Below are positions 1 through 64,000 of a stretch of 64,000 nt of DNA, one piece after another. The translations under genes and the position numbers were made by a program. The notes under the pieces were generated by a model, which ran no database searches, was not told the DNA's origin, and saw nothing but the letters and a program-made list of their open reading frames with translations. How positions within the stretch are numbered: the first letter of the stretch is position 1; every line of letters starts with the position of its first letter. Origin of the DNA: an uncultured Gammaproteobacteria bacterium (GTDB lineage Bacteria; Patescibacteriota; Patescibacteriia; UBA9934). Where the stretch lies: NCBI GenBank assembly GCA_964569575.1, contig CAZMTL010000001.1, positions 67,503 to 131,502 on the forward strand. The letters are read 5' to 3'.

Positions 1-1
1 G

Positions 2-910
2 CATCATTCTGCGGAAGAAATTTCGGACGCGTTGATTGCTTGTCGCAAGCAAATTAAAGGTACGTCCGTTCAACTTCTTGCTGATTTGCCCGAGGCTAAA
101 ATTCGTCTAGGGGATTTTTCTGAGGAAGTTCTTGCTCTGCAACAAGATGCGGTTTTTCATTTTCGACACGCAAATACTTCACCAAGCGCGTTCGATTTTG
201 TGCCGGTAAAAGACCTGTTCTTTTTTGAGCGCATTGCGGTCGGTGATCACTTCTATACAGGTGATGGGCAGCTGCAATTTTGCGTTACACAAACTGATGT
301 TGATTCGTTTACGGCTCGTGCATCATGTGCCGGGACGCTCATTCAGCGATCAGCCTTAACTTGCGCTCGCATTAGCGATCAACTCGACCACGTGACCGAT
401 TTCTTGCGCGATCTTGTTGTGCACCTACCAAAGTCAACACCGGATATTGTCGCCTTTTCTTTTGTGCATTCTGGTGAGATGATGCAACAACTGCTCGCTC
501 TCCTAGAGCCTCATCTGACACGAGAATGGAGCCCTGATATTGTTGCTAAAATCGAATCAATGAACGGCGTTGAGCGAATTGATGAAATTCTTCCTTTCGT
601 CGACGGAATCATGATCGCACGTGGCGACCTTGGATTACATGTTCCTATTGCAGACTTGGGAGTTATTCAAAAACGCCTTACGCGAAAAGCGCAGGCGGCA
701 GGAAAATATGTGATTGTCGCAACACAGATGTTGCAAACGATGCTGGAACACAACATTCCGTCGAGATCGGATGTACTCGATGCCACCAACGCGGTGCTCG
801 ATGGTGTAGATGCAATCATGCTGTGCCAAGAAACTTCGCATCACGCAGAACCAGCGAATGTGGTACACATGGCGAAGCGGATTATTCAATCAACTTTCAA
901 CTCGTTTTAA
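2..910 (+). CDS. pyk: pyruvate kinase, 5'-truncated at window edge (reading frame open from position 2; track ORF begins at internal TTG 32)
   Basis: Barrel/active-site motifs of PK: ..IVAKIESMNGVERIDEIL.., DGIMIARGDLG, VATQMLQTMLEH, DVLDATNAVLDGVDAIMLCQETS; no in-frame stop between position 2 and 910. Confidence 0.88.
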   Translation, partial: HHSAEEISDALIACRKQIKGTSVQLLADLPEAKIRLGDFSEEVLALQQDAVFHFRHANTSPSAFDFVPVKDLFFFERIAVGDHFYTGDGQLQFCVTQTDVDSFTARASCAGTLIQRSALTCARISDQLDHVTDFLRDLVVHLPKSTPDIVAFSFVHSGEMMQQLLALLEPHLTREWSPDIVAKIESMNGVERIDEILPFVDGIMIARGDLGLHVPIADLGVIQKRLTRKAQAAGKYVIVATQMLQTMLEHNIPSRSDVLDATNAVLDGVDAIMLCQETSHHAEPANVVHMAKRIIQSTFNSF

Positions 911-955
911 AAAAAGAATCGCCTGTCCAGGTAAAGCCTGGGCAGGCGTTTTGTG
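911..955. terminator. bidirectional rho-independent terminator between convergent pyk and 967..1395 gene
   Basis: 12-bp stem cgcctgtccagg/cctgggcaggcg (920-948) with loop taaag, A-run upstream and TTTTG downstream. Confidence 0.6.
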
Positions 956-966
956 TTCGGGTCGTG

Positions 967-1395
967 CTAGATCGGTTGGATCCGCACGTGCTTGCCGTCG
1001 AAGTGGAGTCGCACGACTTCGACAGGACTTCGTCGCCCGAAGAAGATGTGCTCGGCCCCGTTTGGGATGAACACTTCGCGTACCGTTGCTTCTGGGTACG
1101 ACGCGAACGTTGCGAGATTCGTTTTTCTCCTCGTTACAACGAATCTGGCCTTGCTGCAATCGAGCCCCACGACCAGCCGAGCACCGCTTTCGAACGTTCC
1201 GTTCGGATCTCGCCACGCCAGTCCGACGTGGCGCTTGTTCGGCCGGAAGCCGCTCATGCTTGGCACGCCGATGTGATCAGGAACACGTACGCACGCCGTC
1301 CCTTCTTCAGCTATCACGTCCTCGATCTGCGTCACAGAGAAGAGTCCTTCGCCGTCGTAACCGATCAGCCAGCACGAAACCATTGATTGAGCCAT
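967..1395 (-). CDS. hypothetical protein (142 aa) inside high-GC islet 1
   Basis: ATG preceded by GGAGGTG with 4-nt spacer; ORF about 63% GC in a roughly 47% GC background; no family recognised by eye. Confidence 0.55.
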   Translation of the reverse strand: MAQSMVSCWLIGYDGEGLFSVTQIEDVIAEEGTACVRVPDHIGVPSMSGFRPNKRHVGLAWRDPNGTFESGARLVVGLDCSKARFVVTRRKTNLATFASYPEATVREVFIPNGAEHIFFGRRSPVEVVRLHFDGKHVRIQPI

Positions 1396-1485
1396 GACAC
1401 CTCCAAAGGTTCGGACAGATTGTCATGCCAGCGCCCTGCCGTCAATCTTTTGTTTATCCTGCGCTTTGAGCGATTCGATCTTCAT

Positions 1486-2283
1486 TTATAAAAACAGTAT
1501 CAGTACAATGATTCCGAGAATAATTCGATATACCGCAAACCAGCCGTAGCTTATTTTTTGAACTAAAAAGAGGAGTGTGTTCATGGCGATTACGCCAGAT
1601 ACAAATGCGGTTACAAACCCCACCAGAATCGGAAAGACCGAGATTGCTTCACCTGATTCTATCACGTCGATAAATACCAACATGCCGGCACCGGCGATAG
1701 CGGGAATAGATAGGAGGAACGAAAATCGAGCGGCTGTTTCGCGGTTTAGTCCAGCGAATAATCCGGCACTGATGGTTGAACCTGAACGAGAGGTTCCTGG
1801 AACGAGTGCGAATACCTGTGCGCACCCAATGGCGATCGCTTGCTTCCAGCTTATTCTTGCTGGTTCCGCAACGCTTTTCTTTCTTCTTTTTTGCACTTCG
1901 TCGGCAATCCAAAGAATGATTCCCCAGACGATTAACATGATCGCGATTACCACTGGGTTTCGGAGTGAATCGAGGAATGCGTCGTTAATTAAAAATCCAA
2001 CAAACACAATCGGCAGCGTTGCCATCACAATCTTCCACCCCAGCACTCCTTCGCGGTCGTGTTTTTTGGAGAATAAACCCTGCAAAATATGCTGAATATC
2101 TTCGCGTAAAACCCAAATGATCGCACAGAGCGTTGCTAAATGCGTCGCAACATCGAACACGAGTGACTGTTCTTGCCAACCGAATAATTGCGGAATTAAC
2201 ACCAAGTGCCCCGAACTAGAAATTGGAAGAAACTCGGCGATTCCTTGCACTAAGCCGAGAATGGCGGCCTGAAATATGTTCAT
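1486..2283 (-). CDS. uppP: undecaprenyl-diphosphate phosphatase (BacA/UppP)
   Basis: Polytopic membrane protein with UppP signature motifs ISSSGHL and PGTSRSG. Confidence 0.92.
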   Translation of the reverse strand: MNIFQAAILGLVQGIAEFLPISSSGHLVLIPQLFGWQEQSLVFDVATHLATLCAIIWVLREDIQHILQGLFSKKHDREGVLGWKIVMATLPIVFVGFLINDAFLDSLRNPVVIAIMLIVWGIILWIADEVQKRRKKSVAEPARISWKQAIAIGCAQVFALVPGTSRSGSTISAGLFAGLNRETAARFSFLLSIPAIAGAGMLVFIDVIESGEAISVFPILVGFVTAFVSGVIAMNTLLFLVQKISYGWFAVYRIILGIIVLILFL

Positions 2284-2284
2284 A

Positions 2285-4915
2285 CTACTCGTCGAACGTC
2301 ACAACCTGACCTGGAAGAACGGAGGTGGATTTTGGACGTTCTTCTTTTGGCGCGCGCAATTGATCTGGCGCGTGGTCGTTTGGTTGTTTTGGTGTTTGTT
2401 GTACTGGTTGAGATTCGGGAGGCTGAACTTTTGATTTTTGTTGCCATTGCGAAAACGCCTCTTTTTGTTGAGAGTTCGCACGTGCTTGATTTGCTGTCAG
2501 ATGATTATTTTGAGACGGATTTTTGAGTGAATCGAGACTGATGCGTTCTTGCGGCACTTCCGAAGAACCTTCACCTCCCTCGCCTCTGCCTTTTCGACGT
2601 CGGCGTTTACGTTTACGTTTTTTTGTGGATTCGTCACCTGCACTGGCCGACTGTCCGTCGTTTCGCGATTGCGTTGACGCAGGACGCTGTTCGCTATCGG
2701 CTGGCGACTGACCTCCCCTAGCCTCCGGCACTAAAGGCCGGACAAGCTCTCCTTGTGGATCTGAGAAGGAGGGGGAACTCGTTCGATTTTCTTCGCGATC
2801 CGGACGCTCTCTTCTCGTCATCCCGGGCTCCGACCCGGGATCCATCGCTTCTTGCTGCGGTCGCTCGGCGCGATCTACTCGCTCTTCGCGAGGGCGTTCG
2901 CTGCGCTGTTGTGGCACTTCGCGAGACGGTCGTTCGATAGACTCACTTCGCTCCAGCTTTGGAGCCGTTGGATCTGGAACAGGGCTTGATAGCGGTTCGC
3001 GTTGAATTACTTCGCTTCGGCTTTCGGTTTCACCGTCTACCTTCGGCGCCTCTTCCATATGAAGGACTTCAGACGCTTTAAAAGCTGGAAGCGCTGTTGT
3101 TTGTTCAGATGTTATTGTCGGCTCTTTTGCTTCTGGTGCTTTTTTCTCGGACCGAGTTTCGTTGCGTTTTAATGAATCGAGGGAGATGGTTGCCTTTGGT
3201 TGATCTACCACCAACTCACCGTCTGATACTTTTTGTACCGGCGGAAGTTTTGGTTCTGATTTTTTTGGCTCTTCGCGTTTGCGATCGCCTTTGCGGTCAG
3301 ATGACCGCGGCTCGCTTGAACCGCCTCGACCTCCTTTTGGTTTGCTTTTTGATTTCGCTCGTTCTTCCTTTATGATCGGCATGCAGTCGTCGCAATAAAT
3401 TGGACGTGAACGATCGAGTTCAACTGGTAAACCGAATTCTTTGTTACAACGTGTACAGTTGTAATTGTGTTTGTATTTTTCTTTGCGTTTTTCTTTCGCT
3501 TCCTTCAACGCTGAATCGAATTCCTTCTCCATGTCGATGTCATCGCCTCCAAAACCGCTCCATCGCACTACGTGTTCCTCGATTTTTTCTCGAGGAATTG
3601 AATAGCGCTCGCGGGATTGGGTAATCACCTTTTGCTCACTGTCGGTTCGGTGTGCAATTGGCGCGAGCGTTGCGGCAGAAAACGGTTGTGATGTCACACC
3701 GTCGATCATTAGCTTCAGGTAGATGCTGAATTTTGGCAGGTTAATAATGTCTTCCGGCGTAAAGCGAGGCATGAATTCATCTTCCATGAATACGGCGTCG
3801 GGCGAACCTACGCGGAATGAAATGATGGTTCCAACGTTTCCGAACACGGCGTCGCGCACTTCTTCGGTTAACTGAGCGATGTATTGGTGCGCCATGATCA
3901 AATTCAATCGGTACTTTCGGGCTTCGGACAAGATTGAGGCAAATGATTCCACGGCGAAGTTTTGGAATTCGTCTACGTACAAATAAAAATCTGCGCGATC
4001 TGCTTCGGGCGTGTCGACGCGTTCCATGGCGGACATTTGAATTTTTGTAATGATCATTCCACCGAGCAAGCGCGAAGCATCTTCCCCGATTCGTCCTTTT
4101 GACAGGTTGATGATGAGGATTTTTTCTTCATCCATGATTTTACGGATGTTGATAGTGGACTGTGCTTGCGCCACGATGTTTCGAACGATTGATGCAGAAA
4201 GGAACTGTCCTACTTTGTTTTGGATCGGAGCCACGGCTTCGGTTGCGAATTTGTCCTGGTACTGCGCGAATTCTTTTACCCAAAACTGACGGACGATTGG
4301 GTCTTTTACGTTTGAGATGATTTCTTTTCGATAGTCCTTGTCGGAAAGTACGCGGTTGATTCCTAGCAATGTTGAACCTGGGTTGTCGAGCAACGCTAAA
4401 ATTGTGTTGTTTAAGATGTATTCCATTCGAGCAGACCATACGTTTTCCCAGATCTTTTTGAATACACCCATCATTCCGGCGGCGACCAAATGTTTCATTT
4501 CGTCGTCGACCGATTCTAAAATGTTGAACCCGACCGGGTACTGTACATCGGCTGGGTTGAAATACACGACATCGTTTATGCGCCACGACGGGATGTAGTC
4601 GAGTAATTTTTCAGCTGTGTCTCCGTGCGGATCCACATAGCAGGCTCCGTGTCCGGCGTAAATGTCGGAGAGGATCATGTTTTCGAGCAGGGTGGTTTTT
4701 CCCATCCCTGTTTTTCCGATCACATACGTATGACGGCGGCGATCGTCTGTTTTTATGCCGAATTTTCGCATTTGGTTTCGGAAATTGGTTTTTCCGAAGT
4801 AAATGATGTCATTTTCGTGATCGTGTGGGTAGCGCATATTCATAAGGAAATGGATCAGCAATTTGAACGGAAGCGTCTGCGTCGATGTTGTTTCGCGACA
4901 TACGGACGACTTCAC
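2285..4915 (-). CDS. VirD4/TraG/TraD-like type IV coupling-protein-family ATPase with C-terminal zinc ribbon and roughly 350-aa disordered K/R/E/P-rich tail
   Basis: Walker A VIGKTGMGKTT followed by YVDPHGD (TrwB/TraD AAD-binding-type NTPase); CTRCNKEF...YCDDCMP zinc ribbon; tail has KKRKRKRRRRKGRG patch; 33-nt gap to upstream gene. Confidence 0.8.
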   Translation of the reverse strand: MKSSVCRETTSTQTLPFKLLIHFLMNMRYPHDHENDIIYFGKTNFRNQMRKFGIKTDDRRRHTYVIGKTGMGKTTLLENMILSDIYAGHGACYVDPHGDTAEKLLDYIPSWRINDVVYFNPADVQYPVGFNILESVDDEMKHLVAAGMMGVFKKIWENVWSARMEYILNNTILALLDNPGSTLLGINRVLSDKDYRKEIISNVKDPIVRQFWVKEFAQYQDKFATEAVAPIQNKVGQFLSASIVRNIVAQAQSTINIRKIMDEEKILIINLSKGRIGEDASRLLGGMIITKIQMSAMERVDTPEADRADFYLYVDEFQNFAVESFASILSEARKYRLNLIMAHQYIAQLTEEVRDAVFGNVGTIISFRVGSPDAVFMEDEFMPRFTPEDIINLPKFSIYLKLMIDGVTSQPFSAATLAPIAHRTDSEQKVITQSRERYSIPREKIEEHVVRWSGFGGDDIDMEKEFDSALKEAKEKRKEKYKHNYNCTRCNKEFGLPVELDRSRPIYCDDCMPIIKEERAKSKSKPKGGRGGSSEPRSSDRKGDRKREEPKKSEPKLPPVQKVSDGELVVDQPKATISLDSLKRNETRSEKKAPEAKEPTITSEQTTALPAFKASEVLHMEEAPKVDGETESRSEVIQREPLSSPVPDPTAPKLERSESIERPSREVPQQRSERPREERVDRAERPQQEAMDPGSEPGMTRRERPDREENRTSSPSFSDPQGELVRPLVPEARGGQSPADSEQRPASTQSRNDGQSASAGDESTKKRKRKRRRRKGRGEGGEGSSEVPQERISLDSLKNPSQNNHLTANQARANSQQKEAFSQWQQKSKVQPPESQPVQQTPKQPNDHAPDQLRAPKEERPKSTSVLPGQVVTFDE
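2710..2850. repeat. MITE-like composite hairpin repeat, copy 5 (inside CDS tail; core A forward, core B inverted, extra ccggcactaaaggccgg hairpin)
   Basis: ctcgtcatcccgggctccgacccgggatccatcg at 2814-2847 and ctccttgtggatctgagaaggaggggg at 2741-2767; matches copies at 33731, 46955, 24331, 22536. Confidence 0.6.
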
Positions 4916-4948
4916 CCAGTCGTAGAGACCGAGTGAAGTATTCGCTGA

Positions 4949-6568
4949 TTAAAGTGGAAGATTTCGAGGGATTTCTTCGTTGTTGATTGGTTCGTCTGCC
5001 AAATCGAGCCCTGGTGGAAGCGGCGCCGGCATTCCTGGGCGAGGCATACTAGGGTCGATAAATTCTTCAGGAACGTGCGCTGGTGCCGGAACCTGTACTG
5101 GTCGTGACTGAACTTGCGTGGTACGTGTAGACGTTGGCGCTGTTGGATGCGGCGCGACAAGCGGCTTTGCTTGTGGAAGCGACGATGCTCCATAACCTCC
5201 CTGCACATCGGGCGATGTACGGTTTAGATTTGGCAAATCTGGTTCGTCGACACCAGCGAATTGTAATTCGTTTGGCGCTTCTGAACGTCGCGCGCCAAGC
5301 GATGTAAGTACCGGTGTTCGCGCGTCCGCTGCTGGGAAGTGGAAAATAGTCGCAAGTTCTTCAACGTTTAAAATGTACGGGCTCGCTCCTGTTCCAAACG
5401 ATCGTGCCTTGAACCGATTCACCAAATTACGCTGCCTTCCAGGCAATTCCCATTCTTGCCAGAAGTAATCGTCGTTTGGCGTTGCTGGAGCGTGAAGTCC
5501 AAGCTTGTTCAAGTTTAAATGACCGTACTGATTCCAAATTCCTTTGGTCATCGATGCGATCGTTCCTTTTCGGAAAATTGGCTTTTGTGCAGCGTAGTAA
5601 AAGCGGATTTTTGTGTACCAACCAATTTTTGAAATCTTATTCGCGATTCCGTCGATTTTTTCTTTTTCACGTGGAGTGATTTTGAACGCCGCGAAATCGT
5701 CGGCCTTCTTTTCTTCGCTCGCCGATCCTGTTAAAGAACCACCGGTCACCTGCTCGACGATTTCAGCGGGCAACCAAGAAATCACGTCCGCAATGCCGTT
5801 TCCTGATTTTTTCTTTTCTTCTTTTCCGTACAAACGATTGATTTCTTTCTCCCCTTTCTTCAACCAATCGTCGTCCATGATTGGGTAAATCAACAGCTGC
5901 ATAAAGTAGTACTCCCCTGGCTGCATGCGGCCGATTCCTTCGAGCAACGAAAGAAGAGGATCTTTGAATCGCTGATCCTTTTCACCCGTATGCTCGAAGC
6001 TATCCCATGTTCGAATCGGGAGATAATCTGCATTTGCTAGTTTTACTTCCGAACCCCATAAATCCCAGTTTTCGTTCGGGAATTCTTTTGGCACCACATC
6101 GACGTAATCTTCGTCTACTTCGCTGATTTGTGCTTCTGGGTACTGAGCGTAAAATGCGGCTTCGACCATGTCACGATACTTTGTGACGGTGCGGATATAA
6201 AAACGCACTTCGCCGCCAAGACTGGCGATTTCGAAACTGAACCATCCTTGGATTTTTCCGTCGAGCCATTTTTCTTTCCACGTTGGTGTTGATTTGATTC
6301 CGGCCAAACTGGTAAAGAAGTTTTCCATTCCTTTCGGTGTTTGAATTGCATCTCCAGGAACGTTAACTCGTAATAAATTCCACTTGAGCTTGGAGACGTA
6401 CAACCCTTGTCGGGCGTCGAGCCAGAGTTCGAGCAACCCCCAAATGACAACACAAAAAATAAGAAATCCACCAATGGTAAAAATGATATTGCGTGCCAAT
6501 ACTTCAAACGGCGTTATTTCGAGGTATCGGTTGACACTCTCGATAAGCTCGGAAAAAAATGTTTCCAT
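4949..6568 (-). CDS. hypothetical membrane protein (539 aa, N-terminal TM helix, Pro-rich C-terminus), gene partner of VirD4-like ATPase
   Basis: Single N-terminal hydrophobic segment IIFTIGGFLIFCVVIWGLLELW; co-directional, 33 nt upstream of ATPase gene; no known family recognised. Confidence 0.75.
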   Translation of the reverse strand: METFFSELIESVNRYLEITPFEVLARNIIFTIGGFLIFCVVIWGLLELWLDARQGLYVSKLKWNLLRVNVPGDAIQTPKGMENFFTSLAGIKSTPTWKEKWLDGKIQGWFSFEIASLGGEVRFYIRTVTKYRDMVEAAFYAQYPEAQISEVDEDYVDVVPKEFPNENWDLWGSEVKLANADYLPIRTWDSFEHTGEKDQRFKDPLLSLLEGIGRMQPGEYYFMQLLIYPIMDDDWLKKGEKEINRLYGKEEKKKSGNGIADVISWLPAEIVEQVTGGSLTGSASEEKKADDFAAFKITPREKEKIDGIANKISKIGWYTKIRFYYAAQKPIFRKGTIASMTKGIWNQYGHLNLNKLGLHAPATPNDDYFWQEWELPGRQRNLVNRFKARSFGTGASPYILNVEELATIFHFPAADARTPVLTSLGARRSEAPNELQFAGVDEPDLPNLNRTSPDVQGGYGASSLPQAKPLVAPHPTAPTSTRTTQVQSRPVQVPAPAHVPEEFIDPSMPRPGMPAPLPPGLDLADEPINNEEIPRNLPL

Positions 6569-6677
6569 ATTCTTCCTTTAGTATAACATAATGCGACTGT
6601 TTTTCTGTACACAGATGTGGTGCACGACTGCCTGTTCTTGCAACAAAAAAACAGGCTTTCGCCCGTTTTTTTGTGTG

Positions 6678-7577
6678 TTATTTTTTTGTGAACTTTTCCC
6701 AAGTCACCAACAACGGACTTGCAAGGAAAATGGATGAGTAGGCTCCGCTGACAATTCCGATAATCAGCGTAAGGATAAACGGCTTTGTCGTCACTCCTCC
6801 GAAGAAGAATACGGCAAGGAGCACAAGAAGCGTGGTGAGTGAGGTATTAATCGATCGTCCGAAACTTTGCACAATACTTCGATTCACAACTTCCGAAAAC
6901 GGTTCGTCGGAATGTCGGTTGAGCGTGAGGTTTTCGCGCACACGGTCGAAGATTACGATCGTGTCGTTAATTGAATATCCCAGAATGGTTAGGATTGCTG
7001 CGATAAACGCTGTGTCTAATTGGTAACCGGCTACTTTTCCAAGGACAGCAAATACTCCAAGTGGGATCAGGACGTCGTGAAGAGCCGTTACGATTGTGAG
7101 CACTCCGTACTTCCATGACGCGATCGGCTTTGCAACCGTACGGAATGACCAAGCGACGTAGACAACGATAAGCGCAAGTAAAATGATGACAGCGATAATT
7201 GATTTTTGCTTCAATTCCTTTCCGATCACCGGACCAATTGAATCGAAACGTGTTTCTTCGAATGCTCCGTGGCGTTCTTGCAGCGTTGCGGTAATTGCAT
7301 CGTGCGCTTCACGGTCGATGGATTCCATTCGGACAATGACCACGTTGTCATCACCGGTTTGTGTTGTTGGTGAGTAGCCAAGTTCTTGAATGGTCGAGCG
7401 GACATCTTCTGATGAAACCGTGTTTTCAAACTTTACTTCCATTAATGTTCCTCCTGTAAAATCGATTCCAAGCTGGAGCCCAAAGACCAGAATGGCGACA
7501 ATCGAAGCAATCGATAGGGCGCCCGAAATAGCAAACCAGATTTTTGAGTGGCGCACGATGTGCAGTGTGTTTTTCAT
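6678..7577 (-). CDS. secF: protein translocase subunit SecF
   Basis: GIDFTGGT motif, 6-TM SecF topology; immediately downstream of secD. Confidence 0.92.
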   Translation of the reverse strand: MKNTLHIVRHSKIWFAISGALSIASIVAILVFGLQLGIDFTGGTLMEVKFENTVSSEDVRSTIQELGYSPTTQTGDDNVVIVRMESIDREAHDAITATLQERHGAFEETRFDSIGPVIGKELKQKSIIAVIILLALIVVYVAWSFRTVAKPIASWKYGVLTIVTALHDVLIPLGVFAVLGKVAGYQLDTAFIAAILTILGYSINDTIVIFDRVRENLTLNRHSDEPFSEVVNRSIVQSFGRSINTSLTTLLVLLAVFFFGGVTTKPFILTLIIGIVSGAYSSIFLASPLLVTWEKFTKK

Positions 7578-7578
7578 A

Positions 7579-9591
7579 TTATTCTTCTGAATTTCCGTTA
7601 TACAACCATTTTGCTCGTAACACCTTCACTTCACTTGCGGCTTTTAAGAAGACACGCGTGACGAAAATCGCTGTAAGCATCGATACAATAATTCCGATCG
7701 CGAGCGTGAGGGCAAATCCTTTAATGAAGCTTGTACTCATGATGAATAAGATGCCGGCCGCGATAAGTGTTGTTAGGTTTCCGTCGCGAATTGAAGTCCA
7801 TGCTCGGCGGAATCCTTCGTCGATCGCCGTTCCCAAGTCGCGTCCAGAACGTAGTTCTTCTTTTAGACGTTCGAAGATGAGTACGTTTGCGTCAACCGCC
7901 ATTCCGATCGACAGAATGAATCCGGCGATGGAAGAAAGCGTCATGGTGACGCCTAGCCATTTGTAGACAGCTAAGTTGATCATTGCGTAAAGAAGAAGCG
8001 AGATAACCGCGATCAATCCAGCAAGTCGGTAGTAAGCGATCATGAAAATCGCTACAAGCGCGAATCCGATCAATGCAGCTTGTACACTTCGATCAAGCGA
8101 TGCTTGTCCGAGCGTTGGTCCAACGGTTTGCTGAGCGATCAGTTCGATAGGCACTGGAAGCGCTCCTGCGTTCAATCGCTGAGCGAGCAATTTTGCTTCG
8201 TCGAGCGTGAATGAACCAGTAATACTTGCTTGGCCTCCGTAAATCGCTTGCTGAATAACTGGTGCCGAAATCAATTCTCCGTCAAGGAAAATTCCCATGA
8301 TTCCGCCAATGTTTTGCTCTGTAATGGTCGCAAATGCTTCCGATCCTTCGCCGTTAAATTCGAGCAAAATGTACCAACCGCCTGTGTAAGTGTCTTGAGT
8401 TACTGACGCCCGTCGAATGTCTTCACCAGAAAGTTCGGTCGATTGCCACGGGTCGATGTCCGCAATGTCGGAAAGCGTAGTCCATGGAAGTTCGATGTGG
8501 GCGATTTCGTAGGCGTTTGCAGAACGCGAATCTTGTCGGAAGATGATGTGGAAACCAAAATCTGTTTCGATTACATCCGAAATACGATTGTCGCGCATTG
8601 CGAACAACGCGTCGTTGAATTCTTCCACCATCTGCCCTTCTGCTACCCACCCAAGACTTCCAGCCGCATTTACTGCGGTTGGGTCGTCGGATCGTTCGGC
8701 AGCGATTTCGCCAAAGTTCTGCGTCGTGACTTCGCCTGCGATTTCGTTAATGAGTACTTCTGCTTCTTCGCGCGTTCGTGTTTGTTCACATCGCGTTGTT
8801 CCTTCAAAACAAATCAAAATGTGCGATGCTTCGACTTCCTGCTGTTCTTCGACCGAGAGGACATTCACAATGTGCATCGCAGATGTGCTTTCGTACAAAC
8901 CATCTACCACTCCTTCCTCAATTCCGTCTTCGACCAACTGCTGTACCAAGCCGTCAAATACCGTGTGCGTTGAATCAACAAATCCAACGTATCCGCCGCT
9001 TACTGACGTTTCTTCATCAACCGACAATTCGCTTGCCAGTTCTTCGAAATTTTCGCGGTCGAGTGCGCGATCAAGAATGTCGAGCGCGCTTTCGCGTTCC
9101 ATTTCCTGCGCGGCTTCGATCTGCGCCTGCTGTTCTTCGGTTGGGTCGATATCTACGTTTTCGTTCGGTAATTTGAATTCCAAAATTGGTGTTTCACCAA
9201 TCTGATCGATTGCTTCTGATACATCGAATACGCCAGCGAGATCGACAATGATACGATCACGATCTGGAACGGCCTGAACGATCGGTTCCGAAACACCAAA
9301 GGCGTTTACACGACGTTCAATTACATCCCGAATTCCTTGAAGCGCCTGATTTTTCTGACCATCTTCTACCGCTGACAAATCAGCTTGGTATTCGAGGTGC
9401 GCTCCGCCCTGTAAATCTCGCCCAAGACGAAAACCGTCTTCGTTTAATTTAAGTCCATTTAAACCAATCGCTCCAAACGCGGAATTCCATGCGGATGGAA
9501 ATGCGGTTGAAGCGGTAAAGATTCCCACAAAAAGAATGGCAAGAATACTTGCGTAAAGTCCTTTTTGGGATGCTGACGGTGATTTCTTCAT
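7579..9591 (-). CDS. secD: protein translocase subunit SecD (long periplasmic domain)
   Basis: DLQGGAHLEY first periplasmic motif, C-terminal 6 TM segments, adjacent secF. Confidence 0.92.
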   Translation of the reverse strand: MKKSPSASQKGLYASILAILFVGIFTASTAFPSAWNSAFGAIGLNGLKLNEDGFRLGRDLQGGAHLEYQADLSAVEDGQKNQALQGIRDVIERRVNAFGVSEPIVQAVPDRDRIIVDLAGVFDVSEAIDQIGETPILEFKLPNENVDIDPTEEQQAQIEAAQEMERESALDILDRALDRENFEELASELSVDEETSVSGGYVGFVDSTHTVFDGLVQQLVEDGIEEGVVDGLYESTSAMHIVNVLSVEEQQEVEASHILICFEGTTRCEQTRTREEAEVLINEIAGEVTTQNFGEIAAERSDDPTAVNAAGSLGWVAEGQMVEEFNDALFAMRDNRISDVIETDFGFHIIFRQDSRSANAYEIAHIELPWTTLSDIADIDPWQSTELSGEDIRRASVTQDTYTGGWYILLEFNGEGSEAFATITEQNIGGIMGIFLDGELISAPVIQQAIYGGQASITGSFTLDEAKLLAQRLNAGALPVPIELIAQQTVGPTLGQASLDRSVQAALIGFALVAIFMIAYYRLAGLIAVISLLLYAMINLAVYKWLGVTMTLSSIAGFILSIGMAVDANVLIFERLKEELRSGRDLGTAIDEGFRRAWTSIRDGNLTTLIAAGILFIMSTSFIKGFALTLAIGIIVSMLTAIFVTRVFLKAASEVKVLRAKWLYNGNSEE

Positions 9592-9676
9592 ACGTACGAC
9601 AAAAACTGAATCCCTCCATTATATTTATGCGCCTATTTTAGGCGGTTTTACGAAGTTTCGCAAGGAAACGTGTGGG

Positions 9677-10030
9677 CTATTCTTTTTTGAAGGTGACTTT
9701 GAATGAAGGTACCCATCGGTTGTCGTATTCGTCTTTGATTTCGACGCTTTCGTTTGCAAGGAATTTATTCAACGCTAAATCGGACAGAATTTCGCTGTCG
9801 GTTGCGATTTCGAGCTTCAAATCTTCCATCTTGTCTACCTCGGTCTGAGAATCTGCTTTTACCCCGTTTTCGAGCGATTTCTTTTCTTCCCGCAACGCCT
9901 TCATTTCTTCACCAATTTCTTTATGTCGTTCGATATGAACAAATTGATCGCGGATCATTTTATTCAAATCTCGCAGTTCGTGTTTATTTTTTTCGATCCG
10001 TTTGTAGATTTTTTCGATGTCTTGTTCCAT
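9677..10030 (-). CDS. hypothetical coiled-coil protein (117 aa)
   Basis: Highly charged heptad-rich sequence, no TM; between trhO terminator and secD. Confidence 0.55.
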   Translation of the reverse strand: MEQDIEKIYKRIEKNKHELRDLNKMIRDQFVHIERHKEIGEEMKALREEKKSLENGVKADSQTEVDKMEDLKLEIATDSEILSDLALNKFLANESVEIKDEYDNRWVPSFKVTFKKE

Positions 10031-10130
10031 AAATTTTCGATTGGTTAACGAGCGGCATTATAACATATCGGTTTTTTTTGGATTTGGGGATTGAATTTTA
10101 TAAAGAGACACGACCGATGCCGTGATGCTC

Positions 10131-10160
10131 TTACTTAATAAAGCAATAACGATCCAATGG
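10131..10160 (-). terminator. rho-independent terminator after trhO
   Basis: Perfect 13-bp stem gcaataacgatcc/ggatcgttattgc, loop aat, T-rich tract on minus strand. Confidence 0.6.
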
Positions 10161-10164
10161 ATCG

Positions 10165-11160
10165 TTATTGCAGCACTTTAAATTTTGCTTTTACGCCTTT
10201 GCGTAGTCTTCTTTGTTCTTCGAGTGGAAGAAGGCTGATTTGTTTGCATTCTTCGCTGCAGCAGGTGTTCATTTTTTCCTGACAGCTGTCGCATTGAATG
10301 AAGAGCACATGACACATCGTGTTTTTGCAGTCGACATAAATGTTCGACGGCTCGTTGCATGTTGTGCAGTTGGTTAGAATGTCTTCCGTAATCGTTTCGT
10401 CGCGTCGTGCGTCGAAGACGAAGTTTTTTCCGATAAATTTACTTTCTAGACCTTCTCGTTTTATTTGATGCGCGTAGTCGATGATTCCTCCGTGTAGTTG
10501 ATTTACATCTTTGAATCCGTGATGCTTTAGAAATGCACTTGTTTTTTCACATCGCACTCCGCCGGTGCAGTAAAGCAATACCTTTTCTTCTTCCTTCCCT
10601 TTTAATTCATCGAGCACCATCGGAAGTTCTTCACGAAACGTGAGTGCTTCTGGCGTAATAGCTCCTTCGAAATGCCCGATGGCGCTTTCGTACTTGTTGC
10701 GCATATCTACCACGATTGCTCCACTGTCCATCGCTTCGTTCCATTCCTTGGCGGTTAGATGCGTTCCGACGTTTTCGACATCGTACGAATCAATTGGCAA
10801 ATCATCTGCAACAATTTGACGCTTTACTTTGATGGTTAGTTTCCAAAATGCAATGCCGTTTTCTTCAACTCCTATTTTGAACGGAACGCCGTTGAATTCG
10901 CTAAACGAATCTACGTGCTTTCGAAATGCGTCGAGCGTGTGTTCTGGAACGCTTACTTGTGCGTTAATTCCTTCGGTTGCGACATAAATTCGGCCGAGTA
11001 CCTGAAACGCTGTCCAGTCTTTCCACAATCGGTCGCGCATCGATTTTGGATCTGCTAATCGGACGTATTTGTAGAACGAAAGCGTCACGCGCTTAAACGG
11101 CTCGGCCTGTACTCGGGCGAGTGCGTCTGCTTTCGAAAGTTTGTTGATTAATTTTGCCAT
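10165..11160 (-). CDS. trhO: rhodanese-related sulfurtransferase / tRNA U34 hydroxylase TrhO (UPF0176/YceA family)
   Basis: Rhodanese active-site loop LLYCTGGVRCEK plus C-terminal Cys-rich tail (CTTCN..CDSC..CCSEEC). Confidence 0.82.
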   Translation of the reverse strand: MAKLINKLSKADALARVQAEPFKRVTLSFYKYVRLADPKSMRDRLWKDWTAFQVLGRIYVATEGINAQVSVPEHTLDAFRKHVDSFSEFNGVPFKIGVEENGIAFWKLTIKVKRQIVADDLPIDSYDVENVGTHLTAKEWNEAMDSGAIVVDMRNKYESAIGHFEGAITPEALTFREELPMVLDELKGKEEEKVLLYCTGGVRCEKTSAFLKHHGFKDVNQLHGGIIDYAHQIKREGLESKFIGKNFVFDARRDETITEDILTNCTTCNEPSNIYVDCKNTMCHVLFIQCDSCQEKMNTCCSEECKQISLLPLEEQRRLRKGVKAKFKVLQ

Positions 11161-11260
11161 ATCAGTCAGGTAGATTAGCGAAAAATTTGGGTTGTGTCAA
11201 TTGATTGCATGTCTGAATCTTTAGATCTTAACAGCAGCGCAATGAAAACTGTTTGAGTAG

Positions 11261-11890
11261 CTACAGTACAAACTCCGCCGGTGTACGAATCGAAACAAGG
11301 AGACCGTGGTCGATTTCGACAAGCTGCGTTTCGAATTTTCGAGATGTCTGCATGTATTCGATATATTCCTTCAACTCCTTGGCCATGTCGATGCAGTTAT
11401 CTGCGATCACGATTGCGCCTGGAGCGAGGTGCTTTTCTAGATTTTTGAGGACTGGAAGGTAGCCTTTTTTGTTTGCATCGAGGAAGAGGAAGTCGATTGG
11501 CTTCGACCAGTTACTTGACCAGTCGAGCGCATCTGCGTGGATTTGATCTACTGTTTTTTCGAGGCCTGCTTTCGTGATGTTTTCGTGCGCTTCGTCGAAC
11601 TTGTAGCGTTCTTTCTCGACTGTAATAACGGTCGCGCCAATTTGTTCAGCGGCATCACCCAGCCAAATAGCCGAACAGCCGACCGAAGTTCCAATTTCTA
11701 CAATCGTTGTTGGCGCTTGCTCGAGCACCTTTGCATGCAACCACTCGCCTGTTTTACGCCCGATGGACCATGTTCCGACATTTGTTGTCACGCTCCATTT
11801 GGCCTTCAGCTCCGCCGAAAGTCCGTTTATGCGGATATCTTCGTCGAGTGCTTCGATTTGCTTTAGAATTTGTTCGCGTTGTTGGTTCAT
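11261..11890 (-). CDS. class I SAM-dependent O-methyltransferase (catechol/caffeoyl-CoA OMT-like, PF01596-type)
   Basis: VEIGTSVGCSAIWL SAM-binding motif, LDANKKGY and IVIADNC motifs; start chosen at ATG 11890 (AGAGG 6 nt upstream); track ORF extends to TTG 11929. Confidence 0.78.
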   Translation of the reverse strand: MNQQREQILKQIEALDEDIRINGLSAELKAKWSVTTNVGTWSIGRKTGEWLHAKVLEQAPTTIVEIGTSVGCSAIWLGDAAEQIGATVITVEKERYKFDEAHENITKAGLEKTVDQIHADALDWSSNWSKPIDFLFLDANKKGYLPVLKNLEKHLAPGAIVIADNCIDMAKELKEYIEYMQTSRKFETQLVEIDHGLLVSIRTPAEFVL

Positions 11891-11942
11891 AATTGCCTCT
11901 ATCATGAAAGAAAATCGAGACTTCGTCAATTTGGCTCGTGGC

Positions 11943-11970
11943 TTGACTTTACGCTAAATTTTGCTAGTAT
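11943..11970 (+). promoter_or_regulatory. candidate sigma70-type promoter (TTGACT-16-TAGTAT) upstream of small ORFs at 11993
   Basis: Near-consensus -35/-10 hexamers with 16-nt spacer, about 22 nt upstream of ATG 11993. Confidence 0.45.
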
Positions 11971-11992
11971 TAGTCCCTGAATCTGTGTTTTT

Positions 11993-12367
11993 ATGGCAAA
12001 GCGAGGAAAAACAACCGGAGCGAAGGCCAAATTTGGCGGAAGACATTCTTCGGTTATCGACATCGCTGAGTCACTTCTAAACACGATTAGTAAAAGTCCT
12101 TTGGTAAGTAAGATCTCGCCAGGTCATATTGAATCCAGTCGAAAGAAGAGTAGCGCCGGCCAGCCTAGGCTGAAGTGCACGCTTTTTCCGGCGAAAGTAG
12201 AAGTGACCATTCGGTCGAGCTCGACTCGGCAGATTATTCACGTCTACGGAGACAGCATCGAAGCGATTCGTGATTTGATTCACGCGTCGTGGCGATACGA
12301 CATCACCCACTCGAAGAATGAGGAAACGCAAGATGAATCGGCATCATCTCACCAAGCGACTCGATGA
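11993..12367 (+). CDS. hypothetical protein (124 aa, basic N-terminus)
   Basis: ORF downstream of promoter-like element; no SD; overlaps next ORF by 35 nt. Confidence 0.4.
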   Translation: MAKRGKTTGAKAKFGGRHSSVIDIAESLLNTISKSPLVSKISPGHIESSRKKSSAGQPRLKCTLFPAKVEVTIRSSSTRQIIHVYGDSIEAIRDLIHASWRYDITHSKNEETQDESASSHQATR

Positions 12368-12584
12368 ACTTCTGAACAATCTGGATAGCAAGCGAAGCTT
12401 GCTCGCCATGCACATCAGGAGCGGTGGAGGAAGTCTGTCGTCTCCCGTCGTCGGAAACTCCGACGGTTACCACGACAAGACCGCTCGACTCACCAGTGAC
12501 ATCAAACGCTTGGAGTCCAGAGCTGACCAGGTAAGGCGCGAACTCGACAACCTGTCGACGAAGCACACCACGACCCCCTCCTAG
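12333..12584 (+). CDS. hypothetical coiled-coil protein (83 aa)
   Basis: GAGGAA 7 nt upstream of ATG 12333; charged helical sequence. Confidence 0.4.
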   Translation: MNRHHLTKRLDELLNNLDSKRSLLAMHIRSGGGSLSSPVVGNSDGYHDKTARLTSDIKRLESRADQVRRELDNLSTKHTTTPS

Positions 12585-12805
12585 GGGGTTTTCCCTTTTA
12601 ATCGAGTGAAGCGTTGAATTTTCTGACCATTGATTTCGACTTGTTCCTGAAACATGGCGAGTGGACGAACCCAGACATCTTCTTTGTTTGCGACCGATTG
12701 GTACACCACCATGTCTTCGAGTGTTTCGGAATGTTTCGCGAGCGCGAGGATTGTGTAGTTGTTGCCTTTGTAATGGCGGTAGATTTGGCCTGGAAGTGGG
12801 GGCAT
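12581..12805 (-). CDS. DUF1653-family protein
   Basis: YRHYKGNNYTILALAKHSETLEDMVVYQ...WVRPLAMF matches DUF1653 signature (YxHYKG..Y.v...a.hSET.e..VvYq). Confidence 0.7.
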   Translation of the reverse strand: MPPLPGQIYRHYKGNNYTILALAKHSETLEDMVVYQSVANKEDVWVRPLAMFQEQVEINGQKIQRFTRLKGKTP

Positions 12806-12817
12806 ACAATTGTTAGT

Positions 12818-13348
12818 TTACCTCGTTTTGCGTGAGCGATATAGCCGTTCGGTGAACCCGCCCTCTCGCGTGAACGCCTGCTCTAGCGCGCGAAGTTGCT
12901 GGTCGAGCAAATAATTTGTTTGGTGAACTAAACAAATCGCCACATTCGCCGCGTCATGCGAAAACGCGCTATAGGTCATATATGTCGTATAGGACCTATT
13001 CGACCTATAGGCGAGCGCACGAATTTCGAGCGCTCGCGGGTCGCGCGAATTCCACTGCTCGAACGCGCCCTGGCGTAGGTAGTCTTCGTAGTCCAACAAC
13101 AACTCTTCCTGACTCGCGCGTGCAACGCGGACTAGTTTCAGCTCCGTCTTTTTCGAAGTACCTGAAGTTTGTGATCCTTCGGCAATATTTTGCCGGCCAG
13201 AACGCGCCGCGTGAATCATTTGGTCGCGCATGCGCCAATTCTTTACGAATTTTTCACAAAACTGCACCGTGAAGTCGTATACGATCGTCGCATTCTGATA
13301 ACTTTTCAATTCTCTGAATCCGCCGTGAGCTGAAATTATTTTATTCAT
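12818..13348 (-). CDS. four-helix-bundle protein (TIGR02436-like, '23S rRNA intervening-sequence protein' family) with extended C-terminus
   Basis: ARSGRQNIAEGSQ..SKKTELKLVRVARASQEEL matches the NIAEG core of the family; start set at ATG 13348, downstream of hairpin terminator 13362-13400. Confidence 0.6.
   Translation of the reverse strand: MNKIISAHGGFRELKSYQNATIVYDFTVQFCEKFVKNWRMRDQMIHAARSGRQNIAEGSQTSGTSKKTELKLVRVARASQEELLLDYEDYLRQGAFEQWNSRDPRALEIRALAYRSNRSYTTYMTYSAFSHDAANVAICLVHQTNYLLDQQLRALEQAFTREGGFTERLYRSRKTR
12964..13016. repeat. 'TATAGG' palindromic element, copy 1 (inside 4HB ORF)
   Basis: gcgctataggtcatatatgtcgtataggacctattcgacctataggcgagcgc; inverted repeat CTATAGGTC/GACCTATAG; about 75% identical to 18566-18620. 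Confidence 0.5.
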
Positions 13349-13361
13349 AGTTCGATCAAAA

Positions 13362-13400
13362 AAAGAACCCCCGCAAAACGGGAGTTCTTTTTTCCATTGC
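13362..13400. terminator. bidirectional hairpin terminator
   Basis: A7-gaacccccg-caaaa-cgggagttc-T6. Confidence 0.5.
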
Positions 13401-13433
13401 ACCGCGAATTTTACTTCGCGTCAATGTGGATAA

Positions 13434-13970
13434 TTATTCTCTGATCTGTCTTGCGGGTTGGTCGTAGATCACTTCTGTTCTTGCTAGATTTTCTCGCGAC
13501 ACTTCCGCTCCATCTACCGTACTCCATACTTCGCCTACGATAAATCTTTTTGCTATCGGTTCGTGTCCAGGAGGAATCACCTGCTCGCCGTTTTCGAATT
13601 CGTACCGATTCAACACATATAAAATCGAGGTGCCATCGTGTTCGCAAAGCATTTCTTGAATCGTGTATTCCAATACTCTTTCCTGCTCTGAAAGAAGTTT
13701 ACACGAGCCTTGTACTTCGGCGATTTTTTCTGACGAAAGCGTAACTTCACCTGTTAGTGCGTCGAAGATATTGAACTTCCCTTCCGTCTTTCCCAAAACC
13801 TGCTCCACGAAAAGAGACTGATCTCTTTGCACTATTTCGTATCTAAATGTTCCCAGCGACACCGGGACACTATATACAATTCGTTTTCGGACTATCTCGT
13901 TTGACGAAATACTAGCGCCGACAATCAATGCGATCACAATAACCGCGACCAAAGTGATTATTTTCTTCAT
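13434..13970 (-). CDS. hypothetical membrane-anchored/secreted protein (about 178 aa)
   Basis: N-terminal MKKIITLVAVIVIALIVGAS signal-anchor; start 1 nt after secA stop (operon). Confidence 0.6.
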   Translation of the reverse strand: MKKIITLVAVIVIALIVGASISSNEIVRKRIVYSVPVSLGTFRYEIVQRDQSLFVEQVLGKTEGKFNIFDALTGEVTLSSEKIAEVQGSCKLLSEQERVLEYTIQEMLCEHDGTSILYVLNRYEFENGEQVIPPGHEPIAKRFIVGEVWSTVDGAEVSRENLARTEVIYDQPARQIRE

Positions 13971-13971
13971 A

Positions 13972-16740
13972 CTAAGCCCCGTGACATTTCTTAAACTTCT
14001 TTCCACTTCCGCAGGGACATGCTTCGTTTCGGCCTACGTTTGAATAGTCCGCGCCTGGCGCTGATTGGGATGGCGCTGAAGCGAGCTTGTTTGTTCGTGC
14101 TGCGACTGGGTTGCCCATTGTTTTTTGGGCACCTTGAAGGGTTAGTTTTGCTTTTTCGATTAAGCTTGGGGCTAGCTGCACCACTTGTTGGGTTGTGATG
14201 GCTTGGCCTAGGACTTTGAAGACGTTGTAGACGACTTCTTTTTGAATCGCAACTTGTAAGTTTTCGAACATTTCGAAGGCTTCGCGCTTGTATTCAATGA
14301 GTGGGTCGCGTTGGCCGTAGCTGCGGAGTCCGACGGAACGGCGTAGGTATGTCATTTCGTCTAGATGCCGAACCCACATGTTGTCGTAGGCGCGTAACAT
14401 TAATGTTCGGTACATCCGATTGAGCCGTTCTTTTTCGGGAAGTTTTTCTTCCGCGAACGCCATTTTTGATTTCGCTTCTGCGACAAACCCTTCGATCACA
14501 AACGAACGTTGCGTTGCAAGACGTTCTTTGTCGCGCGAAATTTCTTTCAATTCTTGCGCGACGTTTGATTCGAATTCTGCGCTGATTGGCGCGATCGTTT
14601 TTAGGACTTCGATAATTTCTTTTGGATCCCAATCTGCTTTTTCTGTCTTGTTTGCAAACTCTTCTGGCACTTCTGCAGCGCTAGAACCTGTGTGGAACAA
14701 CACGACGCGCTCAACTTCTTCTTCAACCATTTCCAAAATCTTTTCTGCGAATCCTTCTTCTTGTTTAAGCAGTTCGCGGCGTTCGGTGTAGATGGCAGTT
14801 CGGTGCTTGTTCAATACGTCGTCGTATTCTAGAACGTGTTTTCGAGAATCGAAATGACGTCCCTCGACGCGTTGCTGTGCTTTTTCGAGCGAGTTCGAAA
14901 TCATCTTACTTTCGATTGGCATTGTTTCTTCAATCTTGAGTGTTTGCATCACTTTCTTTGCACGATCGCTTCCAAAAATGCGCATCAATTGATCGTCCAT
15001 CGAAACGTAAAATTGTGTCGAACCTGGGTCGCCTTGTCGCCCGGCTCGTCCTCGCAACTGGTTGTCGATGCGTCGCGAATCGTGGCGTTCGGTTCCGATT
15101 ACGTGCAATCCGCCTAGCGCCTTTACCGCTTCTTGTTCTTCCTTATCGAACGGCTGACCGCCAAGCATGATGTCGACTCCGCGTCCTGCCATGTTTGTCG
15201 CTACAGTTACTGCCCCGCGTCGACCGGCTTGCGCGATAATTTCTGCTTCGCGTTCGTGGTTTTTTGCGTTCAATACTTCGTGCTTCACACCTCCCTTTGT
15301 CAGAAGTTGCGAAAGAAGTTCGTTGTCTTCAATCGAAATGGTTCCAAGCAACACGGGCTGCCCTTTCTGCTGTCGCATTTTTACTTCTTCTACCACCGAC
15401 AACAACTTCCCTTTTGTGTTTTGATAAATACGATCGTTCAAATCTTCGCGGGCGATTGGATTGTTGGTTGGCATCTGTACTACTTCCAACTTGTAGATTT
15501 TCGAAAATTCTTCTGCTTCGGTTGCCGCTGTTCCGGTCATTCCCGAAAGCTTGTTGTACATGCGGAAATAATTTTGGAAGGTGATCGTTGCCATCGTACG
15601 ACTTTCTCGGTTCACCTGAACTCCTTCCTTCGCTTCGATTGCTTGGTGCAATCCGTCACTGTATCGACGTCCTTCCATCACGCGTCCGGTAAATTCGTCG
15701 ACAATTTTAACTTCCCCATTTTGCACAACGTATTCTTTGTCTTTTTGAAATAACGCTCGCGCTTTGAGTGCTTGTTCAGCGTGGTGAATGTATTCCAATC
15801 CTCCGCTTGTGTAGAGATTTTCTACACCAAGACGTTTTTCGAGTGTCTCGATTCCGGCATCGGTAAACGTTGACGCACGCATTTTCTCGTCGATGTTGTA
15901 GTGCTCGCCTTCTTTCAAATCTCTTACCAATTCCGCGAAACGGAAATAGAGATCAGCTGATTCTTCCGCAGGAGCCGAGATGATGAGCGGCGTGCGGGCT
16001 TCGTCGATTAAGATTGAGTCGATTTCGTCGACAATCGCGTAGTGAAGTTCGCGCTGCACACGGTCTTCTTCGCGCGTTACCATGTTGTCGCGCAAGTAAT
16101 CGAATCCGAATTCGTTGTTTGTTCCGTACGTAATATCTGCCGCGTACGCTTCACGACGACTTACCGGTCGCAAAAAGTCCATCTGAACTTTGAACGAACC
16201 TGTTTGGTCGCGTTCTTCATCTTCTTCCTTCGCTGCTTTGAACGATTCGTCGTAGATGTATCCGCTTTCGTGCTGAATGCAGGCGACGCTTAATCCAAGA
16301 AATGAAAAAATCTGTCCCATCCAAACCGCGTCACGCTTTGCAAGGTAGTCGTTTACTGTTACGACGTGTACGCCTTTTCCTTCGAGCGCGTTTGCGTAGA
16401 CGGCTAGTGTTGAGGTAAGCGTCTTTCCTTCACCTGTTCGCATTTCGGCAATTTGACCTTTGTGTAGAGTGAGCCCTCCCATCAGCTGAACATCGTAGTG
16501 TCGTTGACCAAGCGTGCGACGAGCGGTTTCGCGTACAATCGCGAATGCTTCATGAATCACGCTGTCGAGCGCCGTGCCTTCCTGAACTTGTTTTTTGAGG
16601 TCGAGCGATTTCTGCTTTAATGCTTCGTCCGACAAGCTAGCCAAACCTGGTTCTAGGTTGGTTATTTTTTCTGCTTCGGTTCGTAATTCTTTTAACGTTT
16701 TCTCGTTCGGATCACCGAAAATTTTGGTCAAAAAACTCAT
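13972..16740 (-). CDS. secA: preprotein translocase ATPase SecA (922 aa); track ORF 13972..17196 is an N-terminal read-through into the GC-rich islet
   Basis: True start MSFLTKIFGDPNEK at 16740; DEAD-motor and C-terminal zinc-finger CPCGSGKKFKKCHG. Confidence 0.95.
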   Translation of the reverse strand: MSFLTKIFGDPNEKTLKELRTEAEKITNLEPGLASLSDEALKQKSLDLKKQVQEGTALDSVIHEAFAIVRETARRTLGQRHYDVQLMGGLTLHKGQIAEMRTGEGKTLTSTLAVYANALEGKGVHVVTVNDYLAKRDAVWMGQIFSFLGLSVACIQHESGYIYDESFKAAKEEDEERDQTGSFKVQMDFLRPVSRREAYAADITYGTNNEFGFDYLRDNMVTREEDRVQRELHYAIVDEIDSILIDEARTPLIISAPAEESADLYFRFAELVRDLKEGEHYNIDEKMRASTFTDAGIETLEKRLGVENLYTSGGLEYIHHAEQALKARALFQKDKEYVVQNGEVKIVDEFTGRVMEGRRYSDGLHQAIEAKEGVQVNRESRTMATITFQNYFRMYNKLSGMTGTAATEAEEFSKIYKLEVVQMPTNNPIAREDLNDRIYQNTKGKLLSVVEEVKMRQQKGQPVLLGTISIEDNELLSQLLTKGGVKHEVLNAKNHEREAEIIAQAGRRGAVTVATNMAGRGVDIMLGGQPFDKEEQEAVKALGGLHVIGTERHDSRRIDNQLRGRAGRQGDPGSTQFYVSMDDQLMRIFGSDRAKKVMQTLKIEETMPIESKMISNSLEKAQQRVEGRHFDSRKHVLEYDDVLNKHRTAIYTERRELLKQEEGFAEKILEMVEEEVERVVLFHTGSSAAEVPEEFANKTEKADWDPKEIIEVLKTIAPISAEFESNVAQELKEISRDKERLATQRSFVIEGFVAEAKSKMAFAEEKLPEKERLNRMYRTLMLRAYDNMWVRHLDEMTYLRRSVGLRSYGQRDPLIEYKREAFEMFENLQVAIQKEVVYNVFKVLGQAITTQQVVQLAPSLIEKAKLTLQGAQKTMGNPVAARTNKLASAPSQSAPGADYSNVGRNEACPCGSGKKFKKCHGA

Positions 16741-16817
16741 ACACGCACGATTTTTTTCTGCTGGATTAACGAGGCTATCTTGCCTCAAAAATGAGAAAAG
16801 ATCAATTTTTCCTGTTA

Positions 16818-16856
16818 CCAAAACGCAAAACCCCGCGAACGCGCGTTCGCAGGGTA
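16818..16856 (-). terminator. rho-independent terminator downstream of cupin gene
   Basis: Palindrome ccccgcgaacgcgcgttcgcaggg followed (minus strand) by TTTTGCGTTTT. Confidence 0.6.
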
Positions 16857-16877
16857 AGCCGATGCTGGGCTCGGGTA

Positions 16878-17327
16878 CTAGTTGACGACGAACTTGTCTT
16901 CGGGTCCGCCGCCGCCGATGTTGATCACCGAGGCCCGGAAGGCCTGCGTGTGCAGAACCTCGTGGACTGCATTGGGCGCTACGATCACGATGCCACCCGC
17001 GGGCACGTGGTACGTCTCCCCGTCGATCCAGATGGTCATCGTGCCGTCGAGCACGGTGTAGATCTCGGTGCCGACGCGGTGGTAGTGACGATCCTCCTTC
17101 GCGCCGTGGGTGAACACGGCGACTTCGAAGGGGGTCGCGCCTCCGCCCGTGACGATGACCGGGCATCGCCCGTTCTCGCCGCTGTCGTGGCTCCACACCG
17201 ACTCGGTGGCCTCGCTCTCAGTTCGGGCGAACAAGCCGACCACGGCCAACTTGCGGGCACAGCGGCCACCGTCCATGAAGTTCGGATCCTTGTCGATCGC
17301 AATGGGGAACACAACCAAGGACTTCAT
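16878..17327 (-). CDS. cupin-domain protein (149 aa) in high-GC islet 2
   Basis: GGAGG 5 nt upstream of ATG 17327; two-motif cupin pattern (..HGAKEDRHYHRVGTEIYTVLDG.. / ..YHVPAGGIVIVAPNAVHEV..). Confidence 0.72.
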   Translation of the reverse strand: MKSLVVFPIAIDKDPNFMDGGRCARKLAVVGLFARTESEATESVWSHDSGENGRCPVIVTGGGATPFEVAVFTHGAKEDRHYHRVGTEIYTVLDGTMTIWIDGETYHVPAGGIVIVAPNAVHEVLHTQAFRASVINIGGGGPEDKFVVN

Positions 17328-17482
17328 CAGACCTCCTTCGGCAGGGCCGAGTTGCGGGATGCAACGCTTCAAACTCTCATATTTTGGCTAAATAGTCAAG
17401 AATACATTGACAAAAGGCTTATTTTTTGCTATTCTGCGCGGTTCTGTTTTGGTAGAAAAACCCCAACGAGGAGAATGACCAG

Positions 17483-17845
17483 ATGGTCAAGTCAGCGCCG
17501 AAGAGTTCCGAAAATTCGCGCACATGCGCACTTCCGCTCGACAAGAATCCGTACAAGCTCTGCTGCCTGCAGATGCTGCAGGATTCGAGCATGATGCAGA
17601 CCGAGATGGAGCGGATGGGCGCAAAGGCGGTGATCGATCGCATCCGCGGATGCTTTCCCGGTCAGATCGTCGACCTTCGGCCGCTCGACCTCTCCAAGAT
17701 CGACGTGACGGGAGTGAACTTCCTTCCCGACATGACGATCGTCAGCTTCGGAATCTTCCAAGCCGTCAACGCTCACCTCGCCTTCTTCGACGGAGAATCC
17801 ACAGTGAAGGCACGGGTCATCGCTCCACCCGAGCTGCGACCATGA
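17483..17845 (+). CDS. hypothetical protein with pentapeptide-repeat-like C-terminal half (120 aa), high-GC islet 2
   Basis: GAGGAGA 9 nt upstream of ATG; QIVDL/RPLDL/SKIDV/TGVNF register. Confidence 0.5.
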   Translation: MVKSAPKSSENSRTCALPLDKNPYKLCCLQMLQDSSMMQTEMERMGAKAVIDRIRGCFPGQIVDLRPLDLSKIDVTGVNFLPDMTIVSFGIFQAVNAHLAFFDGESTVKARVIAPPELRP

Positions 17846-17981
17846 ACATCTCGAGGACCCGGACGACAACTGTCGCCGGGTCCTCTACTCACCTGAGAGT
17901 TTCATTTTGTGATGAAACGTTCGGGTGAGCACTGAACTGCCACATGTTGTGGTAGGTTGAGTGGCTTTTGGAGGGGGAAGT

Positions 17982-18515
17982 ATGCGTAAGCATAAGGCTC
18001 ATCATCACGGGCCGCGACGCGACCGCTACGGTCGCGCGCACGGAGCCGGTAGGGCTCCGCGGTTCGAGCAGAAGAATGCCGCGATCAACGCGGCCTTCAC
18101 CGACAGCCAAGGTGAAGCGAGCGATGCGCTCAACGAGCAGCTCAACGGCGTTCACGATCGTCTCACGGACCTGATCTCCGTGCAGATGCATCGTCAGCGT
18201 CAACCGACGCTGCGCGACATCCACGACTCTCGGTCCGAACTCACCGCCTTGAAGGTCGAGATCGACGACATCTACAGCGCCCTGCGGCAGGGTGGCGTGA
18301 TCCGAGAGGTCGCGCTGCGGATCCAGAAGCTCCGAGGCGTGATCGGTGATCACCTGCTGATGCTCATGCTGATGCAGATGGATCTCGAGAACGACCACCG
18401 CGCTGCGAGCAACACGCCGCAGTGCAACTTCGCACACGACGCCGCCCCGCTCACTGACGCAGGGCCGATCTTCCACGACGTGCCCGACGTCACCGAGGAC
18501 GCGCCCTTGAACTAG
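17982..18515 (+). CDS. hypothetical His-rich protein (177 aa), high-GC islet 2
   Basis: GGAGGGGGA immediately upstream of ATG 17982 (MRKHKAHHHG..); followed by hairpin 18538-18561. Confidence 0.5.
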   Translation: MRKHKAHHHGPRRDRYGRAHGAGRAPRFEQKNAAINAAFTDSQGEASDALNEQLNGVHDRLTDLISVQMHRQRQPTLRDIHDSRSELTALKVEIDDIYSALRQGGVIREVALRIQKLRGVIGDHLLMLMLMQMDLENDHRAASNTPQCNFAHDAAPLTDAGPIFHDVPDVTEDAPLN

Positions 18516-18537
18516 AGCGCGTCTCACACACACGAAC

Positions 18538-18561
18538 GCCCGCGAGTTTTCACTCGCGGGC
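18538..18561 (+). terminator. stem-loop (possible terminator) closing high-GC islet 2
   Basis: gcccgcgag-ttttca-ctcgcgggc, weak T tract. Confidence 0.4.
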
Positions 18562-18565
18562 GTTA

Positions 18566-18620
18566 TCGCGTTTATAGGTCGCATAGGGCCTATAGGACTT
18601 ATTGGACCTATGGAGGGCAG
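18566..18620. repeat. 'TATAGG' palindromic element, copy 2 (intergenic, abuts hpf stop)
   Basis: tttataggtcgcatagggcctataggacttattggacctatgg aligns with 12964-13016. Confidence 0.5.
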
Positions 18621-18632
18621 AGGGCAATGGGA

Positions 18633-18995
18633 CTATTCGGTCCATTCGGTTTCTTCTATTTCGGTTTCCATTACAACTCGGTCGGCGTCTTGGAGTTTCT
18701 CTTTGTAGTCCTTCACCTGTCGGCGTAGTTCGGCGACAGCAGCGTCGATGGCGGCGTAGAGGTCTTCTTTTGTTGCTTCGGCTCGCATTGCAGCGCCAGG
18801 GATGGTCATGTGGAGTTCGGCCATGAATACTTCACCCTTATTTTGATGCATCGCGTCGCGTCCCAATTCCACGCGCACGTCGCAGGGATCAAATTTTGCC
18901 GTTAACTTTGCCACGACTTCTAGTTTTTCTGTTGCGTAATTCTTGATCGCATCGGTCATGTCCATGTTTTTTGCCTTGATTTCTGTAATTCGCAT
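18633..18995 (-). CDS. hpf: ribosome hibernation-promoting factor (HPF/RaiA family)
   Basis: 120-aa sigma-54 modulation protein fold: ..TDAIKNYATEKLEVVAKL.., ..AELHMTIPG.. Confidence 0.88.
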   Translation of the reverse strand: MRITEIKAKNMDMTDAIKNYATEKLEVVAKLTAKFDPCDVRVELGRDAMHQNKGEVFMAELHMTIPGAAMRAEATKEDLYAAIDAAVAELRRQVKDYKEKLQDADRVVMETEIEETEWTE

Positions 18996-19033
18996 ATAAA
19001 AATGTTTATGAGTTACCTCTTTATTTTACTCCG

Positions 19034-20047
19034 CTACCACTCAAGGCGCAAACCTTCTAACAACTCTTTGCTTTTTGGCGCAATCGCGCGGTCGCTTAAT
19101 TTTAGTTGATTTTCCATTCCGACTGAATGCGATAATGCATTAATGGTACGCGTGTAGTTTACGGCATTGAGCAATCGATTCCATGCCTCACCTTTTACCG
19201 TTTCTCCGTTCAGTAATTTTTCCATATCCCGTCGAGCATCTCGAAATCCGTTTTTGCGTTCGAGCGGATCGATCAGTGCATAATTCCACTCCCCTTCTTT
19301 TGGATAGAATGACACGTTATCAGAACCAGCGAGGTCGATAATCTCTCCGTAGCGCTTCGTGTACTCAACTGCCCGATTTATAAAGTCTACAAGCGCTACT
19401 TGCATTGATTCATCTTCTTGATTTCCCTCTACCCAATTCAAAGGTTTGAACGAAGGATGTTCGAGAGGTTTTTCTAATCTGCCTTCACCGTCCAGCAACG
19501 CGGCATTGAGCGCTGTGTATATTTCCGGACTCAACTTTCTGTCATCTTCCGCGTATCGAAAATTGAGCGAACGCCCACTGCTTCTTGCTTGTTGCGGCAT
19601 CTTTTCTTGAATTCTTACCAGAGCCCACGTTTTCACTGGTGTCTCCAGCATTAACCTTGCAACACGATCACTGACTGCGTGATCAATTAGATCTCGATTT
19701 ACTGGTAATGGCAGAAAATAGCTTCGTTGCTTTAATACATGATGTCCAAATACTGAACGTAACTTATCGAATCGTTCACGCTCCTCCTTTAGCGTGCGGT
19801 CAATCACTTCTTTTGGCGGTTTTGTGTCCGTCGGGAAATTGCGCTGCAGGTTGTACTTCAATATTCTCGCCAGCAATTCTTTATCGACTTTTCCGACTAC
19901 GCTTTCATGTTCTGGAAATTCAAATACTAGTTGATGCGAGCCGGCACTTAAAAATCTTGGCTTGTATTTTTTTATTACTTCTTCCTGCTCCAGGTTCTCC
20001 AGCCCTTCATTCATGCGCTCTTCGAAATGTCTTCTTCCTCCTTCCAT
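19034..20047 (-). CDS. hypothetical protein (337 aa), weak protein-kinase-like catalytic motifs
   Basis: DLAGSDNV (HxDxxxxN-like) followed by ALIDPLE (DFG-position-like); cytoplasmic; 5 nt from murB. Confidence 0.6.
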   Translation of the reverse strand: MEGGRRHFEERMNEGLENLEQEEVIKKYKPRFLSAGSHQLVFEFPEHESVVGKVDKELLARILKYNLQRNFPTDTKPPKEVIDRTLKEERERFDKLRSVFGHHVLKQRSYFLPLPVNRDLIDHAVSDRVARLMLETPVKTWALVRIQEKMPQQARSSGRSLNFRYAEDDRKLSPEIYTALNAALLDGEGRLEKPLEHPSFKPLNWVEGNQEDESMQVALVDFINRAVEYTKRYGEIIDLAGSDNVSFYPKEGEWNYALIDPLERKNGFRDARRDMEKLLNGETVKGEAWNRLLNAVNYTRTINALSHSVGMENQLKLSDRAIAPKSKELLEGLRLEW

Positions 20048-20052
20048 AGATG

Positions 20053-21021
20053 TTATTCAAATCCCAAATACTTCACCTCTTCGTGTAGCTGGATGCCGAA
20101 TTCGTTTCGGGCGCGGGTTTTTACGAGGGAGATGAGTTGGGTGACTTGGTCTGCGGTTGCGGCGCCTAGGTTGATGATGAAATTGCCGTGTTCTTCGCTA
20201 ATCATCGCGTCGCCGATTTGCGTTCCTTTTAGACCAAGGCGGTCAACTACCCAGCCGGCAGAAATTCGGCGGGCATCGAGCATGGCGTCGGGAATAACAT
20301 CTAGATCGCGCAGCTGATCGAGCTTTTCGTCGGATTCGATTTCGTAGTTTTTGAACACGCAGCCGGCTGATCCTTTATGGAGCGGCTGTGAAGATTTTCG
20401 TTTTGCTAAGTTTTGATCGAGTTCTGCTTTGAGTGTTTCGACGTCACCGCTAGGTAGTTCGAAATACACACGTAGAACGACATCGTTTGATTCTTTCAAA
20501 ATGGATTCGCGGTAGCCCATATGTAAATCATCTCTCACCACATCCACTACTTCACCATCGCGAAGCACTTCAATGCGAGTCAGATAATCTTTCGTTTCTC
20601 CTCCAAAGCATCCTGCATTCCCGCGCACCGCGCCGCCGATGGTTCCGGGAAGCGAAATTGCCCAGGTGAATCCAGCCAGTCCCGCATTTGCCGAAGCTCG
20701 GGCGAGAGACGCAGAGATAACACCCGCGTCGGCCGTCATTACATTCCCTTCAATAATAAACTCGCGCATCGCCATTTTTAAAATCAAGCCGTCAAATCCA
20801 GCGTCAGCCGCAAGTGTGTTGGACCCCCCACCAAGAACGAAGTAGTTGATGTGGTTGTTTTTACAAATCTCGATTGCTTTTTCCAATTCTTCCACGCTCT
20901 TCACTTCGGCAAACCATTTCGCCGGACCACCAATACGAAAGTTGAGATGCTTTGCGAGCGGTTCGCCTTCCTTCAGCCGGGCTCCGAAGATGTTTTTTAG
21001 TTGGTCGGTGATATTTTGCAT
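20053..21021 (-). CDS. murB: UDP-N-acetylenolpyruvoylglucosamine reductase MurB
   Basis: FAD-binding VLGGGSNTL motif and MurB C-terminal domain; start set at MQNITDQ. Confidence 0.9.
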   Translation of the reverse strand: MQNITDQLKNIFGARLKEGEPLAKHLNFRIGGPAKWFAEVKSVEELEKAIEICKNNHINYFVLGGGSNTLAADAGFDGLILKMAMREFIIEGNVMTADAGVISASLARASANAGLAGFTWAISLPGTIGGAVRGNAGCFGGETKDYLTRIEVLRDGEVVDVVRDDLHMGYRESILKESNDVVLRVYFELPSGDVETLKAELDQNLAKRKSSQPLHKGSAGCVFKNYEIESDEKLDQLRDLDVIPDAMLDARRISAGWVVDRLGLKGTQIGDAMISEEHGNFIINLGAATADQVTQLISLVKTRARNEFGIQLHEEVKYLGFE

Positions 21022-21090
21022 ATAATATTTTTTCTTCAAATCTATTTGTCATTCTTGCTCCTTGTACAGAAGGGGGTCGAGCTAGAATTT

Positions 21091-22362
21091 CTAACCAACT
21101 AATTCCCTCGCCACGCCGTCGATTGAACCGGCGCCCATGAAGACAATAATGTCGTTTGATTGGGTGAGCTGTTCTAGCAGGTTTTTTACTTCAGTGTGAT
21201 TTGCGGCGTACTGCACTTCTTTAATCGTCTTACGCATTTTTACTGATTCAGCCATGTCTTTGGATGACTCGAATTTTTCTTCGGTGCGACCTTCTACTTC
21301 GTAGATTTCTGCAAGAACGAGGACGTCGGCGGCATCGAAGGATTTTGTGAATTCTTCGAACAGCTCGTGTGTGCGTGAATGTTGGTGAGGTTCGAAGATC
21401 ACTACCAGTCGGCGATCAGGATATTGGTATTTGAAGCCTTCGATGGATCCGATTACCGCCGTTGGGTGGTGCGCGTAGTCGCTAAAGATGTCCGCTTCTT
21501 TCCACGTACCAACGTGTTCAAATCGGCGCCAGGTTCCCTTGAACGATTCGAGCGCGGTTTTGATTACTGAGTCTTCAATGCCAATTGTACGCCCAACCAT
21601 TTCTGCGGCTGCGGCGTTTAGTCGGTTGAATGCTCCTGGGATCGATAAGTTGATGTCGGTTTTTAGCTCACCAAAATACACGCCGTTTGTGGCTTTGATT
21701 TTTTGAGATTCTTTGTCTTTTCCATTTAATACAACCGTCTCGACAGAATCCACCCATGTTTGAAATGTGTCGCGGATGTGGTCGATGTCGCGGTAGAAAT
21801 CGAGGTGGTCTTCTTCGATGTTGGTAATGACCGCGATGGTTGGCTGAATGTGCAGCATGTTTGCCATGTGCTCGCAGGCTTCTACCACAAACCACTCACC
21901 GTTTCCGACGCGCAGATTCTTCTGTTCCCATCCTGGAACCATCGTTCCTAAAATAACGGTTGGGTCGAGGCCGGCTTCGATCAGCACGGAAGCGATCATT
22001 GCTGTTGTTGTACTCTTTCCGTTCGTTCCGCTGATTGCAATCGTCTTTTTTGTCTTTGCGAGTTCGCCTAAAAATTCAGGGTACGACCATTGCGTAATGC
22101 CGTGTTCTTTTGCATGCCGTCGTTCGATGTTCGATTCTGCGATCGCTGCTGAATAAATCACCAGATCACAGCCTTCTGGGACGGTGTTTTCGGGACTGTT
22201 GATCGCAACAGCAGCTCCTTGATCTGCAACATCTTGCGTAATCTTCGATGCCGTTTTGTCTGAACCTGTTACGCTCGCCCCTTGCGCCAACCACCATTTT
22301 GCGGCAGCCGACACACCGATTCCTCCGATTCCAATGAAATGCACTTGTTTTGCTTGAATCAT
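21091..22362 (-). CDS. murC: UDP-N-acetylmuramate--L-alanine ligase MurC
   Basis: Rossmann N-terminus IGIGGIG, P-loop GTNGKSTTT, Mur ligase middle/C domains; start at MIQAKQVHF. Confidence 0.9.
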   Translation of the reverse strand: MIQAKQVHFIGIGGIGVSAAAKWWLAQGASVTGSDKTASKITQDVADQGAAVAINSPENTVPEGCDLVIYSAAIAESNIERRHAKEHGITQWSYPEFLGELAKTKKTIAISGTNGKSTTTAMIASVLIEAGLDPTVILGTMVPGWEQKNLRVGNGEWFVVEACEHMANMLHIQPTIAVITNIEEDHLDFYRDIDHIRDTFQTWVDSVETVVLNGKDKESQKIKATNGVYFGELKTDINLSIPGAFNRLNAAAAEMVGRTIGIEDSVIKTALESFKGTWRRFEHVGTWKEADIFSDYAHHPTAVIGSIEGFKYQYPDRRLVVIFEPHQHSRTHELFEEFTKSFDAADVLVLAEIYEVEGRTEEKFESSKDMAESVKMRKTIKEVQYAANHTEVKNLLEQLTQSNDIIVFMGAGSIDGVARELVG

Positions 22363-22535
22363 ACCTTTGCATGTTAGCAGATTTTGACCGTTTTTGGCAT
22401 GCACCGTACAATGTTGAGCAATATGTTGTAATTTTATCTATCCTAGACCTTCAGACGCACTCGAGGCGAGAGATTGCCGCCCTTCGCTCGCAATGACCGA
22501 GTTGAGATGCAGCGAAATCGTCTTTCGCCGCGCAA

Positions 22536-22625
22536 CCACCCCTAGCCCCTCCTTGAAAAGGAGGGGAAGCACTGCGAGAATCGATGGATCCCGGATCGGG
22601 TCCGGGATGACGAGAATTCGAGTGC
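22536..22625. repeat. MITE-like composite hairpin repeat, copy 4 (reverse orientation)
   Basis: revcomp = ctcgtcatcccggacccgatccgggatccatcgattctcgcagtgcttcccctccttttcaaggaggggctaggggtgg; creates shadow ORF 22438..22647. Confidence 0.6.
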
Positions 22626-22691
22626 GGGACAACTCGAGTTCGAACAACCTCAGAACTCCAACCCTACTCCCTAACCCCTACTCCCTCCCCT

Positions 22692-23939
22692 ATGATTTTA
22701 CACACTCAAGACCCTGCGATTGCTCGATCGCTTCAGAAAGAATTACAACGACAACGTGAAGGACTCGAAATGATTCCTTCTGAAAATTTTGTGTCGCCGG
22801 CAGTGCTCGAGGCACTTGGTTCAGTTGCTACAAACAAGTACGCAGAAGGATATCCTGGAAAACGCTACTATGGCGGATGTGAATTTATCGATGAAATTGA
22901 ACAGCTGGCGATCGACCGCGCGAAGGAATTATTTGGCGCCGAACATGTAAACGTTCAGCCTCATTCTGGAGCACCGGCCAACATTGCTGTGTATGCGGCG
23001 CTGTTGAAGCCGGGTGACACGGTTCTTGGTATGGATTTGTCGCACGGTGGTCACTTAACGCACGGGCATCCAGTGACTGAATCGGCGAAGATGTATAACT
23101 TTATTCGGTATAAAACAAATGCTGAAGGCTTGCTTGATTTGGAAAATTTGCGCGCGATGGCGATTGAACATAAACCGAAGATGATTTTGGTTGGCTACTC
23201 TGCTTATTCGCGCGAGATTGATTTTGCGCGTGTGAAAGAAATTGCCGACGAAGTGGGTGCGATCACCATGGCAGATATTGCACACATTGCTGGATTGATT
23301 GCGGCTGGTGAAATGAATAATCCTGTTCCGTTATTTGACGTCGTAACTACAACAACGCATAAAACATTGCGCGGACCGCGTGGTGGAATGATTATGTGCA
23401 AAGCCGTCCACGCGAAAGCGATCGATAAAGCGGTGTTCCCTGGGTTGCAAGGTGGTCCACACGAAAACGGTATTACGGCAAAGGCGGTGGCGTTTAAAGA
23501 AGCGCTCGACCCGTCGTTTAAAGAATATGCTCGTCAAACTAAGGCAAACGCCAAGGTACTCGAGCGCGTGTTGCGCGATACGGGATTCACCCTTGTGTTT
23601 GGTGGGACCGATAATCACCTTTTATTGATAGACGTTACAAGCAAGGGCGTGACCGGAAAAGAAGCCGAGGAGGCGCTCGACAAAGCAGGCATTACCGTAA
23701 ACAAAAACATGATACCCGACGACACACGTTCGCCGTTTGATCCTTCGGGCATTCGACTTGGAACACCAGCACTTACCACTCGTGGAATGAAAGAAGTAGA
23801 AATGGAACAGATTGGCGCATGGATCGCGGAGGCGATCGTGAGTCACAAGGATGAAGGGGCGCTTGCGCGGATTCGGGAAGAGGTGAAAAAGATGACGGCA
23901 GAGTTTCCGCTTTATGGCGGGGTTTCGTACGCCGAATAG
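22692..23939 (+). CDS. glyA: serine hydroxymethyltransferase
   Basis: Full-length SHMT: ..[11 protein letters not shown].., PLP-lysine region [14 protein letters not shown]. Confidence 0.95.
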
Positions 23940-24330
23940 TTAGAATTAATATTCGTGTGATTTCGAGGCGGCGTTGCCGCTTCGATTTTGTTACAGCGAG
24001 ACTTTGTCACAGCGCCTGGGAGTTTCACCCCCAGACCCCGACCCCCTTTTCTTTGCTAGCTCAAAGTAAAGGGGGGAAAAGAAAGAGCCTTTCCTGGCTC
24101 GGCGGCACGAACATTTATTTTTAGATTATGGAAAGTGACCGATCGCAGTTCTTTTCGCTACACCGGTCCTACGGGGGTCAGGCCCCCTCCAGCCGGTCTG
24201 AAAGAACTGCTCGTCCTTCGCTGATTTTGTTACAGTGATTTAGTTACACGTTTTCTTTGTCGCAGCGTGTTGAGCTCCGCTGGCGTTCGGCTTCGCCTCT
24301 CTTCGTGTTAGGGCATGACTGCACCTCGTC

Positions 24331-24435
24331 CTCGTCATCCCGGACTTGATCCGGGATCCATCGATTCTCGCATGCGCTTCCCCTCCTTCTCGGATCCGCA
24401 AGGAGGGGTGGTTTCGCGCGGATCGAATGCGAACA
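24331..24435. repeat. MITE-like composite hairpin repeat, copy 3
   Basis: ctcgtcatcccggacttgatccgggatccatcgattctcgcatgcgcttcccctccttctcggatccgcaaggaggggtggtttcgcgcggatcgaatgcgaac. Confidence 0.6.
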
Positions 24436-24482
24436 TTTGATCGTTCACCACAAAAGTCATCACAGATTGTGATGACTTTTGT

Positions 24483-27400
24483 TTATTGACCGGCTGAGGT
24501 GAATGGTGCGCTGGTTTTGTAGAGTTGGAGGAGGGTTGGTGGTAAATCTATTACTCGATCGCTCCAGTTTTGTCCGAAGAGGATTGCGGCGGTTTGTTCG
24601 TTTGGAATAGCTCGGATGTAGTTGATGCCTTGCGACAGGATTGGTGCGTAGACGGTTGGGTCGCTTTGGATTTTTACAAGAGAGTTTGCCGGGTTTGGAA
24701 GCACCGGATCGCCCAGCCTGTAGAACGGCAACGTCGCGTCACTCACTACCAATACGTCATCAAAGTCTTGATGCCACGTGAAGTAGATCGCTTGGTTCAT
24801 GAATGGTTTTCGCGTTCCGTTTTCGAGGGCGTAGACCGTTGAGTACGTCGTTCCTTTTACCAATAGCGCGTTGTCTGGAACGCATGTTACTTGTTCTAGT
24901 TCACCGGTTTGCGGCGAAGGAGCAAAGACTTCTTCGGTACAGGCGTCAGGAACAGGTTCGGTTGGTTCGACTGGTTCTTGCGGTTCTTCTACATTTTCGC
25001 AGTCAATCAAAATGTCGGATACGTCTACCGAAGTCGTGAGGGTGTTTGTCGAATTTCCACCCGCCGTTCGCAAGCGTAAGTAGAATGTTTCTACTTCCTG
25101 ATCTGCGACAAATTCAATCGGAGCAATCATGATTTGTTTTTCTGCTGTGCTAACGGTTTCGTCAATCACATACGCCTGCCATTGTGCGCCGACAAAGTAG
25201 GCGTTATCGCTCACCACTACTTGCGCCGCGTTCTTTGCTTGGATGTAGATGTTTGCTTGCGCGACTTCACCGCGACACAGTTGAGGTTCACTCACTTGAA
25301 CATCGATATTTACATTTTCGACCACGATAATCGGCCCCGAATCTCCACCGCCACCTCCGCCGCCGCTTGGCGTGTCGTTGTCGGTGTTCGACAGCGTGAC
25401 ATCGTTTGGATCGATTACGTCGTACAAAGCGTCGGATGTTAACCCGGCATTTATCACTACTTCGATTGTGTACACAACATCCCCGTCTACCGTTCCGTCA
25501 TCTTGTCCGGTAACTGTCACCGTTTGCGGAGTACTCCAGTTAAGTGGAGTGAATGTAAGCGTCGCTCCGCCTGTTACCAATCCTTCTGTTGCGTCGTCGG
25601 ATGCGGAGTTGATTACAACGTCACCCGTTGGTTCGGTGTCGAGCACAACGGTGAATGTTGTGATGCCACCGGCTTCGGTTGTGTTTCCTGATACTGCCGA
25701 AACAGTTACGCCTGCTGTGTCGTTGTCGATATTTTGTAACGACACTTCTTCGCTTGCGACTACGTCATAAACGGTGTCGAGTGTCGCGCCTGCGTTTACC
25801 GAAACATCAATCGCATATGCACTATCGCCGTCGTCGATGTCGTCGTTCTGACCTGTTACCGTGACTGTTTGCGGTTGATTCCAGTTGAGTGCGTCGAAGT
25901 TAAGGGTCGCGCCAGATGTCACCACTCCTTCCGAACTGTCGTTGCTCACATTTTCTATCGTGACACTGGCCGTAGGTTCGGTCTGCAATTGAACCGTGTA
26001 CGTTGCCGTGATTCCGGCCTCGGTCGTGTTATTTGAAATTGCGGAGACAATCAATCCTGCCGTGTCGTCGTCTTCATTCGTAACAGCAACCTGCTGATCT
26101 GGCAAAGCTTCGTATTCGAGGTCGTCGGATGTTGCATCGTCTACCGAAACGGTGACCGTGTACGCGACATCGCCGTCGTCTACGTCATCATCTTGTCCGG
26201 TGACGGTGACGGTTTGTGGCGTATCCCAATTGATCGACGTGAACGTAAGCGTCGCTCCGTCAGTAACTGTCCCTTCTGCGCTGTCCGATGCTGAATTAAT
26301 TACAACGTCACCAGTTGGTTCGGTTGTAAGGACGATTGTAAATGTGGCCGTAGCGCCCGCTTCGGTGGTGTTGTTCGAGATCGGTGACGTGACGAATGAT
26401 GACGAATCATTGTCTACGTTCGAAAGCGCTACGTCGGACGGGTCAATCGCGTCGTAAAGTGGGTCGAGTGTTTCTACCGTATCTGTAGTGATTAAAATAG
26501 TGTATGCAACCAGTCCGTCTGCGAGCGCATCGTCTTGTCCTGTCACGGTCACAGTTTGTGGCGTATTCCAGTTTCCTGCGTTGAATGTAAGCGTTGATCC
26601 GCTTGTCACGACTCCTTCCGATGCATTGCTCGAAACAGAATCGATCACCACATCTCCCGTTGGTTCGCTGTTGAGTCGAATGGTGAACGTTGCTGTTCCG
26701 CCATCTTCCGTGGTGTTCCCGGAGGCAGCGGAGACGGTAAACCCAACCGTGTCGTTGTCGGTGTTTTGGGCGTTTACTTGTTGCGCGGGAAGAATATCGT
26801 AGAGCGCATCTTGCGTGTCGGGTGCGTCGACTTCGACGTCTATCACATACGCCACGTTTCCGTCGTCGATGTCATCGTTTTGTCCGGTCACAATTACTGT
26901 TTGCGGGTCATTCCAATCAGCCGGAGTGAAGGTAAGCATCACGCCGGTCGTCACGACTCCTTCGGACATATCGCCGCTCACCGAATTGATCACCACATCC
27001 CCTGTCGGCTCGCTGTCGAGCACAACGGTGAATGCCGCTACTCCACCGGCTTCCGTCGTGTTGCTCGAAATAGCCGAAAGGGTGAACCCGGCTGTGTCGT
27101 CGTCTTCGTTTGTTCCTTCGACCTGTTCGTCAATCGCGCCAATGTATTCAATCGCGTCTGTGAGCGCTTCGTTTATAGTGACGTCGATTGTGTAGTCGAT
27201 ATTTCCGTCATCCACGTCGTCATCCACTCCCGCGATCGTGACGGTTTGTGGCGTGCTCCAGTTTGAAGCATCGAACACACGACTCGCGCCCGATACAATG
27301 ATTGCTTCGGTCGTGTCACTCGAAATTGAATTAATGACCACGTCACCGGTTGGCTCACTTTCCAAAACAACAGTAAATGTTGCCGTTGTTCCCGCTTCGG

Positions 27401-30400
27401 TTGTGTTGTTAGAAATGGCCGAAACGCCAAAGCCAGCGGCGTCACCATCGTCTTCGTTTACAACTTCTACTTGCTGATTTGGTACGTTGCCGTATCCAGT
27501 TGCCGTTGTCAGTAGATCGTCAACCTCTACTTCGATTGTATAGTTCACGTTACCGTCATCTATTGTATCGTTCACTCCCGTCACAGTGACCGTTTGCGGA
27601 ACCGTCCAGTTTTGATCGTCGAATGTGAGCGTTCCACCGCTAGTTACCAATCCTTCTGTCGAATCGTTCGATATTGAATCAATCACCACGTCCCCTTCCG
27701 GTTCGCTGTCGAGCACAACGGTAAATGTAGCCGTTGCGCCAGCTTCGGTGGTGTTGTTCGAGATGGCAGAAACGGTGACTCCGAGTGTATCGCCGTCGTC
27801 TTCGTTTACAACCGTTACATCGTCTGGATCAATGACTGCGTATTCAACATCGGTTGTATCGTTTTGATCGAGTGTGACAATGATCACGTACTGCACGTCT
27901 TCGTCATCGAGAAAGTCGTCTTGACCTGTTACCGTTACCGTTTGTGGCGTATCCCAGTTACCTGAATTGAATGTAAGCACCGATCCGCCCGTGACGATTC
28001 CTTCTGTTTCGTCGTCGGATTCCGAATTTACCACTACCACTCCGACCGGCTCACTTTGAAGCACAACCGTGAACGTGGCTGTTGCTCCGGCTTCGGTGGT
28101 GTTGTTCGAGATGGCGGAAACCGTAATTCCACCGGCGTCGTTGTCGATGTTTGTGACCACTGCGTCGTCTGGATTAATCGCGTCGTAAAGCGCGTCGTTG
28201 GTCGCGTCTTGGTCCGTGGTCATGATGATGGAATATTCAATATCACCATCCGCAATATCGTCATCTTGTCCGGTGACGGTTGTAAATTGCGGCGTGTTCC
28301 AGTTTTCGGTGGTGAATGTGAGTGTTGCGCCGGCTGTCACAACTCCCTCTGTTGCGTCGTTCGATGCTGCTTCGATCACCACGTTTCCAGTTGGCTCGGT
28401 GTTTAGTACAACCGAAATTGTTGCCGTTCCACCCGACTCTGTTGTGGTACCCGAAACTGCCGAAACACTTACGCCCGCCGTATCATTGTCGATATTTGTT
28501 ACCGCAACATCGTCTGGATTAATCGCATCGTAATTGTCGTCTTCCGTGAGAGCTGCGTCGACAGTGGTGGTGATGGAATAAAGAATGTCTCCGTCGTCCA
28601 AGTTGTCGTTCTGCCCAGTGACTGTTATGGTTTGAGCGATGTTCCACGTTCCTGTTTCAAATGTAAGCACCGATCCACTTGTCACAACTCCTTCTGTCGA
28701 GTCGCCCGAAACCGAATTGATCACAACCGTGTCCGTTGGCTGTGATGTAAGATTTACGGTAAACGTCGCCGTCGCTCCGGCTTCGGTAGTGTTATTCGAA
28801 ATTGCTGAAACATTTACACCAACCGCATCGCCGTCGTCGATGTTTTGCAATGATCGATCGAGCGGATTCGCATTGTCGTAATTGTTGTCGGTGGTCGCTG
28901 CCGTGTCCATCGAAGTCACAATCGAATAAGCAATGTCTCCGTCCGCGATGTCGTCGTCTTGTCCCGTAACTGTGACTGTTTGTGGCGTATCCCAGTTTGA
29001 TGAATCGAAGAGAAGACTTGCGCCGCTTGTCACAACTCCTTCCGTTGCGTCATTCGATGCAGAAAGTACAACAACATCTCCTACCGGTTCTGTTGTAAGC
29101 ACGACAGTGAACGTGGCCGTTCCTCCGGCTTCGGTCGTATCTCCTGATATAGCAGAAACCGTCACACCGCGCGTGTCGTTGTCGGTGTTTTGTGCATTCA
29201 CTGTTTGATCGGCCAACACGTCATAATCACCATCGTCTGTTAATGCGTCGTCGATCGAAACTTGAATCGTGTACGCGATATTTCCATCGTCGATATCGTC
29301 GTCTTGACCTGTTACTGTCACCGTTTGCGGCACATTCCATTCACTCGGAATGAACGTAAGCGTGCCTCCGCCAGTTACTACTCCTTCTGTTGCATCGTTA
29401 GAAACTGAATTGATTACTACATCACCTATCGGTTCGGATGTTAGTTCTACCGTAAATGTAGCCGTCCCTCCGGCTTCGGTTGTGTTATTCGAAATAAGCG
29501 ATACGCTAAATCCTGGCGCGTCGCCGTCGTCTTCGTTTGTGACCGAAACGTCGTTTGGATTTACCGAATCGTATCCGTTGTCGGTTGTTGCTACCGTGTC
29601 TGTTGCGACAACAATTGTGTAGGCAACGTTTCCGTCTCCAAGTCCGTCATCTTGTCCGGTAACCGTGACTGTTTGTGGCGTGTCCCACGTTGCAGAATTG
29701 AATGTCAGACTCGCTCCGCTTGTCACAACTCCTTCTGTTGTGTCGTTTGATGCGGAGGTGATCACCACATCGCCCTCAGGTTCAGAATTGAGTACGACGG
29801 TGAATGTTGCTGTTCCACCTGCTTCGGTAGTGTTTCCGGAGATTGCCGAAACCGTCACACCACGCGTGTCGTTGTCTTGGACGGTGACAGAAACGTCATC
29901 GATTTCGATTCCGTTGTAGTTTGGATCATCTGAAGTGACTGTATGCTCGATAACTACTATCTCATTCGTTTCATCAATATCATCATTCACCGCACTCACC
30001 GTCACTGTTTGTGGTGTATTCCAGTTTAGATCCGTGAAGGTGACAGGATCGATGTCGGTGGTAATTTCGCCAGAATAAGAAAGATCAACCACTACATCGT
30101 CGGTCGGCTGCATGGTCAGCACCAGCGTGTACGAATCCGTCGTACCGTTTTCGTGCACCTGCGTGTTTATGCCCGAAATCGTGACCACTACATCCACAAT
30201 GTCGTTGTCGATGTTGGTAATAGTGACATCGTCCGGATCGGTTGCGTCGTACAGCGGATCGACTGTCGCGCCTTGGTTGATCGACACCACAACATCATAA
30301 AGAACATCTCCATCGATTAGTGCGTCGTCCTGACCAGTCACCGTTACCGTTTGTGGAATATTCCAGTTTTCGGTCGTGAAGGTGCGTGTTGCTCCTGCAG

Positions 30401-33400
30401 TTACCAATCCTTCTGTTGCGTCATTTGATGTCGACGTTACCACTACGTTGCCGGATGGCTGAGATGTGAGCACGAGTGAAAATGTTGCTGTTGCCCCGTC
30501 TTCGGTGGTGTTGTTCGAAATATCAGACACGAATACGCTCGATACATCATTGTCGATGTTCGTAATTTCGACATTGTCTGGATCTCCTCCCCCGAACACT
30601 GGATCATCCGACACAACGGTGCCGGTAACAATTTGGTATACAATATCGCCGTCGTCGATGTCATCATTTATTCCTGTAACGGTAATTTCTTGAGGAATAT
30701 TCCAGTTTAGATCGGTAAACACCACTTCCGTTTCTACAATCGTTCCTTCGGTTGTATCCGAGGAACTGATCGCGACTGTTACATCGTCGGTTGGTTGATT
30801 CGTTAACTCCATCGTGAAGGTTGCTGTCGCGCCGTCTTCGGTGGTGTTGTTCGAAATTTCGGAAACGAATACCCCTGGGAATGTCCATCCGTCATTATTG
30901 CCCGAATCAGTACAACCAACTTGGCAGAAAATATCTGTTCCTCGAACATTGGCGTTATCTTTCAAATCTAAATACTCAACCGTTACCGCTCCTTCTGGGT
31001 CGAGTGATGATTGTACGCCGTCGGTGGTTGATCGCACAAATAATTTTTCGTCGGCGATTCCGGTGAAATCAAAATCGTTTTGAATCGTTTGAGTTTGCCC
31101 AGCTTCAAGCGTAATCGTGTCTTCGGTTGTGACGTTTTTTGCAAGATTGTAGAACGTTGTGGAACCGAAAATAGTCTGCGAGGTACCGTTGAATGTCACC
31201 AGTCCGTTCCGTGGAGTGAATGTAGACGCATTTGTCCAGTCCCCCGCAACGGTGATTGGATAGTTCGACGCACTTACGTCCAACTCTCCTTCGAGGATCG
31301 AAAGGTCGCCATTTACGTCGAGCGCTTCGCCAAGCACAAACACATCGCCAGCATCTGCGCTTGCGATTTCAAAATTTGCATACGTATCTAGGAAATTTGT
31401 GATTGTATATGTATCACTACTTGCATCAGCGTCGCCGGTAAACCGTACAGTGCTTCCAGTTTGCAAATCTGGCTGCCCAGAATTAAATGTGCCGACTTCA
31501 TTTCCGTATAATTCGACCACTCCCCCGTCTTCAACCTGAAACGTTCCGTTGGTTCCGTTCACCGTTACATTAAATCCCGACAAATCCAACACACCTTCTT
31601 GCACAAGAAAATCTTGATTGAATCCGTCGAGCACAAGCGCAGACTGAAGCTGGACAGATCCGCCAGTTTTTTGAATGTATAAATCGGTGTTATGCCCCCC
31701 TGTTGCTCCTGTTAAATCGAATGTTTGAACGGCACCGCCGGTAAAACTTAGGACAGCACCAAAGCTAGTGTTGCTTGTGTAACCACTATTGATCGTGACA
31801 TTTCCACGCGCCTCGATTATCCCGTTGTTCACACCAATATCTCCAAGAACTAGTTCTTCATTTACAATAATCGTATCGTTTGAAATAGAAATTGCCGCGG
31901 AACCAAGCGTCTGTCGATCCACGGTAAGATTGGTGAATTCTTGTGTACCGTCGACGTCCCACGTTCCTGCCGATCGGTATGCGATCACATGCTCGGGGGG
32001 TAAAAATGTTCCGTTTGTTGTCACCGTCAAATCTCCCAATAACCATTCGCTCTGCGTTGACGCATCATAAGTTCCACCGACCTGAATCCATTCAAGTACT
32101 CCTGGGATAAAGTCACTAGGGTTATTAAATGGAATGTTTCCAGAAAATCCTGCCGTTGTGCGAAGATTAACCGTTGCAACCGCGTTCAAATTAATGTCGT
32201 CATCGGCATCTGGAGCTGAATCGAGGATAATCACCGGAGTTGTTCCTCCGTTAATTTCATATGTTTGCACGACCGATTCGTTTGTAAAGTAAATATTTGC
32301 AGACCCACCGGTAAACGAAGCTGATTGCGTAATATTTCCTTCCACTAAGACCGTTCCGTCGTTTAGCCCAACATCAACTAGCGCAAGATTACCATTGACC
32401 ACTATTGTGTCTCCCGAAAATGTTGCCGATGCTGCTCCTAGGTTACTTCGATCAATTGTGACGTCATTGAATTCCTGACTTCCATCTACATCCCAAACAC
32501 CTCCGCTGCGCCAAGAAATCGCATGTTGCGGAGCAATAAATGTTCCTGCCGTACTCAGAATAAATCTTCCCAGCAACCACTCTGTTTGAGCTGACGCATC
32601 ATACGTTCCTCCGACCTGCGTCCAGGTTTCGACTGTTACCTGATAATCCCCAGAATTGTTTAACGGAATTGCACCGCTAAATCCGGCCGTCGTTTCGATC
32701 GATACTCCCCCGTCATTTAGCATCAAGATTTCATCCGATGCATCTGCTACTGAATCTAGTACGATAATCGGCGAAAATCCTCCGTTTACTTCGTACAACT
32801 GATCGACGGCATCATTTGCAAAATACATCATTGCGTCGCCTGAATCGTATGTACTTGCTTGCTCGATGTCGCTATACGCATATAGCGAGCCGTCTTGCGC
32901 TGTTCCATTTGTTAGCGTGAGTTGGCCATACACGTGGATGATATCACCAGAACTTATGTTTAAATTTTGAGCATTTCCTTTATTAATCTCGAGATTAAAA
33001 ACATCAATCGAATTCACTACATCAAAACTCGATACCGTATTTCCATCAAACACGATACTTCCGTTATTATGAAAAAAACTTCCACCCGACTGAATAAAGT
33101 TACGAAATACCATGAACGAATCCTGCGTAGACGTAAACGTACCCCCTGTTTGAGTAAAGTTTTGATTGACATCAATCATTGCATTCCCGCCAATAAAACT
33201 TCCGCTCGCGATACTAAAGTTCGATGCCCCAACCGTTACCGATGACCCTGCTCCTTGAGTGATCGTTCCAGAATATCCACTTGCGATTTCGATACCGGCA
33301 ACAGAAATAGAAGCATCGATTGTTGCATCTTTTGTTGACGTTGCGTTGAACAGAGCAATGTCGCCCGTTCCTGGAATTGTGTCACTGCTCCAGTTCGCAG

Positions 33401-33551
33401 CTTCGTTCCAATTGTTAGTCGCTCCTCCCCCGTCCCACGTGTACGTTGCCGCGTAGGTTGGCTTTGGAAGAAACGTAAAAAAGCTACTTAAAAAAGAGCA
33501 TAAAACGACAAAAGTTATCGCTCGAAAAAATGTTGCACGTAGCGATCGCAT
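24483..33551 (-). CDS. giant secreted surface protein/adhesin (3022 aa): signal peptide, beta-helix N-terminal region, about 17-20 tandem ~105-aa Ig/cadherin-like domains, poly-Gly linker, unique C-terminal domain
   Basis: N-terminal MRSLRATFFRAITFVVLCSFLSSFFTFLPKPTYA; Gly/Asn/Thr-rich beta-helix-type repeats; repeated unit ..TVSAISNNTTEAGxTATFTVVLxSEPTGDVVI.S.SxDxTEGVVTxGxxLTFxxxNWxTPQTVTVTGQDDDIxDGD..Y.I..; GGGGGGG at aa about 2700. Confidence 0.9.
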   Translation of the reverse strand: MRSLRATFFRAITFVVLCSFLSSFFTFLPKPTYAATYTWDGGGATNNWNEAANWSSDTIPGTGDIALFNATSTKDATIDASISVAGIEIASGYSGTITQGAGSSVTVGASNFSIASGSFIGGNAMIDVNQNFTQTGGTFTSTQDSFMVFRNFIQSGGSFFHNNGSIVFDGNTVSSFDVVNSIDVFNLEINKGNAQNLNISSGDIIHVYGQLTLTNGTAQDGSLYAYSDIEQASTYDSGDAMMYFANDAVDQLYEVNGGFSPIIVLDSVADASDEILMLNDGGVSIETTAGFSGAIPLNNSGDYQVTVETWTQVGGTYDASAQTEWLLGRFILSTAGTFIAPQHAISWRSGGVWDVDGSQEFNDVTIDRSNLGAASATFSGDTIVVNGNLALVDVGLNDGTVLVEGNITQSASFTGGSANIYFTNESVVQTYEINGGTTPVIILDSAPDADDDINLNAVATVNLRTTAGFSGNIPFNNPSDFIPGVLEWIQVGGTYDASTQSEWLLGDLTVTTNGTFLPPEHVIAYRSAGTWDVDGTQEFTNLTVDRQTLGSAAISISNDTIIVNEELVLGDIGVNNGIIEARGNVTINSGYTSNTSFGAVLSFTGGAVQTFDLTGATGGHNTDLYIQKTGGSVQLQSALVLDGFNQDFLVQEGVLDLSGFNVTVNGTNGTFQVEDGGVVELYGNEVGTFNSGQPDLQTGSTVRFTGDADASSDTYTITNFLDTYANFEIASADAGDVFVLGEALDVNGDLSILEGELDVSASNYPITVAGDWTNASTFTPRNGLVTFNGTSQTIFGSTTFYNLAKNVTTEDTITLEAGQTQTIQNDFDFTGIADEKLFVRSTTDGVQSSLDPEGAVTVEYLDLKDNANVRGTDIFCQVGCTDSGNNDGWTFPGVFVSEISNNTTEDGATATFTMELTNQPTDDVTVAISSSDTTEGTIVETEVVFTDLNWNIPQEITVTGINDDIDDGDIVYQIVTGTVVSDDPVFGGGDPDNVEITNIDNDVSSVFVSDISNNTTEDGATATFSLVLTSQPSGNVVVTSTSNDATEGLVTAGATRTFTTENWNIPQTVTVTGQDDALIDGDVLYDVVVSINQGATVDPLYDATDPDDVTITNIDNDIVDVVVTISGINTQVHENGTTDSYTLVLTMQPTDDVVVDLSYSGEITTDIDPVTFTDLNWNTPQTVTVSAVNDDIDETNEIVVIEHTVTSDDPNYNGIEIDDVSVTVQDNDTRGVTVSAISGNTTEAGGTATFTVVLNSEPEGDVVITSASNDTTEGVVTSGASLTFNSATWDTPQTVTVTGQDDGLGDGNVAYTIVVATDTVATTDNGYDSVNPNDVSVTNEDDGDAPGFSVSLISNNTTEAGGTATFTVELTSEPIGDVVINSVSNDATEGVVTGGGTLTFIPSEWNVPQTVTVTGQDDDIDDGNIAYTIQVSIDDALTDDGDYDVLADQTVNAQNTDNDTRGVTVSAISGDTTEAGGTATFTVVLTTEPVGDVVVLSASNDATEGVVTSGASLLFDSSNWDTPQTVTVTGQDDDIADGDIAYSIVTSMDTAATTDNNYDNANPLDRSLQNIDDGDAVGVNVSAISNNTTEAGATATFTVNLTSQPTDTVVINSVSGDSTEGVVTSGSVLTFETGTWNIAQTITVTGQNDNLDDGDILYSITTTVDAALTEDDNYDAINPDDVAVTNIDNDTAGVSVSAVSGTTTESGGTATISVVLNTEPTGNVVIEAASNDATEGVVTAGATLTFTTENWNTPQFTTVTGQDDDIADGDIEYSIIMTTDQDATNDALYDAINPDDAVVTNIDNDAGGITVSAISNNTTEAGATATFTVVLQSEPVGVVVVNSESDDETEGIVTGGSVLTFNSGNWDTPQTVTVTGQDDFLDDEDVQYVIIVTLDQNDTTDVEYAVIDPDDVTVVNEDDGDTLGVTVSAISNNTTEAGATATFTVVLDSEPEGDVVIDSISNDSTEGLVTSGGTLTFDDQNWTVPQTVTVTGVNDTIDDGNVNYTIEVEVDDLLTTATGYGNVPNQQVEVVNEDDGDAAGFGVSAISNNTTEAGTTATFTVVLESEPTGDVVINSISSDTTEAIIVSGASRVFDASNWSTPQTVTIAGVDDDVDDGNIDYTIDVTINEALTDAIEYIGAIDEQVEGTNEDDDTAGFTLSAISSNTTEAGGVAAFTVVLDSEPTGDVVINSVSGDMSEGVVTTGVMLTFTPADWNDPQTVIVTGQNDDIDDGNVAYVIDVEVDAPDTQDALYDILPAQQVNAQNTDNDTVGFTVSAASGNTTEDGGTATFTIRLNSEPTGDVVIDSVSSNASEGVVTSGSTLTFNAGNWNTPQTVTVTGQDDALADGLVAYTILITTDTVETLDPLYDAIDPSDVALSNVDNDSSSFVTSPISNNTTEAGATATFTIVLTTEPTGDVVINSASDSAEGTVTDGATLTFTSINWDTPQTVTVTGQDDDVDDGDVAYTVTVSVDDATSDDLEYEALPDQQVAVTNEDDDTAGLIVSAISNNTTEAGITATYTVQLQTEPTASVTIENVSNDSSEGVVTSGATLNFDALNWNQPQTVTVTGQNDDIDDGDSAYAIDVSVNAGATLDTVYDVVASEEVSLQNIDNDTAGVTVSAVSGNTTEAGGITTFTVVLDTEPTGDVVINSASDDATEGLVTGGATLTFTPLNWSTPQTVTVTGQDDGTVDGDVVYTIEVVINAGLTSDALYDVIDPNDVTLSNTDNDTPSGGGGGGGDSGPIIVVENVNIDVQVSEPQLCRGEVAQANIYIQAKNAAQVVVSDNAYFVGAQWQAYVIDETVSTAEKQIMIAPIEFVADQEVETFYLRLRTAGGNSTNTLTTSVDVSDILIDCENVEEPQEPVEPTEPVPDACTEEVFAPSPQTGELEQVTCVPDNALLVKGTTYSTVYALENGTRKPFMNQAIYFTWHQDFDDVLVVSDATLPFYRLGDPVLPNPANSLVKIQSDPTVYAPILSQGINYIRAIPNEQTAAILFGQNWSDRVIDLPPTLLQLYKTSAPFTSAGQ
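25450..30950. repeat. tandem array of roughly 315-nt coding repeats inside adhesin gene (source of many plus-strand shadow ORFs)
   Basis: Periodic protein repeats; multiple overlapping plus-strand ORFs with reiterated SPVGS/TVTVCGV peptides. Confidence 0.8.
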
Positions 33552-33561
33552 ACCTGCTCGT

Positions 33562-33589
33562 ATTTTATCATTTTTTGACTCATTCCCAA
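33562..33589 (-). promoter_or_regulatory. candidate promoter for adhesin gene (TTGGGA-16-TAAAAT), near-leaderless
   Basis: Hexamers on minus strand ending about 10 nt before ATG 33551; no SD. Confidence 0.35.
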
Positions 33590-33730
33590 AATAAAAACGG
33601 GGATAGTTTCTTGGCTTATGTTGCGTGAAATTTTGATTTTGTGTGAAGGGATTTTTTGAAGAGGTTTGTTTGAGGTTTTTGGAGGGGAGAAGAAGGGTTG
33701 AAGGTTCGCTTCACTTCACCATAACCCACC

Positions 33731-33846
33731 CTTCCTCTCGTCATCCCGGGCCCCGACCCGGGATCCATCGCCTTTTTCGTCACACGCGAAAACGCAAACG
33801 CGTTTCCCTTCCTTCTCAGGTCTACAAGGAGGGGTTAGGGGAGGTT
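33731..33846. repeat. MITE-like composite hairpin repeat, copy 1 (reference copy)
   Basis: core A ctcgtcatcccgggccccgacccgggatccatcg (33737-33770), spacer, core B cccttccttctcaggtctacaaggagggg (33806-33834), ttaggggaggtt. Confidence 0.65.
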
Positions 33847-33883
33847 ACGTGCTCCTCGAATACGTTTTAACAAAATAAAGAAG

Positions 33884-33905
33884 GTCAACGTTTCACGGTT
33901 GACCC
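33884..33905 (-). terminator. terminator after pentapeptide gene A
   Basis: ggtcaacgtttcacggttgacc hairpin followed on minus strand by T-rich tract. Confidence 0.5.
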
Positions 33906-33929
33906 TCGCGGGTGCTGTGGAGTTGTACG

Positions 33930-34343
33930 CTAGCAGTCGAGGCGATCCTCGGCTGCGATGCGACTCAACGCATGCTCGGCGCGCTGATGATTGATGATGA
34001 TCAGCTGCTTGGCGGTCGCAATGGGCGTTCCGAGAGAAGCGCCCCAATTGGCCTTGGCGACTCCACACGCCTTCCGAATGTCCATCCGCTCGACCCAGGC
34101 GCCGCTGAAGTCTGCCCCGGCGATGTTGGCATTGTCCCACTTCGATCCCTGCAGGTGCGCGCCGTTGAACTTCACGAACCTGGCGCGCAAACCCGTACAG
34201 TCCGCCGCGTACATGCGCGCGTCGTGCATCGTCTTGCTCTCATGCTCCACCTTGGGACGCTTGTTGCGATCGGCATTGCGCTTACGCCACTCCTCCAGGG
34301 CTCGCGCGCCGCCGATCTTCCGGATCTTCTTGATCAGACTCAT
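33930..34343 (-). CDS. pentapeptide-repeat protein (137 aa), high-GC islet 3
   Basis: GGAG 7 nt upstream of ATG 34343; consecutive A(D/N)(L/F)xG pentads: GAHLQ/GSKWD/NANIA/GADFS/GAWVE..KANWG. Confidence 0.75.
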   Translation of the reverse strand: MSLIKKIRKIGGARALEEWRKRNADRNKRPKVEHESKTMHDARMYAADCTGLRARFVKFNGAHLQGSKWDNANIAGADFSGAWVERMDIRKACGVAKANWGASLGTPIATAKQLIIINHQRAEHALSRIAAEDRLDC

Positions 34344-34694
34344 GTCAAACTCCTTCTTCGCGCTGTGCGAAGGGCGTAACTTGCCATATTGTGTGAATCG
34401 CGTCAATTCGCGCTGCCTGCAAAAAGAAACACCCCCATTTCTTGCGGAACAGGGGTGTGAGTGCGCTTTTGTGCCGCGCGTAGCGGCGTAGTTAGCGCTT
34501 TCGTTGTCGTACCGTCCTTCTTCGAGCGCGTTGTGCTCGACATCGTGCCAGAATGGCTTCGCGGTCGAGCTTGAGTGAAGTGGGTCCGAACACCAGTTGG
34601 CGTGGGCCCATTCCGCAGGGCGGTGATTCGTCGTGGGACGAAATGACCGGATTCTGCGGTTCGAACTCGGTATCGAGCGGATGGCGGCGCCAGG

Positions 34695-35156
34695 CTACCA
34701 CCACGAATAGCCCGTCATGTCATCAAGCTGATCGTTGAAGATGCGTTCGTCCTTCTTCGGCAGCGCGATGTTGTTCGGGGAAGTCAGTGGAGCGTTCAGC
34801 TCGGGGCGGCGCGAGTTGTCGGCGGCGCCCTTGATGCGTGCGAAGTAGTCGCGCGCGATCACGTCTGCGATCACCGAATCACACAGCGGCACACCCTTGC
34901 AGTTGAACTTCACCGTACACTGACCACCTCGGGAGATCAGTTTCACGCCACGCAAGTCCGCGTCGGTGATGTCGGCCCGCTTGGTGAAGACCACGTTCTC
35001 GAGCGTCAGATCGCCCAAGTTCTTGCCGGTCAGATCTTCGTCAATCTCCACGTTGCGCAGAACACGACGGCCGTCCACCGTCTCCACTCCACGCAGTTCG
35101 TAGATCTCGGTCTCCTGAACCGGAAACTGAAGCACCTTGCCCTCTCGAATGCTCAT
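34695..35156 (-). CDS. pentapeptide-repeat protein (153 aa), high-GC islet 3
   Basis: AGGAGG 4 nt upstream of ATG 35156; EDLTG/KNLGD/LTLEN/VVFTK/RADIT/DADLR/GVKLI pentads. Confidence 0.75.
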   Translation of the reverse strand: MSIREGKVLQFPVQETEIYELRGVETVDGRRVLRNVEIDEDLTGKNLGDLTLENVVFTKRADITDADLRGVKLISRGGQCTVKFNCKGVPLCDSVIADVIARDYFARIKGAADNSRRPELNAPLTSPNNIALPKKDERIFNDQLDDMTGYSWW

Positions 35157-35228
35157 GTACCCTCCTGGTGGGCAGCAAAATCTCACATTTCTGACTCAGC
35201 GTCAAACAAAAGAACGCCCGTAGGCGCT

Positions 35229-36065
35229 CTATTTGTTGTCTAGTATTTCCGTCGAAGCTTTCAGTACATTCATCAGCAGGTACGCGACCGTCAACGGTCC
35301 GACACCGCCGGGGACCGGGCTTACGAACCCCGTATGACCCATCACATCTGGCGACACATCACCAACCAGCTTTCCATTCACCTTGTTCGTCCCAACGTCG
35401 ATAATAATTCCTCCGGCCTTCACCATGTCTTTGGTGATAAAATTCGGCACACCTACAGCAACAATCACAATGTCTGCAGCACGTGTTTTGGTGGCAATCG
35501 CCGATTCGTCGCGTTGAATAAACTGCACTGCCACTCCCGATTCTTCTAGCAACCGTTCGATCGGTTCGGCAAATATTTCGTTGTTTCCTACGATCACCGC
35601 TGTTTTTCCGCGCAACGGCTGATGCGTTTCCTGAATCAGTCGCACAATCGCTAGCGCGACAGGTGGCACGAGCGAAGGCTCGCCGTCTGCGAGTCGTTTG
35701 CGGTTTTTGCGGTGGAACCCGTCTACGTCCTTTTGCCATTTGATCTCTTCGATTACCGCATCCTCGTTCTGATTAGGTAATGGAAGCTGGAGCAGAATTC
35801 CATGAATATCTTCGCGCGCGTTTAGTTTTTTGATTTCTTTAATCAACTTCCCTTCCGAAATGTTTGCTTCAAATATTTTCTTCTCAAAATAAATTCCCGC
35901 TTCTTTCGCCGCCTTCTCCTTCAACTTCACATACAAATGCGAAGCCGCATCTTCCCCAACCAATACCGCAGCCAACCCAGGCGGGTGACCTAATTTCTCA
36001 ATCCGCTTTCCAACTTTCTCGCGGATATTCTTCGCAAGCCGTGAACCTTTGATAACTTCTGACAT
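35229..36065 (-). CDS. folD: bifunctional methylenetetrahydrofolate dehydrogenase/cyclohydrolase FolD
   Basis: PGLAAVLVGEDAASHLYVKLKEKA, DVDGFH, NADP-binding Rossmann; start set at MSEVIKG by alignment to FolD N-termini. Confidence 0.9.
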   Translation of the reverse strand: MSEVIKGSRLAKNIREKVGKRIEKLGHPPGLAAVLVGEDAASHLYVKLKEKAAKEAGIYFEKKIFEANISEGKLIKEIKKLNAREDIHGILLQLPLPNQNEDAVIEEIKWQKDVDGFHRKNRKRLADGEPSLVPPVALAIVRLIQETHQPLRGKTAVIVGNNEIFAEPIERLLEESGVAVQFIQRDESAIATKTRAADIVIVAVGVPNFITKDMVKAGGIIIDVGTNKVNGKLVGDVSPDVMGHTGFVSPVPGGVGPLTVAYLLMNVLKASTEILDNK

Positions 36066-36105
36066 AGATTGGGGTAGTATGGCAGAAAAAGGAGGAGAAA
36101 TCAAT

Positions 36106-39100
36106 CTAGTTTACGTATTTACGTTTTTGTTCTTCGATTTTTTCCCTTGATTCACCAATAAAAATGCGGACTCTGTGGAATTTTTCTCCGGCTATTTGTG
36201 CATCACCGAGTTCGACTAATTCGACCACAAGTCCAGATTTAGAGCGCTTTGCAAATTCTTCAACTCGTTTTGCCACTAATTTATAACTTGTTTCTTCTCG
36301 CATTTCGGCATAAATAGGGGGAAATTCTTTTTCTGTGTCTTGATAATGTTCGGCATACTTTTCCACGAACGCATCAATGAGTTGAACGGCGTATTTTCCA
36401 GAGGCGAGACCTTTTGATCGATCGACACCCATGTCGTCTATATACACTTCCGGTAACTCTGGATTTGTGTGATCGACGCGCGCGAGCATGTATCCTTGAG
36501 GGATTTCTTGCTTATTGCGTACCATCAACATCAAATTAGGATCACCGAAATGCTCTTTCGTGAATAGTCCTGCCATGATTCGTTGGTAGCGATCTGCTAG
36601 ACCAAAAATGAGTCCTTTATTTTCTGAAAAGCCCTTGCCTTCCAGAAATGCCATCGAAAGAACATCAGCGGCCGTTACTTCGCTAACGCCCGATCGCTCA
36701 GGTTGCGTGTTTTCGTTTTCTGGATACGTAATTTTATACACTTCGTCTCCTGCGTGATCAATATACGAAACAGGTGACCCTGGAATGTATGTGTTCGCTT
36801 CTTTTTCGAACTTCCAATCTGGTCGACCGGTTTCGTATGTCTCTTTTCCTATCACGAATTTTGTTCGATCAATTGCAAGTTCCTCTGGCAAACTACGCAG
36901 ATACGATCGTCCAAATCTTTCCATGGCTAGTTCGATTAGATTCGCGCGACCTTCATTTAGTTCATTTTTGTTTGGCTCGATATTATCTGCTACCAACACA
37001 AAGCCACTTTGTACATCTTTTTCTTGTAAAATTTCGTGCAGCTGCTTTCTCGATCGTATCTCCTCCATTACTTCTGAAGTTAATCGTTCAAGTTTATGGT
37101 CGATCATAAGCACGGACTGACTCATCGCTAGCCATTTTCCGTCGCTTCCTTTTCGTTCCACAATCAGCTGCGAAATGGCCGGATTCCAGTCATATGCGTT
37201 TGTTTTTCCATCACCAAAAGGCATACAGTTTGCCACTGCTTCGCCCGAAACGCGAATGCTCGGATCGCTTTTTGCTCCAACACGCACGCGGACTTCATTA
37301 GTTTCTAGCGGCCTTACTCCAACCTTTGCCCTGTACAACAATCCATTTGTTCCGTCTCCTAATAATTCCACTAATGCTTCCTTCGACACATTTGGCGCTA
37401 CTCCTTCCTTGATCCATTTTCTCAAAACAGCCGCTGCTCCATTTTCGGTCATCACTTCTCCGTCGTCTGATTCTTTTGCATGTCTTGCAATCCAAGATCG
37501 CACTTCTGTAAATAACTTCTTCACATCTTCTGCTTCGCCAATCATTCCTTCACTTCTCTTTCCAAGCGCACGCGTAATTTCTGTTCCGGCAAATTCTGTT
37601 GTTACTACAAGATCTTCCATTAATTTCCCTTCTTTTGTCATCCGATAATTTTGCTCAAACGGTAGCAACATCTGCATTTTATCGAGCTCGCCATTAAAGA
37701 GAGCGTCTCGAAGCATTTCTTGAGTCAGCCCCGCTCTTTGCACTTCGGCAATTCTTGCCGGTGCGAGCGAATGTGAAAATTCGTTTCCGTAACCCACTTC
37801 TCGATCCAAGAATTCTCCCGGTTCTTTTACAAATTGTCCGATTGCCTCAACGGAAATAACAGGACTTTCCAAGAGTTGCATTGCAAAAGCCTGCAATTCT
37901 GGCTTGGCCTCTCGAAGACCTGCGATCAGTTCTCGACGACCCAGAAAACGATAGAGCTCTTCTGCTAGCTTCAAACCTTTCCAGGAATAAAGTGGGTGAT
38001 ATTTTTCGTCGCTTAATTTTGCTGCTCGAAGTGTAAGCGACTCTATGCCCAACTCTTCGGTCATCACACGTATTTCGTCTAAATTTCTTGGTAGTCCATT
38101 TTGGTGATCATCATCGTCGTTAAGCCACATTCCTTTTAACTCATTACAGATTCTCTTGAATTCCACATAGGAATTCCCCATTTCATAAGCAGACATGTCT
38201 TTGGCGACTTGGCGTAATATCGTTTTTCCAAATCTTTCATGAAATTCTTTTTCAGCTTTTGCGTGAGCCTTGCTATTTCCGCGCGCTTCTACCGGTTTAT
38301 GATTATAAATAAAGCTACTGAGTGCATCATCTTGAAAAAAGTCGTGAAAATTAAAATCTGGACGATTCACGAAAGCAAGCAAATCTTTGGCGCGACATCC
38401 CGCGTTCTTTAATCCTCTCAATGTATCTATCGCTTTCTCATTCGAGTCCTCGTAACTTTCTGCAAATATGTCGAATACTTGATCAAAGTCTTCTTCAGCT
38501 ATCTCTTTTACTTCCTCGTCCTTAAGTAAAAGATCCGGACGTTCGTTTAAAATAGTCTGCGCTAGTTCTGGATTCAAACCCCATGTTACTCGTGCACGTC
38601 GTGCATGATTTGAAATCCTCTCTCCGTATACTGAATATTCTTCACGGATATATTTTGGAATGGATTGATCGTTCATGAATTGAATACGATCCTGAATAGC
38701 ATCCTCTTCCAAAAAGTTTTTTTCTGATATTCCAAATTGCCGTGTTATTTCAGTCAACTTTTTAGCGTCTCCTTCGTACAGTTGATCGACATAATATTTT
38801 TCGAATAATTGATACAATCCGTGAGCTCTAATTTCTGCCTCTGTCATTTCTGCTACTTGTGCCATCGAAAATGCGTGATGATTGTTCCATCCACCTTTCT
38901 CAAAATGATCTGCGATCACATTTACCATGATCGCCATGCGAGCTTCTTTTGATATATTAAATTCATCAAAAGCTCTTAATCCACCGCTGTATAATGTTTT
39001 AGATAAAGCTTTCCTGATCCCCGCTTCAGCTGCAGCTTGCTCGGCTTCCTGCGAAATTTTGAATCCTGTACTAACTTCTCGCGCAAGATCAACTTCTCCA

Positions 39101-40392
39101 CTTGATAACAGAGTTATCATACTTTGTTGCGCAAAAGACTCTTGCATTTCTCGAGATAATTTAAATGCATCCGCAAGATTAGCTGCTTGACCAATCCGGT
39201 TATTCGCCAACAAGATTTGTACCCTTGGCTCTGCAAACGATTGACGAAATTCATCACTAATCCCAAAGGCATCAGCAATTTTCAAACCTTCCGAAACCAA
39301 CCCCTGCTCTACCGAATTGATCATCTCATTTGTTGCGATTTCTTGTAGCTCAGTCGATTCAAGCCTTCCTCGTGGTACTTCAAAATTAGTTATTATTCTT
39401 TCGAGCTCAAAGATCTTTTTTTCTCGTAGTTTCTTGATCAAAAGTAATCTAACTTCATCCTGTACCTCTGGTAGTTGCAGTATTTCTCTCGGTAAATCAA
39501 AAAAATTAATGACCTTTAGTCCATCCTCTGGTTGTCGAGATTTAAATGCTTTCATCGCTGCGAGTCTAGCTTTTTCTTTTGTTTCTGGCTTACTCAACAC
39601 CTCGCTAGCGACAAACCCTAATTCTTCAGAGATGTGAATATATTCAATCAAAATATTTGATCTTACTAATCCTTCACTCAGCCGATCTAATTGTCTCAAT
39701 AATAAATCCTCAACACGTTGACGCACTTCGGTGTCCTGCAACAAAGGCGATTCGATGTTTTTTCCGTTCTTTGAAAATACTGCAATATCCTTCATTGCAA
39801 CCACATCTTCCTCTACCAAAGCACGTTTAAAAATCTCGATCTCTGCGTTTCTTACTTCTTTTGATTCTAATATTTCATCTGATATTTTAAATACTCGTCG
39901 CATTTTAAATACCGCATCCAACCGTCCGTTTTTCAGAAAATCAATCACGATCCCCTTAACCACCCCTGCTTTCAATTCAGCTGATAGCGTTAGCGTTTTA
40001 ACTGCATGCTGATGATCTGATTCGTCATCTTCCCAGCTGGTATTTTTAATATGCTTTTCTACAAGGCGTTTTCGTTGTTCTTCAGAAATTCTTAGCAAGC
40101 CAGCCATTGTTTCGGCCATTTCCACTTGATACTCTTCTAGAAACCAGTAGATCGTATCCTCTATTGCTGTCTGTATCTCTGAACTTTGCATTACTTCGTC
40201 AGAGATACTTGGTACTTTTATTTCTTTTCTAAAAATTACAAAAGGGCCATGCGCCAGACCATCTAGCCATTCAAGAAACTGGTCTCTTTCCGCCTTCATC
40301 TCAGGCGATAATTCCGTCGCCTCGTCATTTTCTTTACTCGTGGCTCGGTTCACGACTTCTTGCGGCGGAGCTGGGCGTTCTCGGTTTTCCAT
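36106..40392 (-). CDS. large cytoplasmic helical-repeat protein (1428 aa), low GC (about 40%), unknown function
   Basis: No TM/signal; recurring roughly 35-aa units containing F(G/K/N)ISxE (AFGISDEFRQSF, AFKLSREMQESF, GFKISQEAEQA, FNISKEARMA, QFGISEKNF); composition distinct from flanking folD/pyrH. Confidence 0.8.
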   Translation of the reverse strand: MENRERPAPPQEVVNRATSKENDEATELSPEMKAERDQFLEWLDGLAHGPFVIFRKEIKVPSISDEVMQSSEIQTAIEDTIYWFLEEYQVEMAETMAGLLRISEEQRKRLVEKHIKNTSWEDDESDHQHAVKTLTLSAELKAGVVKGIVIDFLKNGRLDAVFKMRRVFKISDEILESKEVRNAEIEIFKRALVEEDVVAMKDIAVFSKNGKNIESPLLQDTEVRQRVEDLLLRQLDRLSEGLVRSNILIEYIHISEELGFVASEVLSKPETKEKARLAAMKAFKSRQPEDGLKVINFFDLPREILQLPEVQDEVRLLLIKKLREKKIFELERIITNFEVPRGRLESTELQEIATNEMINSVEQGLVSEGLKIADAFGISDEFRQSFAEPRVQILLANNRIGQAANLADAFKLSREMQESFAQQSMITLLSSGEVDLAREVSTGFKISQEAEQAAAEAGIRKALSKTLYSGGLRAFDEFNISKEARMAIMVNVIADHFEKGGWNNHHAFSMAQVAEMTEAEIRAHGLYQLFEKYYVDQLYEGDAKKLTEITRQFGISEKNFLEEDAIQDRIQFMNDQSIPKYIREEYSVYGERISNHARRARVTWGLNPELAQTILNERPDLLLKDEEVKEIAEEDFDQVFDIFAESYEDSNEKAIDTLRGLKNAGCRAKDLLAFVNRPDFNFHDFFQDDALSSFIYNHKPVEARGNSKAHAKAEKEFHERFGKTILRQVAKDMSAYEMGNSYVEFKRICNELKGMWLNDDDDHQNGLPRNLDEIRVMTEELGIESLTLRAAKLSDEKYHPLYSWKGLKLAEELYRFLGRRELIAGLREAKPELQAFAMQLLESPVISVEAIGQFVKEPGEFLDREVGYGNEFSHSLAPARIAEVQRAGLTQEMLRDALFNGELDKMQMLLPFEQNYRMTKEGKLMEDLVVTTEFAGTEITRALGKRSEGMIGEAEDVKKLFTEVRSWIARHAKESDDGEVMTENGAAAVLRKWIKEGVAPNVSKEALVELLGDGTNGLLYRAKVGVRPLETNEVRVRVGAKSDPSIRVSGEAVANCMPFGDGKTNAYDWNPAISQLIVERKGSDGKWLAMSQSVLMIDHKLERLTSEVMEEIRSRKQLHEILQEKDVQSGFVLVADNIEPNKNELNEGRANLIELAMERFGRSYLRSLPEELAIDRTKFVIGKETYETGRPDWKFEKEANTYIPGSPVSYIDHAGDEVYKITYPENENTQPERSGVSEVTAADVLSMAFLEGKGFSENKGLIFGLADRYQRIMAGLFTKEHFGDPNLMLMVRNKQEIPQGYMLARVDHTNPELPEVYIDDMGVDRSKGLASGKYAVQLIDAFVEKYAEHYQDTEKEFPPIYAEMREETSYKLVAKRVEEFAKRSKSGLVVELVELGDAQIAGEKFHRVRIFIGESREKIEEQKRKYVN

Positions 40393-40410
40393 ATGCCTCC
40401 AATTATAACA

Positions 40411-41115
40411 CTAGCCGATCACGCTGCCTTTAAATACTTCGCCAGTGATGACGTTGTTTAGATTTTTTACGTCGCCGCTTACTACGGCTACTCGGATTTT
40501 TTGGCGTTGGCAGAATTTTGAGGCGATTGGGTCAAATGGCGCGGAGAGGCCTGGGTCCCAGGTGTCGCCTACCATTACTCGGTAGTCTTTCCAGGTGAGG
40601 GTTTCGAGTTTTTGGGCTTGGGCGTTTTCGCGTGGGTCGGAATCGTAGACGTAGTCGATGTTTGAGGCGTTGATGATGTTGGTGACGCCAAGCTGCTTCG
40701 CGATCCGGGATGCTACGTAGTCGGTTGACCAGCCTGGTTTCCATCCGGCGGCGATGAGGATTTTGCCGCGCCATTTTTCCGGGAGACGGGTTGGGTCTTT
40801 GATCACCACCGGGTGTGCGAATTTTCGGAAGATGGTTCGCAGCAAGTGGCCGTTTAGTCGAGTGGCGTGAATACCAAGCCAGTCGAGGTCGTCGGGAAGC
40901 ACCTTATGTACGCTGCGCGCGGCGTCGATGTAGTGGCGAGCGGTACGACCTCCACCCACGACGATGACGAATTTCTGTCCCTTCTTCACTTCTGGCGAAA
41001 TAATGTCATCTAGTTTTTTCAAAAATTCGGTATTCGGTCCCCCTTCGGGAACAACGAGTGATCCACCGAGTGAGATGATGATTGGTTTTGATTTTTGGAG
41101 TTGGAGTTGTTGCAT
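40411..41115 (-). CDS. pyrH: UMP kinase, archaeal-type
   Basis: IISLGGSLVVPEGG, IVVGGGRTARHYI, GIHATRLNGHLL, AGWKPGWSTD align motif-by-motif with archaeal UMPK. Confidence 0.78.
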   Translation of the reverse strand: MQQLQLQKSKPIIISLGGSLVVPEGGPNTEFLKKLDDIISPEVKKGQKFVIVVGGGRTARHYIDAARSVHKVLPDDLDWLGIHATRLNGHLLRTIFRKFAHPVVIKDPTRLPEKWRGKILIAAGWKPGWSTDYVASRIAKQLGVTNIINASNIDYVYDSDPRENAQAQKLETLTWKDYRVMVGDTWDPGLSAPFDPIASKFCQRQKIRVAVVSGDVKNLNNVITGEVFKGSVIG

Positions 41116-41142
41116 AGCTTAGGGTGTAGTAAAGAATTGCTT

Positions 41143-41195
41143 TGACATCCTGAGCGCGGCGAATGGATCCTTCACTTCGTTCAGGATGTCAACGT
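41143..41195. repeat. 12-bp stem hairpin with 29-nt loop; probable degenerate relic of the composite repeat family
   Basis: ttgacatcctga ... tcaggatgtcaa; loop gcgcggcgaatggatccttcacttcgt resembles cgatggatcc of core A. Confidence 0.35.
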
Positions 41196-41236
41196 TAAAT
41201 TATATAAAGTACAGAAAGAAAATAAGCGCGGGGCGC

Positions 41237-41587
41237 TTATTTTTTTGGTTCTTTGATAAGGTGGTGGACTAGGTTCGAAACGATCCAGAGGATGATGGCG
41301 GCAAAAAGAGCGGCAAGGAAATTTGAAATTTCGAATCCGTCGATGAATGTTGCGGCGAACCAGAGCAATCCTGCATTAATCACGAAGGTAAAAAGACCGA
41401 ACGTGAAAAAGTTGAGCGGAAGCGAGATGAACAATAGTAGTGGCTTTACTGTTACGTTCAACAGCGCCAACACGGCTGCCAAAATAAGCGCGATGTAGAT
41501 GCCGTCAACTTCGAAACCGGGAACGAATTGTGTGATTACAAGCAGAGTGACTGCTTGAATGAACCATTTTGCGAGGATGCGGAGCAT
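41237..41587 (-). CDS. 4-TM membrane protein of the phage-holin-4 / DUF360 family (PF04020-like)
   Basis: 116 aa, four hydrophobic helices, FVPGFEVDG and FIDGFEISNFL motifs typical of this family; no phage neighbours. Confidence 0.65.
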   Translation of the reverse strand: MLRILAKWFIQAVTLLVITQFVPGFEVDGIYIALILAAVLALLNVTVKPLLLFISLPLNFFTFGLFTFVINAGLLWFAATFIDGFEISNFLAALFAAIILWIVSNLVHHLIKEPKK

Positions 41588-41695
41588 AGTTAGGGGTAGA
41601 GTGTAGTTAGAAGAGGACAGAGATTTGAGGAGGTTTTTTTTCTGAGAAGACCCCTCCTAGCTTTGCCCTGGTAAGGGGATGGAAAACGCGCTCCC

Positions 41696-41920
41696 TTATT
41701 CCGCGTCACCTTCTTCGAGGGCTTCGAATTTTTGTTTTAGGGTGGTGACTTTGTTTTCTACTTCTTGTAATTTTTCTTTGCAGATTTTTGAAAGTTCTAG
41801 TCCGCGTTCGAAGTTTTCGATGCCTTTGTCTAGATCGACTTCTTCGTTTTCGAACCATTCGGTCAGCTTTTCTAGTTCTTGAAATGCTTCTGCGAAGGAG
41901 AGTTTTTTCTTGGTTGCCAT
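41696..41920 (-). CDS. xseB: exodeoxyribonuclease VII small subunit
   Basis: Start at MATKKKLSFAEAFQELEKL.. aligns with XseB N-terminus; 1 nt after xseA stop. Confidence 0.85.
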   Translation of the reverse strand: MATKKKLSFAEAFQELEKLTEWFENEEVDLDKGIENFERGLELSKICKEKLQEVENKVTTLKQKFEALEEGDAE

Positions 41921-41921
41921 A

Positions 41922-43205
41922 TTAGAATTCCATTTTTCGTTGTTGAGTTCCTCCAGCCGTTGCACTTATTGTGCCCTTTGCCAATTGTATCTGAATTGCC
42001 TCGCCATCGGCAAGCTGGGTCGCGTCACGCACGATTCCATTGCGTGATCGCACGATTGCGAAACCGCGTTCGAGCACACGCTTTACGTCGTAGGTTTGGA
42101 ACACGCGCGTTAGTCCGTCTAGCGCTAGTCGGGATTGTGAAACGTAGTGCAAAAATGTTCCTTGCACAGCTGCGTCCATGCGTTCGATGTATTGCCGTGT
42201 TGCGACTAGACTAAGTCGGAAGCGTTCGAAGGCGTGGTGGAAGCGCGTAATAGTTGATTGCATTTCGTGCATTTTTTGCTCGATGAATCGGCGTAGCTGC
42301 ACGCGGGCACGATCGATGTTTTGATGATATTTGTTTATGTGGCGGTCGATAATCATCTGCATGCGTTCGAGCGATGTTCGAAGTTCGCGTTCAACATCGA
42401 GCGCATCTGGCACCACACGTTCTGCGGCGTTACTTGGTGTTGAAGCACGGATATCTGCCACGTAATCACAAAGTGATTCGTCGCGTTCATGACCAACGGC
42501 ACACACCACTGGTACAGATGATTGAAAAACAGCGCGAGCCGTTTGTTCGTCGTTAAAGGCGTGCAGATCTTCTAAACTTCCTCCTCCGCGCGTGAGCACG
42601 ATTACATCTGGCTTTTCTTCTTCGGCCATTGCGTTGAACGCCTTGAAGGCACCGACGATTTCGCGTACGGCGTGCTGGCCTTGGACATGCACGGGAATGT
42701 GAACGATCTCTACACCTCGCCAACGATTATTTAAAATGCGCAGGAAGTCGCCATAGGCCGCTGCTTCGGACGAAGTGATCAATCCGATTCGTTTTGGAAA
42801 GCGTGGAATATTTCGCTTGCGCGCAGCGTCGAACAAGCCTTCTTCTTCCAGCTTTTTCTTGAGCAATTCGTACGCGCGAGCGAGCGCCCCTTCACCAACC
42901 AGCTCAACCGTTTCGATGTTGAGCGAAAGTTTTCCGAATCGTTCGTAGACTTTTGGGTAACCCGTCACCTGCACCTTCATTCCTGCTTCTAGCGGCGTTG
43001 CTACTTTGAAGACGGTGGTGAAGCATGAAATCTTTGCATCGCGCTCTTCATCCTTCAATTCGATATTAATCCACTTCCCTTGGCTCACCCGGCATTCGAC
43101 AATTTCTCCCTGAATAAAAATCCGATCATGCGGAATGGTGTCGAGCGTGCTGTTGATTAAGTCGATGTAGGTGGCGACCGTTAGAATTGTTCGTTGTTCA
43201 TCCAT
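41922..43205 (-). CDS. xseA: exodeoxyribonuclease VII large subunit
   Basis: N-terminal OB-fold, central XseA catalytic region (ITSSEAAAYGDFLRIL, VLTRGGGSLEDL). Confidence 0.9.
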   Translation of the reverse strand: MDEQRTILTVATYIDLINSTLDTIPHDRIFIQGEIVECRVSQGKWINIELKDEERDAKISCFTTVFKVATPLEAGMKVQVTGYPKVYERFGKLSLNIETVELVGEGALARAYELLKKKLEEEGLFDAARKRNIPRFPKRIGLITSSEAAAYGDFLRILNNRWRGVEIVHIPVHVQGQHAVREIVGAFKAFNAMAEEEKPDVIVLTRGGGSLEDLHAFNDEQTARAVFQSSVPVVCAVGHERDESLCDYVADIRASTPSNAAERVVPDALDVERELRTSLERMQMIIDRHINKYHQNIDRARVQLRRFIEQKMHEMQSTITRFHHAFERFRLSLVATRQYIERMDAAVQGTFLHYVSQSRLALDGLTRVFQTYDVKRVLERGFAIVRSRNGIVRDATQLADGEAIQIQLAKGTISATAGGTQQRKMEF

Positions 43206-43228
43206 ATCGAGGCTAGTTTAACACAGGT

Positions 43229-44275
43229 TTACAAAATGAGCATCGCATCGCCGAACGAATAGAATCGGTAGCGTTCGTGAATCGCTTCTTCGTACGCGCG
43301 TTTTCGGAGGTGGTCGCCGGCGAAAGCGGATACTAGAACCAGAAGAGTGGTGCGAGGAAGATGGAAGTTGGTGATCAAGCCGTCGATGATTTGAAATGCG
43401 TAACCGGGACGGATGAAGATGTTGACCTTGCCTTTGTAGCCGATAGGCAACTGATTATTTTTTGCGACAGATTCGAGCGCGCGAGTCGTAGTAGTGCCGA
43501 CGGCGATAATGCGGCGATCTTCGTTTTTTGCTGCGTTGATACGTTCAGCAACATCGGGTTCTATTTCGATGTACTCAGCGTGCATTTTGTGTTCTTCGAT
43601 CGTATCGAACCACATCGGTTGGAATGTTCCGAGGCCGACGTGAAGGATAAGATATTCTATTTGAATACCTTTGTTTTTTAGCGCATCGAGCAGTTGATCG
43701 GTGAAGTGAAGACCTGCCGTAGGCGCAGCGACCGATCCGGTTTCGCCGGCGTAGACCGTTTGGTAGTCGTTCAAATCTTCAATCTCGTTGTGAATATAAG
43801 GCGGAAGGGGGACGGATCCAGCGCGATCGCAGAGATGGAAGACGTTGCTTTTTGATCCTTCGAATTGCAGATCGGCCGTTCCTTCGGTGTTGTCGACTGC
43901 AACTACGTTTGCGTCAGCTCCTTCGAAATGCACAATATCGCCCACGCGTAAGCGCCGAAGCTTTCGGGCAAGACAACGCCATGTCGTGGTTGAATTTTCG
44001 TGATTTACTTCGTGCAACAATACAATTTCGAGTGGAATATTTTTTCGCACGTGCGCAGACAGTCGCGCGCGGAAGACTTTTGTTTTGTTCAGCACGAGGA
44101 CATCACCTTTTTTTAGATGATCGATGATGTTGAAAAATTTCGCGTGGTCGATTGTTTTATTTTGTCGATTCACCACAAGAAGCCGCGCGTGGTCGCGTGG
44201 CTCGATGGGATGTTCTGCAATTAATTCCTCCGGCAGCGTGTAGTCGTAATGTGCAATCGGAGTTCCCTGTTCCAT
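43229..44275 (-). CDS. queA: S-adenosylmethionine:tRNA ribosyltransferase-isomerase
   Basis: DYTLPEELIAEHP, GSVAAPTAGLHFT, VGTTTTRALE motifs. Confidence 0.92.
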   Translation of the reverse strand: MEQGTPIAHYDYTLPEELIAEHPIEPRDHARLLVVNRQNKTIDHAKFFNIIDHLKKGDVLVLNKTKVFRARLSAHVRKNIPLEIVLLHEVNHENSTTTWRCLARKLRRLRVGDIVHFEGADANVVAVDNTEGTADLQFEGSKSNVFHLCDRAGSVPLPPYIHNEIEDLNDYQTVYAGETGSVAAPTAGLHFTDQLLDALKNKGIQIEYLILHVGLGTFQPMWFDTIEEHKMHAEYIEIEPDVAERINAAKNEDRRIIAVGTTTTRALESVAKNNQLPIGYKGKVNIFIRPGYAFQIIDGLITNFHLPRTTLLVLVSAFAGDHLRKRAYEEAIHERYRFYSFGDAMLIL

Positions 44276-44276
44276 A

Positions 44277-45113
44277 CTACGGATTCACAAAAATCACTCG
44301 TTTTGCACCGTTTTCTGGGTCGCCGTTATTCCAGTCACCAATTGCGTTCATTACAACATCGATGTTGTAAACGAAATTTTCACCGTTACGCGTTCCTGGA
44401 TCGTTGGTGATAAATTGCGTTGCCGTGTACCCCTTGATGACGAACATGTGATAGAGCGGTCCGGCTCCGCTGAAGTTTGGATTTCCTAATCGACGTCCTG
44501 CCGCCGGAATAATCACCGGTCGTCCTGCAGCGATTTCTTTTTTAATATCTTGCACGGTTGGATTTTCGACCACCCGTCCGCTCAATCCGTAAAATGCGTC
44601 CATGAAGCTCACTGTTTCTGCTGCCGTTGTGTCGAGATGGAATCCAAGGAAGTCATCTTCGAAGGCGATCAGTTCGAGCAGATCTGCATCTGCTTTGTTG
44701 GGATCGATTTTTCCCGAAGGAGTTCCGTTGAAATATTCTGCCACCATGTAGACCGATGCTTCTTCGCATGCTTCTTGGTAAGGCAATTCCCAATTTGAAT
44801 GAGGAGCTTGTGATGTAAACGGTACGGCTAGGTTGAATTGGCCAGGAATGTCACCTTCTCCCTCCCCTTCTGCAGGATCGGTTACGTCCGGCGTTTCTTC
44901 GCTTGGCACTGGGTCTTCGATTACTTCTGGATCTTCTTCTACCGTCGGCTCTTCTTCATCTTCTGTTACTTCATCTTCGCCGTTTATTTCGTCGTAGCTC
45001 ACTTCTTCTACATCAACCACCACCGGCTGTTCGTCGGAATTGATATACCAATAGGCCGCCGCACCGAGACCGATGACAAGAAGGAGTAAAGCGAGAATGG
45101 TTCGAATTTTCAT
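44277..45113 (-). CDS. membrane-anchored C39-like (papain-fold, Peptidase_C39_2-type) domain protein with acidic linker
   Basis: N-terminal TM, D/E/P-rich linker, then FTSQAPHSNWELPYQEACEEASVYMVAEY (Q..C catalytic-region pattern) and downstream LYHMFVIKGY His. Confidence 0.55.
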   Translation of the reverse strand: MKIRTILALLLLVIGLGAAAYWYINSDEQPVVVDVEEVSYDEINGEDEVTEDEEEPTVEEDPEVIEDPVPSEETPDVTDPAEGEGEGDIPGQFNLAVPFTSQAPHSNWELPYQEACEEASVYMVAEYFNGTPSGKIDPNKADADLLELIAFEDDFLGFHLDTTAAETVSFMDAFYGLSGRVVENPTVQDIKKEIAAGRPVIIPAAGRRLGNPNFSGAGPLYHMFVIKGYTATQFITNDPGTRNGENFVYNIDVVMNAIGDWNNGDPENGAKRVIFVNP

Positions 45114-45451
45114 AGAGTTGTTTTAGTACATATTCCTACGCCGTCGATCTTCTGTCCACAAGTGTGACTGTATGGGCACTGGTCGTCGGTTGTGCATTCG
45201 CACATTGCTACGCACAGCTGAATACAGGCTTCGGTATCACTTCCCCGGCAGGCACTTCCGCAATCGTTCCATGTTCCACCCGCATCTGCGCAGGTTGTTT
45301 GGTTGAGGATAACCACCGGCGTTATCGAACTCGGCTCTTCTTCACGCTGCTGCATTTGCAAGACGCGCAGAATAAGCGCGGTTGCGATAATCCCTACAAG
45401 CAAAAACAGGTGCCAGCTTTTGAGTTCGGGTTTGGCTTTTTTGTGGAACAT
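45110..45451 (-). CDS. small signal-anchored Cys-rich protein (113 aa, 10 Cys in C-terminal 55 aa)
   Basis: TM segment WHLFLLVGIIATALILRVL then CADAGGTWNDCGSACRGSDTEACIQLCVAMCECTTDDQCPYSHTCGQKIDGVGIC; 4-nt overlap with downstream C39-like gene. Confidence 0.6.
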   Translation of the reverse strand: MFHKKAKPELKSWHLFLLVGIIATALILRVLQMQQREEEPSSITPVVILNQTTCADAGGTWNDCGSACRGSDTEACIQLCVAMCECTTDDQCPYSHTCGQKIDGVGICTKTTL

Positions 45452-45464
45452 ACTCCTTGTGATT

Positions 45465-46889
45465 CTAAGTGGATGACTCGCCTTGCTTTCTTGCCCATTC
45501 GCGCACGAACCAAGTGGCTTGGACGTCGTCTTCGTTGTAATTGACGATCTTTTTTAGGATTTTTTCGTCACCAGTTTGCAGCCAGTCGTTGTACCAAAGA
45601 ATAGAATCAAGACCAGATGCGTCGCTGCTTCTCCAGCGGAAGCCGAGGGATTTTGCGATGTCTTTTAGTGAATAGAACGGTGTTGGGAAAATGACCTTTT
45701 CGCGCATGCGCGTAAGGACGTCGATCATTTTTTCGTCGAACATCTGCTGGACGACTTGTTGGATGCCGTATTTTTCCGCCATCTTTCTGAACACATCTTG
45801 TTCGTACCAACCGTAGTGATAGATAAATGCCCCTTGGTATTCTGCGACAAATTCGATAAATGCGTGCCACGCCTGCTCTTCTTCGGATGGGTCTTTTGCC
45901 AGGAACGGATGATACGTGGACGAACCGTCTTTTTCCGAAACCAGTACACCGAACAAGTAATGCACGTCGCGCAACGGGTCGCTTTCGATGTCGATCGTGA
46001 GCGCCACCTCTCCGTCTTCTGGGAATTCAATTTGGCCAACCACTTTTACCTCTTGATCTGTAATTGCAATCGCTTGTTGCTGCAAGAAGTAAGCGCGGTC
46101 GGATGTGATTCCGGATACTTTTAGAACCGTGTCGCGCGATGCGTTTGCAAGTTCTTCTACCGTCTTGATTCCGCCTCGCTCCAAAGCTTCGACTTCGCTT
46201 CGCCAGATTCGGTTGATGAGCGAAAGATGCCCGCACTCACGCGTGTCGCTTTCGCATTCCGAGAACCAAGGTGATTGCTTGCAGGCCGAGGTGAGGAAGT
46301 GAGGCTTGCGTTCGCCGTGCAGAACGTCATTCATTTGTTCGAGTAGCAGATCGTATTCAACTTGAAACTCGCTAATCGAATAACTGTCGACGACGCCGTT
46401 TGAATGCATCACGTACCCATTTTGCGGTTTGACGTTTTGAATTTTGTTCAACAACTCGGCGTAAAAGACTCCTTGGAATTTGTATTCATCTTTTAAGTGG
46501 CGTGAACGCTTTATGTCGACCGCTACATAGTACCAGTCACCTAACTCCGATTTTCCTTCTACTTTTTCGAGCAAGTCGGGTCGACCGACAAAATGTTCGT
46601 GCGTCAAAACAGCGCTTGCGATTGTTTCAGCGCCCTGCTTCATCTGCTCAAGCGTTTCGAGCGCCGCTTCGTCCATGTCTTCCGACGTGATTTCGTACAC
46701 CTTTCGTTCGCTTAGTAAGGTTGTTTTTCGTTCGGTCAGCAATCCTTCGTCCTGAATACGTTTCAGTAAATGCTCGCGGCTGTCGCCATGCAAAAAATCA
46801 CGCTCAAACCAGCGCGCGCACTTTAAAAAGGTATAAAAGCTTTGTTCCGTGATACGGGATTTCATGGGCCTAGTATAGCGCATTGCCAA
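45465..46889 (-). CDS. TM0106-family putative RecB-like nuclease (PD-(D/E)xK N-domain plus RNase H-like C-domain)
   Basis: YYVAVDIKRSRHLKDEYKFQ (DxK-type core) and C-terminal YHYGWYEQ..NYNEDDVQATW resembling the RNase-H-like 3'-5' exonuclease-type domain of this family. Confidence 0.65.
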   Translation of the reverse strand: MAMRYTRPMKSRITEQSFYTFLKCARWFERDFLHGDSREHLLKRIQDEGLLTERKTTLLSERKVYEITSEDMDEAALETLEQMKQGAETIASAVLTHEHFVGRPDLLEKVEGKSELGDWYYVAVDIKRSRHLKDEYKFQGVFYAELLNKIQNVKPQNGYVMHSNGVVDSYSISEFQVEYDLLLEQMNDVLHGERKPHFLTSACKQSPWFSECESDTRECGHLSLINRIWRSEVEALERGGIKTVEELANASRDTVLKVSGITSDRAYFLQQQAIAITDQEVKVVGQIEFPEDGEVALTIDIESDPLRDVHYLFGVLVSEKDGSSTYHPFLAKDPSEEEQAWHAFIEFVAEYQGAFIYHYGWYEQDVFRKMAEKYGIQQVVQQMFDEKMIDVLTRMREKVIFPTPFYSLKDIAKSLGFRWRSSDASGLDSILWYNDWLQTGDEKILKKIVNYNEDDVQATWFVREWARKQGESST

Positions 46890-46954
46890 GCAGGCGTCAT
46901 CCTGGACTTGATTCGAGATAGATCGACTCTTACTTCTTTAGCTTGTACCGATTC

Positions 46955-47095
46955 CTCTCCTCTCGTCATCCCGGGCCCCGACCCCCGGCACTAAAGGCCG
47001 GGCGGGCTGGGATCCATCGCCTTCCTTGCTTCAAGCGAAAGTCAGAACGCGCTCCCCCTCCTTCTCAGATCCACAAGGAGGGGCTAGGGGTGGTT
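46955..47095. repeat. MITE-like composite hairpin repeat, copy 2 (carries nested ccggcactaaaggccgg hairpin inside core A)
   Basis: ctcgtcatcccgggccccgaccc[ccggcactaaaggccgggcgggct]gggatccatcg ... ccccctccttctcagatccacaaggaggggctaggggtggtt. Confidence 0.65.
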
Positions 47096-47121
47096 TTGCG
47101 CTGATCGACCAAAAATCTCTG

Positions 47122-47160
47122 AAATAAAAACCGTCGCAGTTTGTACTGCGACGTTTTTTT
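47122..47160 (-). terminator. rho-independent terminator (bidirectional) after 47160..47849 gene
   Basis: A-run, stem cgtcgcagt/actgcgacg with loop ttgt, T7. Confidence 0.65.
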
Positions 47161-47849
47161 TAATTTTCTACTTGCCATTCTACACTCTCGATATACACGC
47201 CCTGCTCTGTTGTTTTCATAAAGTAGACCGTATCACCTTCCACGTCTACAGATACTCCCGCGTCGTACACTTGAACGTATTGCGTGTGATCGGTCGGGAT
47301 ATTGGCCGTTGCTAGTAATTCTGCTTCATTATTTAGCGCGTATACATGCGTGACTATTTTTGTTGCTCCCGAAGCACTTATTTCGTCAACTTTATTTACC
47401 TGCCAATACTGGATGCCTTCAGACGATTCTCCCCAAAAATATAATTCGGAAGAATCCTCTGTTTGTAGTTTGTTTTTTACTTTTAGTTGGTCGCTTGTAA
47501 GCTCGGGATTTTTTGAAGAATTCGCCTTCGGTGACTGTCCGTACTCATATTCTTCATATCGGATAAAATCACCTGCTTTGTTTACGATAATCTCTCTACC
47601 TTTAACACCGTCGTTGATCCGCACTTCGTTCCCCTTAACTGAAAATGCGTTCGGTCCCCAGCGCAGCGACTCTTCTTCTCCACCCTCGTAATGCACGCCT
47701 TCTTCTGCATCGGTTGCTACAGGGATGAATATATTCACCTTATTACTATTCAGCATTTGATCACTCTTCACTATTCGCAAAGCGAGCACGACCATTATTA
47801 AAATAGACACAAAGCTTACAAGCCAGATTAGCTTTCTTGATTTGTTCAT
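47160..47849 (-). CDS. hypothetical membrane-anchored protein (229 aa)
   Basis: N-terminal TM LIWLVSFVSILIMVVLAL; extracytoplasmic remainder; terminator downstream. Confidence 0.65.
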   Translation of the reverse strand: MNKSRKLIWLVSFVSILIMVVLALRIVKSDQMLNSNKVNIFIPVATDAEEGVHYEGGEEESLRWGPNAFSVKGNEVRINDGVKGREIIVNKAGDFIRYEEYEYGQSPKANSSKNPELTSDQLKVKNKLQTEDSSELYFWGESSEGIQYWQVNKVDEISASGATKIVTHVYALNNEAELLATANIPTDHTQYVQVYDAGVSVDVEGDTVYFMKTTEQGVYIESVEWQVEN

Positions 47850-47901
47850 AATTATTTTCTTGATTCTAGATTAAGAAAAACAGGCCAAAGGCCCGTTTTC
47901 T

Positions 47902-48657
47902 TTATTCTGTTACTGCTGGTGCTGCATCTGGGGCTGTTGCTGGTTCGCCGCCGATGGTTTCTACGGTTACTTTTAGCATTTTGTCACCCATTTCGATGGT
48001 GTCGATGATTTCGATCCCTTCGGTTACTTGGCCAAAAATGCTGTAGAGGTTTGGCATGTTTGCTGAAGGGATGTTGTCTAGCATGATGAAGAACTGACTT
48101 CCATTCGTATCTGGTCCTGCGTTTGCCATTGCTACTAGTCCACGCTGGTAGAGCGATCGGTTCGCGTCTGCGTTCATGGCTGCTTGTACCTCTGCTGGCA
48201 CGTGGTCTGCACCTACTTCATCTTCGAATCGGTACCCTGGACCTCCTCGCCCTGTTCCTGTTGGGTCTCCTCCCTGAATAACGAAGTCTTCAACGACTCG
48301 GTGGAACGTAAGTTCGTCGTAGTATCCCTGTTCCGCTAGATAAACAAAGTTAGAAACGGTTAAAGGAGCTGTTTCGTTGAACAACTTGAAGACGATTGTT
48401 CCCTTTTCTGTTTCGAGGCGAATTTGTTTGTTCGCAATTTTTTCGTCTGGTAGTACTCCTGGGTGTGCTAGTTCGTTCATAGGTTCGATTTGATTAGTTT
48501 CTTCTCCTTCAGTTTGCTCGCCTCCGTCTGGCAGCTCGGTACCGGATGAATTCTGGTCCGTATCGTACTGATACAGATCCGTGGTTGTTGCAGGATTGCA
48601 TCCTGCGCCCATCAGAAATAATAGTCCTCCCCCCAAAACGAGTAGTGAGTATTTCAT
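47902..48657 (-). CDS. peptidyl-prolyl cis-trans isomerase, cyclophilin-type (lipoprotein)
   Basis: Lipobox LLFLMGAGC; cyclophilin core TFHRVVEDFVIQGGDPTGTGRGGPGYRFEDE. Confidence 0.9.
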   Translation of the reverse strand: MKYSLLVLGGGLLFLMGAGCNPATTTDLYQYDTDQNSSGTELPDGGEQTEGEETNQIEPMNELAHPGVLPDEKIANKQIRLETEKGTIVFKLFNETAPLTVSNFVYLAEQGYYDELTFHRVVEDFVIQGGDPTGTGRGGPGYRFEDEVGADHVPAEVQAAMNADANRSLYQRGLVAMANAGPDTNGSQFFIMLDNIPSANMPNLYSIFGQVTEGIEIIDTIEMGDKMLKVTVETIGGEPATAPDAAPAVTE

Positions 48658-48661
48658 AAAA

Positions 48662-48973
48662 TTAGTCTACTTGATAATACGTTTGAACTGACTCTAATTC
48701 TTTTTCTTGCAACGCAAGTGCGTGTACCGAAGTGACAAGAACGGCGGTGAGGGAAAAAACGAGTACAAGCAGAAGCGCCGTGAGCTCGATACTTCCAACC
48801 GGTAACGCATTACAGCTTGCGCATACGTGCGCGTTTGTTGGTTGCTGGGTTGGTAGTGTCGCTTTTACCATCGGCGGTTTTCGGGTAGCTGGTTTTTTCT
48901 TTGCTGCTACTTTTTTCCGCGTGGCTACTTTGCGCGTGCTTGTTTTTGTGCCTTCCGTTGTTTTTGTCGGCAT
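48662..48973 (-). CDS. hypothetical small membrane protein with basic N-terminus
   Basis: KKVAAKKKPATRKPP then TM IELTALLLVLVFSLTAVLV; 4 nt from PPIase gene. Confidence 0.5.
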   Translation of the reverse strand: MPTKTTEGTKTSTRKVATRKKVAAKKKPATRKPPMVKATLPTQQPTNAHVCASCNALPVGSIELTALLLVLVFSLTAVLVTSVHALALQEKELESVQTYYQVD

Positions 48974-49060
48974 ACGTCCTCCTAAAGAATAGTGTTAGTC
49001 GTTAATACTGCTTTCAGTATAACAAATTTTCTGATTGGTTCAACTTGAGTTGTGCTCATT

Positions 49061-50092
49061 CTACACATCTTCCCATGGCAACCCATCACGACCAAACTGT
49101 CCATGAATCGCCACTCGGCCGTAGTGAGGTGTTGCGAGCTGAAGACGCTCAACAATGGCTTCGATTCGGAAATCGTATTCTTTTTCTACCATCGCTTTTA
49201 AATTTTGACCTGTTCCAGAAACAGCTTCGAGAAATACTGGTTCTTTTTGACCAAGCCCGTATCCCACAGAAATCAGTACATTTCCTGCAACACCTTTTTT
49301 TACCAATTCTTTTGCAGCGAATCGGGACATGTAGAGACCAGCTCGTGCTGGGTGATGCGGATCTTTTCCGCTGAACGACGACCCTCCCCACGGAAGTAGA
49401 CCGCCATATGTGTCGGAAACTTCTTTTCTGCCCGAACTTCCACTTGCGGCCATAAATCCACCAATAGTGAAGTTGCCGGCGAAGTTGATGCTCAGTTTCA
49501 TTCCTTCGGTATCCCCCAGAATCGGCGTGAGTACTTCTTCGAGCAGTAGACGTTGAATTTGAGATCGGTCGATGGAATCGGTGTGCTGAACAGCTAGGTT
49601 TACGATCTTTACTTTGTCGCCGTCGGCCGCTACCTGCACCTTGCCGTCTGGAAGCAGGAAGGCGTAGCGCGCATCAGTTACGCGTAAATCGGTGATGCGT
49701 CGAGCGATTGCTTGTGCGTACACGAGTGCTCGAGGGAGCATTTCGCGCGTTTCTTTGGTTGCGTATCCGTGTGTAATAACGGTTCCTTGTGCGCCGCCTT
49801 TTACAGCTATTTTTGCCAGGTCTTCACTTGCGCGTTCAATATTCACAAATGGCTCGATGCCATCAACGTAACCTATCTTTGTGTAGATGTTTTGAGCGAG
49901 GGTAGCAACATCAAAATCTGCTCGCGAATCGGCTACTCCGCCGATCATGAGCATTCCGTGCGAACCAAGCGCCTGAATATTGAGTCGGCTTTTTGGATCT
50001 CGTTTTAAATACTCATCCAAAATACCATCGACAATCTGATCGCAAATTTTATCTGGGTGACCTGAAAATGGAACTTCAACCGCTTTAAGCAT
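49061..50092 (-). CDS. metK: S-adenosylmethionine synthetase (alternative start 50122)
   Basis: GHPDKICDQIVD, GGSSFSGKDPHHPARAGLYMSRFAAKELV (MetK GGGAFSGKD signature region). Confidence 0.88.
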   Translation of the reverse strand: MLKAVEVPFSGHPDKICDQIVDGILDEYLKRDPKSRLNIQALGSHGMLMIGGVADSRADFDVATLAQNIYTKIGYVDGIEPFVNIERASEDLAKIAVKGGAQGTVITHGYATKETREMLPRALVYAQAIARRITDLRVTDARYAFLLPDGKVQVAADGDKVKIVNLAVQHTDSIDRSQIQRLLLEEVLTPILGDTEGMKLSINFAGNFTIGGFMAASGSSGRKEVSDTYGGLLPWGGSSFSGKDPHHPARAGLYMSRFAAKELVKKGVAGNVLISVGYGLGQKEPVFLEAVSGTGQNLKAMVEKEYDFRIEAIVERLQLATPHYGRVAIHGQFGRDGLPWEDV

Positions 50093-50142
50093 ATCGACGT
50101 GTTTACGAAGCGAAGGTATCATGAAAAAAGAGATGCTTCAAT

Positions 50143-50310
50143 ATGACTTTTTCCACTGAACTACCCATTGATCCAAATACGGACGGCGCCACAGATTGTG
50201 ATGCCGTGTGCCCTGTGTGTTCCACACCGCTTTTGCAAGAGAAATGTAAGGTGATTTGTCGAAGCGCTGTTTGTACCTATCGGATTGTGTTTAATTGTTC
50301 CGAATTTTGA
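50143..50310 (+). CDS. possible small Cys-rich zinc-ribbon protein (55 aa)
   Basis: 8 Cys in CxxC-like spacing (DCDAVCPVCS...CKVICRSAVCTYRIVFNC); weak RBS; too short for ORF track. Confidence 0.3.
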   Translation: MTFSTELPIDPNTDGATDCDAVCPVCSTPLLQEKCKVICRSAVCTYRIVFNCSEF

Positions 50311-50395
50311 GGCTTTTCTGGGCTTTTGATGATTACTCAATTACTTGACTTCTTTCCTGATTTAGCCTATACTTCGCCAAAGTAACATCGATTCT

Positions 50396-50551
50396 ATGTC
50401 TCAAGATAACATGATTAAGCTAGAGTGTACGGCTTGCAAAACCGATAACTACCGCTCTCGCAAGAACAAAAAGATCCACAAAGATCGACTTGAAATCAAC
50501 AAATTCTGCAAATCTTGCGGAAAGCACGTTGGTCACAAGGAAACAAAATAA
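50396..50551 (+). CDS. rpmG: 50S ribosomal protein L33
   Basis: MSQDNMIKLECTACKTDNYRSRKNKKIHKDRLEINKFCKSCGKHVGHKETK matches the L33 CxxC..CxxC pattern; followed by terminator. Confidence 0.85.
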   Translation: MSQDNMIKLECTACKTDNYRSRKNKKIHKDRLEINKFCKSCGKHVGHKETK

Positions 50552-50577
50552 CGCCACTCGGCGTTATTTTGTTTTAG
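50552..50577 (+). terminator. rho-independent terminator of rpmG
   Basis: aacgcc-actc-ggcgtt followed by ATTTTGTTTT; same hairpin as 52754-52769 in opposite orientation. Confidence 0.6.
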
Positions 50578-51410
50578 CGAACACGCGCAACTTCCGCGCT
50601 TAGCTCGATGAGTTGCTCTGCTCGTTTGAGCGAAATGTCTAGTTTGTGAGCCAGTTCTTCGGGTTCTTGCTTAGCTACGTCCTTGCACAACAGCAAATTT
50701 ACCGATGCAAATGATTGTAGTTCGGCGGGCGTGAGTTGATCAATCACTGTTACCGGATAGAGCCCTCGGGAGTCGATCAACTTTTCGATCGCTAGTTCTC
50801 CACCTGATTTCCAGCCAATCGTTTTCATTCCTTTACATCTTGCATAGGTACTTGCGTGCTCCGAAAATCGCGCGTTCGTTACAATCCACGCTGTATCAAC
50901 TGGCTCGCACTTTCCTTCTGCGGCACCGTCTTGTAAATCAAGAAATCGTGCCCAAGTTGCAAGTGTATCTTTACTATTTACATAATCACCAATTCGGTTG
51001 CGAAATTTTGCTTCGATCATAATTCGCTCGCCGTTCTTCTCCGCCAGAACATCTACCTCGTGAGTTATGCACGAACCCTGAATGTCGTTTTTTGGATTTT
51101 CGGCCGTAAACCCGTGCTCATTCAAGATAGCGGCTACATAGACTTCAAAATGAAATCCAGCCGGACCCAGCATCATAATGGCATCGCGCAGGCTGTATCG
51201 GCAGGCATAGCAGACATTTTGCTTTTGCAGGCGTTCGAATACAAATTTATACAACTCCTGAGTTGTCCATCCACTTTTTAATGACTCGTAGACTTCGGTG
51301 ATAATTCGATCCTCTACTTCTTTTGCTGCACCGGTTCGACGAATACTTGTACGTACTTTTTCTTCGCTAAACGGAACTCGGTCACCGTTCATTTTGATTA
51401 CCTCCATCAT
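50574..51410 (-). CDS. ATP-cone domain fused to restriction-endonuclease-like (PD-(D/E)xK, Mrr-cat-type) domain protein
   Basis: N-terminal ATP-cone (EVIKMNGDRVPFSEEKVRTSIRRTGA); later ITHEVDVLAEKNGERIMIEAKFR = D..(E/Q)xK nuclease core. Confidence 0.68.
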   Translation of the reverse strand: MMEVIKMNGDRVPFSEEKVRTSIRRTGAAKEVEDRIITEVYESLKSGWTTQELYKFVFERLQKQNVCYACRYSLRDAIMMLGPAGFHFEVYVAAILNEHGFTAENPKNDIQGSCITHEVDVLAEKNGERIMIEAKFRNRIGDYVNSKDTLATWARFLDLQDGAAEGKCEPVDTAWIVTNARFSEHASTYARCKGMKTIGWKSGGELAIEKLIDSRGLYPVTVIDQLTPAELQSFASVNLLLCKDVAKQEPEELAHKLDISLKRAEQLIELSAEVARVR

Positions 51411-51534
51411 ATCGATCAGTATAGCACGTTGAAACAGCAGCTGTTTTCGCTCGTTTTAGCTTATGCATTCTCTTTGCCTGTGGATTACTTGGCCTCGCCT
51501 TGCGCATGCGGTTTTTTTTGTGTAGTTTTAAAAT

Positions 51535-52737
51535 ATGAAACGGTGGATTTTTCTTGTCATTATCCTGATCCTCACCGTCGCTTCCCTCCTGATTCTTGGC
51601 TACTTCGCCTTCATCAAACAGCACGCCATTGCCTCACCCTGGCAACGACCGGCAACACTTGAAGAAGTTGCAGACGAAGTACTGGCCGACCGGCTTAAAA
51701 AAATCAACGAAGGCGAAACGGTGGACTTTGGAAGCGAGCACGAAATTAATGTTTTGGTGCTTGGTTTAGATTCGCGCAAAGGAAATGTTGAACCGCACTG
51801 CGACGCGATTCACATGTTCACCCTTAATACTGATGATTGGAGCGTGCACGTGACATCGGTTCCGCGTGGAACCTACGCCTACATTCCTCCGGGTAATTTA
51901 CCCGAACATGAATACTATCTCGCGAATGCCTGTTCGTATGCCGGATTAGATTATGGCGTTTCGCAGATCGAAAAGGTGGTGGGCGTAAAAGCTGACTACG
52001 TCGCAACAGTTGGTTTCTCGCAAGTTCTTGGAATCATGCGAGCGCTCGAATTACCGACAACTGAAAGCTTGCAATGGCTTCGTCACCGGCAAAGTTACGC
52101 GATTGGTGATCCGCAGCGAAGTCACAATCAAGCGGTGTTTATGCGCGACCTTGTTTTGACTCAGAGTAATAAGTTGCGTGGAGACTTTGGTAATACGCTT
52201 CAATATCTGCTTTATTCGATGGTGAACACTGACATGGATTATAAAGTGGCCCGAGCGCTGATCAACGGATATCTGAAATCGGATATCGACGAACGACCTG
52301 ATGATTTTACGCTCAGCATGAAGCCGTACCATCAAACGCAAGATCTCCACCTCGATTTCCAGAATCCTGAAAAACAGATTGAAGAACTATTAGAGCACAT
52401 TCGTCCATTCCTCTCAGACGAAGACCTTTCCGATAGACCGTTAAACGAAATTCAGTCTGAACTTATCGACTATCTAGATGAACGCATCGCATCTGACGAA
52501 TCAGTGGCAGACGTTGTAGAGAAGCAACTGTGGCTACAGGTAGAAGATGAGATCGAGCGAGAACGATTGCACTATCTCTTTATTGAGAAATATTCTCGAG
52601 CAAATGCCGAAGAACGCTCGGGAGAGATACTCGATTTATTGACGGAATACATTATTGAAAAAGAAGTGTTTGAACAGGATGAATACGCGCGACTTGGGAA
52701 GGAGCTGCTGGGGGAATTGATTCGAGTGGAGTTATAA
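51535..52737 (+). CDS. LytR-CpsA-Psr (LCP) family cell-envelope phosphotransferase
   Basis: N-terminal TM, then INVLVLGLDSRKG...CDAIHMFTLN (LCP N-terminal core) and acidic C-terminal extension. Confidence 0.72.
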   Translation: MKRWIFLVIILILTVASLLILGYFAFIKQHAIASPWQRPATLEEVADEVLADRLKKINEGETVDFGSEHEINVLVLGLDSRKGNVEPHCDAIHMFTLNTDDWSVHVTSVPRGTYAYIPPGNLPEHEYYLANACSYAGLDYGVSQIEKVVGVKADYVATVGFSQVLGIMRALELPTTESLQWLRHRQSYAIGDPQRSHNQAVFMRDLVLTQSNKLRGDFGNTLQYLLYSMVNTDMDYKVARALINGYLKSDIDERPDDFTLSMKPYHQTQDLHLDFQNPEKQIEELLEHIRPFLSDEDLSDRPLNEIQSELIDYLDERIASDESVADVVEKQLWLQVEDEIERERLHYLFIEKYSRANAEERSGEILDLLTEYIIEKEVFEQDEYARLGKELLGELIRVEL

Positions 52738-52751
52738 GAGTATAAACGAGT

Positions 52752-52775
52752 AAAACGCCGAGTGGCGTTTTTTCG
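52752..52775 (+). terminator. rho-independent terminator of LCP gene
   Basis: aacgcc-gagt-ggcgtt + TTTTTTCG. Confidence 0.6.
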
Positions 52776-52805
52776 TTTTTGAAGTGATGGTTGCACGAAC
52801 CAACT

Positions 52806-52895
52806 CGTTCTCGTCATCTTTTCGGCGAGAATCGAACGCACTTCTCCTCCCTTTCAGGGAGGGCGAGAGGTGATTGCGCGTCGATCGAATGCAAA
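52806..52895. repeat. degenerate copy of composite hairpin repeat family
   Basis: ctcgtcatc...cctccctttcagggaggg...gattgcgcgtcgatcgaatgcaaat parallels the 3' part of copy 3 (ggtttcgcgcggatcgaatgcgaac). Confidence 0.4.
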
Positions 52896-52964
52896 TATAA
52901 TGAAACCTGCGTCGCCTACACCCCCCCCTCTGCTCCCGCAACGAAACGCTGTTGCCGCAGATAA

Positions 52965-52997
52965 AAAAAGAACCTCTTTTACAAGGTTCTTTTTTAT
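52965..52997 (-). terminator. terminator of HU gene (bidirectional)
   Basis: A7-gaacct-cttttaca-aggttc-T6. Confidence 0.6.
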
Positions 52998-53003
52998 GCC
53001 GGA

Positions 53004-53288
53004 TTATAGCAATGCGTCCTTTGCTGCTTTGTTTACTGTGAACTTTAGTACAGTCTTTGCAGGGATCTGGATTTGTTCTCCAGTTGCTGGGTTTCGGCCC
53101 ATTCGAGCATCGCGCTTCTTCTTAGCCATCTTTCCTAGACCTGGAAGCATGATTTCTCCTGAACGCTTAATTTCTTTGTAAATTAGGTTTACTAGTCCAT
53201 CGTAGTGCTGTTCAGCATCTTTCTTAGAAACTCCCCAACCTTCTGCCAAAGCTGCCATCAGCTGAGACTTTGTTAAACGCTTTTCCAT
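53004..53288 (-). CDS. hup: DNA-binding protein HU (94 aa)
   Basis: HU/IHF fold: LTKSQLMAALAEGWGVSKKDAEQ.., ..RNPATGEQIQIPAKTVLKFTV; start set at MEKRLTK. Confidence 0.88.
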   Translation of the reverse strand: MEKRLTKSQLMAALAEGWGVSKKDAEQHYDGLVNLIYKEIKRSGEIMLPGLGKMAKKKRDARMGRNPATGEQIQIPAKTVLKFTVNKAAKDALL

Positions 53289-53408
53289 AAAACAAATCAA
53301 CAATTAATAATTTATGCGTGTATTTTAGCACCAATGTCCATAATCCTCAATGTATTGTGTATAAATCACATGCACAAGCAGCTTTTTCCTGTCAACGAAT
53401 GCTGTGAA

Positions 53409-56400
53409 TTACAGGAACAATCTGCTCACTGCCGGGTTCGCAAGACTGATACGAAGTCGCCCCTCCCACTGTCTATTTGTCTGCTGAATTAGTCCGTGCA
53501 TCTGTTTTGCTACATAATCTTTTTCTGGCCCTGTAATATTACGATCACGCATATGGTCGTAAATTTCGGCTAATTCCAGCAATTCTCGACCAATCTTTTG
53601 CATTGCTTCCAGCTGACCGCGCTGCGTTTTGCTTATCTCCGTCACTGGTCCTTGAGGGTTCGTGAAGAGTGATCGAATCTTTATTGGTGACGGATCTATT
53701 TCTAACTCATCCTTGTTTAGTCCAACAACTTTTCCTCGTTCATCATATTCGAATATAACGCTTCCCTTGTCTCCACCATAGTCGCCCATAATTTCAAAGC
53801 GCGTGTGCGTGTCATCAAGTTTTACAATTAACTGCTCTATTTGATCTGGTACGATTACGTCTCCGAAGTACTTCTGGAATGTTGGGTCTTCCTGGTTGAA
53901 CACCACCTTTCCAACGTTCTCGAGTCTTAGAACTCGTTCGGAAGTCTCTTCTAGAATTCGTTCGTAAGCGACAGAATCCTTCAAACCAGCTTTTTCTAGT
54001 TGCTCGAGCGCGTAAATATCTGCCGCGAGTAGTTTTGCGGCCTTTTCGTACTGACCTGGTCGAGGCACATTCACGTAGAACATGTCTTTTGCACGCTCGA
54101 TGTCGCTTGCCTTTAGATACGGGATCAATTCAGATTCCTTTAATTTACCGTTACTACCAATAGCTTTAGCGACTTCCGCAGGCATTCCGACCGACTCTGG
54201 GGTTGAAGCTGTTTCCGGTATAGCTAGCGGCCTTACTTCCTGTATCGAACCTTCGTACCGTGTCGCGATATCGGTTTTTAGAGCGTCGATGGTTGCTCGA
54301 ATGCTTGAGCGGTCTACTTCTAGTGCACTGTCGTCCATCTTTTCCAGTGAATTGCTGATGAAATTTTCGAATCGTGTTACCGCATCCTTCTCTCCTAGAT
54401 ATTCCGCGTACGCTTGCAGTCGAACTGCTTCTTGCAGCTTGAACAATTCATCTTCGGCAATCACATTCTTTCCGTCACCCGGTCTTACCTTCAACAACGA
54501 TGTAACCGTTTTGTAATCAGAAGATTGAACCTCGCTACGGTCACTTGCCATTAGTGGATTTACCTCTACTGCATCTCCACTAAATACTACATGCTCTCCC
54601 GCAAGTTGTTCAGTTGCATTTATACGCCCTAAACTGATTTCTTTTCGTGCTTCGATCAAGTCTTTTGCGCCAGCACCACTACTTCCGGATACCGATCTTT
54701 CACCTCCCGCTCCGCCTGTTGATACAGTTTCGGTAACCATTGGGCCCTCTGTTCCTCCTGATCCCGTCCCCCCTTCTCCGCCGCCACCGCCTCCTCCGCC
54801 GCCTGGACTTTCAATTGCCTGTAAATTGTTTAATTTGTCGAATACATTACGTTTCAGTTCTTCACTTATTTTTACGAAATCCGTTCGTGTATTATCTCGT
54901 TCCACAACTGTAAGTCGTCGCGCGTAATCCTCAAGTGCAAATGCATATTCCGGAGTTGCCGTCTGACCGTTTTCTTCCATGTCTTTTAGCACGTGTTCGT
55001 AAATCGCGATCATGTTGCGCACCTTTAGCACATCAGAAGACGATTGACCGGCAGATCTAAAGAGCGAAGCTGCCTCTTGCTTTTCGGTGTTCGAAATATC
55101 GTCCATGACTTTTTTGTAATCGATCGTCGTCTGACCGCTTTTCGTTTCGAAATAGTTGATTGGAGCTTGTTCGGTGACCTCCTCAGGATTCGAGATCGAA
55201 TCGGGTGCCTCTAAAGCTTCGACTATACCCAACTGCGCATTGATCGCTTTTGTGTCAATCATGACCCCATCCTGCTCCGCCGCTTTAATTGCCTCTGCCA
55301 AATGATCAATAAGTAGACTCTTTGTTGATTCTGAAATATCCTGCTGCTTCACAAACTTCAAATCCTGCACTAGACTGCTTATTCTTTCTTCGTGTTTAGC
55401 TACTACGCTCGATTCGACCGCTTCTTTATTTTCTACCGCCATTATTACCGAACTAGCTTCATTCGATGTTGCCGAGACAGGCTCGTTCGCGGGTGCTTCA
55501 GGTACCTGAACCTGCTCTCCAGCGGCACCTATCCGAGTCGCAGCCACCTCTTTAGGCATCCGTGGCTGCGCAGTACTCTGCTCTAAAGCTAAACTCTGCT
55601 CAGTCCCAGAACCAATATCTGCAGCCTCTGTCGCTTCGTCACTCCCGAGAGATGAGATACTTTCTGCCATCGGCTGTACGATCTGTTCATTTCCATAATC
55701 CAACACAGTCCCAGCTGCTTGCAGCGAGACCTCTGACGCGCTTAATACGGCATTTTTTGCTACATCTTGCAATGAATTGTTTGCCATCTCTAATAGAGCA
55801 TCAATCGGCTCTGCTGCCCTTGCTACGCCTGACATAAGCATTCCGCCAACCGCCATTCCTCGAGCGAGTTTTGTCATTGCTTGAGTGGTATTCATTACTT
55901 TACCAAGCTTCGACTGAGCATCGCCACCCTGCAACTGCTTCCACCATTCCGAAAACCCGCCAGAAATATACTCGCTTGCTAACGATCCTTCGCGCGTTCC
56001 GGAAGCTCGTTCAGTCTGAACGGTTTGATACCGCTCTAGTGCCGAGAGTGCCGTAAAAGCAGCCGCTCGCGAAGAGAAGATTACACCCGATCCGACACGA
56101 GCACCTGGTACCGGCAGGACTCCGACTGCTATTCCACTCGCAAACATAAGCGAGTTAAGCGATTCTTTTATTACTCGAATACCCGAAACGCGTGTCTTTA
56201 CATGTTCGTCTAGTAACGCATCTCTTTTTGCTGTATACGCTCTTTCTGTCTTGCTTGTCGAGCTGTCATGCTGTGACTTCACCTCCATTAAACGCCGAAG
56301 CAGATCTTCTTTTTTAGCCTTTGGAATATATTTCGATTCAGAAATAGCTTTTTGCATCGCTTCTGTTCGCTGCTTCACCACATCCACTCCCTCTGCTTCT

Positions 56401-58067
56401 TCGAGCTGTTTCTCGAGTACCTCCTTAAGTCGCTTCACCTCTTCATTTCGATATCCTCTTTGATACAACCAGCGCAGTAGATCAACCGGAGTTTTCAAAC
56501 CTACGTACGATGCTCCTCCAGAAATAAATGCCTTTGTTATTCCGAGCGTTAGACCAGCTGCCGCTCGGGTCATTCCTGCATCATATTTTTTCAAATCATC
56601 ATCTTCTTCCACCAATTCACCTTTGAAATTTTTGCGGAAAAACAAATCGACTGTTTCACTCATGTAGTCCTGAGTTCTTGTAGCCCAGCCCTTCTTCCCT
56701 CCCTCCTTACTCTTATTCGTTTCTTTGGGGTCGCCGACTTCAACGACAGAATCTGCCGCGCCAGCATTAACTGGCTCTTTCCGAACTTCAATTGTCGCGT
56801 CGTCGAATACTAGCGCCTTTCCGGTTGGGTCAAATACATCCGGATTGTCATTTTTTGTCGGTTCGATGTTTTTATCATTTGAAGCATCGATATTTACCGT
56901 ATCTAAGACGACTGAGTCATCTACAAGTTTAGCGGCTGTTTTAATTGCATCCGCTTCGTACTTGTCCTTTATGCTTGCTTTCATTTCTTCCAATCGGCTC
57001 TTTACAGTTCCCTTCGATCCTTCGCGACCAGCTCGTACAATGGCGCGTAGACGATCTGACATCCCTTCTGACCCTTTTAACCTAGCGAAAGCATCGACTA
57101 CTTCGTCTCGCGTTTTTGGCGCCTTTTGCTTTGAGGATATTTTTATCACCCTCGCAGCTCGTTGCAACGCCGTTTCGTCGTTACTCGAATGATCAGGTTC
57201 GCCCTGCTTTTTACCCTCTGCTGCATCGAGTGTGTCTAAATGGTCTACAAGCTGATCGGATATTTTGCGTGTATCATTAGATTCCATTACCTCGGTCGCG
57301 TGATCTTTTCTATCCTCAGTCTCCACCTCTTCATTTTCATCACCGCCCATTTCCTCTAAACGAGCTGACACACGTTCGATCATGGATCGGCGTGTGGTCA
57401 CTGAGTCTTTTATTCGCTTTTCTGCCCTCGGGTCCTGTGCTCTTAATTCTGCTAGCGCTTTTTTATTTTCTGCCCCTTTTCCTTTTAATAATTTTTGAGC
57501 CGTTTTCTGCTCTTCGTTCAAACGATCTAGCAGCGCCCGTACTTCTTTTGCGGTTCCATTTTGCAAAACAGCTTCGTCGCCCTTTGGCTCGAATCCCTTC
57601 GCGTATTCCGATGCTGGTGGTTCAACCGCCTTTACCGGCATTTCCACCGCCGCACTTGCCGTTCTTCGCTTTCTATTAGCTTCGTCGCGTCTACGGAATG
57701 ATTCGTCTACCGCATCCGCTGCGCCTGCTACTTCGTCTGTCGCGACAGGCATGGTTCGAATTCGGTCTTGTTTTCGGCGATCTAAATCTGCTCTGTGAAA
57801 GGCTAACTTAATTTCGTTGAGCTTTTTCATGAGCTTTTCCGCGTCCCGCTTAATACTTGCTCGTTGCGCTGTTGTTTCGACAGAATCTGGGTCGTCGGAA
57901 GCGTCGTTGATTTTTTCGAGCGCGGCTTCAAGATCACGAATGTCTTTATTCATGCCCACATACGCCTTTGCTACATCTGCCTCGCTACCAGTTTCGAGCG
58001 CTTTTTTGTAGACGTCAACATTGTCGTACTGATCAATATTTGGGATTATCTTATGTTCTACGACCAT
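53409..58067 (-). CDS. giant charged coiled-coil-rich protein (1552 aa) with three Gly-rich amphipathic/hydrophobic segments and a G9 linker; unknown function
   Basis: No signal peptide; segments AAAGLTLGITKAFISGGASYVGL, LMFASGIAVGVLPVPGARVGSGVIFSS, LARGMAVGGMLMSGVARAA; GGGGGGGGGEGGTGSGGTEG linker; first of a 3-gene tightly spaced unit. Confidence 0.8.
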   Translation of the reverse strand: MVVEHKIIPNIDQYDNVDVYKKALETGSEADVAKAYVGMNKDIRDLEAALEKINDASDDPDSVETTAQRASIKRDAEKLMKKLNEIKLAFHRADLDRRKQDRIRTMPVATDEVAGAADAVDESFRRRDEANRKRRTASAAVEMPVKAVEPPASEYAKGFEPKGDEAVLQNGTAKEVRALLDRLNEEQKTAQKLLKGKGAENKKALAELRAQDPRAEKRIKDSVTTRRSMIERVSARLEEMGGDENEEVETEDRKDHATEVMESNDTRKISDQLVDHLDTLDAAEGKKQGEPDHSSNDETALQRAARVIKISSKQKAPKTRDEVVDAFARLKGSEGMSDRLRAIVRAGREGSKGTVKSRLEEMKASIKDKYEADAIKTAAKLVDDSVVLDTVNIDASNDKNIEPTKNDNPDVFDPTGKALVFDDATIEVRKEPVNAGAADSVVEVGDPKETNKSKEGGKKGWATRTQDYMSETVDLFFRKNFKGELVEEDDDLKKYDAGMTRAAAGLTLGITKAFISGGASYVGLKTPVDLLRWLYQRGYRNEEVKRLKEVLEKQLEEAEGVDVVKQRTEAMQKAISESKYIPKAKKEDLLRRLMEVKSQHDSSTSKTERAYTAKRDALLDEHVKTRVSGIRVIKESLNSLMFASGIAVGVLPVPGARVGSGVIFSSRAAAFTALSALERYQTVQTERASGTREGSLASEYISGGFSEWWKQLQGGDAQSKLGKVMNTTQAMTKLARGMAVGGMLMSGVARAAEPIDALLEMANNSLQDVAKNAVLSASEVSLQAAGTVLDYGNEQIVQPMAESISSLGSDEATEAADIGSGTEQSLALEQSTAQPRMPKEVAATRIGAAGEQVQVPEAPANEPVSATSNEASSVIMAVENKEAVESSVVAKHEERISSLVQDLKFVKQQDISESTKSLLIDHLAEAIKAAEQDGVMIDTKAINAQLGIVEALEAPDSISNPEEVTEQAPINYFETKSGQTTIDYKKVMDDISNTEKQEAASLFRSAGQSSSDVLKVRNMIAIYEHVLKDMEENGQTATPEYAFALEDYARRLTVVERDNTRTDFVKISEELKRNVFDKLNNLQAIESPGGGGGGGGGEGGTGSGGTEGPMVTETVSTGGAGGERSVSGSSGAGAKDLIEARKEISLGRINATEQLAGEHVVFSGDAVEVNPLMASDRSEVQSSDYKTVTSLLKVRPGDGKNVIAEDELFKLQEAVRLQAYAEYLGEKDAVTRFENFISNSLEKMDDSALEVDRSSIRATIDALKTDIATRYEGSIQEVRPLAIPETASTPESVGMPAEVAKAIGSNGKLKESELIPYLKASDIERAKDMFYVNVPRPGQYEKAAKLLAADIYALEQLEKAGLKDSVAYERILEETSERVLRLENVGKVVFNQEDPTFQKYFGDVIVPDQIEQLIVKLDDTHTRFEIMGDYGGDKGSVIFEYDERGKVVGLNKDELEIDPSPIKIRSLFTNPQGPVTEISKTQRGQLEAMQKIGRELLELAEIYDHMRDRNITGPEKDYVAKQMHGLIQQTNRQWEGRLRISLANPAVSRLFL

Positions 58068-58068
58068 A

Positions 58069-58392
58069 TTATTCTTTTGAAAGTGAGGCTTTTACTGAGG
58101 CAATTTTTTCGGCGTCGTCTATTTCGGTTGCAAGGCGGTCGATGGATTCCGTTGCTTGTTCGTTGAGTTCTTTAGACGATTTTTGGAATTCCTCTTCGAT
58201 TTCTTTTAACCGCTTCTGCATCGATTCTTCCATCGAATTGTCGTCCTTGTCCCAGGCAATCAGTAGCTTTACAAAGTCGTCTTTTGCTTCTTCATTTTTT
58301 TCGCGCGCCAAAAAATCCATGATCAACATCTTTAGCTCGGCTTCTAATTCACTTTCTTTTAAAATTCGTACCACCTCCTGTAAGTTGTTCAT
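58069..58392 (-). CDS. small acidic helical protein (107 aa)
   Basis: Starts 1 nt after giant gene stop; MNN.. start; pI acidic, all-helical composition. Confidence 0.6.
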   Translation of the reverse strand: MNNLQEVVRILKESELEAELKMLIMDFLAREKNEEAKDDFVKLLIAWDKDDNSMEESMQKRLKEIEEEFQKSSKELNEQATESIDRLATEIDDAEKIASVKASLSKE

Positions 58393-58394
58393 AG

Positions 58395-58715
58395 CTAGTT
58401 GATTTCTGCTTCAATTTGATCGAGTGCGTTCAATGTTTTCTCCTGTTGCTCGGTCACGGCTGAATCGTGCTCGACTTGAATGCTTTTGAGCTTTTCGATG
58501 AGTGCGCTCATATCTTCCTTTGACTGATCCGGAATGGTTAAACTTAAGTATTCGGTCAACTGATCGATTTGCGCCAAGGTCATTTCGGGAATCAAGGTTG
58601 CCCAGGCTTCTTTTTGATCTTCTGGAATATTTGCTACTTCCAGTAACATCGCAAGACGAGCACCAATGGCTTCAAAATCTTGCTTCATTGTTTCTTCGTT
58701 GTTTGCGTTGTTCAT
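58395..58715 (-). CDS. small acidic helical protein (106 aa), likely paralog of 58069..58392
   Basis: 2-nt gap from previous gene; also begins MNN; similar size/charge. Confidence 0.6.
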   Translation of the reverse strand: MNNANNEETMKQDFEAIGARLAMLLEVANIPEDQKEAWATLIPEMTLAQIDQLTEYLSLTIPDQSKEDMSALIEKLKSIQVEHDSAVTEQQEKTLNALDQIEAEIN

Positions 58716-58794
58716 ATGATGAAATTATAACATGAACAAGGGCAGAGGGTGTAGGCAGTAGGGGCTAGGGATGGAGGCTCTTTTTTTGGATTTT

Positions 58795-58825
58795 AAAAAT
58801 CCACCGGCTTGGTGGATTTTTTTTG
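58795..58825 (-). terminator. terminator after SOD-like gene (bidirectional)
   Basis: AAAAAT-ccacc-ggctt-ggtgg-ATTTTTTTT. Confidence 0.6.
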
Positions 58826-58826
58826 G

Positions 58827-59399
58827 TTAGTATCTTGATTCTACGACGTTCCAGTTTAGATTTTTGAAGAAGGCGTCGATGTAGTTTGCTCGTTCGCTTG
58901 GCAGGTAGTCTAGCAAGAATGCGTGTTCCCACACATCAAGTGCTAGAAGGATTTTTTGACCGCCTAGTTGACCGAGTTCGTGATCGCTTACCCAAATGTT
59001 GTGCAGGTTTCCGTGCCGGTCGTCCTCCACCAACAATGCCCAGCCGATTCCTCGCATTTTTGCGACGCTCACTAGCTCTGCCTTCCACGCCTCGAAACTT
59101 CCCCATTCTTTTTCGATTGCTGATTTCAACTTGTCGGAAGATTCTCCGCCTTGCACAAACTGGTCAAAATAATATTCGTGCAAACGCATGCCGTTAAATT
59201 CGAATCCGAATCGGCGTGTTATTTCTGCGATCGCGATGGCGTTTTTCTCCGCATCCTTTTTCAACTCCACCAGTTTTTCTAGCATGGCGTTTACGTTTTT
59301 AACGTAGCCTGCGTACAGTCCCAAGTGTGCATCGATTTGTTTTTTCGACAATCCTTCAAGCTCGCCTAAATCAAATGTTTTTTCGGTGTATTGCTTCAT
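58827..59399 (-). CDS. Fe/Mn superoxide dismutase family protein (N-terminal HHxKHH region divergent)
   Basis: C-terminal GWALLV...LALDVWEHAFLLDY..NYIDAFF.NLNW matches SOD DVWEHAYY signature; N-terminal has single His in DAHLGLYAGYV. Confidence 0.72.
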   Translation of the reverse strand: MKQYTEKTFDLGELEGLSKKQIDAHLGLYAGYVKNVNAMLEKLVELKKDAEKNAIAIAEITRRFGFEFNGMRLHEYYFDQFVQGGESSDKLKSAIEKEWGSFEAWKAELVSVAKMRGIGWALLVEDDRHGNLHNIWVSDHELGQLGGQKILLALDVWEHAFLLDYLPSERANYIDAFFKNLNWNVVESRY

Positions 59400-59409
59400 A
59401 AAAATAGTG

Positions 59410-59910
59410 TTAGGTGTTTAATGACCATACCATAAATGTCAGAAACGACGCGAACAGCACCCATCCGGCATACGGCGCCAGGAACCAGGCGGCTTTTGTT
59501 TGTCTTGACGATTCGATTAGTGTGAAGATGGTAAGTAGGCCAAGCGCCAATGCTTCGAAAGCGGCCGCGAGCAGTAAGTGCTGAACGAAAAAGATCCATG
59601 ACCAGATCGCGGTAAGGACGGCGATGCCCGTGTAGAGAAAAGCGAGTTCGATTCGCTTTCCGGGAGTGATCTTTCTTGTCATGGTGACAAATGCGGCAAT
59701 AGCCAAACAGATGTAGAGACAAGTCCATACAATGCCGATCACACTTCCGGGCGGAGTGAATGACGGAAGAGTGAGTTGCGGGTACCAGGTTTCTAACCCG
59801 ACTTCGGTTGCCGTTGTTCCGCTCAATCCCATCGCTGCGAGTGTGACTAAAATAACGATACCGAGAATACCGGTTTGGATTTTTGTCAGTGTCGTCTTGT
59901 GTTTGTTCAT
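59410..59910 (-). CDS. tspO: TspO/MBR family tryptophan-rich sensory protein
   Basis: 5-TM protein with WYPQLTLPSFTPPGSVIGIVWTCLY and C-terminal APYAGWV motif. Confidence 0.85.
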   Translation of the reverse strand: MNKHKTTLTKIQTGILGIVILVTLAAMGLSGTTATEVGLETWYPQLTLPSFTPPGSVIGIVWTCLYICLAIAAFVTMTRKITPGKRIELAFLYTGIAVLTAIWSWIFFVQHLLLAAAFEALALGLLTIFTLIESSRQTKAAWFLAPYAGWVLFASFLTFMVWSLNT

Positions 59911-60005
59911 ACGCGTGATAATTCGATCATGGTTTGAAATTCGAGCACCACAAAAATGGCTGTGACTAAAATTAAGCAGATCGAGAAGGCAAAAAGAAAT
60001 TTCAT
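59907..60005 (-). CDS. possible 32-aa hydrophobic micro-protein translationally coupled between msrA and tspO
   Basis: ATG overlaps msrA stop (ATGA) and its TGA overlaps tspO ATG (ATGA); MKFLFAFSICLILVTAIFVVLEFQTMIELSRV. Confidence 0.4.
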   Translation of the reverse strand: MKFLFAFSICLILVTAIFVVLEFQTMIELSRV

Positions 60006-60478
60006 AGAGCGCATGCGCGTTTACCGGTTTTTTCGAAGTATTTTTGATGGTATTCCTCGGCCGGCGAATAGGTTGTAAGCGGCTCGACGGTTGTCACAAT
60101 CGGACTTGTGTGAACGCCTGATTGATCTATTTTTTGAAGCACATTTTGAGCGGCGTTTTTTTGTTCTTCGTTGGTGTAGTAGATGACTGATCGGTATTGA
60201 TGCCCTACGTCTGGACCTTGGCGATTTAGTTGGGTTGGGTCGTGTAGAGCAAAAAAGGCTTCGCAGATTTTTTCTGCCGATGTTTTCGAAGAATCAAATT
60301 CAACTCTGCACACTTCTACGTGCCCGGTATTTCCTTTGCAGACTTCTTCGTACGAAACTGGAATTTTCTCTCCACCAGCGTAACCAACTTCGGTTGCGGT
60401 TACTCCCTCGAGTTGATCAAACTCAAACTGAACATGCCAGAAACATCCTGCTCCAAAATACATTGCTTGCGTGTTCAT
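60002..60478 (-). CDS. msrA: peptide methionine sulfoxide reductase MsrA
   Basis: Catalytic FGAGCFWHV motif, GYAGG, HDPTQLNRQGPDVGHQYRS. Confidence 0.92.
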   Translation of the reverse strand: MNTQAMYFGAGCFWHVQFEFDQLEGVTATEVGYAGGEKIPVSYEEVCKGNTGHVEVCRVEFDSSKTSAEKICEAFFALHDPTQLNRQGPDVGHQYRSVIYYTNEEQKNAAQNVLQKIDQSGVHTSPIVTTVEPLTTYSPAEEYHQKYFEKTGKRACAL

Positions 60479-60543
60479 ATAGTTTTAGTATACCAGTTTT
60501 TTCTTTTGACTAAAATGAAAACCGAGCACATGGCTCGGTTTTC

Positions 60544-63500
60544 TTATTCGATGTTACTGATCTTGTTTTTTCGTGTGAAGAATCTTGGCATTCGAGGCTT
60601 TGGAAGCGTTCGTTTTTGCCCAACTGGCGCCACTGTGCGGCGTAACTGGATTCGATTCTTGATGTTCACCACGCGTCGCATCCATTCATTTGACCAGAAG
60701 TACAGCAATGGGGTCATGAACAATGAAAGGAGTGCGGATGCAATAATTCCTGCGATGATTGAAGCTGCCAACCCTTTCCAGAATGGAGAGAGGAAGACAA
60801 GACTGATCAAACTTCCGAAGGCTGTTAACTGCGTAAGCACGATCGGACGGAATCGTACCGCTACCGATGTCGCGATTGCTTCTGCAGGTGACTTCCCTTC
60901 TCGTTTCAGCTGGTTTGCGAAATCGAGAAGAAGAATCGTTACATTCACCACAATTCCTGCCATTGCTACCACTCCTAGTAATTCTAGGAATCCAAGCTGG
61001 CCAGTCGTGATCGCGATAGCGATAAAGACTCCAACCAAACCGAGCGGGATTGCGAAGAGGATGATGAACGGTTCGAAGTATGACCGGAAGAATCCTACGA
61101 GGAGCAAGTAGATCAGGAAGATCGCGATCGCGAGCGCGATAAACAGATCAGTGAATGATTCACCGATCGAATCAACTGCACCTGCGTAATCAATTGCGTC
61201 GCTCGAAAGTCCGAGCTCGGTAATTTTTTCTGCTGTTAGGTATTCCTTTAATTTTTCTTCAATTTCGAGCGCTGTTACATCTTCGGTAATCGCGGCCGAA
61301 ATCTGCGCATAGCGCTTTCCTTCCGTTCGATTAATCGTGATTGCTTCTAACGCACGTTCTTCTTCAACTAGATCTTCGAGTGTCGTAATCGGTGGAGCCG
61401 GAACAACTACTTCTGGATTTACCACTCCCTGCGCACGTAATTGCGCGAGGGTTTGCTGGTAGATGATCTGTTCCTGAGTTGGTACTTCGATTTCGCGCAC
61501 GTCTTCGATTGAATCGATTTCGCGGTCGCTCTTTGAATGAATTTCGTAGACCGTTCCGTTCAATTCGATTTCTGCCAATTCGCGTTCACCGATCATTTCT
61601 TGCAGTGATGCGTACACTAAAAAAGCGTTTTGTGCATTTTGGTTTTCGCCATCGAGTACAAATTCTACACTTCCGTTTGCACTTCCCTGCGAACTATTGT
61701 CTTGTATTCGTGATACCCCTTCAATAGTTGCTAGGTGATTTGAAATATCTGCTACCGCTGCTTCTAATGTTTTTGTGTCTGATTCGTACACTCGTACCGT
61801 TACCGGGAACGCATCTTGCGGAGGACCTTCGCCAGAAGTTGACGCTTCAATCTCGGCGTCTAGATTCAATACGGCCATACCGTCGTTGATCGCTCGTGAC
61901 AGTTCATCCGAAGTCCGCATGTCTGCGTCGGCTCGTTCTTTGATTGGCCAAAGCTGCACAATCAATGTGAATGAATTTGTGTCTTGCCCGATGTAACTGA
62001 AATTTTTAATTTCTGGATACGTCTTTAATTTTTCTTGAACCGGAACAACGACTTCGTACACAGCTTCGTCGAAGGTAAGCGTGTCTGGCACATCACCTTG
62101 AACAATGATGAAATCGGCGTCGTCTGTTTCTGCAAATTGCACCACTTCGACCGCTCCCGAACCAACCAATGCTGCTCCAACGGCGAATGGAAGGATTGAT
62201 CCTGTAATAAATACTCCTACACGCAAAACAGCCTTTGGCCATCCCGGTCCAAGCAACCACATAATTGAACGACCGAGCCATCGGCCGATTGCCCATGTCC
62301 CTTCTAGCTCATCTGGATTTGGTGACGGGTTTTTTGATTTTAAGAGTGAAGCCGCGAATGGCGTGAAGAATACAACCGGAATCACCATCGAAGCGACCAT
62401 GGCTGGAATGACCGTTGCTGGAATGTATTTGATGATTTCACCAAAGAATCCGCCAACCACTCCGAATGGTACGAATACCAAAATGTTTGTGGCAACCGCA
62501 AGGAACATTCCGACTCCTACGGTTTGGAGTGTTTTCTGCGCTGCGTCTTTTCCAGAAAGTCCCTGTTCGCGGTAACGCTGCATCGATTCCAAGAAGACGA
62601 TCGTTGGGTCAACGACCAAACCGATTGTAAGAACCATCGAGAAGAGAACGAGCGTGTTCAATCCGATTCCCATGAAGTTTAGATAGATCGCCGCAAAGAA
62701 CAATGAAAGCGGAATCGAAAGTGCTGCCAAAATTGCGATGCGTAGGTTCATGAAGACGAGCAATAGAATCACAACGAACGCTAGACCTCCGAAGAGATAT
62801 CCAACGAACGAAAGCGCTCCCCACGAATCAATCGGGGCTCCAAAAATACTTTGCGTAATTTCGCTAATTTGCTGTTCGGTTGAATCGGCTTGGCTAAATA
62901 CGATCAGTGCCTTGCCTGCTTTTCCTTCTTCGGTACGTTCAGCAAGAGCTTCTTCCAATGCTTTTTCTACGTTTAAAATGTCTGCGTCTTTTTCAATTTT
63001 TACTCCGTACAGAAGCGCGCGCTCGACAGCTATTTCCTGATCCATCTGATCGCGGTATCCGATGCGGTTATATTTGTCGTTGTTGTTGAGAAGAAATTCT
63101 ACTTGCGCGACATCACTCAACTGAACGTTTTCGGCAATAAGCAAGCCGGTCACGTCTTCGATGTTGTCGAGCTTTTTAGAAAGCGAAATACTTACCGTTC
63201 CGTCGTCGTTCAAAAATGAACCAAGTGGTGCTTGGAATTTTGCCGAACGAATTGCTTCTTCAACTTGCGAACGTGTTACACCTGTTTCTGCAAGCGCATC
63301 CGTATCAAATGTCAGCACCATTTCGGGTGTCAGTTCGTTGAGTGCCGTTACTTCCGCCACACCTTCAACAGATAGTAGTCGAGTCGTAAGCACATTGCCT
63401 GCTCGGTACAGATCCCATTCATCTTCAAATCCGCTTACAGCTACCGTGAATTCTCCCGAACCACTGACCGAAAATTTATTTACCTGCGGTTCTTGCGCAC

Positions 63501-63876
63501 CTTCTGGAAGGGTTACTCCGGCGATTGCCGTCTTCAATTCTGCCACCGAATCGTCGACATCGGCGTTTTGATCGAACGTAATTGTTGCAATACCAAACGA
63601 ATCCATTCCAGTTGTGTCGAATGTATCAACTGAATCTAAGTCCTTCACTGCGGCTTCGATTGGACGAAGAATCTCTGCTTCGACTTGTTCTGGATTTGCG
63701 TTTGGATAAGTCACTAATACCATCGCTACGTTTACCGGAACGTCGGGGAACCCTTGTCGCTGCATTTGCGAAAGCGAATACACGCCAAAGGCGATTAAAA
63801 AGACCAAACACAGAAAGAGAATCTTACGATTCCCGAAAAGCGCTTCAATTAGCCAATTTTTTTGCTTATTTTGCAT
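60544..63876 (-). CDS. RND-family efflux transporter permease (AcrB/AcrD/AcrF-like), 1110 aa
   Basis: N-terminal FPDVPVNVAMVLVTYPNANPEQVEAEILRPIE; TM bundle with LTIGLVVDPTIVFLES; start set at ATG 63876 downstream of promoter. Confidence 0.88.
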   Translation of the reverse strand: MQNKQKNWLIEALFGNRKILFLCLVFLIAFGVYSLSQMQRQGFPDVPVNVAMVLVTYPNANPEQVEAEILRPIEAAVKDLDSVDTFDTTGMDSFGIATITFDQNADVDDSVAELKTAIAGVTLPEGAQEPQVNKFSVSGSGEFTVAVSGFEDEWDLYRAGNVLTTRLLSVEGVAEVTALNELTPEMVLTFDTDALAETGVTRSQVEEAIRSAKFQAPLGSFLNDDGTVSISLSKKLDNIEDVTGLLIAENVQLSDVAQVEFLLNNNDKYNRIGYRDQMDQEIAVERALLYGVKIEKDADILNVEKALEEALAERTEEGKAGKALIVFSQADSTEQQISEITQSIFGAPIDSWGALSFVGYLFGGLAFVVILLLVFMNLRIAILAALSIPLSLFFAAIYLNFMGIGLNTLVLFSMVLTIGLVVDPTIVFLESMQRYREQGLSGKDAAQKTLQTVGVGMFLAVATNILVFVPFGVVGGFFGEIIKYIPATVIPAMVASMVIPVVFFTPFAASLLKSKNPSPNPDELEGTWAIGRWLGRSIMWLLGPGWPKAVLRVGVFITGSILPFAVGAALVGSGAVEVVQFAETDDADFIIVQGDVPDTLTFDEAVYEVVVPVQEKLKTYPEIKNFSYIGQDTNSFTLIVQLWPIKERADADMRTSDELSRAINDGMAVLNLDAEIEASTSGEGPPQDAFPVTVRVYESDTKTLEAAVADISNHLATIEGVSRIQDNSSQGSANGSVEFVLDGENQNAQNAFLVYASLQEMIGERELAEIELNGTVYEIHSKSDREIDSIEDVREIEVPTQEQIIYQQTLAQLRAQGVVNPEVVVPAPPITTLEDLVEEERALEAITINRTEGKRYAQISAAITEDVTALEIEEKLKEYLTAEKITELGLSSDAIDYAGAVDSIGESFTDLFIALAIAIFLIYLLLVGFFRSYFEPFIILFAIPLGLVGVFIAIAITTGQLGFLELLGVVAMAGIVVNVTILLLDFANQLKREGKSPAEAIATSVAVRFRPIVLTQLTAFGSLISLVFLSPFWKGLAASIIAGIIASALLSLFMTPLLYFWSNEWMRRVVNIKNRIQLRRTVAPVGQKRTLPKPRMPRFFTRKNKISNIE

Positions 63877-63914
63877 AGTGTTTTTAGTTCTCAACGAGAA
63901 AAAAATTACGCGCA

Positions 63915-63943
63915 ATCTTACCAGAAAAATGGCTTTTTGTCAA
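63915..63943 (-). promoter_or_regulatory. sigma70-type promoter of RND gene (TTGACA-17-TAAGAT)
   Basis: Consensus -35 with 17-nt spacer; ATG 63876 about 32 nt downstream of predicted TSS. Confidence 0.5.
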
Positions 63944-64000
63944 TGTTTTAAGGGTCGTTTGAAGGCGAGATGGAGAGTAAGAAATTTGTACGAATGTAGA

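Follow-up and report, generated by a model that had tools for sequence, protein, structure and literature searches.

A composite palindromic repeat family in an Uhrbacteria-like bacterium joins a CGTC-tagged REP hairpin to a second hairpin associated elsewhere with DUF559 genes

Repeat copies and their genomic setting

The window, i.e. the whole stretch of 64 kb that was analysed (GC content about 48%), encodes among others a serine hydroxymethyltransferase (glyA, 22692-23939) sharing 80-84% identity with proteins of Candidatus Uhrbacteria or Patescibacteria. The nearest relatives of a VirD4/TrwB-like protein likewise come from Uhrbacteria/Patescibacteria, and the Uhrbacteria-like contigs L105-L109 have the order SecA ... 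MurB - Mur ligase - glyA in common with the window. Hence, the window was assigned to an Uhrbacteria-like bacterium of the candidate phyla radiation (CPR, Patescibacteria). No rRNA, tRNA or other Rfam family was detected in the window.

Dispersed over these 64 kb is a family of hairpin repeats with a unit length of approximately 100-160 nt. It comprises 5 composite copies carrying 2 hairpins, designated module A and module B, 1 copy without the A hairpin, and 1 degenerate extra hairpin. Listed by position, these are:

2703..2852, copy 5. B part on the minus strand, with the tail at 2710-2723, a mini-hairpin insert at 2724-2746 and B at 2747-2775; A at 2814-2847 on the plus strand, inverted relative to B. 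Located in the coding sequence of ORF 2285..4915 (minus strand), in the disordered C-terminal linker of the VirD4/TrwB-like protein.
22506..22623, minus strand, copy 4 (the flagged locus). A at 22582-22614, spacer at 22567-22581, short-loop B at 22546-22566, tail and trailing segment at 22521-22545. Located in the divergent (promoter) region between a Mur ligase gene (minus strand) and glyA (plus strand).
24322..24436, plus strand, copy 3. A at 24331-24363, spacer at 24364-24379, B at 24380-24408 inside an outer palindrome, shortened tail and trailing segment at 24409-24433. Located between the convergent genes glyA (plus strand) and a giant ORF (minus strand).
33728..33867, plus strand, copy 1. 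A at 33737-33770 (CGTC tag, 8-bp stem ATCCCGGG, 6-nt loop, CCA tail), spacer at 33771-33805, B at 33806-33834, tail TTAGGGGAGGTT at 33835-33846, trailing segment to about 33867. Located between a minus-strand terminator (33880-33907) and the promoter-like site of the giant gene (33562-33589).
46895..46928, plus strand, degenerate extra CGTC hairpin. GGCGTC ATCCTGGA cttga TTCGAGAT AGATCG, profile E=0.0014. Located 34 nt upstream of copy 2 and in the same orientation.
46952..47116, plus strand, copy 2. A at 46962-47019 with the loop broken by a 24-nt mini-hairpin insert (46985-47008) and 1 mismatch in the core, spacer at 47020-47054, B at 47055-47083, tail and trailing segment at 47084-47108. 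Located between a bidirectional terminator (47132-47153) and a promoter-like site (46872-46900).
52804..52898, plus strand, copy 6, without the A hairpin. A remnant CTCGTTCTCGTCATC at 52804-52818 followed by the spacer, B variant CTCCTCCC-ttt-CAGGGAGG with compensated stem changes at 52844-52862, tail and trailing segment at 52863-52895. Located 30 nt downstream of a terminator (52752-52775).

Nhmmer profiles built from the copies and run on the window retrieved the composite and A-less loci with E-values of 1e-10 to 1e-23 (1e-10 to 1e-14 for the A profile, 4e-13 to 9e-23 for the profile of B with its flanks). These were the same loci as found by motif search, plus the degenerate A hairpin at 46895-46928. 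Core A (CTCGTCATCCCGG..CCGGGATCCATCG) is present 5 times, with 5 exact matches to CTCGTCATCCCGG and 4 to CCGGGATCCATCG in addition to one with a single mismatch. If up to 2 mismatches are allowed, the totals rise to 7 and 8 with about 1.3 expected, and the observed counts of the core A 13-mers were reached in none of 100 shuffles. Core B was found at 5 sites and, as a sixth, in the compensated variant of copy 6.

Copies 1 and 2 share 76% identity over 100 nt including spacer, B, tail and trailing segment, and copies 3 and 4 share 95% identity over 42 nt covering A and spacer. Thus, the similarity runs through the spacers and is not confined to GGAGG/CCTCC runs. A chance or low-complexity similarity restricted to such runs might be suspected from the purine/pyrimidine bias of B and from other C-rich tracts in the window (22662-22692). 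This reading is refuted by the profile E-values down to 1e-23, the conserved spacers and trailing segments, and the shuffles, and its probability is negligible.

The original prediction of a dispersed, modular family of hairpin repeats was therefore borne out, although the inventory of at least 6 copies had to be revised. The 5 composites and the A-less relic at 52806-52895, which keeps CTCGTCATC, the spacer, the B variant, the tail and the trailing segment, are members. The second proposed relic at 41143-41195 is a separate palindrome (TTGACATCCTGA..TCAGGATGTCAA) missed by both profiles and does not belong to the family, whereas the degenerate A hairpin at 46895-46928 was added. The proposed layout of cores A and B, spacer and tail was retained, but the unit is longer than first described, with a conserved segment GCGCnGATCGAATGCRAA trailing the tail, and in copy 5 core A is inverted relative to core B. 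Pairing between spacer and trailing segment encloses B in a short outer GC palindrome in copies 3 and 4. RNAalifold on 5 B-containing segments, too few sequences for covariation, recovered a 5-bp outer GC helix only. Folded as single-stranded DNA, 5 of 6 copies reached z-scores of -2.6 to -3.1.

A nested mini-hairpin common to copies 2 and 5 had also been proposed, and CCGGCACTAAAGGCCGG indeed occurs exactly twice in the window (0.06 expected): in the A loop of copy 2 and between tail and B of copy 5, in each case as part of the 24-nt insert. This 17-nt sequence was absent from all 235 fetched loci. Signs of decay were seen in 3 of the 7 units: one loop is interrupted, one hairpin has been lost and one arm is degenerate. 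With respect to the inferred replication direction, 5 of 6 A hairpins lie on one strand, a sample too small to interpret.

Two copies overlap open reading frames. As proposed, the ORF 22438..22647 (minus strand, 69 aa, ending in PLLFKEGLGVV) is the translated repeat of copy 4. Copy 5 contributes 141 nt in frame, corresponding to 47 residues, to ORF 2285..4915, again in agreement with the prediction. It is included in the 828-aa protein called by NCBI (P0241), and the homologues of this VirD4/TrwB-like protein have a median length of 681 aa. In these homologues, the common landmarks ..ISLxSL.., KRKRKRRRRK and PGxxVxFD flank a hypervariable low-complexity linker, which is the position of the copy 5 insert. 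Two homologues (P0261 and P0289) contain PLLxKEGQ in the same linker; these are independent insertions of B-type elements. For annotation, the repeat thus explains spurious ORFs with the peptides VIPxxxxDPSI and PLLxKEGLGxV, and copy 5 explains the odd 47-residue insert of the VirD4-like protein.

Module A, CGTC-tagged REPs and the Ssn-related motif

CGTC-tagged REPs have been surveyed in 5 phyla, Patescibacteria not among them (Di Nocera, De Gregorio & Rocco 2013, BMC Genomics 14:522; PMC3733652). In these hairpins an unpaired CGTC precedes a stem of 8-9 bp that opens with AT, the loop measures 4-5 nt and the 3' tail is mostly CCA. TGTC or CCTC occur as alternative tags, and exceptions in loop length are noted. 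Most form head-to-head dimers, intragenic copies are occasional, a dedicated transposase is not known for them, and many were argued to be transcribed (PMC3733652).

All 5 A copies of the window carry the CGTC tag immediately 5' of the stem and CCA on its 3' side. The stems are 8 bp long (ATCCCGGA/TCCGGGAT or ATCCCGGG/CCCGGGAT) with A-T at the first two positions. Compared to the published 4-5 nt, the loops of copies 3 and 4 are 5 nt long, and copies 1 and 5 have loops of 6 nt. In copy 2, 42 nt separate 7-bp stem arms due to the 24-nt insert. An inverted partner hairpin is missing from all 5 window copies, whereas 66 of 104 loci of other genomes have one; such a partner is a tendency of the family rather than a strict criterion.

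These 104 loci resulted from a scan for the exact A pattern in one genome per species, the results of which did not include the window's own genome. They belong to Alpha-, Beta- and Gammaproteobacteria, Actinomycetota, Bacteroidota and Patescibacteria, among them Bosea, Sphingopyxis, Sphingomonas, Nocardia, a Bacteroidota MAG and a Patescibacteria MAG. The inverted partner in 66 of them follows at a median distance of 21 nt, with stems of ATCCCGG, ACCCCGG, ATTCCGG, ATGCCGG or ATACCGG. Since the partner stems always have a matching 3' arm, the A stem is kept up by compensatory change. Over 33-34 nt, module A of copy 3 matches copies in Sphingopyxis at 100%, even in the loop; the 33-mer also recurs in other genera and in a Pseudomonadota MAG (L101).

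A second published description applies to the same hairpin. The NTS of Neisseria (CGTCATTCCCGCGMAVGCGGGAATCYRG) is bound and cut only as single-stranded DNA by SsnA, a 94-aa GIY-YIG protein, which thereby restricts transforming ssDNA bearing the NTS (PMC11893778). Cleavage by Ssn occurs next to the palindrome, ssn genes are typically flanked by their own motif in the order NTS-ssnA-NTS, and SRM-rich genomes are enriched among symbionts (PMC11893778, Nat Commun 2025;16:2388). The published SRM pattern, HGTCWYN(0-2)YYVSBRHN(0-5)WNVSBRGN(0-2)RNCYNB (PMC11893778), matched the window 4 times. In 100 dinucleotide shuffles it averaged 0.16 matches and never exceeded 2, which puts the window 25-fold above chance. 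Copy 2 fails the pattern because of the insert in its A hairpin.

Ssn-like ORFs (GIY-YIG, cd10448) were searched with an approximate probe sequence that was validated on L101. There it identified an Ssn-like ORF with E=1e-29 and a GIY-YIG domain (PF01541, E=7e-13), which is flanked by the 33-mer of copy 3 and an inverted partner, corresponding to the NTS-ssnA-NTS arrangement. Within the 64-kb window this probe found no such ORF. No SRM was present in the closest Uhrbacteria-like relatives examined (L105-L109), and inspection of the ORFs beside A hairpins in 7 low-GC loci (L005, L013, L032, L056, L064, L087, L088) yielded no nuclease-like candidates.

By its sequence pattern, module A is a CGTC-tagged REP and at the same time an Ssn-related motif (NTS/SRM), both already known. 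The original description of the family as novel does therefore not hold for this module. Its presence places Ssn-type hairpins in a CPR bacterium, which appears to be unreported; our search for literature on extragenic palindromic repeats in Patescibacteria returned none.

Module B and its association with DUF559 genes

Together with its tail, module B reads CCCCTCCTT-loop-AAGGAGGGG-YTA-GGGGWGG. The arrangement CCCCTCC(TT)-loop-(AA)GGAGGGG followed by YTA/TTG and GGGGWGG is complete in copies 1, 2, 4 and 5, copy 3 lacks YTAGGGG, and copy 6 has the compensated variant. A related element of about 77 nt (GACCCCTCCCAACCTCCCCTTAGTAAGGGGAGGAGCACGCGTTTTCCCCTCCTTACCAAGGAGGGGCTAGGGGAGGTC) was found in the Uhrbacteria-like relatives L108/L109. 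B and tail of the window are homologous to the right half of this element together with the preceding ACGCGTTTT. In L108 this element consists of two hairpins of the B type without A, and a DUF559 gene (PF04480/PF18741) is located exactly between two of its copies.

Scanning metagenomes for AAGGAGGGGYTAGGGGWGGT resulted in at least 120 loci on contigs with a GC content of 24 to 66%. A search beyond the window had been suggested as a check; with these loci and the 104 loci of the A pattern, both modules were found elsewhere, so that the combination of B and tail is not new as a sequence either. With the L108 protein as probe, DUF559 ORFs were detected in 9 of the 120 B-selected loci listed and in 0 of the 104 A-selected loci (Fisher p=0.004). 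Mostly the ORF lay within about 100 nt of the B match, the gene abutting the element. Upstream of the DUF559 ATG, these loci show the hairpin and then TTR and GGAGGGG. In most of them the 3'-end of the gene is the reverse complement of the tail, ..ACCTCCCC-TAG/TAA-CCCCTCCTT..AAGGAGGGG.

The reciprocal test, starting from the DUF559 protein side, covered 6 loci including Patescibacteria, Anabaena, Bacteroidota and Vibrio. The element was found upstream of the gene in 6 of 6 and downstream in 5 of 6 cases, the upstream copy showing the hairpin and its G-rich tail ahead of the ATG and the downstream copy, inverted, reaching the stop codon or lying directly behind it. Furthermore, repeat-derived C-termini (..TPP, ..HLP, ..PPLxKGG..) were present in 45 of 120 DUF559 homologues, compared to 0 of 120 and 1 of 120 in two control families. 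The distance from hairpin and G-rich tail to the ATG of the nuclease gene was 15-35 nt in all 6 loci of the reciprocal test. A solved structure described as 'endonuclease-like protein' (3HRL) is related to DUF559 (E=2e-19).

No DUF559 ORF was detected within the 64-kb window. ORF 47160-47849 had been considered as a candidate on a weak blastx match (E about 0.02) and was dropped; it has no Pfam match and looks like a membrane-anchored secreted protein.

These data associate a very widespread B-type element with small genes for DUF559 (Vsr-like, PD-(D/E)XK) endonucleases, which it flanks. The module is abundant but apparently undescribed; literature mentioning DUF559 contained, in its titles and abstracts, no treatment of repeats. 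This association is the most interesting outcome from the locus. DUF559 is a large endonuclease family with no known function, for which the link to B offers a testable substrate hypothesis, and it is possibly another source of sequence-specific nucleases.

A tentative proposal, which we consider possible but would not yet call probable, is that DUF559 endonucleases recognise, or home to, the B-type hairpins (CCCCTCC..GGAGGGG-YTA-GGGGWGG and CCCCCC variants) as their cognate sites. Together they would then constitute a third phylum-spanning system of a small nuclease and solo hairpins beside RAYT-REP and Ssn-NTS, and in the composite of the window the targets of two such systems might have fused naturally. 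The identity of an A hairpin to that of Sphingopyxis suggests that the composite was possibly acquired horizontally. Alternatively, the DUF559 gene could merely prefer insertion at B-type hairpins, and the finding would reduce to an ordinary selfish-repeat mosaic.

Interpretation and relation to known systems

The elements had been called MITE-like, which in the classical sense implies an internally deleted IS that creates target-site duplications and depends on a DDE or other transposase acting in trans on its terminal inverted repeats. Their size of 100-160 nt, the many dispersed and mostly intergenic copies and the strong secondary structure would fit. However, the ends are unrelated, one being the CGTC hairpin and the other consisting of the G-rich tail and GCGC..ATCGAATGC. 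Inverting the left end (CTCGTCATCC...) does not yield the right end (...GGTTnnGCGCnGATCGAATGC), and the inverted repeats are internal to the modules. Inspection of the flanks of the copies for target-site duplications revealed no direct repeats of shared length. Both findings argue against a classical MITE, as do the independent flipping of A in copy 5 and the separate occurrence of each module in other genomes. Moreover, no parent transposase was found among the 14 ORFs of the window run against Pfam. The label is therefore not supported, and a MITE origin is very improbable.

An element acting at the RNA level, be it a stabiliser or terminator in the 3'-UTR, a translational switch sequestering the SD sequence, or a small RNA gene, could be assumed from the stable hairpins, the CCUCC/GGAGG arms of B, the argument that many REPs are transcribed, and a promoter-like match within copy 4 (22553-22581). 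Yet promoter-like matches in the window are at chance level (3 compared to 2.1 expected). Copies 1, 2 and 6 adjoin canonical terminators, as had been predicted for intergenic copies, but they lie past these terminators and ahead of the next promoter, and the intergenic copies are outside of terminator-promoter-bounded transcription units. No T-tract was seen after the repeat hairpins. The sequence does bear out the proposed anti-SD/SD pairing of the B arms, but start codons are remote, with at least 65 nt to the element and at least 125 nt to the closest GGAGG. The intergenic copies have no consistent orientation towards the neighboring genes, and one copy is coding. Comparison with Rfam covariance models, another suggested check, gave no match at gathering score in the window or 9 related loci, matches with E<=1 being at chance level only; the REP likeness is instead to the CGTC-tagged REPs. 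We consider a function at the RNA level improbable.

CPR bacteria are episymbionts depending on DNA uptake. This lifestyle would suit a functional host system in which the A hairpins are working Ssn targets for cutting incoming or displaced ssDNA and the composites are under selection, comparable to NTS and SsnA in Neisseria transformation. The excess of SRM matches, the restriction of NTS-bearing ssDNA in Neisseria, the enrichment of SRM-rich genomes among symbionts and the position of copies 4 and 3, which flank glyA in inverted orientation, would be in line with such a system. Against it stand the lack of an ssn gene in the window and of SRM in the close relatives examined. Furthermore, one interrupted, one lost and one degenerate hairpin look like decay and not like maintenance. 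A maintained host function is thus unlikely, albeit conceivable.

With the anatomy, copy number and module identities of the composite and the nuclease-gene associations in other genomes as observed above, we favour its interpretation as a non-autonomous, DNA-level selfish mosaic of palindromic modules, which is probably non-coding and not an RNA gene. It is built from one A hairpin and one B end joined via the conserved spacer, with B nested in the short GC palindrome. Conservation of the spacer from copy to copy points to multiplication of the composite as a unit in this lineage; the flipped A of copy 5 and the presence of both modules on their own elsewhere indicate that the modules are separable. 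As there is no nuclease gene in the 64 kb, the copies may be non-autonomous passengers or relics. They may be recognised by an Ssn or a DUF559 enzyme whose gene lies outside the window or has since been lost. Next to a DUF559 gene, the G-rich B tail occupies the position expected of a ribosome-binding site upstream, and the downstream B element carries or directly follows the stop codon. By analogy with NTS-ssnA-NTS and REP-RAYT, spread may have proceeded via nuclease-initiated or repeat-mediated recombination rather than classical transposition. The copies presumably persist where harm is small: in terminator-promoter gaps, between divergent genes where promoters lie and, with the reading frame kept, within a disordered linker.

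Among known systems, the CGTC-tagged REPs, including dRS3 of Neisseria and RPE-4/RPE-6 of Rickettsia, are like module A in the CGTC tag, the 8-bp AT stem, the short loop and CCA. They are also like the window copies in being dispersed and mainly extragenic. Common to both are, in addition, the occasional copy in frame within a gene, the lack of a flanking transposase and, at times, an association with other palindromes. In contrast, the window copies are singletons and not head-to-head dimers, have loops of 5-6 instead of 4-5 nt, are each joined to an unrelated second hairpin, and reside in a host of the phylum Patescibacteria. The likeness to the NTS/SRM-Ssn systems is given by the SRM pattern of module A and by the identical 33-mer flanking the GIY-YIG gene in L101, but the window differs in having no ssn gene in 64 kb, and a cognate enzyme, cleavage and a role in transformation are putative in this organism.

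The in-frame palindromic repeat of copy 5 in a protein gene (47 residues, disordered linker) resembles the Rickettsia palindromic elements, from which it differs in host, in its composite structure and in the single intragenic copy seen. The DUF559/B type shares with REP-RAYT (REPtron) and IS200/IS605 a small nuclease gene flanked by hairpins that are also present as many solo copies. The proteins, however, are GIY-YIG for A and PD-(D/E)XK Vsr-like DUF559 for B, and not HUH Y1 transposases, and mobility is putative. Enterobacterial BIMEs and the intergenic mosaics of Neisseria (dRS3 with Correia and others) likewise combine a REP hairpin with other motifs in intergenic regions, often near terminators. 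Their partner motifs differ, and the window composite shows neither an alternation of Y and Z REPs nor known IHF or gyrase sites; it has a fixed spacer and was apparently multiplied as one unit. With these distinctions, the composite is best filed among the REP-type mosaic elements.

DUF559 genes and VirD4-like proteins with B-type hairpins

Elements of the B type (a CCCCTCC..GGAGGGG hairpin followed by a G-rich tail) were found on both sides of genes for DUF559 endonucleases (PF04480, Vsr-like) in CPR, cyanobacteria, Bacteroidota, Vibrio and others. One such bracketed gene lies in an Uhrbacteria-like relative (L108:5588-6100), and the same arrangement was seen in L129, L121, L140, L151, L180, L131 and L145 as well as in L230 and L233-L238. 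The G-rich tail occupies the expected ribosome-binding site position of the DUF559 gene, and the stop codon often falls within a B-type element or is directly followed by one. No description of this bracketing was found in the literature.

B-type hairpins also entered coding sequence. The VirD4-like homologues P0261 and P0289 carry the peptides PLLAKEGQGEV and PLLSKEGQ, respectively, in disordered C-terminal linkers. These are independent in-frame insertions of the hairpin into the same linker in which copy 5, the in-frame copy of the window, lies.

Other palindromes, genes and composition of the window

Further features in the window
41142-41192: palindrome with 22-nt arms, TTGACATCCTGAGCG..CGTTCAGGATGTCAA, adjoining a terminator
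50541-50576 and 52743-52778: terminator hairpins with the common stem GCCACTCGGCG/CGCCGAGTGGCG, mutually inverted
24483-33551 (-): giant ORF of 3022 aa

The palindrome was matched by neither the A nor the B profile and resembles TGTC-type hairpins of some metagenome loci (ATCCTGAA stems, L139 and L178). The two terminator hairpins are 81% identical over 36 nt and may represent a small repeated terminator family.

Within the giant ORF, a unit of 345 nt (115 aa) is repeated in tandem about 16 times, with 60-77% identity; the ORF is without a Pfam match and probably encodes a repetitive surface protein. The mechanically called SecA ORF (13972-17196, (-)) comprises 1074 aa versus 914-923 aa in relatives, with SecA domains from residue 157, and is probably overextended past the true start. 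At 34001-36000, GC content locally rises up to 0.555 versus a window mean of about 0.48, which coincides with ORFs overlapping on both strands, one of them with a weak pentapeptide-repeat match.

The glyA region and the GIY-YIG locus

Repeats next to glyA
22662-22692: C-rich direct-repeat tract CCCTACTCCCTAACCCCTACTCCCTCCCCTA, directly upstream of the glyA start codon
23984 and 24223: direct repeat GATTTTGTTACAG
24026-24076 and 24173-24194: CCCCC..GGGGGG hairpin and GCCCCCTCCAGCC motif

The direct repeat lies in the non-coding stretch of 390 nt that separates copy 3 from the terminator of glyA, where additional B-family debris, namely the hairpin and motif, was observed.

At 22506-24436, glyA is flanked by copies 4 and 3, which are mutually inverted with their CGTC tags pointing toward the gene. 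Since glyA is syntenic in relatives, it does not look like cargo. In a Pseudomonadota MAG (L101:1936-2374), a GIY-YIG (Ssn-like) gene lies between a hairpin identical to copy 3 and its inverted partner; the polarity of the copies around glyA is opposite to that of this SRM-ssn-SRM arrangement.

Follow-up and report, generated by a model that had tools for sequence, protein, structure and literature searches.

A probable horizontally acquired islet in a Patescibacteria chromosome, with genes for a minimal pentapeptide-repeat protein and an orphan

Do the two small genes of a GC-rich block in the chromosome of an uncultured, ultra-small Patescibacteria (CPR) bacterium encode acquired DNA mimics? 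A sequence-only reading of this DNA had described a block of about 62% GC, flanked by a repeat copy and coding for two unrelated-looking pentapeptide-repeat proteins, and had linked these and a third such protein elsewhere to a DNA-mimic, anti-toxin or anti-restriction function. We examined the locus in the 64-kb window (the whole stretch of DNA analysed, 64,000 nt). The block was found between about 33,880 and 35,190, with a mean GC content nearer 60% than 62%, compared to 47.7% for the window. GC ranged from 0.54 to 0.67 in 100-nt windows over 33900-35100 (window mean, 0.477) and from 0.58 to 0.61 over 34000-35200. The resulting islet of about 1.3 kb lies between folD and the gene of a giant surface protein (3022 aa).

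The cargo of the islet consists of two minus-strand genes of exactly the lengths previously reported, gene A (33930-34343, 137 aa) and gene B (34695-35156, 153 aa), whose products have no sequence similarity to each other. GC at codon positions 1/2/3 was 0.58/0.47/0.81 in A and 0.60/0.38/0.78 in B, and the frame plot peaked in these same frames, demonstrating two coding frames; codon periodicity was absent over 34344-34460. The strong Shine-Dalgarno (SD) sequences noted earlier were recovered on both genes, AAGGAG at 34350-34355 (6 nt before the ATG of A) and AGGAGG at 35161-35166 (4 nt before the ATG of B). So were the terminators: an intrinsic-terminator-like hairpin with a T-tract (33880-33907, minus strand; 10 pairs, 5 of them G-C; tail TTTATTTTGT) lies 22 nt past the stop of gene A, and another (34429-34458, minus strand; 11 pairs; tail TTCTTTTTGC) lies between B and A, being either the terminator of the B transcript or an attenuator within the leader of A. 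GC drops to the host level at the former hairpin, which forms the left edge of the islet, while the right edge coincides with the terminator-like hairpin of the host folD gene (35211-35230, minus strand). Neither gene had a convincing sigma-70 promoter.

The repeat beside the block is real and falls outside the islet itself. This element of about 130 nt (33733-33859) is made of two hairpin modules, CCCGGG...CCCGGG and CCTCCTT...AAGGAGG, and occupies the interval from the terminator of gene A to the promoter of the 3022-aa gene. The window holds five dispersed copies of this host-wide element (2742-2855, 22520-22614, 24326-24412, 33733-33859 and 46958-47108); the copy at 33733-33859 alone adjoins an islet, and the repeat is not islet-specific. 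The copy had no Rfam match and a fold z-score of -1.05, and the repeat was absent from the 87 loci compared.

We then considered where the islet came from. The window contains three such islets of 0.5-1.9 kb, with 1-3 genes each, all flanked by host genes within one contig. GC3 was 0.68-0.85 in the six islet ORFs versus 0.35-0.60 in 38 host ORFs, and all six islet genes (6/6) had GGAGG or AGGAG no more than 20 nt from their start, versus 2/27 genes of the otherwise SD-poor host chromosome (Fisher p=2.5e-5). These figures demonstrate a break in both composition and translation signals. Islet 2 occupies the gap between hpf and secA, two genes that in relatives are directly adjacent, hpf upstream, with gaps of 66-1767 nt. 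The host junction was also seen in an independent assembly of run SRR15237806: one Logan contig (L091) is identical (100%) to window positions 35047-36557 and spans the folD/B junction, and a second (L089) runs at 100% across UppP, the islet-1 ORF and pyruvate kinase. Horizontal transfer and genomic islands have been reported to be common in Patescibacteria (PMC12455944). Taken together, these sequence data make the foreign origin of the islet, as originally proposed, well supported.

Searches for the source of the islets returned little. Among several billion proteins, A, B and the islet-2 cupin had no donor or homologue beyond the superfamily or generic-repeat level, and the phage, plasmid and viral collections gave none either; the inference of horizontal transfer is therefore based on composition and signals, not on phylogeny. 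We found no scars of integration, whether an integrase, a tRNA, attC or meaningful direct or inverted repeats in the flanks. As for integron cassettes, the three islets contain no pairs of attC core sites (RYYYAAC...GTTRRRY), and no integrase was present among the window ORFs examined. No paralogy was detected among A, B and the islet-2 ORF, and the dinucleotide signature, which fails to separate islets from host at 1-2 kb, was uninformative on a common donor. The host genome itself had no close relative in the collections searched: the best metagenome match of folD was 42% and the best SecA match 62%, all host proteins looked up were singletons at 90% identity, and the flanking 1428-aa protein had no relative in the genome or metagenome contig collections.

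Protein A contains a short pentapeptide module. Using Pfam PF00805 and Zhang & Kennedy 2021 as the criteria for the superfamily, we obtained a PF00805 match of 23.5 bits (E=4.1e-5), the curated cut-off being 20.2 bits. All 19 matches of a PDB search were pentapeptide proteins (best, 1.9e-7), and the score against a synthetic pentapeptide consensus was 53 bits, as compared to a shuffle maximum of 8.9. The repeats form about 10 contiguous units at residues 42-91, equivalent to about 2.5 coils, in the register A(D/N)LXX. Nine of the ten are canonical, position i being hydrophobic and position i-2 small. The protein is strongly basic (pI 10.1, net +11), with an N-terminus that is basic and probably helical and a C-terminal tail of 45 residues past the repeats. 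A word-indexed protein search yielded no homologues, and plasmid (blastn and tblastn) and IMG/VR scans added only a single pentapeptide protein, from Acaryochloris and 28% identical. Two ORFs on the plus strand (33912-34379 and 33991-34491) were rejected as alternatives to gene A: the proteins that they would encode resemble translations of an antisense strand, GC1 exceeds GC3 in one ORF and is below GC2 in the other, and neither matches any family, unlike the minus frame, which has the Pfam match, the SD and the terminator. By these profile and structure-database matches, A is a bona fide, if minimal, pentapeptide-repeat protein.

The same description did not hold for protein B. Its pentapeptide-like stretch comprises four units at residues 40-59, one extra residue and three units at 61-75; the units are thus non-contiguous and their i-2 residues non-canonical, which leaves it outside the pentapeptide-repeat definition. 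There was no Pfam match even at E<=1 and none in NCBIfam, PHROG or PADLOC. PDB matches were weak (E=0.035 and 0.39), and the synthetic consensus gave 16.9 bits. When B was run by HMMER against 1.84 billion representatives, the matches were the protein itself and eight weak multi-stretch ones to giant repeat proteins of the DUF7507, ankyrin, cadherin and pentapeptide types, four of the eight being pentapeptide proteins. In the public protein collection B is a singleton, and the word-indexed search returned B alone. We conclude that B is an orphan of marginal pentapeptide character, only mildly acidic (pI 5.1, net -3).

Between the two genes, the 236 nt that follow the stop of B (34459-34694, minus strand) are GC-rich. 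This spacer is open in the frame common to B and A, as were 7.6% of shuffles, and positions 34461-34694 show a weak periodicity (0.56/0.59/0.69). Predicted RNA structure was above random: the sense strand folded with z=-2.83, or -3.32 with the terminator included, versus -1.97 for the antisense strand and -0.60 for a control from the B coding sequence. No Rfam family was found on the minus strand of the spacer at E<=1, and the GC-rich block as a whole gave no Rfam family and no tRNA that would make it an RNA gene. The spacer is either what remains of a decayed coding sequence or an untranslated region with RNA structure.

We next weighed the possibility that A and B, together with a third protein from islet 2, are acquired mimics of DNA in the manner of Qnr, MfpA and McbG, protecting gyrase or blocking toxins or restriction enzymes. 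The repeats of A are genuine, QnrB1 is among its weak PDB matches (E=0.03-0.08), and the genes are foreign-looking orphans, as many anti-defence genes are; the QnrB1 match, however, covers only 26 residues of A. Eight to nine coils correspond to about 32-36 repeats. Proteins known to protect gyrase are 183-217 aa long, contain 8-9 complete coils and dimerise through a C-terminal helix (PMC8145042), whereas A has about 10 repeats in 137 aa and B about 7, in its 4+3 arrangement and amounting to less than two coils, in 153 aa. Such mimics, which shield gyrase from poisons, pair head to head through their C-terminal helix and are expected to have an acidic electrostatic surface resembling B-DNA. 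We did not see that overall acidity either. The strong basic charge of A is the opposite of that of a DNA mimic, and B carries a net charge of just -3. The candidate third member, the islet-2 ORF at 17483-17845, scored 3.2 bits, about the shuffle level, without a Pfam match and is not pentapeptide-like; the proposed trio is thereby reduced to one clear case (A) and a marginal one (B). An anti-toxin or anti-restriction function fared no better. Pfam, NCBIfam and PADLOC gave no match to anti-restriction or anti-defence families (ArdA, Ocr, KlcA etc.), and PADLOC no match at all. PHROGs gave nothing relevant, with weak matches of A to function-unknown families only (E>=0.0056) and none of B; tblastn against phages found no match for either protein, and the plasmid searches were equally uninformative. 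AlphaFold2 models built from single sequences, there being no homologues to align, reached a pLDDT of 42.3 for A and 37.7 for B, too low for use. On these comparisons the DNA-mimic interpretation of A and B is not supported, and we regard it as highly improbable.

Three other readings of the locus were weighed. The islet might be decaying, with B, the spacer and A as remnants of one gene of about 400 codons that was split by a nonsense mutation and is now non-functional or disappearing. Positions 35186 to 33930 of the minus strand do form a single frame of 419 codons with one internal stop, the TAG of B; pentapeptide-like stretches occur in both halves, the spacer retains its weak GC3 periodicity, and the 7.6% of shuffles with an open spacer, multiplied by 1/3 for the common frame, gives about 2.5%. 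That p-value is modest, however, and the supposed ORF would have to run through a stretch without periodicity and a strong T-tract hairpin (34344-34460), while A owns a well-placed AAGGAG and ATG and both genes have kept their coding periodicity. Recoding or read-through of the B stop was considered and rejected: TAG ends 19 of the 44 ORFs here and is an ordinary stop, so read-through is not indicated. We consider a split gene unlikely. Even less probable, in our view, is that the 236-nt stretch and its terminator form a structured cis-regulatory leader of A (attenuator- or riboswitch-like), an arrangement that would fit the acquired-islet explanation too. The sense-strand bias of the fold and the order of the elements, with a structured region, a terminator and then the SD and ATG about 85 nt on, speak for such a leader. 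Against it, no Rfam family was found on this strand, there are no homologues to give covariation, GC-rich sequence folds well regardless and the terminator may simply be that of B. An assembly or binning artefact, in which GC-rich fragments of another organism were joined into the contig, is suggested by the metagenomic source of the contig, by the abrupt change in composition and by the lack of relatives of the islet genes. It would have to account for three separate islets with host genes on both sides in one contig, for host/islet junctions that recur at 100% identity in the independent Logan contigs, and for islet edges that match host terminators, not arbitrary points. We hold it to be next to negligible.

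The explanation that we favour, with some reserve, is that a horizontally acquired islet of about 1.3 kb carries two foreign-type cassettes that are not DNA mimics. Its insertion would have taken place in intergenic DNA, with folD on one side and the giant surface-protein gene on the other, and A and B would be two independent expression cassettes, each with a strong SD, an ORF of about 80% GC3 and a downstream hairpin terminator. The donor may have been an SD-using bacterium of about 60-65% GC, or its mobile element, drawing on a pool of poorly sampled, fast-evolving accessory genes; such a pool would account for the absence of homologues. Protein A is predicted to fold as a quadrilateral beta-helix of 2-3 coils, with a basic helix on its N-terminal side and a cap at its C-terminus, and could serve as a small adaptor that binds proteins (or nucleic acids), not as a DNA mimic. 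Protein B would be small, acidic and unrelated to A, and its beta-helical stretch degenerate. Both are presumably too short to mimic the DNA bound by gyrase or by a type I restriction enzyme, and the charge of A would be the wrong one. A bolder version, to which we attach little credence, is that the six GC-rich, SD-led orphans of the three islets form a coherent set, derived from the high-GC bacterial host of this episymbiont or from the mobile elements of that host and kept as small effectors or inhibitors that act on host proteins. Protein A might then use its beta-helix to mimic a protein or nucleic acid in the interaction of symbiont and host, perhaps controlled by a structured RNA leader.

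The A/B locus thus appears, judging from its sequence, to be nothing out of the ordinary, a small islet of orphan genes gained by horizontal transfer. If this is true, it offers a clean example of very small foreign cassettes placed between housekeeping genes in the reduced genome of a CPR bacterium. GC3 and SD usage, as two independent signals, could then flag such acquisitions genome-wide and might give an idea of donor or host composition. At the protein level the locus contributes a minimal pentapeptide-repeat orphan (A) and an unclassifiable one (B), and it has no bearing on quinolone resistance or anti-restriction. Its practical value is mainly negative: the DNA-mimic interpretation, though attractive, should not be taken forward on present evidence.

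Among known systems, protein A invites comparison with small stand-alone, function-unknown pentapeptide proteins such as the cyanobacterial Rfr32 (2F3L/2G0Y) and Np275/Np276 (2J8I/2J8K) and the plant TL15 (3N90). Residues 38-98 of A align with these at E=6e-6 to 1e-3 and, as far as its sequence indicates, it resembles them in its A(D/N)LXX register and in being small, soluble and without other domains. It differs in having about 10 repeats against roughly 12-21 or more, in its strongly basic N-terminal 45 residues, in having no identifiable orthologue and in its location on a foreign islet of a Patescibacteria genome. With the topoisomerase protectors Qnr, MfpA, AlbG and McbG, which are often horizontally mobile, A shares the repeat type; the resemblance to QnrB1 is confined to 26 residues (E>=0.03), and both the 2.5 coils and net +11 of A and the fewer than two coils of B set the pair apart. 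Phage morons and small islets are independent units of promoter/SD, gene and terminator, of deviant composition and located between conserved genes. By analogy, A and B may be likened to morons as self-contained SD-ORF-terminator units with a sharp GC shift, orphan products and a position between two host genes, although they lie in a bacterial chromosome rather than a prophage, with no phage genes nearby and no clear promoter. The islands of groundwater Patescibacteria (PMC12455944) were called by IslandViewer4 or from donor-recipient pairs, whereas the islets described here measure 0.5-1.9 kb and have no detectable donor; the two have in common the recipient phylum, a foreign composition and a cargo of function-unknown accessory genes.

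Over ~33,880-35,190, islet 3, the GC-rich block under study, had a GC content of 0.54-0.67 in 100-nt windows compared with a mean of 47.7% for the window; comparable rises were seen at ~950-1400 (islet 1) and 16,800-18,600 (islet 2). The block lies on the minus strand, flanked by folD (35229-36065; Pfam THF_DHG_CYH) and by the start of a gene encoding a 3022-aa repetitive surface protein. Reading along the minus strand, the folD stop is followed by a hairpin terminator (35230-35211), the SD motif AGGAGG (35166-35161) and gene B (ATG at 35156, stop TAG at 34697-34695; 153 aa). A GC-rich interval of 236 nt (34459-34694) separates the B stop from a hairpin terminator with a T-tract (34458-34429), after which come the SD motif AAGGAG (34355-34350) and gene A (ATG at 34343, stop at 33932-33930; 137 aa), with a further hairpin terminator 3' of A (33907-33880). 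Between this terminator and a promoter-like site, a dispersed host repeat is present as one copy (33859-33733), and the ATG of the giant surface-protein gene follows. The GC-rich block, the two ORF lengths, the SD motifs and the hairpins all agree with the sequence-only reading made earlier on this DNA, whose observations were partly confirmed overall.

Both neighbouring regions contain long genes. The giant gene (24483-33551, minus strand) encodes a predicted surface protein of ~16 tandem units, each of ~345 nt (115 aa) and sharing 60-77% DNA identity; the product had no Pfam match at E<=0.001. At 36106-40392 (minus strand), a gene of low GC3 (0.35) encodes a 1428-aa protein with no Pfam family and no relative in genome or metagenome contig scans.

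GC-rich DNA yields long ORFs in many frames, and three overlapping ORFs were present at 33,900-34,500. The A and B frames were chosen over their rivals because codon-position GC is decisive: the values for positions 1/2/3 were 0.58/0.47/0.81 for A and 0.60/0.38/0.78 for B, and this pattern (GC3 > GC1 > GC2) is that of genes from a genome of ~60% GC. By the same measure, the competing plus-strand ORFs were rejected as antisense shadows, as expected. A sliding frame plot gave a single dominant phase over 33,980-34,430 and 34,640-35,060, the A frame carries a Pfam match, and each gene has a well-spaced SD and ATG. The public collection lists the product of B as a called protein, a singleton that comes from an NCBI contig of 159 kb; it yielded no called protein for A or any of the overlapping ORFs looked up.

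On sequence grounds, we regard A as a genuine yet minimal pentapeptide-repeat protein. It matched Pfam PF00805 over residues 57-83 (E=4.1e-5; 23.5 bits for a cut-off of 20.2), and a phmmer search of all PDB sequences returned 19 matches, all of them natural or designed pentapeptide-repeat proteins, the best of which (1.9e-7) covered residues 38-98. Against a synthetic pentapeptide consensus it scored 53 bits, while 300 shuffles reached at most 8.9. The register over residues 42-91, ARMYA-ADCTG-LRARF-VKFNG-AHLQG-SKWDN-ANIAG-ADFSG-AWVER-MDIRK, comprises ten contiguous units (~2.5 coils), narrowly within the 'at least eight contiguous repeats' of Zhang & Kennedy (PMC8145042). Gene B is a marginal case. 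No Pfam match was obtained even at E<=1, the two PDB matches were weak (E=0.035 and 0.39; both pentapeptide proteins, residues 33-77), and the score of 16.9 bits against the synthetic consensus exceeded all shuffles; the units can be written EDLTG-KNLGD-LTLEN-VVFTK, one extra residue, and ADITD-ADLRG-VKLIS. Scanned exhaustively with HMMER, 1.84 billion representatives yielded B itself and eight weak, multi-stretch matches to giant repeat proteins, and since the four pentapeptide proteins among these were mixed with DUF7507, ankyrin and cadherin arrays, we take them as repeat and compositional likeness and not orthology. Of the pentapeptide proteins that had been proposed, A thus stands and B is marginal, whereas the third, in islet 2 (ORF 17483-17845), did not score above shuffles against the consensus. 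No mutual similarity was detected among A, B and the islet-2 ORF, in line with the earlier description of A and B as unrelated-looking.

The block looks foreign, as had been proposed, and several independent observations agree on this. In the window, GC3 was 0.68-0.85 for the six ORFs of the three islets versus 0.35-0.60 for 38 host ORFs. A GGAGG or AGGAG motif within 20 nt of the start was present in all six islet genes versus 2 of 27 host genes (Fisher p=2.5e-5; two islet starts were corrected beforehand, and four host starts were identical to public gene calls). Several host genes instead show, 6-18 nt before the ATG, a -10-like box (TATAAT/TATACT-like), and SD-independent or leaderless initiation is suggested for the host Patescibacteria genome; examples among the host starts are 6568, 41115, 51410 and 60478 (minus strand). 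Six related loci have hpf immediately upstream of secA, the two genes being separated by 66-1767 nt, and here islet 2 (~1.9 kb) occupies the hpf-secA gap. Moreover, contigs from an independent assembly (Logan, run SRR15237806) were identical (100%) to the window in three places: 35047-36557 (from the end of the 1428-aa gene through folD into the first 110 nt of B), 1-2843 (UppP, the islet-1 ORF and pyruvate kinase) and 17617-18574. A binning or scaffolding artefact at these junctions is thereby ruled out. Horizontal gene transfer and genomic islands have already been reported as frequent in groundwater Patescibacteria (PMC12455944). A donor was not found, A, B and the islet-2 cupin having no relatives beyond superfamily level in protein, phage, plasmid and viral DNA collections. 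As to integration scars, no tRNA, flanking repeats or attC-like cores were detected, and the dinucleotide signature is uninformative at the length of islet 3.

The host belongs to the Patescibacteria/CPR. Its SecA was 62% identical to the best match, from a MAG, and 53-55% identical to those of Magasanikbacteria and Falkowbacteria MAGs; the contig collections, genomic and metagenomic, contained no close relative, and the host proteins looked up were all singletons at 90% identity. In the closest relative found (the one with SecA at 62%), the hpf-secA gap is occupied by another, oppositely oriented ORF of 179 aa (L001, 5148-5687), which looks like a membrane protein; the site seems variable across the lineage. 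The islet-2 genes encode a divergent cupin (ATG at 17327, 149 aa, Pfam Cupin_2, 1e-11) and products of 120 and 177 aa; all are SD-led, with GC3 of 0.76-0.85 and without close homologues. Islet 1 holds an orphan ORF (967-1395, minus strand; 142 aa, GC3 0.68, GGAGG SD) between UppP/BacA and pyruvate kinase, an arrangement reproduced in Logan contig L089.

The repeat next to islet 3 is a host element. It is ~130 nt long with two conserved hairpin modules, and its five copies in the window lie at 2742-2855, 22520-22614, 24326-24412, 33733-33859 and 46958-47108, the last of which carries an insertion within its first hairpin. On each side of glyA (22692-23939) stands a copy; the two are in inverted orientation, their arms being 95% complementary. 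The copy at 2742-2855 falls in frame within a VirD4/TraG-like ATPase/coupling-protein ORF (2285-4915, minus strand), in the part for its low-complexity C-terminal tail, and translates as ...AMDPGSEPGMTRRE..., a peptide motif that recurs at 33616-33783, in a spurious ORF overlying a repeat copy. The repeat was not found in 87 loci from other genomes. A role as islet boundary element was rejected; the copy at 33733-33859 is the only one of the five to adjoin an islet.

B, the interval and A share one frame of 419 codons (35186-33930, minus strand), in which the TAG of B is the only internal stop. The pair may thus have a split-gene or pseudogene history, which the weak GC3 periodicity in the upstream part of the interval also favours. 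The hairpin with T-tract, the aperiodic stretch at 34344-34460 and the SD of A itself, however, favour two genes now, and TAG is an ordinary stop in the window, ending 19 of 44 ORFs. The alternative to such a history is chance: the 117-codon interval was open in 7.6% of dinucleotide shuffles, or ~2.5% once a factor of one third is applied because the frame is shared. Read on the sense strand, the interval (34459-34694) had a more stable predicted fold than its shuffles (z=-2.83; adding the terminator at 34458-34429 gave -3.32); the corresponding values were z=-1.97 for the antisense strand and z=-0.60 for a control taken from the B coding sequence. A structured 3'UTR, or a leader/attenuator upstream of the SD of A, is therefore possible, although Rfam gave no match on the sense strand. 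We consider it unlikely that the islet genes derive from the bacterial host of the episymbiont and serve as effectors in the episymbiosis, possibly under the control of a structured RNA leader.

Two self-contained foreign-type cassettes are inserted in a host intergenic region. They would have been transferred horizontally, the source being a donor or mobile element with SD usage and ~60-65% GC, probably part of a rapidly evolving accessory pool. A may be a small binding module of beta-helical fold whose N-terminal arm is basic and probably helical; because of this arm, binding to protein or nucleic acid is more plausible for A than mimicry of nucleic acid. B would be a small acidic protein unrelated to A. 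We hold this account of acquisition and architecture to be fairly probable, and any specific function for A or B much less so. A is a further, minimal orphan with pentapeptide repeats, carried by a small islet that was probably acquired horizontally.

The sequence-only reading had proposed acquired DNA mimics of the Qnr/MfpA/McbG kind with an anti-toxin or anti-restriction role, and was half right: the foreign part fits, whereas the DNA-mimic features examined were not found. Confidence was very low for the single-sequence AlphaFold2 models of A (pLDDT 42) and B (pLDDT 38). Neither protein matched a defence, anti-defence or relevant phage family; in PHROGs, A had weak matches to families of unknown function only. 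The Qnr match to A spanned 26 residues (E>=0.03). Topoisomerase-protecting pentapeptide proteins have eight to nine complete coils within 183-217 residues, a C-terminal helix through which they dimerise head to head, and a rod with B-DNA-like negative potential (PMC8145042). By comparison, the repeats amount to 2.5 coils in A and to fewer than two in B; A is strongly basic (pI 10.1, net +11, with +8 within the first 40 residues) and B mildly acidic (pI 5.1, net -3). Given the coil number, the charge, the short Qnr match and the lack of a defence family, A and B are therefore not filed with Qnr/MfpA/AlbG or with the anti-restriction mimics.

Follow-up and report, generated by a model that had tools for sequence, protein, structure and literature searches.

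Three adjacent genes on the reverse strand of the window (the stretch of 64,000 nt analysed here), which encode two small acidic proteins (A and B) and a giant protein of 1552 aa, are closely coupled as a single unit, which has a promoter-like element of its own and is located 3′ of the sodB terminator. Gene A (58715..58395) encodes 106 aa beginning with MNNANN, gene B (58392..58069) encodes 107 aa beginning with MNNLQE, and the giant gene occupies 58067..53409, with spacings of 2 nt between A and B and 1 nt between B and the giant gene. The cassette arrangement was found in 22 other loci, so these genes are more than chance ORFs, and this recurrence, together with the null results of the family searches, supports the proposal of a first-pass annotation that they constitute an undescribed, co-inherited gene unit. 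The named source genomes all belonged to Candidatus Uhrbacteria or Patescibacteria.

The cassette is flanked by the sodB terminator and a gene for an HU-type protein. The intrinsic terminator of sodB (58795..58821, reverse strand), a stem-loop with a 12 bp stem and a T run, was located by a scan, which reported the stem on the opposite strand, and by reading of the sequence, and it isolates the cassette from sodB upstream. An extended -10 promoter-like element (TGtTATAAT, 58724..58732, reverse strand) ends 8 nt ahead of the ATG of gene A, which would give a leaderless mRNA or one with a very short leader; this element was read from the sequence only and was not returned by a two-hexamer consensus scan. 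An identical (100%) contig of 1152 bp was found in run SRR15237806, which shows that the organism also occurs in public sequencing data assembled independently. No RNA families were found in the window using Rfam, and the 1552-aa protein has no similarity to either of the remaining giant ORFs of the window (3022 and 1428 aa).

The HU/IHF-type DNA-binding protein is encoded by the ORF at 53303..53004 (reverse strand), which matched the Bac_DNA_binding family (PF00216) with E=1e-25 and 90.2 bits against a cutoff of 22.4, and the probable start codon is the ATG at 53288 (53288..53004), giving 94 aa as in its homologues. The cassette had been described as lying downstream of HU, but the direction is reversed, as HU is the 3′ (downstream) neighbour of the giant gene, separated from it by a spacer of 120 nt. 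This spacer contains a promoter-like site (TTGAGG-17-TAAAAT with TG, 53322..53350, reverse strand; a consensus match only), and HU may have its own promoter there. HU was adjacent to the giant gene in four independent loci, all from the clade of the window, to which this linkage is limited, and the order giant-HU-LCP-ATP-cone was seen again in loci L002, L004 and L024.

An exhaustive HMMER search gave 82 relatives of the giant protein at E≤1e-3, which have only a core of ~300 aa in common (aa 466–785 of the giant). The window locus carries both elements that define the new 'Uhrbacteria giant-core' family, a match to the core profile (E=1.1e-90 for the giant of the window) and an A-family gene upstream of the giant gene (via B). 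A homologue of A directly abuts the giant gene upstream in 22/22 related loci with complete upstream DNA, including those of the most distant members P0083, P0035 and P0085, and B is present in 15/22 of these loci, always positioned between A and the giant gene; the small ORFs are conserved beside the giant gene in its relatives, on which the first-pass annotation had let its proposal depend. Gaps in the A-B-giant order (15/22 loci and the window) range from -4 to +5 nt, with ATGA overlaps or gaps of 1–5 nt at the A-B junction, which supports translational coupling of the three genes. A scan of genome contigs gave nothing with the peptides of the giant of the window and located the loci with a narrower alignment, and word-indexed homologue searches using the full giant, a 30-sequence full-length alignment and a 29-sequence core alignment returned only the query or nothing, probably because low-complexity words swamp the candidates.

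In more than 10 genomes the cassette is located between SecE-NusG-L11-L1-dCTP deaminase ... dCMP deaminase on the left and DHFR-ThyA-Tmk-...-GatB on the right. Such a stable synteny block in most genomes suggests that inheritance of the cassette is vertical and housekeeping-like, and the association with nucleotide-metabolism genes may be mere synteny.

Both small proteins are acidic and helical (pI 4.09 for A and 4.53 for B), in line with their earlier description as acidic partners of about 106 aa with MNN starts. In protein A, a long C-terminal helix comes after the motif LG.RLA.LL..A.LP.D.K.A...IPEM..EQ.D.L. The two proteins had also been called paralogous, which is not apparent in pairwise comparison (BLASTP, E=23) and is weakly supported by profiles, as hhalign aligned the A and B families over 82 colinear columns (P=5.8e-4, 29% probability) and jackhmmer started from A arrives at B proteins. 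At best, A and B may thus be distant paralogues, B having probably arisen from A by an ancient duplication. We also searched for an A- or B-like domain fused within those giants that lack a B gene, and found none. There were no matches for A in Pfam, NCBIfam or PDB, nor for B in Pfam or PDB, and the WXG100 and LXG domains of Pfam were absent from A, B, the giant protein, and 17 A-family and 15 B-family members.

The giant protein (pI 5.05, without a signal peptide) consists of fast-evolving arms, made up of small repeated modules and acidic, Pro-rich or Gly-rich flexible linkers, which flank a single core. This core (aa 466–785; 55713..56672, reverse strand), delimited by HMMER and alignment, is the sole domain conserved throughout the family, is all-helical, and has the profile F.GE ... 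G.K...D.P....Q ... SK.L ... K...N ... R ... YER. Invariant or near-invariant residues are G483, E484, G523, K525, D529, Q536, S578, K634, N638, R667 and R679 (giant numbering, equal to the core-alignment position + 460). An AF2 model of the core contained 11 helices at moderate confidence (pLDDT 68, pTM 0.53), and with Foldseek no similar structure was found in PDB or BFVD.

The N-terminal arm (aa 1–465; 56673..58067, reverse strand) is highly charged and varies across the family, with lengths from 1 to 860 aa in orthologues, and in the giant of the window it appears by eye to contain 2–3 helical-hairpin modules. An FtsK-gamma winged helix-turn-helix domain (PF09397) was detected in 7/85 orthologues by jackhmmer (5/30 by Pfam), which is about 8% of the members and always N-terminal to the core; the giant of the window lacks it according to Pfam. 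The core is followed by an acidic linker rich in Ala, Ser, Thr and Pro (aa 786–960; 55188..55712, reverse strand), which in the window takes the place of a ~110-aa 'GTVxKGDG' middle domain present in 72/85 relatives. The C-terminal arm (aa 961–1552; 53412..55187, reverse strand) contains a repeated alpha/beta module consisting of a beta-sheet (F.YD..G.V.G) and a helical hairpin (L..ME.AGL..S.EY..L), with copies at aa 993–1061, 1339–1384 and 1396–1552 by HMM and a fourth seen by eye at approximately aa 1185–1250. These repeats were detected by jackhmmer across the family, with a BLASTP self-comparison of the giant giving none. The copy at aa 1396–1552 was modelled by AF2 as a small alpha/beta domain with confidence (pLDDT 84, pTM 0.77), and the best E-value for the module in a Foldseek search of PDB was 0.23. 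A Gly/Ser/Thr-rich flexible linker joining the repeat modules includes the run of nine glycines noted previously (aa 1089–1097; 54777..54803, reverse strand), which is borne out and is encoded by mixed GGN codons.

All three Gly/Ala/Ser-rich hydrophobic segments are located within the core (approximately aa 502–524, 630–677 and 734–752), the second of which has a 17-aa insertion in the giant of the window. The first-pass annotation recognised these segments correctly, but its reading of them as possible membrane-insertion or pore-lining helices is made doubtful by their marginal hydrophobicity, with the Kyte-Doolittle 19-residue mean peaking at 1.58, and by their invariant K, D or R residues, which break up hydrophobic stretches of 10–14 residues. 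The maximum of this mean has a median of 1.42 in the family (range 0.58–1.99), with a few members above 1.6 and several without any stretch above 1.1. The segments are at best marginal, and appear too weak and too polar for reliable membrane spans.

The proteins were compared with described families, and neither A, B, the core nor the C-terminal module gave a match to the sequence profiles of Pfam, NCBIfam, PHROGs, PADLOC and PDB, or to structures in PDB and BFVD using Foldseek. No enzyme domains or ATPase motif were found with Pfam, NCBIfam and a motif search, and we found nothing on the A-B-giant family in the literature. Since the cassette proteins match no described family, any function assigned to them is for now a guess. 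An SMC or MukB identity was rejected, as the giant of the window lacks the Walker A motif G....GK[ST] (with one chance match among 85 members) and SMC_N and MukB were not detected with Pfam or NCBIfam. A defence system was likewise rejected, with PADLOC giving noise-level coiled-coil matches for B only, as were a phage tail identity (no tape-measure or chaperone match in PHROGs or Pfam for the window proteins and 30 members), a phage origin (no tblastn match in 50,697 phage records) and a plasmid origin (no tblastn match). The homology to SMC/MukB, tape-measure proteins or another curated family that would have spoken against a new unit was hence not found. No secretion genes were present near the cassette, and no FtsK/SpoIIIE ATPase was seen among the Pfam-annotated loci, the remaining loci having only been clustered by sequence.

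We tentatively propose that the cassette represents an operon specific to the lineage of Candidatus Uhrbacteria-type Patescibacteria and may encode a cytoplasmic multi-subunit complex functioning as an architectural hub or tether. Protein A, or an A-B heterodimer formed via the long C-terminal helices, would bind the conserved core at fixed stoichiometry, and would either join the final assembly or shield the small-residue-rich, moderately hydrophobic helices of the core. The core would oligomerise or sit peripherally on the membrane, while the variable arms (N-terminal helical hairpins and C-terminal alpha/beta repeats) would recruit other components, with FtsK-gamma DNA-binding domains replacing or supplementing the N-terminal hairpins in some orthologues. 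A core with recruiting arms suggests a complex that organises cell contents, possibly linking the nucleoid to the envelope, rather than an enzyme or toxin. The FtsK-gamma domains found N-terminal to the core in some orthologues point to the cytoplasm, and the missing signal peptide, the acidic nature of the proteins, the HU adjacency and a ParB gene near the cassette in locus L022 are further indicators of a cytoplasmic location, which the first-pass annotation had also deduced. Of its two alternatives, a large structural system is the more likely one over an effector/chaperone pair. Points that weigh against the hub are the small share of members with the FtsK-gamma fusion (about 8%, the giant of the window not among them), the restriction of the HU linkage to a single clade in which HU seems to be transcribed from a separate promoter, and the moderate confidence of the core model (pLDDT 68).

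Several known systems resemble this proposed architecture in part. HubP/FimV proteins are large, very acidic and modular, with repeats, flexible linkers, and one anchoring element with recruiting arms, and the giant is similar in acidity, modularity, repeats and linkers. Unlike the giant, in which none of these features was detected, HubP/FimV carry a genuine LysM domain at the N-terminus, a clear transmembrane helix and, at the C-terminus, a conserved FimV motif, and they are not known to have small obligate partner genes. The HMW1, HMW2 and P200 proteins of Mycoplasma are giant cytoplasmic cytoskeletal proteins of the terminal organelle in genome-reduced bacteria, and combine acidic linkers rich in proline with helical or coiled-coil regions, reminiscent of relatives of the giant such as P0006 with its EPEPEPE-type tracts. 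No homology to these proteins was detected, and the cassette organism is walled, given the presence of LCP and peptidoglycan-related genes. The SMC/MukBEF, MksBEF and Wadjet systems share the small-small-giant order and long helices, and a possible DNA link exists here via the HU neighbour and the FtsK-gamma fusions, but the giant lacks Walker A/B heads, and kleisin or KITE subunits are much larger than A and B.

Alternatively, the giant may be an exported membrane-inserting effector or translocon kept secretion-competent by A and B as chaperones, with the Gly/Ala-rich helices forming a conduit in the membrane of the cell itself or of a host after export and the arms binding the host, which we consider unlikely while taking it seriously. 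Small acidic helical partners encoded upstream and translationally coupled do resemble chaperone-substrate gene pairs, and ~100-aa acidic helical partners, sometimes as paralogous pairs, are found upstream of LXG proteins of T7SS (Lap/WXG100-like partners) and of T3SS translocators (chaperones). Conserved small-residue-rich helices with invariant polar residues, very variable arms at both ends, and the episymbiotic lifestyle widely inferred for Patescibacteria would also suit an effector. The cassette, however, has no LXG/WXG100 match, no secretion ATPase or other secretion-system genes at the loci examined and no C-terminal toxin domain. Foldseek with the core model, which is of moderate confidence (pLDDT 68), gave no match to proteins of the ClyA/Hbl or colicin type or to T3SS translocators. 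A protein without signal peptide, with hydrophobic segments below the usual transmembrane thresholds in most members, with DNA-binding domains in some orthologues, and encoded at one stable housekeeping locus also fits export poorly, and the earlier suggestion of secretion chaperones or immunity partners with an effector received no positive evidence. Less probable again is a membrane-anchored envelope or division protein, in which the core would cross the membrane one to three times, leaving the N-terminus inside and placing the C-terminal repeats, and in relatives also the LysM-like middle domain, on the outer side, so that components of the cytoplasm are tethered to the wall. Conservation within the giant is highest in the three hydrophobic segments, which exceed 1.6 in those few members, an LCP wall-teichoic ligase gene neighbours the giant gene in the clade of the window, and the middle domain of relatives starts with a LysM-like 'GTV.KGDGI..IL', with one relative matching LysM_OapA at 2e-4. 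The LysM assignment was nevertheless rejected, as profiles gave 1/17 at E=0.15 and a PDB profile search gave nothing; the giant of the window lacks this domain altogether, and anchoring is poorly compatible with the short, charge-split stretches and with members that have no stretch above 1.1.

The invariant polar residues within small-residue-rich helices are odd for a passive scaffold and would fit a channel or translocon, and highly variable arms are typical also of episymbiont surface and host-interaction proteins. It is conceivable, as a long shot, that the cassette encodes a new kind of cell-organising or host-interface machine restricted to one lineage of Patescibacteria, in which the core, capped by an A/B heterodimer, would be a conduit or anchor embedded in or apposed to the membrane, and the arms would bind DNA via the FtsK-gamma domains of some species, for nucleoid anchoring or acquisition of DNA or nucleotides. 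Nucleotide acquisition would fit the thymidylate/dNTP-salvage neighbours, and supposes that the organisms are unable to make nucleotides de novo. Finally, a domesticated phage tail module with two gpG/gpGT-like tail-assembly chaperones and a tape-measure protein is mimicked by the order and sizes of the genes, with a pair of small acidic helical products, which in both cases would presumably bind the long protein, preceding a giant with central Gly-rich hydrophobic segments, and tape-measure proteins were among the non-significant BFVD matches (E=2.7–8.6). We regard this as very improbable, since the cassette has no fold likeness to such modules and no sequence likeness either, the latter result extending to the 30 family members and the phage records searched, and has no phage context, as further phage genes were absent from every locus and the chromosomal site is fixed across genomes. 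The programmed frameshift of gpG/gpGT is also lacking, with B having its own ATG and stop-start coupling, and no slippery heptamer visible at the A/B junction.

The Patescibacteria (Candidate Phyla Radiation) represent a large share of bacterial diversity, with an almost unknown cell biology and much of their proteome unannotated. The cassette provides a new testable unit consisting of a universally co-encoded partner A, its probable duplicate B and a giant protein with a single 300-aa core, and confidently delimits two new domains, the core and the alpha/beta repeat module, without counterpart in Pfam, NCBIfam, PHROGs, PADLOC or PDB. If its role is trivial scaffolding, the value would be mainly a gain in annotation for a few hundred genomes. 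The proposed hub offers a concrete complex for structural biologists and cryo-ET groups to express and locate. A mobile accessory trait is unlikely, and, given its vertical inheritance at a fixed locus, the cassette probably has a basic role in the cell biology of these ultra-small organisms.

The three-gene unit proposed in the first-pass annotation is real and clearly non-random. On the minus strand of the window, two small genes, A (58715..58395; 106 aa, pI 4.09) and B (58392..58069; 107 aa, pI 4.53), precede the giant ORF (58067..53409; 1552 aa, pI 5.05) with intergenic distances of 2 nt (A/B) and 1 nt (B/giant), and the MNN starts of A and B, the acidic pI values and the G9 run of the giant, which is encoded by mixed codons, were all confirmed. 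HU, described earlier as preceding the unit, in fact lies downstream of the giant gene, behind a 120 nt spacer with a promoter-like site ahead of HU. The longest HU ORF (53303..53004, minus strand; Bac_DNA_binding match, 1e-25) has a TTG start, but as the HU homologues of the related loci L002, L004 and L024 are 94 aa, the ATG at 53288 (MEKRLTK...) is the likely startcodon. Upstream of A, the sodB gene ends with a strong hairpin terminator, and an extended -10 element (TGtTATAAT, 58724..58732, minus strand) is located 8 nt before the ATG of A; the cassette therefore appears to own a nearly leaderless start, and the proximity of the -10 element to the ATG suggests a leaderless mRNA. A 1152 bp Logan contig (L001, run SRR15237806) was 100% identical across sodB-A, and on this contig the gene caller had started A at codon 10, a further in-frame ATG. 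The window is chromosomal and encodes SecA, FolD, PyrH, XseA, QueA, MetK, SodB, MsrA, TspO and an RND pump.

The genomic places of ten family members and fifteen further ones from GTDB species genomes were compared, and all ORFs in these loci were searched with HMMs of A and B. A homologue of A was found directly before the giant gene in 22/22 related loci with complete upstream DNA, the remotest relatives (L022, L023 and L026) included, while the full A-B-giant order was present in 15 of the 22 as well as in the window; the truncated locus L021 also has A-B. Six distinct loci have A and the giant gene without B, and a 67-aa ORF occupies the place of B in L023. The junctions range from -4 nt (ATGA overlap) to +5 nt, thus indicating translational coupling. 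Both small proteins are acidic in every family member compared, and neither matched Pfam or PDB. Their previously asserted clear paralogy was not apparent in pairwise BLASTP (E = 23), but at the profile level the two are colinear over 82 columns (P = 5.8e-4, 29% probability), jackhmmer started from A reaches B proteins, and the B profile matches the A-like protein of L023, which makes distant paralogy plausible, although not proven.

Every named locus came from a Candidatus Uhrbacteria or 'Patescibacteria group' MAG. Loci L009-L021 (e.g. L011, L015, L017, L018, L020 and L021) include MAGs titled 'uncultured Gammaproteobacteria', with Uhrbacteria-type synteny and the cassette; such titles are probably placeholders or taxonomic errors. 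The cassette occupies one fixed place in most genomes, with SecE-NusG-L11-L1-dCTP deaminase ... dCMP deaminase (opposite strand) to the left, and DHFR and ThyA (opposite strand)-Tmk-two unknowns-GatB to the right. In the main clade a compact thymidylate/dNTP set flanks it (dCTP deaminase, dCMP deaminase, DHFR, ThyA, dUTPase and Tmk; L006 13449..13856, minus strand, L006 15936..17559 and L025 14103..15791), and the two conserved genes after tmk are paralogous and of no assigned role, one having a weak DUF7847 match. The clade of the window (window, L002, L004 and L024) has the order A-(B)-giant-HU-LCP-ATP-cone/Mrr, where LCP is a wall-teichoic ligase gene. No phage, plasmid or secretion-system genes were detected in any compared locus. 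In L026, which holds the most distant family member, a HEPN/nucleotidyltransferase (MNT) toxin-antitoxin-like pair (51..745) lies immediately upstream of A-giant.

Searching 1.84 billion representatives exhaustively with HMMER, using aa 353-1552 of the giant as the query, gave 82 relatives at E≤1e-3 and 45 at E≤1e-10 (215-1576 aa), which align with it only across aa ~466-785. A profile of this core scores all family members, with a single copy in each, and invariant or nearly invariant residues (G483, E484, G523, K525, D529, Q536, S578, K634, N638, R667 and R679; giant numbering, alignment position + 460) fall in several cases within hydrophobic stretches. The three Gly/Ala-rich segments for which pore-lining helices had been proposed coincide exactly with this conserved core, but judged from sequence their hydrophobicity is marginal, with a maximum 19-residue Kyte-Doolittle mean of 1.58 in the window protein (whose second stretch carries a 17-aa insertion), a family median of 1.42 and only 0.6-1.1 in some members. 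An AlphaFold2 model of the core (29-sequence alignment) was all-helical with 11 helices (pLDDT 68, pTM 0.53), and Foldseek returned no significant neighbour, the best E being 2.1 for PDB and 0.28 for BFVD. The claim of novelty holds. The cassette proteins had no curated-family match in Pfam, NCBIfam, PHROGs or PADLOC, and none to PDB sequences, phage records or plasmid records; no homology to a known family emerged, and the small ORFs are kept beside the giant gene in relatives. Family members showed no ATPase motif beyond one chance match.

The regions flanking the core are variable. N-terminal to the core, family members have between 1 and 860 aa; in the window giant this region is 465 aa of charged sequence, apparently arranged as helical-hairpin modules. 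One to three copies of the FtsK-gamma winged helix-turn-helix were found in this region in 5/30 orthologues using Pfam and 7/85 using jackhmmer (P0009, P0015, P0028, P0031, P0034, P0038 and P0055), all without the FtsK motor domain, an unusual stand-alone deployment of a DNA-binding module; NCBIfam and PHROGs recognised nothing else in 30 members, and the window giant has no FtsK-gamma domain. A ~110-aa 'GTVxKGDGI..IL.RQ' domain, with no significant resemblance to LysM, follows the core in 72/85 members and is absent from the window giant. The C-terminal arm is built from a repeated alpha/beta module, present in one to three copies in at least 42 members; profiles detected copies at aa 993-1061, 1339-1384 and 1396-1552 of the window giant, and a fourth was seen by eye. 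The last copy was confidently modelled by AlphaFold2 (pLDDT 84, pTM 0.77) as a small beta-sheet followed by a helical hairpin, without a PDB neighbour in Foldseek (best E 0.23).

The window encodes other large proteins. A 3022-aa protein (24483..33551, minus strand) has a signal-like hydrophobic segment at its N-terminus and about 20 repeats of ~100 aa in tandem ('VSAISNNTTEAGGTATFTV.L.SEP.GDVV ... PQTVTVTG.DD'), which by eye resemble Calx-beta. It also contains a G7 run close to aa 2728, had no Pfam match at 1e-3, and is probably a surface adhesin. A second cytoplasmic giant (36106..40392, minus strand; 1428 aa), helical-repeat-like by eye in its N-terminal half, had no Pfam match and no similarity to the 1552-aa giant. 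Between these, a GC-rich patch (33900..35200; 0.555 versus about 0.47) had no Rfam match, and contains two small ORFs on the minus strand (33930..34406 and 34695..35186), which by eye resemble pentapeptide repeats.

The cassette is vertically inherited and translationally coupled. Its products, none of which has a described relative, are a giant acidic protein of modular build with a single conserved helical core, and one or two small helical proteins as its obligate partners. The small proteins may bind the core, since it is these two that are conserved and that are produced in a set order and ratio, and the variable arms would link the giant to other components. We tentatively regard the giant with its partners as an architectural hub or tether in the cytoplasm, perhaps related to the nucleoid, because export signals are lacking and the core segments are only marginally hydrophobic, some orthologues carry FtsK-gamma fusions, HU and ParB are neighbours, and the cassette resides at a housekeeping locus. 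In general style the giant would be reminiscent of hubs of the HubP/FimV kind, which are acidic and modular, or of the mycoplasma HMW proteins.

An exported, membrane-inserting effector with chaperones, as first suggested, would fit the conserved adjacent small partners, the polar residues that stay invariant within small-residue helices and the extreme variability of the arms, but not the lack of secretion-system genes in these loci, and seems rather unlikely. The conserved but marginally hydrophobic core segments also bear on a genuine membrane-anchored envelope protein, which we consider unlikely. The cassette resembles the chaperone-tape-measure, MukFEB and T7SS Lap-LXG layouts in gene order and size only, lacking their defining features, and a domesticated tape-measure module, contradicted by every test run, is highly improbable; the rest of the probability falls to something else. 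The cassette represents a well-delimited, lineage-wide candidate complex without assigned function in a poorly understood phylum.
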